This document shows, piece by piece, positions 1-60,417 of a stretch of DNA of 60,417 nucleotides. Position numbers and translations under genes: made by a program. The notes under the pieces were generated by a model. It saw only the letters and a list, made by a program, of their open reading frames with translations. It was not told where the DNA came from and searched no databases. The DNA is from Pseudovirgaria hyperparasitica. Its lineage: Eukaryota. How positions within the stretch are numbered: the stretch's first letter is position 1; every line of letters begins with the position of its first letter. Where the stretch lies: assembly GCA_010093815.1 (NCBI GenBank), contig ML996589.1; one strand, given 5' to 3'.

Positions 1-2099
1 ATATACTTTTCTTCATCTAGAAACCAGAAGACCACCCACAGTCCTGACGTTCCAGTTCATCGCCGGTATAAAGCGGTTGGTCTTACTCTTTGTTTGGCCG
101 TAGACTAAGGCTACATAGGCTATTATGGCCCTACACCTTCTGCGGCATCGGAAGCTTCCCAAGATGCTGTCCGAACAGAAAACAGTGTTTTGGAGAACGC
201 TGTGACACATTGGGAGACAGTGATGCAGCATACAGCCCTCTGTACGAGACGGGGCTTTATGTAACTTTGCGATGGATGTAGAATACAGATCATCTTACTT
301 CTACCAATCGAGAAGGTCGCCTTAGGTGATGCTCCACCTGGCAGAGTTGTCACTTTGGCGTACATCTGGACTTATACCGTTGTCCCGTTGAACAAGATAG
401 CACGCTTGCGCTCCGAAACTGCAAAGGAAATTAATGACCTTGCCCGCGTCCCTGCTCTCACTCAGACCAAATCAACTGTTTTCAATCACCCAAGTGCGAG
501 CGAACTCAAGGTATCCCGTGGGCAGGTGGAGTTTTGCAGCGTTGAATTCGCTAACAGACAAAGCAAGAAAGGAACGCTGGATATTTTCAGCTTCACCGCG
601 ACGGCTAACAAGACCGTTCCCTTGATTGGTGATCAGGAGATAAAGACGCCAGTCTTGATGATTTACGTGGTTGTCTCAGTATCGCTCCATAAAACCCTGT
701 TTTTTCCAATCGAACAATAGCCGAAGAAGCTCGGTATTGAAGAACCGATGCGAAATTTGTGAGGCGTGTAAAGTCGCGGCTTTTTCTGATGAGATCATAA
801 CACAGCCCCAAGGTTACAAAACTACAGTGTGTCGGCAAGGCGTACAGCTCTCAGACGGCGAAATCCAATGTTTAGCTATCGGTCGCGCCCTCATGTCCTC
901 TGCGATCCGTCTTGCGCCGTGCTTTCCAAGTCTTTAGCGCCTCGCGGATTAGTGTCGGTGTGCTCGAGAGCGTGAGTTGGAGATAAATCATTCCACCGTC
1001 CAATGAATGCAAGGTAGAGTCTTTAGAAGAACATTCCAATCTTCTAGATCGTATGAAGGGGTACACAGAGATAAATCAGAATTACTCGCCAAACGAATGG
1101 CAGGAGTCGCGGCAACGAGAAAAGAGACCAAGTCAACGGTTCCGGCCTAATGCCAGAAGAACAAGACAGCAGAGCGTTAGTAAATCCTAGTCTCACTTAT
1201 GACAGCTTGTAAGACGAGAGATTCTCCGGTTCCTGCCTTTGAGATCGTACACATATCATTTCCGACATGTTCATCCTCTTCGGCGCTGTCATGACTTGAT
1301 TGACATGGATGGTCCTAGAGCGTCCAACCGCTCTGATTAGCTGGGGAGGGGCGATTGTGATTGTACGTTGGTTTTAGCATGCCTGCTTGGATTTATAGCC
1401 CCCATAGAAGAGCATGGTGTAGTACAAGGCGAGCATCACTGCTGCCTGGATCCGTGATAGCGACAGCGATGATGAAAGGCCATTGGAGCGAGGCAAACAT
1501 CTCAAGCCATTCTTCCTTTCATTGGTCTCCTATACTTCATAGCTTGCGTGCCGGAGTCCACGCTCGCTGTATGATGGACATACAAAGAGCAAACGCCAAC
1601 ATTGAGAGAAAATTATAGTTTAGTTCATAATGTCAAAGCGTGTTATACTCGTGCACAGCCCACACACTCACAAGCCGTTAACAAGCGAAGCTATTCTCTT
1701 ATGAACAGACATAAATGAAGCTGCCACATACGAGCATTTCATTCTTATGCAATAATGCGCATACTGTCCATTTAGGAACAAGGGTCAAGGAATCTACGGC
1801 ATGAAGCATTCAATTTAGCGCTGTCTTGGACCACTGAATCATAGAAAGTATCTTGCTCCTGGTATTATGCCCAACACGTCCAAGACGACAGGGCCGGTAG
1901 TTTGGGGTTATGGGGCGTGGTGTTGAATTTGGATGTACACGGCCAATAGGAAGGAAGGATGTGGCCGAGTTGTTTGCGTTTGCGAGGGAAGAGTGGTTGC
2001 TACAGGGCAACGGGACGATTGTGTGGGATGCGACGCGTATACATGAGCGACTTTGGAACGAGCGTGGCATTGAGATGCATACTTCCGTGGGATGTACGC

Positions 2100-2175
2100 T
2101 GAGCGGTGGAAACAAGACAAGGGGCACGAGTTTGTCCTGAGCGGTGATAACAAGATAAGGGGCACGAGTTTGTAC
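2100..2175 (+). repeat. 38-bp tandem duplication
   Basis: tgagcggtggaaacaagacaaggggcacgagtttgtcc (2100-2137) is followed directly by tgagcggtgataacaagataaggggcacgagtttgtac (2138-2175). Confidence 0.9.
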
Positions 2176-2279
2176 AGATAGCCTCCGTGGGTTGAGTAAG
2201 AGGACAGGAACTTCATCCAAGTTCCCATTGGCTTGTTAAGAGCGGCATGTTTTACCCTGTCATTCATTCGGACGCTGTT

Positions 2280-3423
2280 TTAGCTCGTCATATTGGCGAT
2301 GCTCCCGGACAGGACAAGTGGAGGCTTTCTCTCCTCAACCTGATATGCATATCAACTTTCTCTTTCCTGTGCTTGTTAGTCTCCGAGCATCTTCTCGCAC
2401 ACACCGATCGCTCAATCACTCCTTGTCTCTGAATGCTTTCCTCTCCACTCTAGCAACGTATGCGATGGATTGTCTTTAACTTAGTCGTCCTTAGCGATGG
2501 TGCGAATCATCTTACCGTGGGGGAACTGCTCAACGTTTTCGCCGACATCGAGTGTGAGACCGCGTGCTATGACGGCTTTTTCGTTACAGCTCGAGATTGC
2601 CGGCCGCCCAATGCTAAAACTATGAAGACGGTCTCGCTCAAGTCAACTCGTCTGGTACCGCCAAAGAGATCGCCAACAGCGTCCTTAGCCAGCTCCAATC
2701 ACCACGGTCCCGGATGCTCAGCTCGGGATGAGAGCTCGGGGCATGAGTGTGCCGTTTCCAATCTACCAGTTCATACGGATAGAAGAAGGTCTATCTTGTC
2801 ACACTATCCTACGTGCTCCACTAAGTATTGCTCAGCGCTCTCACAATACTGACGATCAATAGCCTAGCTCAGCGCTCAATCGGTTCAAGAAGCGTATCAG
2901 TTTCATCACTGCCGAGTGTCAGATGGGTGCATGCAATGCCCGTCCTTCAAATGCGATGACTTTACGCCCTCCGCACCCATCCGATTCCAAAAAGCATGCA
3001 CACGACGCTGAACAGTCTGGACAGGAAGTCTGTTACTTCTCACTTTTCTGCCATGGCCGCCGCGAACAAGGCGCGCATCAGTTGAAAGTTTCGTAAGCGA
3101 CCGCGCGCGACTCCGACTCCACACGTCTTGCGATCCTGCGTGAAGCAGAAGAGGCCCAGATCGTCCTGATGCGCGAACATCAGTCAAACAGACACGGGTT
3201 CGGGACATACTTGAGGGCAGCAGTTGCGAGTCTACTTAGGAGTGTCGTTACCGAGTTTCCAGATCTTGTAGCCGAGAGTTCGGCGTGTTGGGAGTTTGTG
3301 GAGATCGTGGGCGATCGGGGGCTGTTGGATGAGGTGCCCGGGAGGATGGAGGGCGAGATTAAGTAATATTGAGGGTATGTCCACAAAGTTTTGGGCGCTG
3401 GCGGTGTGAAGAGTATGTAACAC
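2280..3423 (-). pseudogene. Probable degraded spliced gene of unknown function
   Basis: Minus-strand GTATGT...CTGAT...CAG intron-like segment at ~3165-3210. Protein-like frames (e.g. DVGENVEQFPHGKMIRTIAKDD) are broken by TAA/TAG/TGA stops of RIP type. No family recognised. Confidence 0.3.
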
Positions 3424-6400
3424 TTGCCTCCTAGGGCGAGAAATGCTTTATCGGTTCCGCGATAAACGCCAAACGATCGCATCGTTCCTCGAAGACATAT
3501 ATAGAGCCATGAGGCTAGTGATATTATCTCTAGATAGATTTTGAGTTATGGCAGCGGTCGTGTGTATCACCGAGCGCTCATGTACTTTGGACTTTCCACC
3601 GCCTTATTCAAGGGATACCAGACGTGAAGAGAGAAGCTGCTGTTGCCCTTAGCAGGGAACAATAAAGTTATCGATGTATAGTCATGGAACTATCCCTGGT
3701 TCATGAGGTCAACACGTCAGATCAGGTGGAGACTTGATTTCCTTTGTGTTGGAGAGAATTGCGATCCATGAATGACTGACCGCTCAATATCAAACACACT
3801 CTCGCACAACGTGGAAGGCATTCCAAGTTATACACCCCTTGCTTTCTCTAACCAACTCATATCTTAAGCTGTGCAACTTCGTAGCAGTATAGCCGCTGAC
3901 TGTTGACAACGGATTGTGAACATAGAAAAAGCCCAGACACGCGCAATTTTAACTCTCAGTCGTTTGTATGCACTTTTAGTATTATCATTCCGTACCCAAT
4001 GGACGAAGAATAGACTGCTTAATCATTAAAGCCACCACCGACGTGCGTGTGAATATCAGAGACCATCTGACATATAAATACTCAGCATGAACGGCGCTAC
4101 ACAGTGTATACTACAAAACAGCGAGCTCTGCTGCGCGATGCCTGGCATATCCTTGGAAGATAGTAGACAAACTAGATGATCATGTCGATGCTTCAGCGTT
4201 GCGTCCGCCCTTATATGCCCCTAGAACTTCCGACATTGCAACCTGTCATGAGTGAATATACCATGCAAACACCCGATATAGTTTGGCCTGCGAGTATATA
4301 GGGGTCTGTGAGATGCAGTCGATATATATGGGAAGAAATCACATTCCACTACTGCCTAAATCATGCTATACATCCTTATAAGTGTGAGTGTAACGCTTGA
4401 GACGGAGACGCTGCGACAGGAGACATTCGACGGTTAACATGACTCTACAAAGTCTTTTAACTTCGTTCTCAATGACTTAGTATGAGCATTCTTCTCTACG
4501 AACGGTCACATCTTCGCACCTCGCGTCGGATCGACACGTTGGATACACCTCTGTCTTACTGATGTTCACTCATGGATGTTCGTCTCACTGGTAATTCCCA
4601 ATGCGCACCCCATTGATCGCGAATATCACACGAGGCAAATCACTTCTTTGCGACACGCATTCTTATAAACAGAGTCGGTACCAGTATGCTGGACAAAGAC
4701 ATGTAACAAGTGCAAGAATACTGGTGATTTTCATATCAGAACGTACTTGGACAGCCATCACCGCAACATCGTGCACACAAAGCACACCGCCTACTAAATG
4801 CACCGAGACTTTGTCCTACCGTCGATTTGCCCAACACAGTATACACAGTCCTGACAAGTCGCGGAGGTCATTTTCATAGTAGCTGATATCACTCACTAGA
4901 GGCCACACCGCCGGTCGCATACATTGATATGGAATTGGCGAAATATGATGGGACATTTCGCGACGACCGGCAAATTCCACGATGTAAAGACAGTATTAAT
5001 CAATGACAAGAGTGAACACAAGAAGAAATAGGAAGACACATAAGTCGCCAACCCTCGTGCCCGTAGCAAACGATCATAAACCTATTAATATCAATACACG
5101 ATATCCAAGTTTCGGACTTTAGTGCTCAGAATGATGTCTTCGTGCATGGTCTACCACCATGACTATTATAGTCATGGCCAATATGCCTGCGAATGTCTAT
5201 AACGCTACGTTTATGCATACGCAAAACGTACTCTTGGACGCACTAACTCGAGAAAGACTGGCCAGCTCCAATGTGGCCATGAACCTTTTTATATAGAAGT
5301 TGAGACGTCGGCTTCCCAGAACTCATGCATCGGACGTTAACAAATTAACAACTTTGACCGTTAGGGCAACACCAAATGTTCAAAGCTATAGGTAGATCCA
5401 GTCTGCTGGCGATCGGCCGGCGTACGCTTGTAACATGGCCTCACGGTACCGATGCGAGCGTACGCGAATCATTAGATCCGTCTACTCTAAAAGTACTCCA
5501 TGCACTCTGCCTAGCAGAATTATCGTTTACTATACACCACCTGCAACGCTATGTTTGGAGTGTAAAATGCAATGCGACCATGCCATCATTTTTATATCTC
5601 CTGCCAACGTCCGCATGGACGTGTCTGTCTTCCAGGCCTCACTCTGTGCTTCGCAATTTTTTCCAGGACCGCATTGAGTAACATGTCCTTGGACGACTCT
5701 ATACAGGCTAGACAGTCTTGGTGTCGCCTGTCTTTGGCTTGAATGCTGGTGCGGTCACGCGCGAGTCATAGGCCGAGCCATCATTCCTATGCTTTATCTT
5801 CTATTGCGTATGCTCCTGGTGCATAGTCTATGCGCGAGGGCTCTGATCATCCTGCGTATGAGTTGTCTGAGTCCTGTCCCGAATCTGTACATTTACGCTC
5901 ATGTCAACTTGCCTACTCTGGTTCGCACGTGAGAGCTGGGATGATCTTACACAGCGCCACATTTTTACATCATGTATGGAGGCTCAGATCTCCAAACAGC
6001 CTCAACGTCCAGAGCTCCAGATCGTTAATCGAGAGGCCATGCAGCAAGGCCTGGAAGAGGTCGTTCTTCATTACTGCTTGAGGGCTCTGGTGAAGTGTCG
6101 TATCCAAAATCCAGCTTGGGCCACCCTTGGCCGGTCTATCCATCGTTCCCGTGTCCCAGCCTTGACATTTTTGGGTAATAGAGTTCATAGTTCTTCGCGC
6201 AAGTCAACCTTGGCATGGGCTTGATTTCTTCGGGTGACGTATTGCTTCAAGATAGATGTTTTTCGGTCTTTGTATTCTAAGAACGCTATACACTTTTGTA
6301 GCACGTCGTCGGTGATATGATACGACTCTTGATCTTTTCGACGAGATCCGGTGAGTTGCTTGCTACGGCTTCTCTCAGACGAGTGCAAACACTTCGCCAT

Positions 6401-6989
6401 ATGCTCTGTGGTGGGTTGCGGTATTTGCATGGATTGGAAGCAATGGAAGCGACATCCTGTCCGTCAATAGAGGCCTTCGATGCAGCGCTAATCATTGTCC
6501 AGCGATAGAGAACAGTGAAGTATTTCCATATAACCCGCAGTCTGTCTTCCTCTTCCTCTTCCTTGATCTTCCTAGGACCGTGGTTGACTTTCAGCGTGTT
6601 ATGATGGGCTTCAGGGGCATCACGATGGTCCTACTCGCATCTTCTTCGGTATCTCTTTATTCTTCGGGCCACTGAGACTCGGTCCAGCACCTTTGCGCAG
6701 ACTGAGGCGGTGTTGGAAATTGACGTGTACCTGCATTTTTTGACACGGCGTGGCATAGCTTCCATGAGGTCTCGACGATAGCATTCCAGCGCGAATCGGC
6801 GAGCTCTTTCGAAATGGTTTTGTAGTGGTTGGTGACATAGTTGAGTGCCTCAACGTACGATGTGCAAGAAGAGAAGCGCTGTTCACCCTGAAGGGACTAC
6901 TGGTATTTGATGGCTCTGGTGAGCCAAGGGTCCTCGGTTGACTGGTGATCCTTATCCTAGGATAGATTAAGCAAGGAGTATCTCAACTT

Positions 6990-7850
6990 ACCTTAGACGA
7001 AGAAGACCACAATTCCAAAACTTCCTGTTGTTGTATACTAATCTCGCGGGACTCCTTATAGAACGAAGCCGTAAATACGCTGACTGTTCCGAATCCATAT
7101 ACATATAGAATGGGTTAAGAATTCGAATCAGTAATGTAGTGGAAGTCTCTGGAAGCATGGTACACACTGAAAGGGTTTCAGGTTGGCTACTATTAACCCC
7201 ATGCTAGATACAGAGCTCGCGCAAGAGGCCAAGCAAGACAATCACCTCAGTAACATTAAGTCTGTTCAACTTTGACGTACGATTGATGCACACATCACCA
7301 CTAATGGATCTACCAGTGTCACATATGCAAACTGAGTCAATCTTCCAGGTGCATCCATCCAGGACGGAGAATGTATAGCGACGTCCCATACACAAGTTGT
7401 CATCATCAGCCGTGAGTGTGCAGTCTATTCCGGCGTAGTTTAGTGGTATTGTCTGAGCTGTGACCCTCACGAGCCTTTCAGTGAATACCATTGACATATG
7501 CAGCCCTTCCATTAGATTTTCTTCATTGTACTTCCTTATATCTGGTGTAAGATGACCTGCTGTCTCCAAGTCCATAGGGACGAGGTTGTACGGTAATCCT
7601 TTGAACGGGGGATTGTGATCCTCGCGACCACGTAGCCTAATAGAATCGAATACCTCTTTAATATCTACGTAAGGAAGTCGGCCAAGTTCATTATCAAATC
7701 CATTTGACCTGAATTCTTGCTCGAGGATGATTCTGAGCGCGTCAAGATGAGCGATTGTTTGATTCCAGTGTTTCGTTTCGAACAAGGGTTCCGTGACGCG
7801 GTGAGATTTCAGAGGATGCCGTATCGGAGGTATTCTTCTAAGGAGTTCCC
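6990..7850 (-). pseudogene. RIP-damaged hypothetical gene (includes ORF 7204-7785)
   Basis: The 193-aa ORF continues in frame for ~70 codons past a TAG (likely CAG) at 7204-7206 up to a GTAAGT donor at ~6990. No confident domain. Confidence 0.5.
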
Positions 7851-8454
7851 GTTAGTGGCATTATAGCGAACGGGAAAAACTCTAACGTCATTTGAAGCAG
7901 TAGCTGGAGTATAGCAGACCTGTCGGATCCAACGACGTGGGAGCCAAGAGTCGAGGAAGCTGTGAGTCAGAAGGGTGTGGTAGTGAACTAAATGGAATCC
8001 ATAGCCCTGAGTATGTCAAGCCACAAAGACGCGAAGAAAAGAACGTTTGGTCATTCCAAGCAACAGCCACGACAGTACGGGGTGAGGCACCTTGTGTACT
8101 ATGCCCTGTAGGTCAGCAGAGCAGGCGTCTGTCCAACATGGCGATACCCCATCTGCGTCAAGACTAGATGAAGATGCAATGTCCAATCTACTCTTTGGAA
8201 CCAGCCGACCAGAGGGTCGTCTAGACTCGCGAGGCCTCTTCAATGCGATATGGCATCAGGTAAGCTGGGCGTTGCTGTAGCTGGACGTCACTGTAGCTGT
8301 CGACGTTCTCGTCAATATTACTGTCAATGTTGCTGTCGATGTTGCTGTCAGTGTCGCTGTCACTGTCGCCGTCGTTGTTGCGGTCTAGCAAAGGGCTGAT
8401 GCAGCTGGAGCAGAAGAAACTCGAGATGATTCATACATGCTGAGGTTCCGTAGA

Positions 8455-8532
8455 CGCCTTGCTACCTTGCCGCCTTGCCGCCTTGCCGCCTTGCCGCCTT
8501 GCCGCCTTGCCGCCTTGCCGCCTTGCCGCCTT
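8455..8532. repeat. 8-bp tandem repeat (CTTGCCGC)n, ~9-10 copies
   Basis: Directly visible; it generates the spurious GGKAARRQ and LPPCRLAA ORFs. Confidence 0.95.
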
Positions 8533-9537
8533 TTCGACTGTCGCCTTGCACCGCAGGCAACAGATCCACAAGACCAACAACGAGCGACATTCAGACGCCG
8601 TTCTCTGTTTGCGGAATTGTACGTTAATGAGCTCACGAACCATTAGGGACACTGCCGACCAGGAGAATCAGTTCATCGGCAAGAGTAAGCACTTCGACAA
8701 ACTTTCGTCAACGTGTTACATACGCACATGGTTCACTACCTTCTAACTCGTCCTGTTCATGCTCGCCAGCTGGCTAGAGGATACCTATTAGACTCTTTGA
8801 AGATGCTACCTACAGTGTCCGCACACGCAACAGCCCTGCAATGAAACTGATTGCGAGTAAACGCGTAACGACCTTCGGATTCAGATATGCGTTTATCCCT
8901 TTGAGCATGGGAGCAATTGGATTGAGCGCGGTAGGTGCTTCGAACCATTGGGAGACATCATGTGCAAGAATGCTCGCACTCTCGAATACCGCGACTTGGA
9001 AGGTTTAGGTACCTGGGCGACCTGGATGCTGACTCCCTCGAAAAGGGAACACTCATCATAGGACCAACGATGTTCGCCCGGTGCCATCCTTTCTCGTCCT
9101 TCGAGCCACCATTAGAAACGCTCCTCCACTCACTATATAATCGGTATCCCCTCATATTATTAAAAGAATATGCCTAGTACCGAGAGCTCTAGAACTACGG
9201 CTGCTCCAGAAGCGCTTCACAAAGCTAGATGATATCTGCGATATGAGGGTACACGCGGCCTTCGGCTTCATGAACAAAGTCCATTGCCGATGTGTATCCG
9301 AGGTAGACTGGTCGTTTAATGCCTTCATTCCATTACTGATCGGTGGTGTATCCAGTATGTATCGATTAGCAAGCATCCATCCGTGTGTAATATCTACTTA
9401 GGACGGCATGCTATACGATTTTCGAGATAGACGATCTTCTCTTACGCATGTCTGCGATTTCATCCTACCTCGCCATCGCACAAGTTTTGCAGCACCATAT
9501 CTCTCCTATAGCTGTGATCCAGGGATGCCGAGCCACC

Positions 9538-11026
9538 ATGTCACGCAACGTAGCCAGTCTCCTTGTTCAGAGACTCAACAAAAAAAGAGATGGTTCCCTT
9601 GACTCAGCATCGCCCTAGGATCCAAAGACGAAACAATCGTGTGGGGACAAGGCTAAAAGCATCGGTTAGAAGTTCTGCAAAAAGCTCACATCAGACCCAA
9701 TTTTCACTTCCCGGTCCTCTCGCATATATGATGCAAAAAACACACGTATGGATAGACATAGAAGATTCTCGGAATTACAGGAGCAGTAGATGTCTGGATT
9801 CAAGATCACGGGGGTCCCAAGCTGGGCACCTAAACTTTGCGTGGCTCCTCCACACCGTTAACGTTGACGAATTTTGCTATGAAAACAGAAGTTGGTTGGA
9901 CAGGAATGATTGAATGAGGCCAAGCTAGACGATCATCGGATTATCGCGGATGTAAATCAAGACTGGGCTGGGATGGACTTCTAGATGATATACAGCTCAC
10001 ACCAGCCTCCATAAGGAACCCGCCGTATGCCCCCGAATCGTTTACCACAGCCAGGATTTGGAAGCTCCAAGTCGTGTATGATCCATCAAACTACGTCTTG
10101 CCATTTGTAGGTCGCTCCTCGACGAACAGCAATGCTTTTGACGACCTACCGCCTACACATAAACAGATCCCTAACGCAACGCTTATCATTCTTTTCAACA
10201 CTCTGCTTCTCGAGAAAAACACACAACAAGCAGAATTCCGTATAGACCGAGTACGATTTCGCTACCCGACACCCGGACGCACATATGGCTACGCAGCTTG
10301 TATCGACGGTGCGTGCTTCCTGAAACCAGAAGCGTCTCCACCTAGCACCTTCACTGAAGTTACTGGCGTCAAGCAGGCTGTATCTGAGGTGAAGCCCTTC
10401 CCGCGAGATTCGAGGGTCTTGCGTAAGAAAGGTCTAACAACCGAGACAGCCCTCACAAATGCGGACTGGAACTTAGCGCTAGAACTACAGGAGATGTCAC
10501 AACTGGTAGCGTGGATGACTACCCATCTTAGAGCCTACAATAACATCGCAAAGCATGAGCTGATCAGTAATAAGCCGTGTAATTACCAGTACGTTAACTG
10601 CAGCATTCCTCCCCAACTTCAATTCTAATCCAGCTGCTAGACGAGTATCGCTCTCCCAATGTTCCGACGAGATATGGATCAATTTCTCGCGCTACGATGA
10701 TTCGTATGTGCAATATCTTAACAAGGACATCACAAAGGGCACGTGCGAACCTATACGCACACGCTACTATGGCTTATCCCTTCGAACCTAGTAACGCAGC
10801 ACATACGGAAGCGCTGTTCAAAGCCACAAACGCACATATAACTTGGCGCATCACTAAGCTCTCACCACACCCAGAGCCCAATTTATCCTACCATCGCAGA
10901 CCGAGAGGCCAGGATGGGACAAGGGGAACCTATCAAGATCCACTAAGTGCTATATCTAATACACAAGCGAGCCTAGATGTCTTGAATAACAAGAAGGGGG
11001 CTATAACTTTCGACAATCAAACGTGA
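9538..11026 (+). pseudogene. PD-(D/E)XK restriction-endonuclease-fold-like fungal gene, degraded
   Basis: ORF 10074-10628 has A-x-x-D-G...E-V-K-P...L-Q-E-M-S-Q-L-V-A-W. An intron at 10589-10640 (GTACGT...CTAAT...TAG) joins in frame to QRVSLSQCSDEIWINFSRYDDSYVQYL. A frameshift near 10775 splits YG/PFEP. The 5' part has RIP-type stops, so the start is uncertain. Confidence 0.6.
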
Positions 11027-11497
11027 GAACTCACTTGCGCTAAAAGCTAGGCGAGATACTATCCTAAGGCGAATATAGGTATATACTACTAGCCTCCAGG
11101 AAAGGTATATTACAGCATGCCATAAACATTTCCTTTGAGATGTGTATGCTACGAGAGGCTTCGGAGGGTGCGGAGATGTGTAGGCTGAATGAGGAACGCC
11201 GGCAAGTCGGCTTCAGAGAATCGATGGCTATAGTATACGCCGGAATCCGTATGAGCAGGCTGGGGGCTTTAATATTATACTATAGCTAGATAGAAGGGCA
11301 AGGTGGTGCGTTTAAGTTGGTGGAGACAAAGGTGTACTGTGAGTATTTAACCTGATTAGCCGACTCCGAATCTCCTTTATTAGTATTCTCATCGCTCGAT
11401 GGAGTAATTATTTATAATGCACTGCCATACTATCGACACTCATATCAACCATCTCCCCTCGCCCTCACCGTCACCAAATACTAGTTTGCAAACACCG

Positions 11498-12830
11498 TCA
11501 GGCGCTGATACTTAACACGGAGGCGAGTAGCGCAACGTCGTCAAATCGCGCGTTGGCGCACATCTTGTCAGGGTTGTAAAGCGGCATGCCCGCCGCCGCG
11601 TCCAACATGAAGAGGGAAACCAGCGCTGCCCAGGCGTTTGCACTTGTCATCACCAAGCACGACGAGTAGGGCATTGAGGGGCTGCGCCAGCAGCGTAATG
11701 TCTCAACAAAGCGGATCGAGCAGACGTTGTCATGACCACTAATAGGAATAAAGGCTGTCGGGGCGTCGTCTATCAGCGCAACAATAGTAGTAAGAGCCAA
11801 GTATCGCAGAGGTGGCTGCATGGCATCACGGCCCCATTGAGGAAGAGATCGAAAGACGGGTCGATACACATATCTTATAGCACACGAATCGAACAAGAGT
11901 GTTCGTGCCTAAAAACCAAGGAGGCGCGCCAGACCATGAAATAGATATGGTACAGCTCCATACGGCGGGCAGTCTAGCAGCATGTCGACTACACGGCCTA
12001 GGTATGCGAAGCCCGCGCTCGCGCTAAGAGGATGATAGGGTTCGGAACAGGTACGTAGGAAGGTGGGATCCACCGCAGCGTAGAACGATCCATAGATACG
12101 TGTCCTTGGCAGATCATAGAGATTATACGCTGGGTCATTTAAAGTGTTCTTTAGGAGGTTAATCCGCTTTTACTCGAACTGTCTTTGTCATTTCGTGAGG
12201 CGAAAGTTAGATAGTTCCGCGTGAGGCACAGAGGGTATGCGATGTTAAACGGACGTTATGGACTACGACACCCAGAAGGTGAATGGCAAAGATGCTATTT
12301 GCTTGTCTGAAAGCAGTTGAACCCGAATTAGTCAGTGTCTGGGTAATAGATAAGAAGCAACTCTTCTCTAGTTCTAAGATTATAGATATTATAGTGTGTT
12401 GTACGATTGGATATAGGTCTAAGAGTCTGATCCGTTTTTCGAACGTGCTCCCCACACATTGGCTTGCTCCGAGCCTGGATGATATCTTGGAACTTCTCTT
12501 CGTATCATAGTGATATTCTGGTTGGTTAAGATACCCACTATTGCCTTTTTAGCAATGTCATCCTCAAGAGTAGCATGTTTATGATTATTAGCATTATAGT
12601 CCACATCTCTTATTTTGACCTTAGCATCTTGGTTAGACTTGCGCTGGTTCTTTTATATGCCCGTAGCACCCTGTCTAGTATGACGATCTTGAATAGCTAA
12701 AGCCACGATATATGCTTCTCCATGGCTATACTAGTTGAGCCCAAACGGGAGGTAGCGCACATGATCCAAATCTTCGTCGCGCATGCTACCTATTATAGTA
12801 CCCCCTAGACGCTTGTCGACACTGTCATGC
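11498..12830 (-). pseudogene. RIP-damaged hypothetical gene
   Basis: Long protein-like minus-strand frames (ORFs 11498-11896 and 12419-12604) are interrupted by TAG/TAA stops that revert to CAG/TGG/CAA. No family recognised. Confidence 0.35.
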
Positions 12831-14053
12831 TACTAGCCTTAATAATGAGGAGGTAGGAGTAATGAGACTCCCATAGCTAGTCTATAGGATTGCGACAAAA
12901 CGAATGGCGTATGTTGTATATCGATGATATAGCCTCGAGTAACGTAGATCGAAGCTGGAAGTCCTTGTCGTTCGATGAAAGTGAGAAATCATGAGATATA
13001 GCCCTTATGCTAAAATAAGCCCATGTCGTGCATTTAAAGTATACTATCCTACGTGACGAAGCACTCCGCCTAGATGATATACCCCTGCTATCACCCCTTA
13101 TTAATTAGTCTTAGCCGTGAAGGCATACCGGCGGGAAGCTTTAGGAAGGTAGGGACTATTATTTTACCCTATTACTTCTACTCTTACTTTCCTTTCGATG
13201 TCTCTTACTCGCTTATGTTGACTAGATTATCTGGCTTGATTGATTGCCAACTACTAATCGTCTCTTGGCTAATTACTATGGACAGAGATTTTCATGATGG
13301 TAATGGCGCGCATCCGCTTACGCATGAGCCTAAACAGAGTCGTGAGCTTGTAGCCATTTACTAGACTCTTACGAACTACACGTATGTTATTCTATAAGAG
13401 TAGAAGGGTAGAGATTTATTATGGTGCGACCAAGGATTTACAACTTAGGTTGCCCGGTCATAGTTATATTATGTACTTTAGACGGCTAAATATATCCATT
13501 AAAAGCGCCCATTCGTAGTACGCATATATATATAAGTTAATATCTAGGGCAAGAACGAGTCCTCTCATAGAGAAGGTTAGCCTTTTAGGCTTTCCATTGG
13601 GTAGATAATAAATCTTTCGGCTTCTCATAAGTATCTATCGCGCGATAGGCCTTCCGAGAGACAGGCCTTTAGCTATAGTAGAGCATTCTAGTTGCCCGAT
13701 CTAATATATGCTAGTGTGCTAATTAGCCATCACGATATGGTACGGACTTCATACTATGTATGGCTATATCACGCCCTTAAGATGGCTACATGAAAATCTT
13801 AGACTATCGTTACTTTAAGTCTTCTTTTAGAGAGGTCCGATTTTATTCGCGCTACGGAAGTATAGATTATATAGAGTTATAGTACTAGGTTACCTTATAT
13901 AAGATACATAGATATAGAACGGTAAATAGACGTAATCTATAAGACTTAGTAAGTAATAAGATATAATTTGGAAGAATTAGTATAGAATCGAGGAAATAAG
14001 TATTAGATATCGCTAAGGCCTAGATAGAGAATGTCTAAGGCCAACATCTTTAT

Positions 14054-14109
14054 TACACCTCCGATCTACCTCCGATCTATTTCAGGTCCACTTTAAGTTA
14101 GCTTCTAGT
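14054..14109 (+). repeat. 11-bp-period TCCAC array, left part (split by element A; continues at 33567-33635)
   Basis: tacacctccga/tctacctccga/tctatttcagg/tccactttaag/ttagcttctag; the phase is preserved across the insertion. Confidence 0.75.
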
Positions 14110-14349
14110 TATAAGGATTGTAGACGTAGGATAGTAGTCTAACAGGTCATAGGAGGATTCGGGAATATATTTAAAAGGGTAGTCTACTCTCCTAACGAGG
14201 TTGATTTCTAAAGAGTAGGAATTAAGTGTGTACGGCCTACTTATATAGTGGTCTCGCTTATTCTAGCTAACTTACCCTAGGTCCACCTATTACGGACCGT
14301 ACTAGACTATAGTATTCTAGTTAAGTCTATTCTAGTGTTAGCCCTAATA
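14110..14349 (-). repeat. 3' LTR of element A
   Basis: Near-identical to 33323-33562; RIP-altered TG...CA termini; polypurine tract (PPT) adjacent at 14351-14368. Confidence 0.95.
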
Positions 14350-14836
14350 ATATCCTTCTTCTTTTTATGCTTCGCCCCGAAGTACTTAGCTATATATAAA
14401 TCTATAATTCCATAAGCGTTATGTTTATACGTGTATCTAATTAAATCTATATAATATTATTAATAGTCTTTATATTAGTAAACTTAAGCTCTAGTTCACT
14501 TTTATTTATACACGCGCTTATCCCTTACTTTATGGCTACTACCTTAGAGGTAGCTCCGCGGGTTATATAACCGCTATATTAACTAAGCTTATATTTAGTT
14601 CTCTTATTCTAAATTTTCTTCTCTAGTATATCTACCTTACTCTTAAGGTAAGTCATTAATTCGTATACTATCTCCTTTAGTTTAGATCCGTTCGGGTCTA
14701 GAGTGGTCCATTTTTATTAGAGCTGGTCCTATATAATCTATTCGCGTTATTATGGTTACTAATTTAGCTTCTTTAATCGCCTTTAAGGCTAAACGAGTAT
14801 TCTACTCTTAGATCTCTAGCTAACGTGTATATATAG

Positions 14837-16140
14837 ATATCTAATACTAGTTCTATTCCTAAGCCTATCTCCTCCTCTCACAAGACTCGCTCTAAAGGGA
14901 TTATCTCTACCCTAGCTATACTAGCTAAAAAATCCACTTATCGTAGTAGTGTAAAGGCGCGCTCTAAGTTAGAGAAGAAGGTAGCTAAGGCTACTACTAC
15001 TATTATTACTAACGTGGCTACTAGTCGCTCTAATCTAGGTAATCCTAGTACTAGTATTGCGGAAGAGGTGGCTATAAAGCCTACCTATACCTACTCGCGC
15101 CGCCTATCTACTCTACCTTCTTTAGAGGATAAAGAAGATCTCGTTATAGACGATAATCGAGAGTTTACGCCTTCGCCGCCTCGCTCTAAATACTATTCCT
15201 CTTTTTAGTCTAATATAGACCGACTTAGTTACTCTAGATCCTTTTAGAACCTTAATATTCGCTCTAAACCTAGCCCTAGTAATAATAAGGCCTAGGTCGC
15301 CGAAGATACTAAACGTGGTCGTGGTTTACGCCATAGGAAAACGGCGAACTACGGTTCGATATACTTTAAGTATATTAAGGCTTACGCCACTAGCTCTAAA
15401 TATCTCTTCCGCTCTAACTCTAGTATTAGCTACTACTCTACTAACCGCGACGGGCCTATATACCTAATCTTTAAGCTCCCTACCTACTACCGCCGCTATA
15501 CCATAACTAGTAAGACTTATCTATAGGTAAGTATAATAGGCTATCTTAATCTAGTATAATCTAAAGTAGTCCGTGCTAATATATTCTTAGATTCCTATAT
15601 ATATATAAGATATATATAATAACCTTCGCGTCCGCGAGACCCTTAGGGGTCCTTATAGTCGCCTATCTACTATATAGAGGGAGTTTAGAGAGCGCTATAA
15701 GCTCTTCCTAGAGGTTATTAAAGTATAAGTTATAAGTACGTTAATTATTTTTAATACCTATTAATTTTTCTAGCCGCCGCGAGATCTCTAGCGCCTAGGC
15801 TACCTATTCTAGGGAGTCTATTCTAGCTATAGAGGCCATAGAGAGGATTTACTCTATCCCCCCCCGTCTATCTCGCGCTACTAATAGATCTCTTAAGAGG
15901 TCTACTATTTCTCCCTCTAAGTCGCCTCGTAAGAGGGTATATATTCTATTCTAGATTATTCTAGACCGCGTTAGCTAACTTTAGGTCTAGTCGCTCCGCT
16001 CTAGCGCTTAGTCGTCGTCTTACTAGGCTCTAACCGAGCGCGTGGTTACTCTAGAGAATAAGGTCTCTAATCTCCGTCGCTCTATTACTCGGTTAGTTCG
16101 TTCGCTACGCTCTAAGAGTAATAATAAGATAGAGGAGTAG
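14837..16140 (+). pseudogene. Antisense spliced accessory gene of element A (~396 aa; inferred Cys-cluster plus C-terminal coiled coil)
   Basis: Leader intron 14648-14836 and coding introns 15527-15590 and 15725-15773 (last donor inferred after RIP reversal). The exons join in one frame with only RIP-type stops. The same structure is present in copy B. Confidence 0.7.
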
Positions 16141-16309
16141 CTCTATGGCTCTGTTTACTAGGGTTTTTATATGGTATATATTAGCTCTATCTACCTAGTT
16201 TCTATCCGTTTTGGTCCTTTTTGGACCGTTTAGATACCCGTCTACTAGTTTTCTAGTAATTTAATTCTTAACTTAATGATATTATGTACGTTCTTATTTA
16301 TTCTATAAC

Positions 16310-19300
16310 TATTAAATTTTAGGTTCTAATTTCCTTTAAGTTACTTAAGTATAGGCATCGTATATAAATTGGTTTATCTCTCTAAATTATATTAGAGCAC
16401 CCGAACTAGTAGCCTAGTGGTTATTAGTTCGGGTACTCTAACCTTTTATATTATATATCACGAGTTTAATTCCGTAGTAGGGTACCTTTTTAGTTTCTTA
16501 GTCCTATGTTCTTCTCATATATAATGGTCCATATTAGTCCATTCTAGACTTCTCCATGTTATTCTATTATAATATATCGCGTTGCGTGCCTATAATGGTT
16601 ATTTACGTTTTCTTCGCGTTTAGTAACCGTGTATCGCTTAAATTATAGGGCTGCCTTATAGAGTTTTCCTAGTATGCGTTTAGAATTCGTAATTCGATAC
16701 TTCGTTCTCTACGGTATCCTTCTTCTTTTTATAATAACCACGATATTACTATACTTATATTAATAATACGCTATTCTATATCTTTTACTTATACGCAGCT
16801 ATTATAGAACTTAAGATATATACCGCTAGTTCCTAGGTGTCCTCGTCCTTAGTATAGTCCTTCTAACGGATTCTATATTTCTAAACACCGTCTTTATTAA
16901 TCCTATGTTTAATAATATAGTCCACTTCGAACACGCCTAGTCTATCTTAGGGTATAATAGAGTATAACTATACGTTTATACGGCCATACACGTTAGGTCG
17001 AAATCTTTCGAGTAGTAAGACGTAGAACACGTTATAGATTCTTATATCGCTTCCTAAGTCGAGCTCGTAGGCTCTTATACTAATGTAATATTTAATTTGG
17101 AAGGGACTAGCCATTTTATAATCGAGCTTCTTATTTACTCGCGATATTTATATATTACGGACGTTAAGAAGGACCTTATCGCCCTTCTCGTACGTCTAAT
17201 CCTTAGCTAACCTATTATAGTACTTTATATACGAGTCGTTTACTTATTAGATTATAGCGCGATAGTTACGTACGGTTTCGAAGATTTTAATCGCTAATTC
17301 CTAAGCGTAGACGTTCACGTCTATTATTCGATTAAATTAGACCGTCTAAGGCTTAAAACCTATCCTTAGACTACGTCCGAGATTCGCCTAGAAAGGTATA
17401 ATACCTATCATGCTATAACGACTATTATTATATACGAACTCTACTATACTTAGTAGGGAGGCCTAGTCGTCCTACTCGAAATTATAGAATACGCGTAGAT
17501 AGGCCTTAAGCGTCTAGTTCTATCGCTCTATCTAGCCATCCGTCTAAGAATAAAATACTATAGATATATTTCTATTTATACTTACTATTTCGTAGAATAA
17601 TATCTAGAATTTAGACGTGAAGGTACTTTCTCGGTCTATAACGATCCTTTTTAGTATACTATAGACCTTAATAATCTCGTTCTAGAATACCTACGCTAGT
17701 TCTTTAGATATAATCGTCTTCTACACTAGGATATACCTAGATATCTTTATAAGTCTATCTATAATAATAAGAATAGAATTATAACTTATTCTAAGTATCT
17801 TACTTAGAGATAAGTTAACTATAAAGTCTATAGTAACGTCTTCCTATATAAAGAGGGGGGCTAAAAGAGACTATAAATTCCTATATAGCTTATGCCTAGG
17901 GGCCTTTATTCTTTAATAAATCGGATAAGTAGCTATCTATTCTTCGACGTACTTAGGTATATCTTCCTAAAAATAGTACTAATAAATTAAGCTTAGGGTA
18001 CGTATATACCTAAAGTATCCTACTAGGTTAGCGTTATGGTATCGGCTAACTATATTAAATCGCGTGTTACCCGTCGGTATATAGTACTTTCTATTATAGT
18101 AAAGTAAGCTATCTACAAAGGTCTACTTATAGTCTACTTTAGTCCGTAATAACCTATCTTACTATATTTTATATAACTTTAAAACTATTAGGTCTATCTT
18201 CTATAGATCTACGATTAACTAGGTAAGGTTAATTAGATATTCACGCTAGGCATTATCGCCCTTCCCGATAGCGCTAATAAACGGCCTACTAGGGACTTTA
18301 GTACCGCGTCTTTAGTTACCGGCTTTGGTCTTAGAGATTTAATTACTAGTATCGACGTTAGCATCTCGCTAATCACCTAATAACTTAAAATCTAACCTCG
18401 TCCTTAAGAGTTAGGCCTATAGCTACTCTAGAACCCTATAGCTACTATAATCCTAGGCGCCTTCTTTATAGTTAGGTCTTTTTAATATTCTATTAGCTAG
18501 GTTTATACTTCTAGGTCGATGGTAGATTATAAAGTAAAAGTTTATAAGCTACTTAGCCTATTAGACCTATTAACGGTTTAAAACCGTTATACTTATAAAC
18601 CCCTTTAAGTTATAGTAATTAGTTAGTAACTCGACGTTATATATAGTACCTTTAAGATAATATTACTACTATTTAAACGACTCTACTATTACTAGTAGCT
18701 CTTAGTTATAGATAGTATATCTAGTCTTAATATTAACTATTTTACGTGAGAAGAACGTAACTAGATACTATTAGACCTTTTTAGACTTAGTTAGTCTAGA
18801 CTAGGAGAGAATACCTAAGATTATAAATCCTAACGCGTCGGTTTTAACGCGGATAGATTTAGTCGGGTCGAAGTGCACTAGTAATAGGGTAGTTATAAAT
18901 ACCTCTTTGATTTTCTCGAAGGAGGCCCTTTCGCCTTCTAATAATTCTATAGGCTACGATTTAATATTATACTATTTCTATCTACTACGGACCGTAATAG
19001 ACGAATCTATAGTAGTAGTACGCGCGTTAAGCGGTGCTACTAGCCGGGAGAAATACTTAACGAATTTTTAGTAGTAATTAGCAAATCTAATAAAGACACG
19101 TATATCTCGAACCGATTTTAGTTTAGGCTAGTCTATAATAGTAGCGACCCTATCCCTTTCTATAGTTATACCTTAATTAGTAATAACGAAGCTAAGGAAG
19201 TTAACGTGGTCCTAGTGGAACTCGCATTTAGATAGCTTAATATATAGCTTATATTTTTCTAGTCTATCTAGGACTATATATACGTACTAGATATGTTCTT

Positions 19301-20460
19301 CTTCATTATTAGAGAAGATAAGGATATTATTAAGGTATACGATGCACGTCGTGTCGAGTAGGCCTACTAGCGCGTTATTAATATACGCTTAGAAGGTTCC
19401 TAGCGCGTTAGTTAGTCTAAAAGGGACTACTATATACTTAAAGTATCTATAACGGGTCCTAAACGCCGTTTTCCACTTATCGCCCTTCTTAATATATAGG
19501 CGGTAGTAGGTATCGCGTAGATCGAGCTTAGTAAAGATCTTTACGCGCCCTAGTCTATTAATAGACTTAGAGATAAGAGGTAGTAGATAACGATTCTTTC
19601 GTATAATATTATTTAGGCTATAGTAGTTAATATATAGACGGAAACTCCTATCCTTCTTCTTTATAAAGAGGATTAGAGCTCTAGCTAGGGATATACTAGG
19701 CCTAATCTATCCTTACGTAAGGTTCTTTTCGATATATTCTTAGAGAACCTATAGCTCGGGTTCTAATAGAGGGTAGATAGGTCTATATAGGGGTTATTAA
19801 CCGTCTTTAAGGTTAATAGTAAGGTCGGTAGATTAGTATTAAGGTAATTCGGACGAGTCGATTACTAACGCGATATATTAGTATATTTTATACTAATATA
19901 GTAGGTTTTCGTCTACTTTAATACTAAGCTCTCTATTTTAAGTAAGTAAGAGGACGTAGATAGCGGAGATTACCTTTTTATAGTCCTTCTAGAATTATTT
20001 ATCGTCGACTAGCTATACTAGATTCCATTATAGTAGGTATATACGCCAGCCAGCTGTTTTCTAGACAAAGTCTAGTTTCGGGTTATATTTTTCGAGCTAT
20101 AGTATACCGAGGATTATATTAAAGGGACTATCTACCACGATAAAGGTTAAGTAGTAGGGTTTCTACTTCCCCCCGCTATCCTAGATGCCGTATTTAATAG
20201 TATAGATACCCTATAATTTAATAGGACTATCGATACTATAGAAGGTAGTATCTATTAGTACTTAAATATCGACGTTAAGTTCTCGTGCTCGTTAAGTTAA
20301 TATAACGTTAGTAGCTAAACCGCTATCGAGTATTACGGTCTAATATTATCTATAAGCGACCTTAATAGGTCTAGCCTATAGTTCGATATACTATTTAGCG
20401 GATTACCCCTCTATTATAGTTATATCTATAAGTCGCGAGGGTTTCTTATAGGCTATTAGT
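16310..20460 (-). pseudogene. pol: pol of element A (protease, RT, RNase H, integrase, chromodomain)
   Basis: RT motif KGD(E)WKTAFRTRY at ~19450-19490; GPF integrase tail at ~17100; chromodomain KYRIR(W)KDYTKDEDT(W)E(P) at ~16800-16930; 3' end approximate. Confidence 0.9.
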
Positions 20461-20465
20461 TTTTT
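20459..20465 (-). promoter_or_regulatory. -1 ribosomal frameshift slippery site A AAA AAC (copy B: 41145-41151)
   Basis: The heptamer lies immediately before the gag stop in both copies. In B a 10-bp inverted repeat (41109-41118 / 41131-41140) lies a few nt downstream. Confidence 0.75.
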
Positions 20466-21345
20466 ATATTCTATACTAGGTAGTTAGACGCGATATGTCC
20501 TAGCTACTAGCACTTATAGTATATAACTAGTTAGTTAGTTATATTAGCACTTAGTAGCTTCCCTAAACGGTACTTAGGTACTATATAGTCTATTCTACCA
20601 TAGGTATAGTAAGTAACTTTAGGTCGTTTATATAAGTCGGTCCTCGTATCTTAATGTGTCGATTAGTAGGGAGATCTATAATACGATCCGCGTAGTTTTA
20701 AATTTAAGGTGTGGTAGTGGCCTTATAACGTCCCGCGAGATCTATTACTAAATCGGTTTTAGTTAGACAATTTTACGTTAGATTGGATCGTTAGGGATAG
20801 TCGTATACTAGCGCGGTATTAATTATTTATTATACGCTAGTGTCGCTCCGCGAGGTTTATAAGAGCTTAGAGGTCTATAGGGATTATCGTTATAAGGTCG
20901 AGACGGTCCTTTATATTTAGAGTAAGGGACCGTTTAAAGTCGTCGCACTATTAAATTATATAATCTTCTTCGGCTTCTCTCTAGAGGGGCTAAAGGTATT
21001 TAAGGAGTTATAATGGTAACTAATTATCTCGTTATCGAGTCTCGAAGATATAGCCCTAGGTCTAGTCGTGTCGTTTAGCTCTATCGCTAAAACATTAGAG
21101 GAGAAATTTAGTGAACGTGTCCTAGTTATAGGCATCCTTAGGATATTCGATTCGGTGTACTATCTAACGTTCTAAAGGCGTCGGGTCGAGGTAGTTCTAG
21201 GCGAATCTAATTTTATCGCTGTCGTTCGTGAATAGATAGAAGAATCGGCTACATTAGTAAGCCTATACGTAGAAACTCTTTCTACTTTTACTATTAAAGT
21301 AAGGTGGTTTCTTAGGTCGGGGTAATTAGGATAGTAGTAGACTAG

Positions 21346-21717
21346 TATGGTAAGCTATCGCTACGTATATCCCTTTTATAAATGGCTATATTCCTAGTAT
21401 AGTAGTCGCGACGAACTTACAAGTATCTCTCCTAGGTATTATAAGTTCTCTTTAAACGCACGACTTCTTATTAGTTCTCTTTTATAATAGGACGGGTCTA
21501 TATAATACTCTTAATTAATTCTTTAATAGCTAAGCCTAATAATTAATACCTATAGAGGCCTATAAATATAAGAAAAGGTCGAATAGTTAAATATTAGTAA
21601 TGGGGGGAGCGCGCCGAGCAGAATGACCAAGGAAAACGCCCTCCTTAAATATATAATAAAGCCATATAATCGAGCTAGGGATATATATATATGGGGCTGT
21701 AGGAGCGGCCTTCCACA
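21346..21717 (-). repeat. 3' LTR of element C
   Basis: Near-identical to 32414-32784; PPT GGGGAGG (minus strand) at 21722-21728. Confidence 0.95.
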
Positions 21718-21863
21718 TATACCTCCCCGGCCTATAGAACTACTACCCTTAGTAGTATAGTAACCGTGTGAGAAACCGTATAAAGAACGCCTAAAAGAAA
21801 GACCTTAATACGAATAAAATGCGCCCCTAGTAAACCTCTCGGCGCGGGTAAACCTTAGCCCGG

Positions 21864-21896
21864 ATTATTAGTTAAGGGTAGCCCTTAACTAATAAT
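21864..21896. repeat. Palindrome copy 1 (15-bp arms, 3-nt loop)
   Basis: attattagttaaggg-tag-cccttaactaataat. Confidence 0.9.
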
Positions 21897-21915
21897 TAGG
21901 TAGGTTTTTAGGCGC

Positions 21916-24849
21916 CTAATCTTAGTACTCGAGGTCGCGAGCCAGCTCCTAAAGAATCGTATCGCTTATCTTAGAGAGGTTAGATTCCTCCTCGTCGGAT
22001 AGTTCGTTAGGCCTCTCCTATCTATAGAAGTTCTCTTTAATATTATCTAGGCCCGCGTTAGACTCGAATTTCTTAAAATTAATTAGCCGCTTAGCGGCGC
22101 GCGCCTCGTTAAATTCCTTCTAGAACGACCTATCCCTATAGACTAGCCTTTCCTACCTTACTATTTTCTTAAAGGTCTCTACGAATACCCTCGAGCCCTC
22201 CTTAAACCAGGCGTCTACCTTAGCTTTAAGTTATTAAGGACTTACGTTAAGCCACGCAGCTGCTTCTTCTTTTACCTTCTAGCTATTCTATCTTTTACGG
22301 CCGACTAATACGTTACTAACGGCGTTAAAACTCGGGAGTTAAACTACGGCTAGGAAGGTAAAAGGAATCGCGCTATATTTATTAGAAAATCCCGATAGAG
22401 ACGTGGGTCCCGGAGTTAAATTCCTATAAGCTACTGCGAGTTATTCCTATATACCCATTTTAGGCACTTCTATTATTATATAATTAGGGCCAATCGTAAT
22501 ATACTATGGAAGCATCGTACGTCTTCCACCCTTTACGGGACCCTAGGCGCCGTGTATTATTAGTAGGCTAGAGATGCACACTTTAAGAGACTGGTAGGGG
22601 ACCGGGACGAAGGCACTAAATCGTTTCTTATCGTCCGTATTATAGATCTTGTCGTTAATAGCCGTGATTATACTATTTCGATTAACCCCCTCGCGGAGCT
22701 TGGCCTTCGACTACTATTTATTTAAGAACTTATAGAAGCGGGGAATGATTATAGTATAGTTATTACTTTATTCGTCGTCGAGACTAATGCTCCCCTAGAT
22801 TATATTAAACCCGTGTCTATTGCTAGGATCGAGGATTCGATTAATGGCGTTATTAAGATGCTTAAAACCCGTCTTATCGCCCCTATCCTAGGACTTCGCA
22901 TAGTACGGGTACAAGATTAGATAGTAGTTAAGATCGGGCCGAAGAGCGATATAGGTAAGCTAGTAAAGTAGGTATTACCTAATAAACTATTAGATATAGG
23001 AGTAGTATATAGTTCGTAGCCAGCCGTAGTTCGATTTCTTATTAAACATACGCTAGTGGTACTTATATATATTAAATTCATCCCTCGCGAGTTCTAGAAT
23101 ACTCTTATTAAGTATAGAGGTCGTCTTTTTAAGTGGCTCGAAGAGCCCTTTAATATTAATACTTCCGGTACATTCCTACTCGTCGAAGAGTTATCTACCT
23201 ATTCTACTATCCTCCTTCTAAATTATAAATGCGATACTAGTAAGGATGGTTTTAATATTAATGACTTGCTTCGGGGTCTCTAGGGCCTAGTAATAATAGA
23301 TACCTAATACCTCTATCGGATAAGGTAGCCGCGCGTACTTCGCGAACTAGGTATAGCGGTCCTTATAAACTTTAAGGGCCCCTATATTATCTCTAAACTT
23401 ATATACTATTTTAAGTCTCGCTACTAGGTTTAAGTGGGATACGCTAATGAGTATATTATTCTTTCTAGCCACGTCTTGGTAATGCTTATAGTAGACTTTA
23501 TACGGAATAGCTATATTACCTATCTACGCTTTCTAGCGTACTAGTAGGGCCATTCCCTTAATGCTCGTGAAATTCTTCTTTAATAATATAGCTACCTTAA
23601 AAGTCTTCGTTACTAAAGGCGCGTATTAACACTTCTTAGGCTCATCCTCTTCCTCGACCGATGCTATTATCTTAGGGTACGAACTAAGAATAACCGGGGA
23701 TTATCGTATAGGCGCCCCTAGTAATTACTAAGGGCCGGTAGATAAGGTACGTCCGTAAGTGGGTTTTATCGGCGTGGCTATAATAGGCACTAAAGAGGTT
23801 CTCGCATGGCCCGGTAAGGGACATATACTAGTAGTAGTAGAAGGAATACTTACTTCGAATGGATGACTAGCTTCAAAGAGATAATATACTACTAAACTAG
23901 AAGGCGTGCTTCGTAGAGGGGACTTCACCGCGGGCGTTACCTACGCTAGTTTTAGCGATGGTAAGGTCTAAGGCGGAGGTAATACACTTATCTCTTTAAT
24001 TTATAGGTAGTATTTAACGGGCCTATGAACTATTCTACTTATCCGTGACTATTAACTAGCGGGGATAATAAGTCCCGTCTTATTATAGAACGTTAGTTTA
24101 TTTTATTGGCTAGGGTAGTTCGAGAGTTACTAGAGAGATAGACTATCCTTATTACTATTGCTAGCTAGGGCGGTATTAATATTAGAGCTCTAAAGATATA
24201 CCTTAATTCCCCTTCCCTTCTATCTCTAGCCGATTTAGAACTATAGGGATACGTTTAACTAGTTCCTCGCTCTCGCCCATGTCCGCATTCGTAAGAGCGC
24301 TACTAGCTTTTTTATAAAGTTCTATATTTACTAGAGCTGTCCGAGGGCGGATTAGAGTAACTAGCCGTCGTTATTAGGGAGGTCTTTTCGCTAGTTTTAT
24401 AGGATTATATTTTTAGCTTTTAGAATGCGGGAGTTAGTATCTCTTCTACGACGAATTATCTCGTGGACTTCTTTTAGAATAGAGGAGTTAATCTTTACCT
24501 TACTATACCCTATTACGGCTCCTACTTCCTAGAAGAGGTTAACTATACTACTTAAGAGCTATTCTACGAGGCTAGTAATGTAAAGGAGATTATTAAACGT
24601 GTCTAGAATATAGTCCTATCGCTCTTACGGGTCCTAGATAGCGATAATTCGGTTAATAGTGGACTTATTTACTTCTATAGCTTCTGTAGCCTATCCGTGC
24701 GGAGTAGTAGATGGCCTCGATACTATAATAGCCGTTAATAGCCATGCTTTAGCACTCACGACTCTTAACTAGGACCGCGTCTATCTTATTAGTACTTAAC
24801 GATCTTATAACTCTTTACGGGTAGGCGTTTTCTTTTTCGGCGGGGCTAT
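21916..24849 (-). pseudogene. ORF3 of element C: ~978-codon protein with a C-terminal PhyH-like 2OG-Fe(II) dioxygenase domain
   Basis: One continuous frame with only RIP-type stops. Motifs: FKHL(N<D) at 22852-22860; I(Q)GSISLDDE..N(C)TIIIPRF(H)K; VPVP(C)...HGA at 22552-22554; RRTMLP(W)Y at ~22500-22524. Confidence 0.8.
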
Positions 24850-24879
24850 TATTATTATCGGTTCTATTAGCGAGTTACA

Positions 24880-25000
24880 TTCTAAGGAGAGGTAGTTTAA
24901 GCGAGGCGGAAGTGGAGGAGGAGGTTTTATTAATTAAGGAGGTATAGAGAGGTGTAAGAGGGAAGAGTTATATACTATCTTAAGTTCTCTTTTTATACCT
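24880..25000 (-). promoter_or_regulatory. Putative internal promoter of ORF3
   Basis: TATAAAAA (minus, 24990-24997) is followed by a CT-rich tract, ~140 nt upstream of the RIP-altered start codon at 24849. Confidence 0.5.
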
Positions 25001-25071
25001 CCTCGAATGCCGGGTATATAGTGATTTTTATAAATGATCCTTACTAACGGCCGTAGGCCCGTATACGTGTC

Positions 25072-25172
25072 GAATCTATGAATAAATATATACTAGGTAT
25101 ATAGGAAATCTATGAATAAATGTATCTACCGGGTATATAGCGGAATCTATAAATGAATAGATACCGGGTATA
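25072..25172. repeat. ~34-bp imperfect tandem repeat x3 between pol and ORF3
   Basis: aatctatgaataaat...taccgggtata units. Confidence 0.8.
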
Positions 25173-28100
25173 TTCTTATCCTTATAAGACTTTCTATAAG
25201 TATCTTTTTCTCCTATACCTCCTCCTTCTTTTCTTCCTTATTAGTTTCTAATAGGGCCCGTTCTATAGTAACGAAATAGGCCTTCGATAGGTAGGCTTCG
25301 ATTACACGACCGGCTTTAATATATAGTAGGTGGAATTCGCGTAAACGCCATTATGTCTTCTTTCGAGCATTACTTACTTTAATAATAAGTTTTATTATTT
25401 TATAGTAATGATAGGGTTTATCATCCTCTTTTAATAATAGAGTTCATCGTCCTTTTTCGATAATAGAGTTTATCGTTATGAGACTACTTTTATAAGCATC
25501 CCTTCCCTCCTTAAAAAAACTTCTATCCCCTAGAAGGAGATATCGATTCTAGGGAAACGTAAATATTCTTCTCTATTAAAGTCTTACGGAGTAGGAATTA
25601 CTACTTCTACCCGGGTTCGTGTGGCGTCGTCGAGGTGTTCCGTAAGTTATTTATAATAGTTTTCCTTATCGCTACTCTCCTTATTTTCCTTAGTAATTCT
25701 TCTAATTAGTAGTCGCGAGGGCTCGTCGTAACTCTCGTTACTTACATTTCTTATAAAATATTTCTTTAACCTATGGCTAGGAAACGTCCCTCTAAGTATG
25801 GCTCTATTAAGCTCCGCGAGCTTATAAGTATAATTAAACACGGACTAGATTCTATATAGCCCCCTCTAATACTACCTTAGCTTCCGCCCTATATCCTTCT
25901 ATTACTGCGAGTTATATAGGAGGATAATCGTATTAACTAGTAACGACTCTTAACGAAGGTAATAGTCGTTATTCCATGCCTCTCTCGATTCCTTACGCGT
26001 TCGTATTACGTGGGCATAGGCCTCCTTAAGATTCTTAGATCTTCTCTTAAGTTATCTAGCTCGAAGAGCGAGTAAGTCGGACATTAATCGCACCTCGTTC
26101 TAAGGGAGCATTCGGAGCGACTTGAATTCGACTTCGATAGATATAATTAGTTTATAGCCGAGTACGAGGTATACGGTACTATACCCTATACTAGTACGTA
26201 TCGTTATTCTATCTACCTAGACGACCGCATGGAGGTAGCTAGGCTAGTTCTTGAATCCGCTATTAGTTATCTTCGCGAGAGTATTAGCGAGTAGTATAAA
26301 ACTTCTCTCGATAATTCTATTTACTCGGGGATTATACGTAGACGTAACCTTCTAATAAATTCTATAGAGTTAGAGGAGCTCCTCTATAGCACCTATATTT
26401 TCTCTACTACCGTTATAGGTGATTTTAGGAATGATTCCGTATCTATAGATTACGTTCTTAAAGAGGAACTTTATAACGACTATGGACGTGGCTACCGTAC
26501 ATGCCTCCGCCTTAGTCTATCCGCTTAGCTATTCTTATATAGATACTACTTTACTATACCCTATAGAAGGTGGTAGCGTCGTTACGTCTAAGTATATTCT
26601 TTACTAAAGAATAGACGTTATAACGTGGTAGAGCCCTTTATTAAGACCTCCGAGGAGTTTACTTCGTCGTTAATATTTATTATAGGTTTTCACGTGCTAT
26701 CGCACGTCTCTACGTATACCTACCTACTAATACTTATTCTTAATCCTTCCGAGGGTCCCTTCGCTACCTCTATAATCTATCTCGTTATAAGTGGTGGTAA
26801 TTATACGCGCCCTAGTATTCGGATCCTTAATTACTCGTGTATATTAGCGATGCCTATCTCCTCTCCGCTAGAGTATTCGGTTATATATAAGGAACTTTAG
26901 GTAGTCGGTTATAAAGGCCTTATACGCTCGGTCGGTTAGATCGGTTAGCCTCTTGAGTATAGTAAGGTACTTTATAATCCTCTACTATTTATCGCTATAT
27001 TCATCTATTAAGGGAGACTTAATAGTAGTATAGTCGAGTGTCTCTATTATGTAATCTCTCCCGCTAACGGGCTTAATTAACGACGTCTCTAGTATATCTA
27101 TATATAGAGCCATGTCTATAAACTCGTCTAGGTTAAAGGTAGGAACGTCTAGTAGTTCTTCTCCTTTATATATCCGTAAGATGCTATCGGCGACTATATT
27201 ATGCTTTCTAGATATATATCTAACTATAAAGTTCTATAGCTAAATCCACGCAAGCCACCTAGTAACGAGCGCCCCTAGTAAGTTAGTTATAGTACGGTTA
27301 ATTTAAGCGACTAGAGTATTCGCGTCTATTTCCATAATAAAGTGCGTGCTATAGAGGTATTACCGGAACTTCTATAACGTATAGAGGAGGGCTCGGTACT
27401 CTAGCTTTACGGTGTCGTAGTTTCTCTTAGCTTTTAACCATATTCCTCTATTATACCGCGATAGCTAACGTTTATAATCCTCGTTCTCCTATATTAACGT
27501 AGCTCCCTACCTAACGTTACTAGAGTCTACTACTAGAATTATATCTCCCGTATCTATTCCGTACCGTAACGTTATTAGTGCGGGAGTAGTAGTTAGAGCT
27601 ATCTTTAGCGCGTCCATTAAGGTCTACTCCTTAGCTATCTACTACTAGGCCGATTCATTCTTTAATAGTATAAATAGCGGTGATGTAATAATAGCGTACC
27701 CGGGGATCTATATCCGGAAATATATATAAACGCTAAGGAAGGCTCGCATATTCGTCGTGTTTTTATAGGGTTTCCAGTCCCTAATAGTAGTAACCTTTTC
27801 ATTACTCGGTCGCCTCCCTTTAATATTATAGACGTATTCTATAACGTTAGCGGCTTTAATATACTACTAAGTCTTCTTACTACTTAGGGCGTATCCGGCG
27901 CGCTCTATATCCGCGAGAACCTTATCTACGTTAATTAAATATTCTAGGATATACCTACGAATTCTAGGTAGGGCCTCCTTAGAGTTATATTTCGTTATAG
28001 GTCCTTTAATACCTAAGTTATCTAGGAATAGTAGAGCCCTCTCCGGGATATGTTCTTATATAATAGTTAATATAATTCTAACGAACTAAGCTACTAAATT

Positions 28101-29162
28101 AGTAGCCCCTTAAGGTAATATTATCCCACGTAGTAATCCTAGGGGCGTTATAAACCCCGTTAAGTCTCGGTAATACTCTACTAATAGAATCTAATTATAT
28201 TCTAAGAAGAAGTCGGTAAACGTTAAGACGGCTATCCCCGTAAAGTACTCCGAGAACTCTTTACACGAGGGCGGCGTGGCCGTATTACGAATGGTGACTT
28301 GGTTAATTTCTATCGCCGAATTAATTAACCTGTAATCTCGTTCCTTATTGGCTTTCTTCTTCTTTTCCACGAGAAAATAGACGTTTCGATAAGGACTACT
28401 ATAGGGCTCGAGCCTTCTACTATTAAGACGCTCTTTTAGAATCGTAAGTACCTTCCTATAAAGGGCTCTAGGAATATTAAAGTTCTTAGTCTACTATACC
28501 TTATGTTCTACCGTTCGGATCTCCTATAGAGATGCTACCTCTTCGTTAAATTTACTAAGGTATAAGAATTCCCATGCTAGTGCTTCCTCGCGATATAATA
28601 AGATCGTATATAGTAACTTAAGTTCCGTAGGATGTAGCTCTATTCTAATCTTTAGCTAACTTATACGTAGAGGCGTTAGACGTGTTCCTAGCGGGATAGT
28701 TACCCTTTAAGGCTCTATTAGTCTATTAAACGCGTTAAGGCCTAGATAGACGACTAGAAGAAGTGCCTACCGTGCGATTGCTCGTTCACGCTAGTCTAGA
28801 TACCCTAATAGATTCCTAGGAACCTTTTAGTGGGCTTCGGAGTCATCCACGGGGTGTACTTTAACTCCCTTTCTTTTATATATAGTAGCTATACTAAATC
28901 CCTTTAATACCCCGGATGAATACCGTCTTTAGAGGCCGGTGGAGCCTACTATAAGCCGTTCTATTATCGTGCCTTATTTATATACGAAGGCAGCGTACCT
29001 TACCGCCGTAACTAGGGCGGCTAAGTTATCTTTTCTCGATAACCGAGTAACATTTTTAGGCCGGATTTTCTTAGAAAGTAACTCTATATAACTTATTTCT
29101 ATATCCATATAAAAATATAGCCTATCCCCTTCGTTAGTGGGTTTACTAGACCCTATTTAGTA

Positions 29163-29201
29163 CGGATTATTAGTTAAGGGTAGCCCTTAACTAATAATCC
29201 G
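29163..29201. repeat. Palindrome copy 2 (18-bp perfect arms, 3-nt loop)
   Basis: cggattattagttaaggg-tag-cccttaactaataatccg. Confidence 0.95.
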
Positions 29202-31881
29202 GCTTAACTCTAGCTTCCGGCGATATACTCCGCTATATAGTTAGTCTCTAGCCACGGAGTTACCCTCCTTCTCTAAGACTAGAATATACTTATCCGGACT
29301 AGTTTCGAAGGTTATACGTTCTTATCTATATACGGAGTAGACTATTAAGAGTACTTACCCGGAGGCTAACCTCTATACCGTAAGTAAGGCCTATCTAGTA
29401 TATGGCTCCCCTAGGATAAGGTTATGATTAAGTTTACTATATACGAATATCGAAGTGGCCGTAATAATCCGACCTATATAGATAGGGTATTACTATACTA
29501 TTCCTATAAATGGAGTACTATACTAAGTAGCGCTAACTAAACTCGAGTTCTTTATATATAGTAGAAGCGAAGATATCGCTAGCCTGAGACGCCTCGTAGC
29601 ATCTAGTCAAATACTATTTACCTATACGCTACTATCGAATAGTACTATACTAGTCGCCCTTTTAGGACTAACTTCCACGGGGTACCTTAGATACTCGGCT
29701 ACTAGCCTTACTATTCCTTTCTTAAGCTAATTAATATCTCGTTATATAATAGCCGTCCCCGTGGTATAGAGGGGTGCTAATATATTAAGTTTATTTATCT
29801 CGGGAGCCATAGTATAGTCGTTTCTTCCTTTCTTCTCAGCTCTCTCTTCTTAAGTCTCGTGGACCTCTCTAGCTATAAAGTCGGGGGCGCCCTTCTTGAA
29901 TACTACATGATATAAGTTGCTATTAAGGCTTAATAGTTCGCTAATAGTAATGTTTATAGTTATCCCTAGAACGCGCACTAGCTATGCTTCGCTAGCTTCT
30001 ATGCTTAGCCGCTATCCTTCGCGTAGATAGTTATTAAGCTTAACGCCTCGGATATATGCCTTTTAACTAGGATTTAGGCTATCTCCTTTATCTATCTTAT
30101 CCTCTAGCGCCGTTAGCTCTTATTTAGATGTTCCCTAGTTACTACTCTTCTCGCCGTCCTTCTATTCCTTAATAATTCTTATGTACTACCCTTTACGTAT
30201 TCCGCGGAGATAGGCGATCTTTCTTTCCTTAGTACGATTAGGTATACTCTTCGTGATCCCCCTTCTAGATATTACGAGTATAGCGGGCTCTTCTAGGGCT
30301 ATCTCCTTACGGATATATCTATTACTAGCCACGTCGAAGCGTTCGTAGAATTCTATATATCTATCTTTCTTACTCTTGGGCGATATAACTTCTTCTTCCG
30401 AATTACTATCCGCCGAGGCCTAGTAGAGACCCTTTATAGGTTTTATACTAATACTATATACTAGTACCCCCTATAAAGCGTTAATGTTTACTACGGACGT
30501 AGAAACCTTTACTCCTCCTCCGTACTAGCTTAGACCGTTTTAAACCGTTACTATATAGTTCCGGATAGCTTATAGAGTAGCTTATAGCCCTACCGAGGAG
30601 GGTAGTAATAGAATTTCTTCTCTATTCGCCCCGAAACGCCCTTAGAATACTCGTACCCCGTTAATATTTAGTAATCCGTCTCTAATATATCCTACTATCT
30701 CTAGACATCTATATATTAGGTAATCTCCTCCGCACGTAATGCACACGATCGGTCTTCGAGGCCTATCCTAGGCTATAACGCCTCCTTAGGAGTCTTAGGT
30801 AGAGATGTATTCTCTATTCTATATATAATTCTATAGATAAACTTACGTTAGTTCTATAGGCATGCCTCGTACTTAGAGATATACTAAAAGATTTAGCCTT
30901 CGCGCCTACTAGTTAATAATAGCCGAAAGTAGCTTAGGTTCGTACTTCTTAAGGGATGGGAATAAGAGATTAGAGGTAAAGTAGGACTTTATCTTAATGA
31001 ACGTAAGGTCTAGTTTACTAAATCTCTCTACCATCTTATTAAACTTATCCGATTCTAGCGCGACGTATACTACGACTAGAGAGGGGTAGTTAAATTTATT
31101 AGTTCTTCTTTCTTCATATAACTACTCTTCTAAGCCGGTCTTCTTACTCCCTATCTTTGATTTATAGTATATAGCTATGGCTAGCTCTTATGCGGCTGAG
31201 TACTTATTAATACGAGCTAGTTCCTTAAGTACTCTAGCCTTTTATAATACGAAGCCATAGATAATTACCTAGTTATAACTATATACTTCTATCGTGAGTT
31301 AACATTTCTCTATAGCCCGAGCCTTAAGACTATTAGGCAGCCCTTCTAGGAAGAGCTCTATTTATGAATACGAGCTTAGACTTTCTTTAGCCGTAAGTTT
31401 CTCCGTAATAACACGATACCGGGAGTAGTATATAGGGAGAGAGTAGGATGGGTCTACTTTAACCATTTCCACGTATTTTCGGATAAAGTAGATGGTACCT
31501 TCCTCGAGGGTAGAGTTAAATAGAGAGAATTCCTTTAATAATTCTTCACGTAGCGTGGTCTACTACTATTTCTAAAACCTACTTATTTCTTTAATAGTAG
31601 GACGGAGATAGTCCTCATAGTATAACGGTAGGGAGGTTATCTTCTTATTAGGCGGAACTTTATAGTTTATATATATGTCCTCGTACTTCCGAAGGAAGAC
31701 CGTAATGTTTATTCCTTTAAAGCGCTCGGGGGCTAGGGTAGGTAGAGATACTATCCTTCCTTATCGCGTAAATGCTACGAAGAAGTTAAGCATCTCTCTA
31801 CGAGTTACTAGGTTATTATTTTAAGCTCCTATCGCACCATTACTAGTAGTAGATATGCTAGTAGAGACGCTAGGGGTAAGG

Positions 31882-31909
31882 TTATTAGTTAAGGGATTAC
31901 CTTAACTAA
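31882..31909. repeat. Palindrome copy 3 (degenerate, 10-bp arms)
   Basis: tta-ttagttaagg-gatta-ccttaactaa. Confidence 0.75.
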
Positions 31910-32392
31910 AGGTTAGCCTAATGCGTCTACCTATAATACCTATTATCCCTTCTCTATGTTAACTAATCCCTTTATAAGGTAAACTATTACTATCGTCTTC
32001 ATCGATATAAGGTTCACGGTATCCTACTTATATTATTATCTTCGTGTAAGGCGTTCCTAAAGTAGTATACTCGTGTGGCCGTGTTTATGAATAACAGCTA
32101 TAGTAGCACTAAATAGGTTATATTTATCGTTTTTAAACTCTTCTTTACTACTTTATCTAGCCCTATTTTATATTCTATTCCCCTAAGACATTTTCGAGTC
32201 GCGCTATCACCCGTGTTAGCATGCGTATACTTTTTATAGCTACTTTTAAGAGGCTAGCCCCTAGCGACTCCGGACTCCCTGTTTTCTGGACTCGTGGCTT
32301 TAATCTAGTAAGTCTAGACTACCTTATTAGGTACGCTATATACTTCCCCTAAGCTAGTTTCGGAGTTCTAATCTCCCCCTATAAGTTTATAG

Positions 32393-32409
32393 TCCGGGTA
32401 CGACCTCTA
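32393..32409 (-). promoter_or_regulatory. Primer-binding site (PBS) of element C, probably tRNA-Gln
   Basis: Minus-strand tagaggtcgtacccgga (TGGAGGTCGTGCCCGGA after RIP reversal) lies 4 nt inside the 5' LTR and resembles the complement of fungal tRNA-Gln 3' ends. Confidence 0.65.
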
Positions 32410-32413
32410 AAAT

Positions 32414-32784
32414 TATAGTAAGCTATCGCTACGTGTATCCCTTTTATAAATAGCTATATTCCTAGTATAGTAGTCGGGAGAACTTATAAGTATCTCTCCT
32501 AGGTATTATAAGTTCTCTTTAAACGCACGACTTCTTATTAGTTCTCTTTTATAATAGGACGGGTCTATATAATACTCTTAATTAATTCTTTAATAGCTAA
32601 GTCTAATAATTAATACCCATAGAGGCCTATAAACATAAGGAAAGGTCGAATAGTCGAATATTAGTAATGGGGGGAGCGCGCCGAGCAGAATGACCAAGGA
32701 AAACGCCCTCCTTAAATATATAATAAAGCCATGTAATCGAGCTAGGGACACATACATGTAGGGCTGTAGGAGCGGCCTTCCACA
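32414..32784 (-). repeat. 5' LTR of element C
   Basis: Direct repeat of 21346-21717. Confidence 0.95.
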
Positions 32785-33322
32785 CTAGGATAGATCGTTT
32801 TAGTTGGTATGGGTCTATATAAATATAGATTAGTCGTTACTAGAACTAAAGCGCGTAATATAGCTTTAAGTCTCGTAGTGCGTCCTTAAGCTTCGTCGAG
32901 TTCGCGTAGTTATTACTTAAGTTAAACCTATTATTACCTCTCTTCGTGTAGTCTAGTATATATATCGTTATAAGATATAGTTAACGTTAGGCGATTCTAA
33001 CGGATTAACTCGTTAACGTTAATAAGGTCTAGCCTCATGTTAAGATTAGGTCTAGTATAGTTTAAACTAGACTAAGATAGAGTATAATAGACTCTATCCT
33101 CGTGTTCTATAATATCTTCCATAGTTATACGGAATATCGTGCGAGTTATCGGTGCGATAGCCTATAAGATATAGTTATCGGTGGGGGTAGTTATAGATAG
33201 ACTATTCTCCTCGTTTAGGTTAGGAGAAGGTCTACTATAAGAGGCGGTACCATGAGTATTATAACGAGTGGTTAGAGCCATTTCTATAAACTACCGTCGT
33301 GCTATATAAAGAGGAATTAAAA

Positions 33323-33562
33323 TATAAGGATTATAGACGTAGGATAGTAGTCTAATAGGTTATAGGAGGATTCGGGAATATATTTAAAAGGGTAGTCTAC
33401 TCTCCTAACGAGGTTGATTTCTAAAGAGTAGGAATTAAGTGTGTGCGGCCTACTTATATAGTAGTCTCGCTTATTCTAGCTAACTTACCCTAGGTCCACC
33501 TGTTACGGACCGTACTAGACCATAGTATTCTAGTTAAGTCTATCCTAGTGTTAGCCCTAATA
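33323..33562 (-). repeat. 5' LTR of element A
   Basis: Direct repeat of 14110-14349. Confidence 0.95.
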
Positions 33563-33566
33563 CTAG

Positions 33567-33635
33567 TCCACTTTAAGTCCACTTTAAGTCCACGTCCTAT
33601 CTATCTCTTATCTATCTTCTATCTATCTCTACTTT
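33567..33635 (+). repeat. 11-bp-period TCCAC array, right part
   Basis: tccactttaag/tccactttaag/tccacgtccta/tctatctctta/tctatcttcta/tctatctctac. Confidence 0.8.
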
Positions 33636-34760
33636 CTATCTATATACTATTCTTATCTCTTATATACCTTAAGTATTATAAGTAAGTAAAAGTACTTTAA
33701 TAACTACTTTTACTAGTATATATTATACTTTCTTATATCTTCTTAATTATATACTAGGCTTTTTTATAGCTTTATACTATTATAGAAAGTTCTCTAGTTT
33801 TTCTATAGAAGCTTAAAAAGAAATCTAAGAGAAAGAAGATAGTCTTCTCTATCTTTAAAAGCTTAATAAATAATTTAAGAATTAGAGAGTTAGAAAAGAT
33901 ATAATATTAGTTATAGAGTAATTACTATAAGATATAAGTAGATATATAGCTAAGAATAGATTTATTATAGTTACTAACTAGACTATTTATACTACTTATA
34001 AGACTTTTATAGATCTAAAGTAATTATAATATTAGTAGCTCTAGTATAATATAGATAATAAAAGAGATAGTAATTACTCTATAGCGGCCGACTAAGATAG
34101 TAAACGCTAGATAGACTATAAATATGATATATCTACTATACTAAAAACTTATTAGAGAGTCTCTTAAATACATGTAAATCTTATATTAGCTACGGGACTA
34201 CTAATAGTAAGGTAGCCTTTTAATGTTATAATATACTTCTCTATATTTACTACCTCTATTAGCCTTTAGAAAAGAATAGTAATAACGAAGTTAGATATTA
34301 TATATGCAAGGCTATTTACCTAGCTATGTTCTTTATAGAAATACATTTTATTAGATTTCTCTCTATAAATTTAATATCGGATATAATAGAGCTTTATATA
34401 AAGATATATACTAGCTAATATACTATATATCATTTAAACACTTAGAGATTATATATAGATTTCTAACTAAGTAACTATTTAATATCGAAGTCTATTTTAA
34501 TACTCTCTTTTATTACTTCTAATAAGATAACTCTAGATAGATATTTAGAAGAACATAGAAAATAAATAAAATCTAGTAGTTAAGGTTATAGTACTTCGTT
34601 ACTTTTAGTTATACTATCTTATAGCTGGTTTTATAATTAAGTAGTAGTAAGAAAATTTAGAATTAAATCTCGTTAGATACGGAGATTCTAATAGTTAAGT
34701 TAGAAGTATACCTAAGACTATAAAATAGCTAAGCTTAGTCTTTCTTTTTAAGAAGATTCT

Positions 34761-34998
34761 TATAAAGAGTAAAGACGTGGGATAGTAGTCTAACAGTTCA
34801 TAGAGAGATATAGGAATGTATTTATAGAGTAATCTTACTCTTATACGAGGTTAATTCCTAACGAGTAGGAATCGGTTTATACGGTCTACTTATATAGTAA
34901 CCTTGCTTAACTTAGCTAACTTAACCTAGCTCTAGCCACTACGTGGCTATATGGATTAGAATAGTCTATATAGGTCCGTTATAGTTCCCGTCCTAATA
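34761..34998 (-). repeat. 3' LTR of element B
   Basis: Direct repeat of 42566-42803; PPT at 35000-35017. Confidence 0.95.
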
Positions 34999-35477
34999 AT
35001 ATCCTTCTTCTTTTTATACTTCGCCCCGAAGTACTTAAGTATATATAATTCTAAGTCTCTATAATCTATCGTGTACCTATATATCCGTAACTAAGTTTCT
35101 ATAATATTATAACTATCCTTAATATAGGTGAACTCGAGATTCTAGTTTACTTTTATTAGTTTATGCACGCGCTTATCCCTTACTTCGTGGCTACTACCTA
35201 GGACACGTAATCGCTACTTTAGTTGAGTATATATTTAGCTTCGCTTACCTTTAATTTTATTCTCTAGTATATCCATCTCGCTCTTAAGGTAAGTCGTTAA
35301 TTTATATACTATCTTCCCTAGTTTAGGTTTAGAAGGGTCTATAGTAGTCTATTCTTATTAGAACCGGTCCTATATAACCTATTCGCGTTATTACGGTTAC
35401 TAATTTAGCTTCGTTAATCGCCGTTAAGGGTAGACGAATATTCCTTTCTTAGATCTCTAGCTAACGTGTATATATAG

Positions 35478-36790
35478 ATATCTAATACTAGTCCTATCTC
35501 TAAGCCTACCTCCTCCTCTTATAAGACTCGCTCTAAAGGTATCGCCTCCTCCCTAGCCACGCCGGCTAAGAAGCCTACCTATTACGGTAGTATAAAGGCG
35601 CGCTCTAAGTCGGAGAAGAGAGTAGCTAGGGCTACTACTACTACTGCCTCTACTACTAATATAGCCACTAGTCGCTCTAATCTAGGTAATCCTAGTACTA
35701 AACTTATAGATAAAGTGGTTATAGGTTCTCCTCTTACTCTAAAGCGTATACCGCCTACTCTATCTTCTCTAGAGAATAAAGAAGATCTTATTATAGATGA
35801 TAATCGCGAGCCCTCGCGCTTACCTACGCCGCCGCCTCACCGCTCTTCCTTCCGGTCTAATATAGACCGATTTAGTCGCTCTAGGTTCTTTTAGGACCTT
35901 AATATTCGCTCTAAACCCTAGCCCACTAATAATAAGGCCTAGGTCGCTAAGGATACTAAACGTGGTCGCGGTTTACGCCATAGAAAAACGGCGAACTACG
36001 GTTCGATATACTATAAGTATATTAAGGACTATACGGCCGGCTCTAAATATCTCTTTCGCTCTAACTCTAGTATTAGCTACTACTCTACTAACCGCGACGG
36101 GCCTATATACTCTATCTTTACTCTACCTACCCGCTACCGCTACTATACCGTGACTAGTAAGACTTATCTATAGGTAAGTATAATAGGCTATCTTAATCTA
36201 GTATAATCTAAAGTAGTCTACGCTAATATATTCTTAGGTTCCTATATATATATAAGATATATATAACGACCTTCGCGTCCGCGAGACCCTTAGGGGTCCT
36301 TATAGCCGTCTATCTACTATATAGAGGGAGTTTAGGGAGCGCTATAAGCTCTTTCTAGAGGTTATTAAAGTATAAGTTACGAGTACGTTAATTATTTTTA
36401 ATACCCGTTAATTTTTCTAGCCGCCGCGAGATCCCTAGCGCCTAGGCTACCTATTCTAGGGAGTCTATTCTAGCTATAGAGGCCGTAGAGAGGATTTACT
36501 CTATCCCCCCCTATCTATCTCGCGCTACTAACGGATCTTATAAGAGGTCTACTATTTCTCCCTCTAAGTCGCCTCGTAAGAGGGTATATATTCTCTTCTA
36601 GATTATTCTAGATTATATTAGCTAACTTTAGACCTAGTCGCTACGCTCCGGCGCTTAAGGCTCTTCCCTCTAGGCTCTAATAGATTAGATTATTACTCTA
36701 GAGGCTAAGGTCGTCGTCCTCCACCGCTATATCGTATAGTTAGAGAGAACTATACTAGAGATTAGGACGGATAATAAGATAGAGGAGTAG
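35478..36790 (+). pseudogene. Antisense spliced accessory gene of element B
   Basis: Homolog of 14837-16140 with the same splice signals (donor 35289, acceptor 35477, donor ~36174) and the same ...EE* end. Confidence 0.7.
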
Positions 36791-36999
36791 CTCTATGGTT
36801 CTAGCTCTATATATTAGCTCTATGCCTAGCTCTATATATTCTAGATCTACTATAGATAGTGCGCGCCGGCTCTGTTTATCTAGCTTTTATCTATTTTAGT
36901 CCTTTTTAGACCGTTTAGATACCTATTAGCTAGTTTCTAGTAATTTAATTCTTAACTTAACGATATTATATATGCGCTCGCTTAGCTTATAACTATCGG

Positions 37000-39900
37000 T
37001 TTCTATATTCTAATTTTCCTTGAGTTACCTAAGTGTGGGCACCGTATATAAATTAGTTTATCTCTATAAATTCTATTAGAGTACCCGAACTAGTAGCCTA
37101 GTAGTTATTAGTTTAGATACTCTAACCTTTTATATTTCGTGTTAAGAGTTTAATTCTATGGTAGGGTACCTTTTTTTAGGTTCTTGGTCCTATGTTTTTC
37201 TTATATATAATAGTCTATGTTAGTCTATTCTAGACTCTTCTATATTATTCTATTATAGTATATCGCGTCGCGTTTCTAAAATGGTTATTTACGCTTTCTT
37301 CGCGTCTAGTAACTATACAACGCTTAAATTATAGGGCTACTATATAGAGTTTTTCTAGTGCGTGTCTAGATTTCCTAGTTTAGCACTTCATTCTCTACGG
37401 TATCCTTCTTCTTTTTATAATGACCGCGACGTCGCTATACTTATATTAATAATACGCTATTCTATATCTTTTACTTATATATAGCTATTATAGAACTTAA
37501 GATATGTACCGCTAGTTCCTAGGTATCCTCGTTCTTAGTATAGTCCTTCTAATAGATTCTATATTTCTAAATACCGTCTTTATCGATCCTATGTTTAATA
37601 ATATAGTCTACTTTAAATACATCTAGTCTATCTTAGAGTATAATAGAGTGTAACTACACGTTTATACGGCTATACACGTTAGGTCGAAATCTTTCGAGTA
37701 GTAAGACGTAGAACATATTATAGATTCTTATATCGCTTCCTAAGTCGAGCTCGTAGACTCTTATACCGATATAACGTTTAATTCGGAAGGGACTAGCCAT
37801 TTTATAATCGAGCTTCTTATTTACTCGCGATATTCGTATATTACGGACGTTAAGAAGGACCTTGTTGCCCTCCTCGTATATCTAATCCTTAGCTAACCTA
37901 TTATAGTACTTCGTATACGAGTCGTTTACTTATTAGATTATAGCGCGATAGTTACGTACGGTTTTAAAGATTTTAATTGCTAATTTCTAAGCGTGGACGT
38001 TCACGTCTATTATTCGATTAAATTAGACCGTCTAAGGCTTAAAACCTATCCTTAGACTACGTCTAAGGTTCGCCTAGAAAGGTATAATATCTATCGTGCT
38101 ATAACGACTATTATTATATATAAACTCTACTATACTTAGTAGAGAGGCCTAGTCGTTCTACTCGAAATTATAGAATACGCGTAGATAGGCCTTGAGTATC
38201 TAGTTCTATTACTCTATCTAGCCATCCGTCTAAGAATAAAATACTATAGATATGTTTCTATTTATACTTACCATTTCGTAGAATAACGTCTAGAATTTAG
38301 ACGTGAAGGTACTTCCTCGGTCTATAACGATCCTTTTTAGTATACTATAGACCTTAATAATCTCGTTCTAGAACACCTACGCTAGTTCTTTAGATATAAT
38401 CGTCTTCTATACCGGGATATACCTAGATATCTTTATAAGTCTATCTACGATAATAAGAATAGAATTATAACTTATTCTAAGTATCTCGCTTAGAGGTAAG
38501 TTAACTATAAAGTCTATAGTAATATCTTCCTATATAAAGAGGGGGGCTAAAAGAGGCTATAAATTCCTATATAGCTTATACCTAGGGGCCTTCGTTCTTT
38601 AATAAATCGGATAAGTAGCTATCTATTCTTTAATATACTTAGGTATATCTTTCTAAAAATAGTACTAATAAATTAAGCTTAGGGTACGTATATACCTAAA
38701 GTGTCCTACTAGGTTAGCGTTATAGTATCGGCTAACTATATTAAATCGCGCGTTACCTGTCGGTATATAGTACTTTCTATTATAGTAAAGTAAGCCGTCT
38801 ACGAAGGTCCACTTATAGTCCACTTTAGTCTATAATAATCTATCTTACTATATTTTACGTAACTTTAAAACTATCGGGTCTGTCTTCTATAGATCCACGA
38901 TTAACTAGGTAAGGTTAATTAGATATTTACGCTAGGTATTATCGCCCTTCCCGATAGTACTAATAAACGGCCTACTAGGGACTTTAGTACCGCGTCTTTA
39001 GTTACCGGCTTCGGTCTTAGAGATTTAATTACCGGCATCGACGTTAGCATCTCGCTAATCGCCTAATAACTTAAAATCTAACCTTGTCCTTAAGAGTTAG
39101 GCCTATAGCTACTCTAGAACCCTATAGCTACTATAATTCTAGGCACCTTCTTTATAGTTAGGTCTTCTTAATATTCTATTAGCTAGGTTTATACTTCTAG
39201 ATTAATAGTAGATTATAAAGTAAAAGTTTGTAAGCTACTTAGCCTATTAGACCTATTAACGGTTTAAAACCGTTATACTTATAAACCCCTTTAAGTTATA
39301 GTAATTAGTTAGTAACTCGACGTTATATATAGTACCTTTAAGATAATATCGCCACTATTTAAACGACTCTACTATTACTAGTAGCTCTTAGTTATAGATA
39401 GTATATCTAGTCTTAATATTAACTATTTTACGTGAGAAGAACGCAACTAAATACTATTAGACCTTTTTAGACTTAGTTAGTCTAGGCTAGAAGAGAATGC
39501 CTAAGATTATAAATCCTAACGCGTCGGTTTCGACGCGGATAGGTTTAGTTAGATTAAAGTACACTAGTAATAGGGTAGTTATAAATACCTCTTTGATTTT
39601 CTCGAAGGAGGCCCTTTCGCCTTCCGATAATTCTATAGACTATAATTTAATATTATACTATTTCTATCCACCGCGGACTATAATAGATAAATCTATAGTA
39701 GTAGTACGCGTGTTAAGCGGTGCTACTAGCCGGGAGAAATACTTAACGAATTTTTAGTAGTAATTAGCGAATCTAATAAAGATACGTATATCTTAAACCG
39801 ATTTTAGTTTAGGCTAGTCCACGATAGTAGCGACCCTATCCCTTTCTATAGTTATATCTTAATTAGTAATAACGAAGCTAAGGAAGTTAATATAGTCCTA

Positions 39901-41150
39901 GTGGAACTCGCATTTAGATAGCTTAATATATAGCTTATATTTTTCTAGCCTATCTAGGACTACGCGTACGTGCTAGATATATTCTTCTTTATTATTAGAG
40001 AAGATAAGGATGTTATTAAGGTATACGATGCACGTTATATCGAGTAGGCCTACTAGCGCGTTATTAATATACGCTTAGAAGGTTCCTAGCACGTTAGTTA
40101 GTCTAAAAGGGACTACTATATACTCGAAGTATCTATAACGGGTTCTAAACGCCGTTTTCTACTTATCGCCCTTCTTAATATATAGGCGGTAGTAGGCGTC
40201 GTATAGATCGAGCTTAGTAAAGATCTTCACGCGCTCTAGTCTATTAATAGACTTAGAGATAAGAGGTAGTAGGTAACGATTCTTTCGCGTAATATTATTT
40301 AGGCTATAGTAGTCGATATATAGACGGAGACTCCTATCCTTCTTCTTTATAAAGAGAATTAGAGCTCCGGCTAGGGATATACTAGGTCTAATCCATCCTC
40401 GCGTAAGGTTCTTTTTAATATATTCTCGGAGGACCTATAGCTCGGGTTCTAATAGAGGGTAGATAGATCCGTATAGGGGTTATTAACCGTCTTTAAGGTT
40501 AATAGTAAGGTCGGTAGATTAGTATTAAGGTAATTCGGACGAGTCGATCGCTAACGCGATATATTAGTATATTTTATACTAATATAGTAGGTTTTCGTCT
40601 ACTTTAATACTAAGCTCTCTATTTTAAGTAAGTAAGAGGATGTAGATAGCGGAGATTACCTTTTCGTAGTCCTTCTAGAATTATTCATCGTCGACTAGCT
40701 ATACTAGGTTCTATTATAGTAGGTATATATACTAGCTAGCTGTTTTCTAGATAAAGTCTAGTTTCGGGTTATATTTTTTAAGCTATAGTATACCGAGGAT
40801 TATATCGAAGGGACTATCTACTATAATAAAGGTTAAGTAGTAGGGTTTCTACTTCCCCCCGCTATCCTAGATACCGTATTTAATAGTATAGATACCCTAT
40901 AATTTAATAGGACCGTCGATACTATAGAAGGTAGCATCTATTAGTACTTAAATATCGATATTAAGTTCTTATACTCGTTAAGTTAATATAATATTAGTAG
41001 CTAAACCACTATTAAGTATTACGGTCTAATATTATCTATAAGGGACCTTAATAGGCGTAGCCTATAGTTCGATGTACTAGTTAGCTAGTTATCCCTCTAT
41101 TTTAGTTATACCTATAAGTTATAAGGGTTCCTTATAGGTAGTTAGTTTTT
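37000..41150 (-). pseudogene. pol: pol of element B
   Basis: Same RT, RNase H, integrase and chromodomain motifs as A (chromodomain at ~37490-37620); 3' end approximate. Confidence 0.9.
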
Positions 41151-42524
41151 TATATCGTGTACCGGGTAGTTAGGCGCGATATATCCTAGCTACTAGCACT
41201 TATAGTATATAACTAACTTAGTATCTATATTAGTATTCGGTGGTTTCCCTAAGCGGTACTCGGGTGCTATATAGTCTATCCTACTATAGGTATAGTAGGT
41301 GACTTTAGGTCGTTTATATAAGTCGTTTCTCGCGTCTCGATATATCGACTAGTAGAAAGATCCGCGGTACGGGCCTCGTCTTCTCGAGTTCGTGGAGTAG
41401 TAGCGCCCACGAGATATTCCGCGCGATCTATTACTAAACCGGTCCTCTTTAGATAATTTTATATTAGATTAGATTAATAGGGATAGTCATGCGCCTATAT
41501 AATGTTAGTTATTTATTATACGCTAATATCGTTCTACGAGATTCGTGAGTACCTAAAGGTTAGTAGAGATAGACGTTATAAGGTCGATACGTTCCTTTAC
41601 GCTCGGGTTAAGGGACCTTTTAAAGTCATCGTATTATTAAACTATATAATCTTCCTCGGCTTCTCTCTAAAGAGGTTAGAGGTATTCGAGGAGTTATAAT
41701 AGGGATTATCTCTCTCGCTATTAAGTCTTAAAGATATAGCTCTAAGTCTATTCGCGTTGCTCGGCTCTATCGCCGAAGTATTAAAGAAGGAATTCGGTGA
41801 ACGTGTCCTAGTTATACGTATCCTTAGGGTATTTAATTCGATATACCATCTAACGTTTAGATAGCGTTAGGTCTAGGTAGTTCTATATAAACCTAATCTT
41901 ATTACTATCGTTTATAAATAGGTAGAAGAATCAGCTATACTAGTAAGCCTATTTATAAAAGCTCCTTCTAGTTTTACCATTAAAGTAAGGTAGTTTCTTA
42001 GGCTAAGGTAACTAGGATAGTAATAGACTTGGTTAGACTATTTCGGCTTAAGTTAATCTATATTAGTATAGATTAGTTACTACTAGTATAAAAGCGCGTA
42101 GTACGGCTTCGAGTCTAGCGGTTTATCCTCGCGCTTCGTTAAGTTCGCGAAGTTACTACTTAAGCTAAGTCTAACGCTACCTCTCCGTGTATAGCTTAGT
42201 ATATATATTATTATAAGGCGTGGTTAACGTTAGTTAGTTCTAACGAATTAATTTATTAACGTTAATAGGGTCTAGTCTTATAGTAAGGATAGGTCTAGTA
42301 TAGTATAAACTAGACCGCGATGGAGTATAATAGACTCCTTCCTTATTATCTAGGTAATCTTCTATGGTTATACGGAATACTATACTAGTTATTAGTACGA
42401 TAGCCTATAGAGTATACTTATTAGTAGAGGTGGTCGTAGAGAGACTATTCTCTTCGTTTAGATTTAGAGAGAGTCTCTTATATAAGGTAGTGCCACGGGT
42501 ATTATAGCGCGTAGTAGGAGCTAT
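41142..42524 (-). pseudogene. gag: gag of element B
   Basis: RIP-altered start at 42522-42524; zinc knuckle at ~41165-41210; slippery site at 41145-41151. Confidence 0.85.
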
Positions 42525-42565
42525 CTCTATAAGCTACTATCGTGCTATATAGAGAGGAATTAAAA

Positions 42566-42803
42566 TATAAAGAGTAAAGACGTAGGATAGTAGTCTAATA
42601 GTTCATAGAGAGATATAGGAATATATTTATAGAGTAATCTTACTCTTATACGAGGTTGATTCCTAATAAGTAGGAATCGGTTTATACGGTCTACTTATAT
42701 AGTGACCTTACTTAACTTAGCTAACTTAACCTAGCTCTAGCCACTACGTAGCTGCATGGATTAGAATAGTCCATATAGATCCGTTGTGGTTCCCGTCCTA
42801 ATA
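42566..42803 (-). repeat. 5' LTR of element B
   Basis: Direct repeat of 34761-34998; minus-strand TATATAA at 42695-42701. Confidence 0.95.
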
Positions 42804-45589
42804 ATTCTTTTACTAAAGTAGAGAATTATATTCTAGTTCTCTTATATACTACTATCGATCTTTTTATATGCTACCTAGGGACGTATCGGTATATTATTAG
42901 AACATTTTATAATTCTAGAGCTAAAAGTAGAACGAATGTAGCCGTTTATTCTAGCCCTTTAGCGGCTCGAAGCTATATAATCTAACCTTGAAGAGGAAAA
43001 GAACTAGCGGTAATCTAAGCGGTTAGAATCACATGATAAAATTGGCTATATATATGTCTATAATTGCGTTTACACACACCATACAATCTTACCTACAGCT
43101 GCATCACTCGCTAATATGCAACTTCTGCATAATATCGCCATTCTTAATTTCAGAACGTTGATGAAATCTAGTTAGTAGGCGATGCGGCGTCGAGGGATAG
43201 TGATATAAGTATACCTCTAGTACTTCCATCGGCTAAAGTTAGAAAGAACGTGCCATGTCTCATGCATTACGTATATCTCTTTTAGGAGTTTTTCACTAAA
43301 GTAAGGACGCTGTCTAGCCAAGAAGTAATAACTAGTCTTTAGGTAGCAGTGATCAAACAAAGTAGTTTGCTATGGCCACTTAACACCACAACCTAACTGT
43401 CTATAACCGATTATTAATAGGATGTAATGTATCTACTAACACGATAAACGATGCTCTTATTTTCGCTCTTCTATGGGAGGGTAGCGAGGGAGAAAACAAA
43501 ACAACAGCTTACTTCAAATTACATGTACCCTGAATAAGAGAAGTACATCCCTCAAGAGAGCAAGACAGACGGCATTTAGGCGCTAGAATGTGCATTGCAT
43601 GAAAGTAGCATAACCGCAGAGGACTCTGTGGTTTCATCGCACCGCATTAAGCTTCAACGACGTATCCACCAGGTGGCGAAGCTTTTATATAGTTTCAAAA
43701 TAGATAGTAACTTAAGGAAGGCAGCTGCAAGCTTTGTTACTATCCCTTGTATTGGTAGTCTTAGGCTTGATCTTTTAGAATGCGGTATACTCAACTGATA
43801 GATAGGGGCTATTACTTATCATAAAACAATTGCTGGAGATGTAAATTGGATTCGAACCTTTATCCAGAGCTTATAAAGGAAAAGGCTGCACGTCTAGCAC
43901 GTCTATTCCGCTCTGAAGTTTCGCCTTTCGAGAAGGTATATCATGAAGAATGGCGATGTTGGTATTTTCTTTGGAGCCCTGGAGCTCGAACCGTGGTGAG
44001 GGTCAATCTCGCGGTCGTCCAGCGACGAGATCCTACGTTTACTTGAGGCGCGTTACTGTCTTATCGTAGTGCTCGTAGCCTGGTATGGGAGACGTGCGTA
44101 CGCGATTCTTTGCAATGACAGCTGATTCCCAGCTCGTCCAACATTGTTCATTACTACGGGGGCTAACAATATCAACTCCTGTTCTCCGTTACCCTTATGC
44201 TACCACTAAGACCTTTCATAGCATTCTATCTACTATATTACATCTTATTATCGGCGATAAACGCCCTTAAGAGCTGATATATCAGTAGCTTTGTCCGTTG
44301 AAGGTATACTTTGGAGGAATATAACTACGATAGTAATTGACGCCTAGTATGTAGCAAAAAGTCCATCGTTGACCCTCATGTTAGTATTGATGTTCTAACT
44401 TATTCGGCCAGCACACGCATCAAAAGATCTGTCATCGCTAGAGGAGATGGTTGCAATGCTCCTGGCAGCAAACAGAGCCAGAAAGTTGTCTCTGATCGGC
44501 ATTTTAAAGCACTAAGAAACTCAGGAAGAAATAAATGCAGAAACACAGGCAGAAACGCTCGCAGTCGGAAACGCACGCAGAAACGCACGCAGATATGCCC
44601 ATATGCCACCGCTGTACGAATCCCCCTCGCAAGGCAAGATGTAGATACATGTTTAGTGTTCTATAAGCGTACATGTCCAGCGTAATTGAAGCTCCGTCTG
44701 GTACTGGGTTGGATCTTCTCTTTACCCTCGCTTGGCGTTTGCGTATGTTTCTACCGTTTCTCGATGTGTCCCTAATGATATTACGGACTGTCGCAACGTA
44801 TGAGAGATGCATTGCTTTTGGTAGCATTAGGAATGTGGAGGAGACATGGCTTTCTCGTGTCGGGACCGAGCCTAGGGGGGCTGGGAGGATGAAAGGGCGA
44901 GGTTGAAGCATTTACTATTGGGGTCACTGTTGAAGGATATGATGACACATTGAGGGTAAGCTCATAAGGATCGTGTACCTATTAAAAATGAGAAAAGATA
45001 GATGAATACACGGCTTGATGCACATACATTGCAGTCTAGCATAGCTATGGGATCTTGAAATCCTACATTATGGTGAGTACAAAGGTATCAACGCTATCTC
45101 GCCATTCGGAACCCCCACAGCGACTTATTGTGGACAACAGACTGCGAAACGGTCCATGCCTCGCATTGTTGGCCCTTCCTGCGTCACTTTCACGCCCAGC
45201 TGCGTTGTAGCTAGGTCGACCAGAGAAATCAACACTCACCACGTCACGTCGCTTGCGCCCAGCTCCGCACCTCTTATATTATCGCGGCAAAAATGACAGC
45301 GCGAATTTTTAGTTTGTGGCTCAGGGGGCCATGCGAGTATCCTCATCGCAAATAACCCCTATAATCATCACGACAATGTAAGAACTAAACTATTTTAGCT
45401 GTGATATCTAAGCGGGATTACAATGTGCATCTATCGGTGATAAGCCCTAGAATAAATGCGTGAGAAATCGGCGTAGTTACACATCTCCGAGTCTAATAGA
45501 CGCGACGCAGACTGTTACTATGTAGTGTCGACTATTAGAGACTCCCTGTGTGTGGCATGAGCTGTTAGGTCAATCTAGAAACGTTTAGG

Positions 45590-46450
45590 CTATCTCTTCT
45601 TCGTAAGGATCTCTTATAACGGGGTCTGTTCGTCGTTCGGTGTATCGACCCGAACGCAAACCTAAACTCCTGCGCCGCTTCTTGGGACTGGACTTGGACT
45701 TCTTTGGCTGTGGGCTGAGCAGTGGTGGCAGCGCCTCTACTGTGACAGGCATTAGCCTAGCCATCCTTTTAAAGACCCACGAATATCCAAATATGCGACG
45801 AGACTTTCGCTTCCTGTCTCGCCGATGTGGAACTTGTTTTCGAGTGCTAGGGAGCCGTGTAAGGTTCGTAGAGATCTGTATCTATTAAACATGGTGAAGT
45901 ACTAGACATTAACACGTCATATCCAGAGCGTGCAGGAGGTGGCAATAGGAGATATTTACTTAAAGATTCTTAAGAAGACTCTCCGTATTCTTGATGGTCG
46001 ACACCATGTATAGCTTTAGAGCTAGAACGGCAATAACGTCGCCCACGGCCAGGTTCTAAGGGTTGGCGCCGCAGGCCTCGCCGTAAATGACGATACTTCC
46101 CACTACCGGCGCGGTAGGTTCCTTGCCATCTTCTGGTGTGGGAAACAGCATCGCCTGTAGATGGTAAGGAGACTAGGATCCGCTGTTGTAAAGGCCCTCT
46201 GTGTATTCGATATTTGACGGGTCTTCTTTACAACATTGTTTCTTGTTAAATCATGTTCACGGCGCTCGACAGCCATGTTTTGGTGTTAACCTGGAGGTTG
46301 ACGGCGAAAGAATATCTCAGCATCGAAAATTTGAGGCATTCGGCACCATGGCTATGTCCCATGATGTCCCCGAAGTGGCTGTCGATGCCGCTTGTAGATG
46401 GATCGTTGGGAAATTCTAAGGACTTCTAGATAACCCACGAGGCTTTTTCA
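45590..46450 (-). pseudogene. RIP-damaged hypothetical spliced gene
   Basis: Frame ...PVVGSIVIYGEACGANP(Q)NLAVGDVIAVLALKLYMV..., a GTAAAT...TAG intron at ~45902-45960, then YFTMFNRYRSLRTLHGSL. Confidence 0.4.
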
Positions 46451-49400
46451 AGGACGGATCTACTATTGGAAATTTTGTGTTCAAACCTGTGGCACAGATT
46501 AGCGAGGTTGGTCAAGGCTTACTAGACTTTGTCCCTGGCTGTGTAGATCGACTTAAAGGTTATACTTATAGCTCTAATTAGAGGTTTTAGTAGGCTTATT
46601 AGAGCTGGAGTGGACGCTGTTAACTCGTTGGGGTGCGGACATTTTCGTGGTGTGAAGGCACAGAGCTGGATTCTAAGAGTTTCCAGTGTTATGCTTCTTA
46701 ACGATACGAGGTATAGTTCTAACGTTACTAGATTAACAGAAGATGAAGCTGGCAAAGAAGACGATCGGACATGTGCGTATGTTTGTGAGTAAGGATAGGG
46801 GAGTCAGGCTAGAGCAAGCCAAACTGCGCCCTCTCCACCCTCCCACTCCCAAGAGGCAAGTAGATATCAAAACAGAGGGTCCCCTTGTCTCCTCGTGGTT
46901 GGACGTGGTTATTGGACTATGCGTTGTGCGAAAAATATATGCATATATAGAGTGCACGTTGTGTACCGTACCATTGTGAAAACCAGCAACGGGACTTACC
47001 ATTGATTGGATATTAGACTTTTATATCTTGCTTGACATACTAGCTGAGTTGTAAGTGAGGTGGTGTCCAGTATTTTAGCCGAGTTACTGTCACATATTCA
47101 GCTTCAGACAGCTTGAGGCAACTTGAGACCAGCTGTGCAGGGCAAGTTGTCGTCTAAGAGAGCAGAAAATCATGTAGCACCAAAACCACATCTCTGGGCC
47201 TGGAAAGATGGAATCGATGACCTTTGTCACGCCTTGCTCATCTTCAGCGTACATAACACCGTCCGCTGAGTTTTCCTGTCTTTACTATTATTGTATCGCC
47301 TACATAGGAGGGCAAATTCCTGTCTGAGATGTCTGCTCCTATCCGCTAAAAGCGCGCCGTGAACAGTTTTAATTACGCTATACTCGAAAACACCAAGGAG
47401 TGTTCTAAGAAATAAGACAAACACGCAGTTAAAAAAACAATGCGCTAACGATAGCATTATGATTCACTTACCTTCAATCAATCAACTATCTTACTAGCCA
47501 TCTATTTCAAAGGTCTATAGGTAACAGTCTAACACCGCAAAGGCGTCGATATTTGTGTGTATCTATTGGGTTGGGGCTATGCCTTAGGAGGGCCACCATC
47601 CATCAGTTTCCGTGAGTGGATAGATACAATTACAGAAGAAACGTAACATGCTGTTACACCACAGTTGCAGGGGCCTGAGTATCGCGCAGAGGCCTAGGCT
47701 AGCCAGCCTGACGACGTTGCCACTGAAATGACCGAATTTCCTCACAAGGCTGTGTACCTAACAGCCTGCGCCTTGAGCGATAAATTCGCAATATCACCGA
47801 ATTGAACATGTTGGGCTTATCCCGGCGAGATCGCCAGCCATGGGGTCTTTGGAGACTATGATGGTTGATGAGTAAAATGCCGTGATACGGGGGAAGCAGC
47901 CTTGTGAAGAATCTTGTACTGTTCTCAGGACTGGTAGATGGGATGAATCAGTTTATGCTCGAGGCCTTGAAAACGACTTGACAGTTTCCAGCCATTGCGT
48001 GGATATGAAGATGATGCGGTCATAAGGTAGTGGTGAGGAGCAAGCCACCAGGCCTGTCTTTAGGTGCTTGTAACCAGTATAGCTAACTGATTGGCGGAGA
48101 ATCCTGCATGCATTTGCAAAAAACTAATCTTGCATGTTGATACACGTCGACGCAAATGGACACCTGGACAAGCGTGGATAATTCTAGAGATCTGGGAGCT
48201 TCCATGGCATCTCCACGCGCATCACGGCTCAGCCGGAGTCCCTTGCTAGTATTGTTCATGCACTGCGGTACAACGTGAAAGAGGTGTTGAGGTGCACGGT
48301 GTTTATCCATGTCGGGGAATCGACGTTCTTTGTCTTTGACACACATGCCCGCTATGTCCAGCATGTAAAAATTTGAACTTGCCCTCTAGCTACTCTGCTT
48401 CCTTGTCCTTATCTGCAACGTTGCATCTAAACACGATCTTGTCGAGCTCTGCCCAGTCGTTACCGCGATCGTCAAGCCTGTGCTCAGCCTCCTCTATCCT
48501 AGTATAAGTATAATACCCTATTTCGCGAGCGGATAATACAATCAATAGAAACTATGCAGTTAGCGTGTGTATCTATTGCCGGCGCAAATGTCGGTGCGCT
48601 TCCGAGCGCAGAAATTGGGCACCACGGCAGCCATGGTAGATATAGTGAAGCAAAACGGGCTGCACTAGTAGACTACCCACGAATGATGCACGAGAAGCTT
48701 AACACGGGTCCTAGAATATCACACAATACGCCATGCCTTTAACTTAAGCCATGACACAATACGACTCTCATTCTTTCCCAGACATATGTGTAGATCGCTT
48801 CTATTCTATTTTGATTTCATACATGCTAGATTCGGGCGCTCGGTTCTTCCAATACGGGTGCTATGCCCTACACACGTAGCACCAAATCCGTCACAAGGAG
48901 TCTCACGCTAGAGACCTATCCTTGAAGACTTTACAGGTTCGTATCGCATACATTGTTCTTCATAACCACTCTCTCGCCTACATAGCCGCAAAGTCAGTGC
49001 CAGCCGCCATTAGTACCAGTTGCTTCGTCTCTAGCCTCTGGAGTTTATACTCTCTAGGTTACTCTAGCATCGCGATTCCAGCCAGACTTCGGCATATACG
49101 ATCTTCCAAAGAGTTCGTAGTTTCCCTTGTGACGATGACGGGGGACTCTGCTACGCGACATATACTTCAAATATCTTTTTGTTTGAGCATTTAAACGTGC
49201 AGGACAGGTGAGATTGGTGCGGTTCTAGTCATAGGTCGATCTAGAGGCTGTTAAACACAAAGTTTAGAACTCGAATGAATGCGGATAGGTTCTAGAAAGA
49301 GCTATAGCAAGCGAAAGCTGAGCTTGCATGGATTCAGGCTGATTTCAAGTATGACGCGATACCGAGCATGCGAAATATGGTATAATACTTACTAAATCGC

Positions 49401-49795
49401 AGAGAAAGCACGACACATAGCTCCAGCATATGCAAGAGAGCAAGACGAAGTCCGAGGTGAAGCTACGGCGCGTCAGTGTCTCATTTACGAATCTCGAGGC
49501 CAAGTACGTGCAGCCTCATGACATAGCAGGATTTCGCTTGAAGGGTTAGAAGTTATTTGCGCGAGCCGTAAGATGCCCATATACATGGAGTGATGGTTAT
49601 AGATATCACGGAGGTAAAAAGTTGTAGATTAGACGCATTTGTACATATATTTTGAGCTTGGATTACCTACCAAACGACGTGGCTAGCATGATGTCATACG
49701 CTGCGTCCCGCTTGCTGGCTGAACTTCACACCATAAACGCCGTACTAATCCTCAAAACTGGTTTCATATAATCAATGCCAGCAAGTACAAAACCA

Positions 49796-51115
49796 TTAGG
49801 CGGTAGTCTTTCGCTTCTTTGGGGGATCGCTAGTATCTCGCGGCGGCGTGGGCACCATAATCTCCGGTTTTTGTCCGGGCAGAGATGCGACACTAGACCC
49901 CGTATTCACTGATTGCGTTGCAGAGACCGATGAAGTAGAGTCTTCATTGACACGCAAATTTGTGAGCGCGAGTCGAATGTCATCAAGCCGGGTGGTTCTT
50001 CCCCATTCAACGATGTTTCGCAGAACTCTCCTGTACTTCTGGACACCGTCTTCATCAGAGAGGTACGTCCTTAGTATTGGCTCCATGTGATACGCATCAC
50101 CGCCAGCACATTCTGAATGTTCACGCCATATGACGTAGACCTCGAGTGAGAACATGTTGCAAACAACGCTAAAGTGGCATGTTCGTACTGGTGACGTGTC
50201 ATAACAAGCTTTCTCATAGAAGGTATGCAGATGGCGTATAATTGTTGGTCCATCTCGCGCACTCTGGATGCGGGCGTATGAAAGACCCTCTCCTTGAGAT
50301 GTCTTCCATTGTGCGGTAATGAAGGGGAAAAGTAGTTGGTTGGCCAGGAAAAGCTTTCGACCGTCCAGAAGCGCTTCATCGCCATTCTTGAATGCAGAAT
50401 CAATGCCTGAATACTCTGCTTCCAGTGCAGTCACATAGCCCAACGCATCATCTGGCTGTGGCTGGGCGAGGGCACCGTAAGCGTCCTTGTATGTTTGTTC
50501 AAGTGCATTCGGTAAAAAGGATCGCGCTAAGTTATTTTTCGGTTTGCTAACAAGATAGCGGTAACCATTCTCTCTGTCATTTGCCTCTCCCGCGATCCAC
50601 AAGTATGGCCTGGCCAGATCAATTCCTGCTTGTTCGTTGCAGAGCAGCATAAGCTGCCGATGTCTGTCGGCGACCTTTTGCGGGGTTGTGCTGCCGAGTC
50701 CCAGGTCGTTCTCTTTTATGCCCGCGATGAATTGTTTTAGATCTTGCGGCATTGGCTTCCCAGTGTCAACAGATATACCGTAACCATTGAGTTTTTTAAG
50801 GAATTGATGTGGTTGTATCAGGCTACGTCCGGACGACGTCGACTTCGTTGGAGAACCTGGCATTGGTGCTATACTACCATTTATCTCCGCCAGACGTCGA
50901 AGATTAGAATAGGTAAGCGGAAGTGAGACCGAGGGCTCGACGGAGGGTGAAGGTTCGGGCGAAGGGATTCTAGCTGAGACCGACCTATAGCGACAGTTAA
51001 GACTGGGATATAGTTAAAGAGAGTGAGAGACGAACGTGTAGGAGGCCCTCCTTCTCTTTGATGCTGGAATGTCGGAGGCCAAGCATCCGTCGTCGCGAGC
51101 GCGCTTTGGAAGCAT
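49796..51115 (-). CDS. PD-(D/E)XK nuclease-fold-like fungal protein (DUF7924-like); one premature stop, 355-aa ORF from 50863
   Basis: Motifs PQPDDALG, FPFITAQWK, ARIQSARDG, HFSVV..VYVIW, YHM, RNIVEWG..TRL. The frame extends to an ATG at 51115 (MLPKRAR..SKRRR) with a single TAA at 51014-51016. C-terminal PPKKRK. Confidence 0.75.
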
Positions 51116-53187
51116 TCACGTGTGGATTCAAATCTCAATATCGTAAGCTTTTCATTAGCGTAACGTAGAGAATTGCAGCAGCAAAGAGAGTATGCGCACG
51201 TCCTGCACAGACAATTATAATGTAATGCGCAAGTAAATCAATGATGATGGATGTGATCCAATGTGGTTGCTTGGTGGACGGGTTGATGCTGGGCGGAGAC
51301 TACTCCGCTCGACGGCCGGAGTTTAGCCAGTGAGTGCCCCAAACGCTGACCTTATTAGATCCTTTTACTCTTAAGGTTACAAGTCGAGACAGGTCAAGTC
51401 ACAGGATACAGACAAACACTGCTAACGGAACACGATGCTCTCGATCGAAGTCATGATACACTGTATGAACTCCTCCATTACCTTCCACTTGGGCATATTA
51501 CAATATCTGACACAGAATAGCGATTAAAGCATACTCGTTGGAAATGTAGTACAATCGTGAGCCTCTTTACAGCTGTGTTACAATAAAATCGAATTATATA
51601 ATAATAAATGGATCTGATGAACAAGGCCATTGAACTGAGGCCGCAAGCCTATCGAATTCAAGAACGGCTTTGATCTCCGGATAGGACGTACAGTCAGCCT
51701 ACTAGAATAAGAGATGTGCATTCACAGTCTTACTTTCGAGCTGGCTACCCTTTCTGAACCTTCTTCACAAGCAGCGCCCTTGACTCAAGCCGTTTTAACC
51801 TCCAGAATCATACACGAATGAACCACCGGCAAGCTCATTGCGCTGGAAAGGACTTCGATTCGCTGCGCAGAGAATATTTTGGAGGATTTCAGTATACCAT
51901 TGGCTTTGCCCCTATCTATAGTTACTCTCGTTTGTGGAAGGGACACCATCAGCTTATTAAAAGATTCTCCTATCCAAGGGATGTGAGTTATTCACTATAG
52001 AAGAACAGAGTAGACAAGACAGTCTCTAAGACACCGTAGCACTGATAAGCTTAGGCTGGTAATAATACGCCACGACCTACTACCATTCTGTATGCTCGAG
52101 GAAGTCCATCGAAGGTGCACATAGTAGAGAGATTGCTTAGTAGTAATCTATAAAATGTGCAAATTTAGACGAGGCTATACATTTCTTCTTGCGGAAGATA
52201 TGAAGAAGAGTGTGTACCGATCTACCTTAGCTTAAATACCACCCTGAAGAATGTGTATAGAAAGCTTAGTTGAGATACTATCGCCGTTAGTGCACTTGTT
52301 ATCAAAGTCTTCAAACCACAATAGATGTCTTGAAGCGTCGCAATATCGAGAATCTGGAAATCTAACCGGGCTAATCACGAGGGAGCGACGTGACGTTGGA
52401 AGAATTCACGACGCGCCCTAGTGTATCTACTATAATCTTGCTAGCACATAGACCCTCGTAATTTAGCAGCGAGTCGAGTATAAAGTCAAGTATGAATGAC
52501 GTTCTTCGATTATATGGCGCTCAAGGCAATTTCTTAGTCGTCCATTTAGACATAACTTTGAAAACGAGCACGTTGGAACAACGTTTAACAGTGGGCTTCG
52601 CTACCCATTCTCCCATAGGTTCATCTTCCAAATCACGTCTTCGTATATGGGTTCCCTGACGGTTGGATCTTGGCTCCTGAAATGGTAAAAAAATCATCAA
52701 ATTCATGGTTACGGAGGCGATGATCACTGGCCACTTCGTCTATAAGCCAACGATCAATGCCACGAAGGGGCATGTACTGCAATTCTAGGGTCGCTACGAG
52801 CTACAAGAATAGAGTCAGGGCATCACATCGTAACGACCATAATCAAATTGGAGACTGCGCACTGATTTTTTCCGTGTAGCTTAGGATAGTAAGTATCTAC
52901 ACTGTATATACTTTGAACACGTTCTCTCCGTCGTGCGATCATATATTTATTAACGTTCTAGCTATTACTATTAACACTCTTCCGGCATAAGGTTACGAGC
53001 ATGAACCCCTATAAGCTTATGGTTCTATCTAAGTTTATACTAATTATAATATAAAGATACTAACCCGGATTTAGAGTCGCCTTCTAATATTATTATCTAG
53101 TCCCTTTAGAGATCTATATACTATTTACTACTAATTAGAATACTACCTATAGCTATAAATTCTACTTTACTACTACGATGTAGTTGT

Positions 53188-53385
53188 TCCACTTCCTATC
53201 CACTTCCTATCTACTTCCTGTCCACTTCCTGTCTACTTTCTATCCACTTCCTATCCACTTCCTATCCACTTTCTATCCACTTTCTATCCACTTTCTATCT
53301 ACTTTCTATCCACTTTCTATCTACTTCCTATTCTTTTTCTATCCGCTTCCTATCTATTCTATATCTACTTTCTATCTATATCTAA
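53188..53385 (+). repeat. 11-bp-period TCCAC array, ~18 units
   Basis: tccacttccta/tccactttcta units. Confidence 0.95.
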
Positions 53386-53546
53386 GCTACCTTATGGCCT
53401 AGTAAGAGAATATTCTTCTTAAGTATATTAATTATAATATAACTATAGCTAGAGACATGTCTATATAGATCTATAGATACGGCCTTCTATAATAGATTAT
53501 ATAAGGTCTATTATTAATAAGACGTATATAATATCTTAACCTTTAG

Positions 53547-53787
53547 TATTAGAATAGATACTATAATAGACCTAACTAGATTACTCTAGTCTAGTACGGT
53601 CCTATAATAGATAGACCTAGACTAAGTTAGCTAGATTAAGTAAGACTACTATATAAGTAAACTATATAAATCTAATTCCTACTTCTTAGGAATTAACCTC
53701 GTTATAAGAGTAGACTACCCTTTAAATATATTCTTATAACCCTTCTATAACTTATTAGACTACTATTCTACGTCTATAATTCTTATA
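53547..53787 (+). mobile_element. Solo LTR of the A/B chromovirus family, opposite orientation to A and B
   Basis: Reverse-complement match to the A/B LTRs over 241 bp; TSD TTTAG at 53542-53546 and 53788-53792. Confidence 0.92.
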
Positions 53788-55135
53788 TTTAGACTATAGT
53801 ACTAGAATCTAATAGAGTTTCTTAGTCTATTATAGCTTAATAAAGAATAAAGAAGCGAATATACATGTAAATGTTCTAGAGATCTATGCGTCTACTAACT
53901 GGTTTCTTCTTGAGATTATTGATATTCTCGCTAGAGAGGTATCTACGTAACTTAAGACACTGCGTTTATATAGCGTGTGGTACTAGGCTAACCAAATTGA
54001 CGTGTGTCATTATAAGACAGGCCAAAGAAATCCCATCTTCCATCATTCATTCCCCAAGGTTCGAATCTACTATACATCTTTAAGCTCACTGCTCGAACGC
54101 TATTCTCTTCGGAGGTTTAAGCAGTAGTTTAGCATTCCGCTCTGCAGGTTCTAATCCAAACCGAGGGGCAGAACGGCTTCGAAAGACTGATAGTACGACC
54201 ACATTACCTCCTCGGACACCGAATTTGGCGCAGCAAGTAACACAGCCTCTGCGTGCAGCCCAAAGAATTCATCAGTGACATATCCCACCCCTAGGACATT
54301 CGTCCACGATCCAAATTACAATTTGTGTAGTATCTAGGAGCTGGTGCTCCTCCGTTTGGCTACGAAGGACATCTACGAGCTCCCTCGTCGACAACGTAAC
54401 TTGAGTTCAATGTTCAGCGCCGATCAAAATCGTGCTCAGTTGCCAGCCTAACTGAGAACGTTTCTGTCTTCAGAAGGGAGCGTGGTGCTGGTTGAATGAG
54501 GAGAATGTCTCGCACCTGGCCAGGTTGACATGCTTCCGTAGAAGCCCTGGCCAACCAGAAGCATTCGCATGTGATATGTCTGGGCGTCCAATATATAGCC
54601 GTGCCATTGGTCGTCAACGCCCAATCTCTTGTCTTAATGCATTTCGAAGAAGAAATAGCCCTATTGTGAGTAGTCAGAGGAACACAGCTAGCACGGAGGC
54701 GCCGTGTCCACGAGAGCTGAACTCAGCGCGTCAACCACTCCCAGACGTATATTTACCACTGCCACTGATTCCATGACAGAGGTAAGACGTATATTCTGCG
54801 CCTGCACAACCAACCACGCAAGTCAGGCGTTTGCATCTGTTTGACTTGGTGGCAGTAAAGTTACAGGACCATCACTGCGTTGCCAGAAACCGACAGGACC
54901 ATGCCTGGTCTTGTTTATATCAGTGGTGAAAACCCAACCGCTGCCCGCACACTGATTATAGTACCTGCTCTAAGCCTCGGCTTTCACTTGTCACAAATGT
55001 GACGCGAGGCTTCTATTGATTGTGTTGGCATGCTGGATGACATGTTATGGTATGCTTTTGGGGAGCCTAACGTTCAAGTCCTGAATCAAGGCGGTGATTA
55101 CCGTCGCTTGAACCTCAAGATCTTCCGCCTCAGAT

Positions 55136-56100
55136 ATGACCTCAAGACATCCGTTCATGTATGTCTTTGCTGGCAGTCTCAGTCACTATCGTAAGGTGTA
55201 TTCGGATTCGCCATGCACGACACGTCCAATTCCCTCAAAAATCGCGGGTGCGATGTACATGGCTGAGTTGCTGGTGACGGTGGCTGCGGCTTTCATAGAT
55301 GCTATCGAGAGCTTGTTTGCGATGGCTGACCTGGCCTGCTTCTTGTCAACTCCCCTGATTGAGACTGGAGACGATAATCATCTGCGACAATGCCTAGATC
55401 CACAGTGTGCTACAGGAGCACTGCACGAGATTGTAACAGCACGTGGATGTGTATGGCCTTGACCGACTCGCTAGGCTCGATCGATTCGCTAGGCTTGACC
55501 AATTCGCAAGGCTTTACCGATTCGCAAGGCTTTTGACCGATTCATAGGCGTGACCGTGATGAAGATTCAGAAGATATACTTGAGCACCAATTGCTCCACT
55601 GACCTGAGCGCGATCTCGAAGTCCCTAATAGCTATGAAGAAGAAGTCAGTACAAAGACGGTGGCACCGAATTTACTGGCTGTTTCGAGATACTTTACGAC
55701 CGGCTCATTTAACGAGCTCGGCAGGGTCAGCAGCAGGTGAAGTGTCATATTCCCTCGCAAAGGTATGCACAAAGAGAATCACTTTCGCGGCCTATCAATA
55801 CCTTATGAAGACGATACTTGTTGCGAAGTGGCGCGGGTCCGGCGTCACTCACGACGACGTCGCTCCATATTTGAGCAACCATCGTGCACGCAAGAGGAAC
55901 GCCGTCATACAGAGGGTCGTCGATATAAGGGGAGCGAGGGGATGGTATGGGACAGTGATACCAAGGGGCTTCGCACTGGAGAAGAAGACTCTGTGCCGAT
56001 GGCGGAGTTCATCATGGCCAAGGTTCGGACCATTGTTAAAATTTCGTACACATGCGAGCGCATGAACATTAAGCTGATCGATATGCTTTCAAGAATGTAA
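55136..56100 (+). pseudogene. Possible spliced or frameshifted hypothetical gene
   Basis: ORFs 55136-55462, 55550-56065 and 55765-56100 surround an intron-like segment at 55451-55547; reading frame ambiguous. Confidence 0.3.
55458..55548 (+). repeat. 18-bp imperfect tandem repeat x5
   Basis: ttgaccgattcgcWaggc units. Confidence 0.85.
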
Positions 56101-57416
56101 GGAGGAGGGATACCGGTTGACCCAACTAAGCGTACGAAGACAAGTTCGAGTGAAATATATACTTAGACGTTTCAAAACCGGGTTTCGTCTATGCGTCTCG
56201 GTAGGCAATCGCGTCATGGTTGGAAGTAGAGGTCGGAATTTACTTCTTCACATAGTTATATCAGGCTTACTCTATCGATCTAACAAGCCCATTTAGAGAA
56301 TGTTCGGACCTTGTGCCCGTTTGTCGCTGATGACTTCCTCCTTGCGTCGTCATTGTCTAGTGGACGTTAGTACCCAACAAACAAGTTTTATCTACATTCT
56401 CCCTTGGTCGCCGAATATACTTCTTAATGAAACGGACGCACTTTGCTGTCACGCCTAGCGCTCTACTGCCTATGGAGGCCACTGCAAAATCCGCTTCGTG
56501 CCTCTTTCTGCATGCATAGTACGTGCAAGATTATCGACCCTTGCGCGTCGACGGAACCTCCACTTCTAGAAACGTGCACTCGATATTAACCAGATACGAC
56601 CGCACGAAGACAAGCCCTTTCGTTGTTGGCGTACCTAAAGGATGTTACACGTCTACTACGCCGAGCCAACTTGTGAAGCCTGTATCGTGCTTCTTGTCTC
56701 TTCTTCTCATGTAGCCGAGGGTAGTAACATCAACGACCTCGCATCCTGCCGTATGCTCAGCGCTCGCTCCCGTGCAACTCCGAAAACGGTCAGTCATGTC
56801 GTGGACGAAGCACCGAAATGCGTGCTCTTCATTCATGGCTGTGAGTACGGGCAATTACGTCTCCGATCAGGTCATTATTCGGACGTGCGGAGTGGATGGA
56901 GGCATGCGAATGATACCGTAAGTTGTGGCTGTGTTGTGTGTCATTAATGACTGGTTGTGTTTCTTGAGGTTCTTGAAGCCGTATGTATACGAGAGGCAAG
57001 ACCATGATCAAGTAAAGAGATATAAATAGGTATCGAGTAAGCAGCAACGTGAGAGGGAGATGGGATAGAGGCTGTAGTAGCTAATACACATGTAGTAGAA
57101 GGGTTGTGTGCAATGTTCTAAAGTAGATTGTTTAAGCGTACCCGTCCCACGCACTTCGGAGTTGTAACCTGAATTAGTAGGAGTCGAGTGAACGCAAGTG
57201 CTATAGAGCTCTGACGCCAAGGCACTAGTCACTAGGGCGACCACCTCTCCTCCATCCATTTGTTGCACACCTCTGCTCCAGCTGCCGGCCACCTCTTTCT
57301 CTACGTTGCGGCCATCGACAGCTTTTGTTTGCTTATTCGCTTCGTTTATCAGCACCAACCTACGTTCCGATCCACACCTGTCCACCTATAGGCATAGGCA
57401 TGCAGCCATTTTCTCC

Positions 57417-59374
57417 ATGCCTACAGTGTCTAGTATAGAGCCTCCTGATCCTGAATTTTACCTCGTACGACCGCACCACTGGACCAAAGAGTCTCTCCTC
57501 CTCGGCTTCCAGCTCGACGAGATCCTGTGGGAGAACCATTACCTCAAGATCGGCAAGCAATTCCTGCAAGGCACGACTGAGGAACAGCTGCAAGAGAACT
57601 TCTACCAGCTGCTACCGGAGGCCGTCAAGAATGGCGACGATCACATCAGGGAGAATTGGCTACGCGCCGGCATCCGCGTGCATGTGAAGAGGATCATGAA
57701 GAAACCTAAAAAGTCATTCACCCGCGCAAAGAACTCGAAGGTACGTAACTACTGCAGGCGTGCTGATTGTCAAGTCACTAATTCACATATCTACGGTAGA
57801 TATCCGGCTCTGCTCGGGCGACTTCGTCGCCCAATTCTCGTTCACCTTCCCCACAGCCTCGCCGACATGCCACCAGAGGTAACACTCGTAATAACACAGC
57901 TCCTCCAGATCCAACGATCAGTACATCCTTCCACAAACGCATCCAAGCTTGCGCCAGTGCCGCTCGCGCGCGAAAATCCAACTCCTCTGCACCTCGAGCC
58001 CGCCGTCACGTTGACCGTGCGAGTTCACCCGAAGTCTCTCGCCGTCAACACGCTCCCACCCTCGACGACATACGCGAAGAAACGGACATACTCGACTCGG
58101 AACTTGGCAAGTCTCGCGCCTACCAGTCTAAAGGGCCATACCTGTCAAGCGACGAAGACGTATCCTACGAGAGTTCATCCAGCGACGACGAATCGTTAGA
58201 CGGAGAGGATACGCGGTCTAAGTGTGAAGAATTGTCTAAAGAGCTTGAGCTGAATAACATTGAAGAGGATTCGGCATTGGAACTGACTGATTTGGGTGGC
58301 GGAGAAGAAGATACGGGTGTCGAATTGCCTGATTTCGGCGGCGGTCATGAGGACAACGGTAGCGGACTCGCGAATTCATTTGAGCCGGAAGACCCGTTAG
58401 AGCCTCATTGTGTAGAGCGAAACGAGAACAGCCACTCGGCAGCCAATGGTGCCACAACTGCACCTGCCCAAAACCCTTCGAACGCATGTGTCATCGACCC
58501 AATGGCTGGCGTCAATCATCATAAACGCAAGAGGTCTGACGCTTCGGCGCCGGATAGCAGTAGAGATCCACCACGCAAGAGACTTCAGTCCGGCTTGCGT
58601 AATGAGACCACTGCCCCACACTCAGAGACAGATAATCCCATGGGGCGCCAGAACGGTGTTACAAACTGCATCATTCAAAAGTCAACGAAAAAAGACGTTG
58701 GTAGCACCGCAGCACTAATTGCAATCGAGAAACTTTTCCCGATGCCAGATCGAAAGGACTGCGAGGACACGTGTCTGACTAGAGTCAAGGAATTGCTCCA
58801 GCATGGGCATACTGAGCTTGGTTCCAGACGTGAAACACATCAGGCAACGGTGAAAGAACTTGAGGCTTGCTCTTTATTAGAGCTGTCATGTAAGCAAGAG
58901 AAGGCGAAGGCTGACTCTAAGATCTCGAAACTTTCCAAAAAGATCAGTCGATTTGCCAAAGAGCTCGAAAGACTTGGTGACAATGACATTGCGGTAGCTG
59001 ACTCCGATGTCCCCGATAGTTCTGAGGACGATAGCGACTGCGAACTTCTTAATGGACGGTATAAACTCGCAGAGAAACTCCGAAGCCGCCTTAACGAAAA
59101 GTCGAAGATACAGGCAGTACAGAAGAAGGAAGCAGAGAAGCTCTCCACTGAACTGGCTGTAGTGAAGGCCAAGTGCGAAAGTCTCGCCGCAAAAGAAGAG
59201 GATGAGCGCACCCAATATACCTACCTAAAGGTCGAGTTATCCAAGGCAAAGGAGTACTACATCACAGAACTTAACAACGCAATTGCGTTTTGCAATACGC
59301 TGGATGTTGATAGCGAGGATGAAGTGCTAGATAAGGCGCCCGTTAGCGTGGACGTAGTGAGTATTGGTGTCTAA
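57417..59374 (+). CDS. Intact two-exon hypothetical protein, 632 aa (N-terminal helical domain, disordered S/R/acidic middle, C-terminal coiled coil)
   Basis: Exon 1 at 57417-57740, phase-0 intron at 57741-57799 (GTACGT...CACTAAT...TAG), exon 2 at 57800-59374 in frame with ORF 58232-59374; bipartite NLS-like KRKR..PPRKR. Confidence 0.8.
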
Positions 59375-59680
59375 GGGCCTGGCTTGGGGGATGGCTCACG
59401 CATACTCCGTAGGTTCAACCATGTTATGATTTGGAGGAATTCTCGAAGCGAGCTTTTCGGTTTGTGTGCATGTTGCGAATACTATGCGCCAGAGCTGATG
59501 CGGCTCGACGACGCACATGTTGAGTAGGATTCATTCAACTCGGTTTTCGGATGACGTCTTGCGTGTTATTTCCGGGAGTTTTAGGTAAATGATACCCAGG
59601 GTAGCCTTCTATAAAGTGTTTCCTTAATGAGTGATTTGTAAACGAATGATTCTAGTTATATAGGTTCATTATAATCTAGT

Positions 59681-59805
59681 TCCACCTCTTGTCCACCTCT
59701 TGTCCACCTCTCGTCCACCTCTTATCCATCTCTTATCCACCTCTTATCCACCTTCCATCCACCTCTTATTTACCTTATATCTATATCTTATCTATATCTT
59801 TCTAC
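59681..59805 (+). repeat. 11-bp-period TCCAC array, ~11 units
   Basis: tccacctcttg/tccacctctta units grading into RIP-type tctat units. Confidence 0.95.
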
Positions 59806-60417
59806 TTTTCTATTACTAGTAGATAGATAATAATTCTTTAGAGTACTATTCTAAATCTAAAAGTAATACTCTAGATAACTAGTAGTCTTCTTTAGTAGCT
59901 CTAATATTTAATCTCTTACTAGAGTTATCTATATCTAATAGTTAGTAACTAGAAGATATATATAGCTTTTAGAGATAATAGATAGCTTTCTAGAAGATAT
60001 TTCTATAGAAATAATAATAATATTTATTAGAACCTAGCCTTAGATATAACTATATCTATATATATCTTAGCTAACTTAGTTAGAAGGTAGTATAATAGAT
60101 AGTAAATAGTTATATACTAAATAGATTAGCGTCCCTTTATATATATATATACTCTTAGATTTCTACTAAGAGAGTTTAGTAGTAATTTATTCTATAATAG
60201 AATATACTCTATTATTCTATCTAACTATACTACTATCTAATAACTCTATTCTTATATTTAAATTACTTTCTATATAGTACTATAGTTAAGATAGTCTAAC
60301 TAGAACTAAGAAGATTAATATAATCTACTATAGAGATAAGTAATACTATATTAAATAATAGAGATCCTCTATAATTAGTATTAAATCTAGCTATTTCTAA
60401 CTAAGAAGTAGAGATAT
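59806..60417. other. Heavily RIP-mutated sequence running off the window
   Basis: Extreme TpA enrichment and no ORFs; identity not recoverable by eye. Confidence 0.8.

Follow-up and report, generated by a model that had tools for sequence, protein, structure and literature searches.

Two copies of a Ty3/gypsy chromovirus, A and B, each probably carry an accessory gene of their own, antisense to gag-pol, that had four exons before RIP and would have encoded a zinc-binding, dimeric DNA-binding factor. Both copies lie in the window analyzed here, a 60,417-nt stretch of contig ML996589.1 of Pseudovirgaria hyperparasitica, and both are complete, RIP-mutated, oriented on the minus strand, and dead in this genome.

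Structure and Orientation of the Elements

Self-BLAST matched A (14109-21343) to B (34760-42029) at 86% over 7312 columns. The two elements comprise the following features:

14105-14109 and 33563-33567: target-site duplication of A, CTAGT, 5 bp
14110..14349, minus strand: 3′ LTR of A, 240 nt (self-BLAST pair 96%, LTR alignment, boundaries read)
14353..14366, minus strand: polypurine tract AAAAAGAAGAAGGA (minus-strand reading), adjoining the 3′ LTR of A (read from the sequence)
16779..19721, minus strand: pol of A, RT-RNase H-integrase-chromodomain part, a single frame with RIP stops (alignment with B)
21346..32784, minus strand: nested 11.4-kb gypsy-type LTR element inside A, different from A (LTR pair 95%, RNase H matches on a minus frame)
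33323-33562: 5′ LTR of A, partner of 14110..14349
34756-34760 and 42804-42808: target-site duplication of B, ATTCT, 5 bp
34761..34998, minus strand: 3′ LTR of B (self-BLAST pair 94%, LTR alignment, boundaries read)
37474..37617, minus strand: putative chromodomain, degraded, where pol of B ends (Pfam Chromo at 20.8 bits against a cut-off of 25.1, E=3.6e-4)
42566-42803: 5′ LTR of B, partner of 34761..34998

The nested element at 21346..32784 stands outside the antisense-gene finding.

A Pfam search of the stop-masked frames of B found RVT_1, RNase H, Integrase_H2C2, and SH3_Tf2-1 domains confined to one minus frame (RVT_1 5.5e-19, RT_RNaseH_2 3.5e-15, SH3_Tf2-1 7.8e-9, and Integrase_H2C2 9.7e-4, the last under its cut-off), and no match in the other five of the six frames. 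Because the pol domains lie in a minus frame, the left LTRs of A and B are 3′ LTRs, and the intervals 14837-16140 and 35478-36790 therefore fall in the region that separates pol from the 3′ LTR, on the strand opposite to pol. The polypurine tract of A provides evidence for this orientation that is independent of Pfam. B likewise has a polypurine tract, and both elements carry a putative degraded chromodomain. The A/B pol has 230 database homologues at E≤1e-20, and PF00385 was detected in nine of the ten best pol homologues.

RIP is indicated by TpA/ApT values above ~0.89 and (CpA+TpG)/(ApC+GpT) values below ~1.03. In A and B, these indices were 1.77-1.78 and 0.16-0.17, respectively, compared to 0.80 and 1.16 in the flank, and the two pol regions differ by no transversions in 3.6 kb. 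Both copies are mosaics, which indicates that recombination occurs in this element family. A check of 16380-16480 for a tRNA-like feature gave no genes with ARAGORN and no Rfam matches at E≤1.

A Stop-Poor Frame Antisense to gag-pol

The initial annotation, made from the sequence of the window, placed a plus-strand gene between pol and the 3′ LTR in both elements. This was borne out by self-BLAST, by the Pfam-derived orientation, and by the stop density of exon 1. The features of the gene, all on the plus strand, are listed below; the introns and later exons follow the model favored in the next section:

14648..14836, plus strand: possible 5′-UTR intron, GTAAGT...GCTAAC...TAG (sequence, A/B alignment)
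14837..15526, plus strand: exon 1 of A, 230 codons, the lowest stop density of the RIP region
15350-15520, plus strand: Tyr-rich, putative former Cys/His cluster within exon 1 of A
15527..15590, plus strand: intron 1, 64 nt, GTAAGT..GCTAAT..TAG, phase 0, GC 0.28
15591..15724, plus strand: exon 2, 134 nt, 2 stops (frame analysis)
15725..15773, plus strand: intron 2, 49 nt, phase 2, GC 0.16, donor ATAAGT in A and B
15774..15936, plus strand: exon 3, 163 nt, 1 stop, including a basic region rich in S/P/K/R
15937..15984, plus strand: intron 3, 48 nt, GTATAT..GCTAAC..TAG, phase 0, GC 0.31
15985..16140, plus strand: exon 4, closed by the stop TAG (16138-16140) and containing the leucine-zipper-like heptad tail (16030-16116)
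35478..36790, plus strand: antisense gene in B, 384 codons, 12 internal stops
35478-36173, 36238-36371, 36421-36583, and 36632-36790, plus strand: exons of B

Exon 1 contains 3-4 stops per 230 codons in A and B, compared to a mean of 21.4 among 60,622 windows of the 31-kb RIP region. Windows with four stops or fewer were found at three places only, namely exon 1 of A, exon 1 of B, and one spot in the nested element; the openness of exon 1 exceeds chance. The first codon of exon 1 in A is ATA, plausibly a former ATG altered by RIP, and Met was replaced by Ile in two of two conserved pol cells. The possible 5′-UTR intron, common to A and B, ends one base ahead of this codon, and a TAG at the other end of the exon abuts the GTAAGT of intron 1. 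Indels between A and B measure 6 nt (exon 1) and 3 nt (exon 4) inside the gene, and 1, 1, 1, 4, 15, 1, 33, 2, 1, and 2 nt at the 10 sites outside it, where only the 15- and 33-nt indels are multiples of 3.

Exon-Intron Organization and the C-Terminal Tail

Judging from frames and splice signals, we prefer a model of four exons, with introns in phases 0, 2, and 0, over the three exons proposed initially. Three exons do join in frame, to 397 codons, when the donor at 15725 (ATAAGT in both copies) is used, but the join fails with the GT donor at 15723, which shortens exon 2 to 132 nt and is followed by a reading frame that holds 13 stops per 100 codons. The splice signals noted at the outset are present and common to A and B (GTAAGT at 15527, GCTAAT, TAG at 15588-90, then GCTAAC...TAG), but they are weak evidence alone: the 31-kb RIP region (both strands, 62 kb searched) contains 29 occurrences of GTAAGT and 10 of the complete GTAAGT..CTAAY..YAG pattern.

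L001 and L002 are non-RIP metagenomic relatives, the nearest ones with downstream DNA. Intron 1 agrees with theirs in phase and in position, two codons past the last Cys/Tyr. For intron 2, whose phase also agrees with L001 and L002, the start at 15725 is the sole one that, with the acceptor at 15773, brings exon 2 into the coiled-coil frame. We take its ATAAGT donor to be a former GTAAGT or GTGAGT that probably underwent a TpG-to-TpA RIP change; the identical G-to-A donor change occurs naturally between the relatives L062 and L067. With a length divisible by 3, intron 3 can be kept or removed without a frameshift; its removal drops 3 stops, and its phase agrees with that of intron 3 in L001 and L002. 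Exons 2-4 together hold 6 stops in 151 codons, compared to a background of ~9 per 100, and GC content is 0.16-0.31 in the introns versus 0.38-0.50 in the exons.

The coiled-coil-like tail noted in the initial annotation was supported: all eight a/d heptad positions are hydrophobic in both A and B, compared to 1 of 21 other positions, in a register picked after looking. The pattern is kept across 26 A/B transversions in the tail part, 10 of which are synonymous (5.6 expected, P=0.04), an excess seen in that frame only. Exon 1 showed 10 synonymous transversions out of 37 (6.9 expected, P 0.14), and a gag control 14 out of 44 (P 0.005). Purifying selection on the antisense gene is thereby weakly shown. 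A resemblance between ‘ILDRVS’ and ‘LDRRLGE’ of the L048 family was dropped, as it falls within intron 3 of the favored model.

These data also bear on a simpler reading, in which exon 1 alone is coding and ends at a genuine stop, the TAG at 15524-15526, with 15527-16140 as a 3′ UTR and with “introns” that arose by chance in TA-rich RIP sequence. The frequency of GTAAGT and of full intron-like patterns in the RIP region would fit this reading, as would the non-GT donor 2 in both copies and the exon 3/4 frame, which with intron 3 kept has 8 stops per 121 codons and is no better than its neighbor. It is nevertheless unlikely, given that the a/d positions were all retained despite heavy divergence, that the 3-nt indel and the synonymous excess point to the tail frame, and that the multi-exon plan recurs in L001 and L002, again with a coiled coil at the C terminus.

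The Tyrosine Cluster and Its Possible Relation to Zn2Cys6 Domains

The Y-x2-Y...Y-R-R-Y-x6-Y pattern described for the end of exon 1 is present in A as Y176/Y179 and Y218/Y221/Y228; in B, the latter part reads Y-R-Y-Y-x6-Y. Its interpretation as a RIP-altered Cys cluster is plausible. In pol columns conserved among relatives, Cys was changed to Tyr in 6 of 8 cells, His to Tyr in 13 of 18, Trp to stop in 18 of 20, and Gln to stop in 10 of 10, and both L001 and L002 carry Cys at matching C-x2-C...C-x2-C-x5/6-C positions where A and B have Tyr.

The further suggestion that the cluster is Zn2Cys6-like held only in part: a sister clade has antisense genes with the canonical spacing (see below), but A, B, L001, and L002 lack it. 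The A/B gene shows half of the motif only. When Tyr was read as former Cys and the spacing C-x2-C-x6-C-x5-12-C-x2-C-x6-8-C was taken as the Zn2Cys6 (PF00172) criterion, the plus frames of A and B yielded one half, Y218-x2-Y221-x6-Y228, for which the chance expectation is 0.17 per 230 codons. The best six-position fit breaks at one position, Thr202, and a search for a second half after intron 1, in three plus frames, found none. Pfam likewise gave no match in any of the four window segments of the antisense gene (A and B).

Antisense Genes in Related Chromoviruses

The window pol groups with L030, L001, and L002 in a 5-row clade with a support of 100 (FastTree, 65 rows; IQ-TREE, 26 rows). L001 and L002 have the exon plan of A/B, with phases 0, 2, and 0 and the first intron just past Cys-Leu-x. 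Upon splicing, the antisense frames of L001 (319 aa), L002 (286), L033 (340), L044 (339), and L048 (277) are fully open, with introns chosen by the analyst on canonical GTRNGT/CTRAY/YAG signals. The frame of L062 (305 aa) also opens on splicing, its donor being ATAAGT.

A comparison of related chromoviruses covered 35 loci with at least 900 nt beyond pol. Antisense ORFs with C-x2-C-x5-8-C were found in 16 of these loci, scattered over several pol clades, compared to sense frames in 4; two such motifs occurred on the antisense strand in 10 loci and on the sense strand in 1. In L032, the sequence behind pol holds a Tc1/mariner-like transposase ORF, as judged by eye.

In the sister clade, an antisense gene with Zn2Cys6 spacing and a coiled coil was present in all nine testable elements. 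The canonical form, C-x2-C-x6-C-x11-C-x2-C-x6-C, was found in L033, L044, and L062/L067, and nearly so in L048. Among ORFs of 10 relatives, L044 gave the sole Pfam Zn_clus match (E=0.036; 14.6 bits against a cut-off of 21). With a sister-clade antisense protein, 18 of the 20 weak Foldseek matches listed were Zn2Cys6 domains, all under threshold.

Direct comparison of the gene products did not reveal significant similarity. No match to the A/B product was found among 2811 candidates in a word-indexed protein search or among 1.84 billion proteins of a representative library in an HMMER search, and none of 313 pattern matches in a metagenome scan was confirmed; tblastn against 79 loci gave a best E of 0.73. 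Smith-Waterman alignment to natural L001 gave z values of -0.7 and 1.4, and a collapsed-codon (RIP-invariant) alignment to L001, which was powerless, -0.3 and 1.0; a RIP-aware substitution matrix gave z values of -0.5 and 0.07. L001 after in silico RIP gave only a marginal score, the observed value being reached by 11 of 300 and 3 of 300 shuffles. The register that hhalign returned for exon 1 against L001 plus P0121 was the same as that picked by eye, with an E of 0.45. P0121, the sole match in a search for further L001-type genes, is a naturally occurring, RIP-like version of the L001 gene in which Tyr occupies one Cys position. The L001 and L002 products are dissimilar too (z 0.42), and an AlphaFold2 model of L001 exon 1 was uninformative (mean pLDDT 38). 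Since similarity is lacking for both pairs, the case for homology is built on position, gene plan, and the pol tree.

A product with no detectable relatives might suggest that the ancestor shared by A and B recently gained a fragment of a host gene, or part of a different mobile element, which would then be no standing gene of the chromovirus lineage. The mosaic structure of both copies attests to recombination in the family, and foreign insertions behind pol do exist, as in L032. Such a capture is very unlikely, however, because the gene of L001 and L002 agrees in location, strand, exon plan, and Cys pattern, and because antisense Cys-motif ORFs occur in so many loci and pol clades. That the open plus frame merely mirrors a third sense-strand ORF after pol, such as an env-like gene, is scarcely credible: the minus frames over this stretch are also rather stop-poor (8-10 per 230 codons versus the mean of 21.4), but the plus frame is clearly better, the splice signals and heptad tail lie on the plus strand, and the Cys-motif frames behind pol in non-RIP relatives are predominantly antisense.

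Proposed Function and Significance

The antisense accessory gene, as we reconstruct it for the time before RIP, would have had four coding exons specifying a protein of ~380 residues. This protein would have combined an N-terminal half of low complexity with about six clustered Cys (now Tyr), a basic region, and, at its C terminus, a coiled coil resembling a leucine zipper. An LTR element can retain introns that are antisense to its genomic RNA, and those of this gene would have survived for that reason. As a putative role, the initial annotation suggested regulation or anti-silencing by a factor expressed from near the 3′ LTR. The antisense transcript may have started in or near the 3′ LTR. 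Its product, probably nuclear, zinc-binding, dimeric, and DNA-binding, might have modulated the transcription of its own element or of chromatin nearby, with HBZ as the closest functional parallel.

More tentatively, several fungal chromovirus clades might carry antisense, spliced genes that encode small Gal4-like proteins (Zn2Cys6 or derived Cys6, basic linker, coiled coil) and that form a class not described so far. The proteins would act as sequence-specific DNA-binding dimers that control the LTR promoters of their element or local chromatin. They would be a fungal counterpart of HBZ and might help to spread zinc-cluster domains in fungal genomes, with the A/B gene as a derived member. We consider this generalization possible but doubtful.

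The dead copies A and B are of little consequence for the host. Related fungal chromoviruses, by the counts given above, commonly keep an antisense gene; it contains introns and, in one clade, appears to show the hallmarks of a Gal4-type DNA-binding and dimerization module. According to a 2020 review, the function of antisense extra genes in LTR retrotransposons is not known (PMC7264820); “function unknown” now becomes a testable claim of zinc binding, dimerization, and LTR DNA binding. In RIP-mutated fungal repeats, runs of Tyr can flag former Cys/His clusters, and stop-poor frames still betray former genes.

Comparison with Known Systems

Genes of this kind are already known from the antisense gene brtn of Botrytis Boty elements, reported for Boty-like elements in 2011 (Virology 417:248, via PMC8365987, PMC7264820, PMC4227169, and PMC5987419). 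As described there, the brtn element, like A and B, belongs to the fungal gypsy elements, and its gag-pol bears a chromodomain (PMC4227169); brtn is an extra antisense gene between pol and the 3′ LTR (PMC7264820). Unlike brtn of Boty, the A/B copies are RIP-dead. In the open-access literature searched, brtn was the only fungal antisense retrotransposon gene found, and no zinc cluster was linked to one.

The plant aORF-3R genes of Grande, RIRE2, Retand, and PvRetro13, which likewise lie antisense in the interval from pol to the 3′ LTR, resemble the A/B gene, by the account of PMC7264820, in place, strand, and presence in most copies of a family. In the window, the plus frame opposite gag-pol is found in both copies, and it is intact in L001 and L002. 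The hosts of aORF-3R are plant elements, unlike A and B, and Retand is assigned to a non-chromovirus lineage (PMC11963269). HBZ of HTLV-1 is described as an antisense gene whose transcript arises from the 3′ LTR and undergoes splicing, and whose protein unites a basic/DNA-contact part with a leucine zipper (PMC1459196, PMC3185765). It belongs to a human retrovirus and has a bZIP and not a Cys cluster; the comparison with the A/B gene is a design analogy only, with no homology.

The sister-clade genes of L033, L044, L048, L062, and their kin share the six-Cys spacing, basic linker, and long helix of Gal4, Put3, Ppr1, Leu3, and Hap1, whereas A/B and L001/L002 differ from Gal4-type modules in their long spacers, C-x2-C-x37/38-C-x2-C-x5/6-C. 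The Gal4-type proteins are chromosomal regulators, whereas the A/B gene sits in a mobile element.

Organization of elements A and B

The AT-rich stretch from 13 to 44 kb (GC 0.27-0.41, compared with 0.42-0.52 in most of the flanks) was resolved by self-BLAST into three parts:

14110-21343, resuming at ~32814-33562, minus strand: element A
21346-32784, minus strand: an 11.4-kb nested LTR element, different from A and lying inside it
34761-42803, minus strand: element B

A and B align at 86% across 7312 columns (self-BLAST), and the paired LTRs within each are 96% (A) and 94% (B) identical. Boundary read-outs gave LTR lengths of 240 and 238 nt; the 5-bp target-site duplications are CTAGT (A) and ATTCT (B), and a polypurine tract adjoins the left LTR on the minus strand. 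Pfam searches of stop-masked translations of B placed reverse transcriptase, RNase H, an integrase zinc finger and a Tf2-type SH3 domain in a single minus frame, with no match in the remaining five. These pol domains are followed by a degraded chromodomain (Pfam E 3.6e-4, under the cut-off), a domain that 9 of the 10 top database homologues of pol also have. The RIP index TpA/ApT is 1.77-1.78 in the elements versus 0.80 in the flank, and (CpA+TpG)/(ApC+GpT) is 0.16-0.17 versus 1.16. A and B are each a complete chromovirus, RIP-mutated and oriented along the minus strand; the LTRs, polypurine tract, single-frame pol domains (Pfam) and RIP indices therefore bear out the initial annotation, which had placed a plus-strand feature between pol and the 3′ LTR of such elements.

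The two copies are also mosaics. They differ by no transversions across 3.6 kb of pol (16753-20353), and again by none in 15553-15853; flanking segments (14353-16752, 20353-21343) carry 29-44 transversions per segment, and LTR similarity between A and B is only about 77%. Before RIP, A and B had identical pol but came from diverged subfamilies, a pattern that points to gene conversion or to recombination in the course of reverse transcription.

Other features were recorded in the window. RNase H matches identify the nested element as gypsy-type; ~3.7 kb separate its pol end (about 25460) from its 3′ LTR, and this spacer holds protein-like minus-strand frames and a stop-poor plus frame (22087-23430). 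A reversed solo LTR of the A/B family (53544-53793), 76-82% identical to the A and B LTRs, sits in a short AT-rich patch (GC 0.30). In the non-RIP flank, a 405-codon open frame (49799-51013, minus strand) matches Pfam DUF7924 (E 3.2e-14), and five other long flank frames gave no Pfam match. The interval 16380-16480 appeared tRNA-like to the eye (D-loop-like and T-loop-like pieces) and was rejected: ARAGORN predicts no gene anywhere in the window, and an Rfam search came up empty at E≤1.

An antisense gene relic between pol and the 3′ LTR

The features of the plus-strand gene, with exons 2-4 as modelled below, are as follows:

14837-15526, plus strand: exon 1 (A)
15591-15724, plus strand: exon 2 (A)
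15774-15936, plus strand: exon 3 (A)
15937-15984, plus strand: third intron-like piece (A), 48 nt, GTATAT..GCTAAC..TAG
15985-16140, plus strand: exon 4 (A)
35478-36790, plus strand: the corresponding gene in B

Measured in 300-nt steps, the exon 1 frame contains 2-3 stops per 100 codons, versus 4-21 in other frames. The 60,622 windows of 230 codons in the RIP region (six reading frames) averaged 21.4 stops, and windows with four or fewer were limited to exon 1 of A, exon 1 of B and one site in the nested element. True pol frames in this region carry 5-8 stops per 100 codons, so the exon 1 frame is cleaner than that of a known gene. Exon 1 was certainly once an ORF, and the gene relic as a whole is very probably real.

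Divergence between A and B is real here: exon 1 differs by 37 transversions and the tail by 26. The two indels within the gene are of 6 and 3 nt; the ten outside it are of 1, 1, 1, 4, 15, 1, 33, 2, 1 and 2 nt, two of them (15 and 33) likewise divisible by 3. Synonymous transversions numbered 10 of 37 in exon 1 (6.9 expected, P 0.14) and 10 of 26 in the tail (5.6 expected, P 0.04), compared with 14 of 44 in the gag control (P 0.005), a weak signal of selection. The protein evolved rapidly, except for its tail, where a 29-residue heptad stretch has hydrophobic residues at 8 of 8 a/d positions in both copies versus 1 of 21 others (Fisher 2e-6, with the register chosen post hoc). Upstream of exon 1, the same plus frame (14353-14836) has 11 synonymous transversions of 29 (against an expectation of 4.9; P 0.005 in a series of 30 tests); it nonetheless contains ~10 stops per 100 codons, its indels are mostly not multiples of 3, and the excess may be due to chance.

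Splice signals by themselves carry little weight: the 62 kb formed by both strands of the 31-kb RIP region contain 29 copies of GTAAGT and 10 of the full donor-branch-acceptor pattern. The three in-frame exons initially proposed fail with a donor at GT 15723, which gives an exon 2 of 132 nt that leads on to a frame carrying 13 stops per 100 codons, but are recovered (397 codons) with 15724 as the last base of exon 2. Both copies then have ATAAGT as the donor, one TpG-to-TpA change from GTAAGT or GTGAGT, and this change has a natural parallel in two related loci (L062 versus L067). The third intron-like piece contains three of the stops, and together with the 15724 exon end it leads to a four-exon model with intron phases 0, 2, 0, comprising 381 codons in A (10 internal stops) and 384 in B (12 internal stops); GC is 0.16-0.31 in its introns and 0.38-0.50 in its exons. 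A multi-exon structure is probable. The GTAAGT at 14648, previously taken as the start of the feature, may open a putative 5′-UTR intron ending at 14836.

Tyrosines of exon 1

The effect of RIP was calibrated on pol columns conserved in at least nine of ten non-RIP relatives. Cys became Tyr in 6 of 8 cells, His became Tyr in 13 of 18, Trp and Gln became stops in 18 of 20 and 10 of 10, Met became Ile in 2 of 2, and Tyr was retained in 32 of 38. In A and B, Y-x2-Y stands in place of the integrase C-x2-C. Tyr makes up 8.0% of pol in the window copies versus 4.0% in relatives, and its share rises to 20-22% over the final 60 codons of exon 1. On this calibration and Tyr excess, it is therefore reasonable to read some exon 1 tyrosines as former Cys or His. 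The proposal that the Tyr cluster derives from a Cys cluster is to that extent plausible, but some of these tyrosines derive from Arg (CGC to TAC, A versus B), and chance alone yields the strict Y/C-x2-Y/C-x6-Y/C motif at 0.74 per 1000 codons.

Intact antisense genes in related elements

The window gene product had no match in sequence, profile, metagenome and Pfam searches or among 79 relative loci; relatives were therefore sought through pol. A profile from the ten best pol homologues yielded these 79 chromovirus loci on metagenome contigs, 35 of them with at least 900 nt after pol. A C-x2-C-x5-8-C motif within 2.5 kb of pol was found in an antisense ORF at 16 of the 35 loci and in a sense frame at 4; two such motifs were found antisense at 10 loci and sense at 1.

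The nearest relatives form a five-row pol clade with both window copies (L030, L001, L002), with support of 100 in both trees (FastTree, 65 rows; IQ-TREE quick, 26 rows), a caveat being the long stem and odd composition of the RIP copies. The L030 contig ends without downstream DNA. L001 and L002 each have a four-exon antisense gene with intron phases 0, 2, 0, which gives an open frame once spliced (319 and 286 aa) and has a short coiled coil at its end. This likeness in gene plan was seen prior to tree building.

Cys or Tyr patterns (a slash marks the exon end)
L001: C-x2-C-x16-C-x20-C-x2-C-x5-C
L002: C-x2-C-x16-C-x12-C-x20-C-x2-C-x6-C
Window copies: Y-x2-Y-x38-Y-x2-Y-x6-Y-L-TAG/GTAAGT, phases equal to L001/L002

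In L001 and L002 the first intron lies exactly two codons past the last Cys (C-L-E/GT and C-L-A/GT). A 92-residue database protein (P0121) shares 77% identity with exon 1 of L001; Tyr occupies one of these Cys positions, and the protein looks like a natural RIP-type copy.

Removal of one intron gave a complete open antisense frame at four other loci:

L044: 339 aa, antisense, canonical intron signals
L048: 277 aa, antisense, canonical intron signals
L033: 340 aa, antisense, canonical intron signals
L062: 305 aa, antisense, intron donor ATAAGT

The exact spacing C-x2-C-x6-C-x11-C-x2-C-x6-C is present in L033, L044 and L062/L067, and a near variant in L048; downstream of the cluster, this group has a basic patch and then a long helix. 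In L033 and L062/L067 the intron interrupts the loop that joins Cys 3 to Cys 4. Its donor is GTAAGT in L067 (L067:9467) and ATAAGT in L062 (L062:5179) and its twin L063, a natural G-to-A loss of the donor in an otherwise open copy. L044 alone among 10 ORFs scanned matched Pfam Zn_clus, below threshold (E 0.036, 14.6 bits versus a cut-off of 21). An AlphaFold2 model (from five sequences, mean pLDDT 65) has two short helices at the C-x2-C pairs and a helix at 100-152 (pLDDT 82-92). Foldseek returned no match at E≤0.001; 18 of the 20 weak rows listed were DNA-binding domains of Leu3, Pho7, Put3, Gal4, Ppr1, AlcR or Hap1. Among ESM Atlas look-alikes, a cluster labelled Zn(2)-C6 fungal-type (score 0.89) is a lead only. 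The signs of a Zn2Cys6 fold in this group all lie below threshold. The canonical gene belongs to a separate 19-row pol clade, where all nine loci with downstream DNA have it. The Zn2Cys6-like cluster proposed initially fails in the window copies on spacing and Pfam; canonical spacing occurs in this separate clade.

At L032, a 287-aa antisense ORF behind pol (L032:5168-6031, minus strand) resembles a Tc1/mariner-type transposase to the eye; if so, it would be a foreign insertion rather than an accessory gene.

Kinship of the window product with these relatives was not detected by Smith-Waterman against natural L001 (z -0.7 and 1.4), by a RIP-aware matrix (z -0.5 and 0.07) or by hhalign (E 0.45). 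Only L001 RIPed in silico scored marginally, the observed score being reached by 11 of 300 and 3 of 300 shuffles, which may partly reflect shared composition. Kinship with L001 or L002 is not demonstrable at the sequence level. L001 and L002 likewise show no similarity to each other (z 0.42). These antisense genes lose sequence similarity fast while retaining their position, orientation, exon arrangement and the layout of Cys residues and coiled coil.

Possible function and comparison with known antisense genes

The gene runs opposite to the genomic RNA, and retrotransposition therefore leaves its introns in place; intact relatives retain spliced open frames. Transcription would start between the 3′ LTR and 14837, or inside the LTR. 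The product, with a Cys cluster, basic stretch and zipper, would be a zinc-binding, dimeric, nuclear DNA-binding protein, whose target might be the element's own promoters, or chromatin. A regulatory function is possible, if doubtful.

The window feature is real and ordinary in kind: a new, dead antisense accessory gene of a fungal chromovirus. A useful by-product is that the intact relatives point to a predicted DNA-binding, dimerising protein; no report linking a zinc cluster with an antisense gene of a retrotransposon was found in the open-access literature searched. In citing papers, brtn, published in 2011, is described as an additional antisense gene in the pol-3′ LTR interval of Boty-like, chromodomain-bearing elements of Botrytis (PMC7264820, PMC4227169). 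The plant aORF-3R, antisense ORFs between pol and the 3′ LTR, belong to the same class, their function being not known according to one review (PMC7264820). The best-studied analogue of the design is HBZ of HTLV-1 (PMC1459196, PMC3185765).
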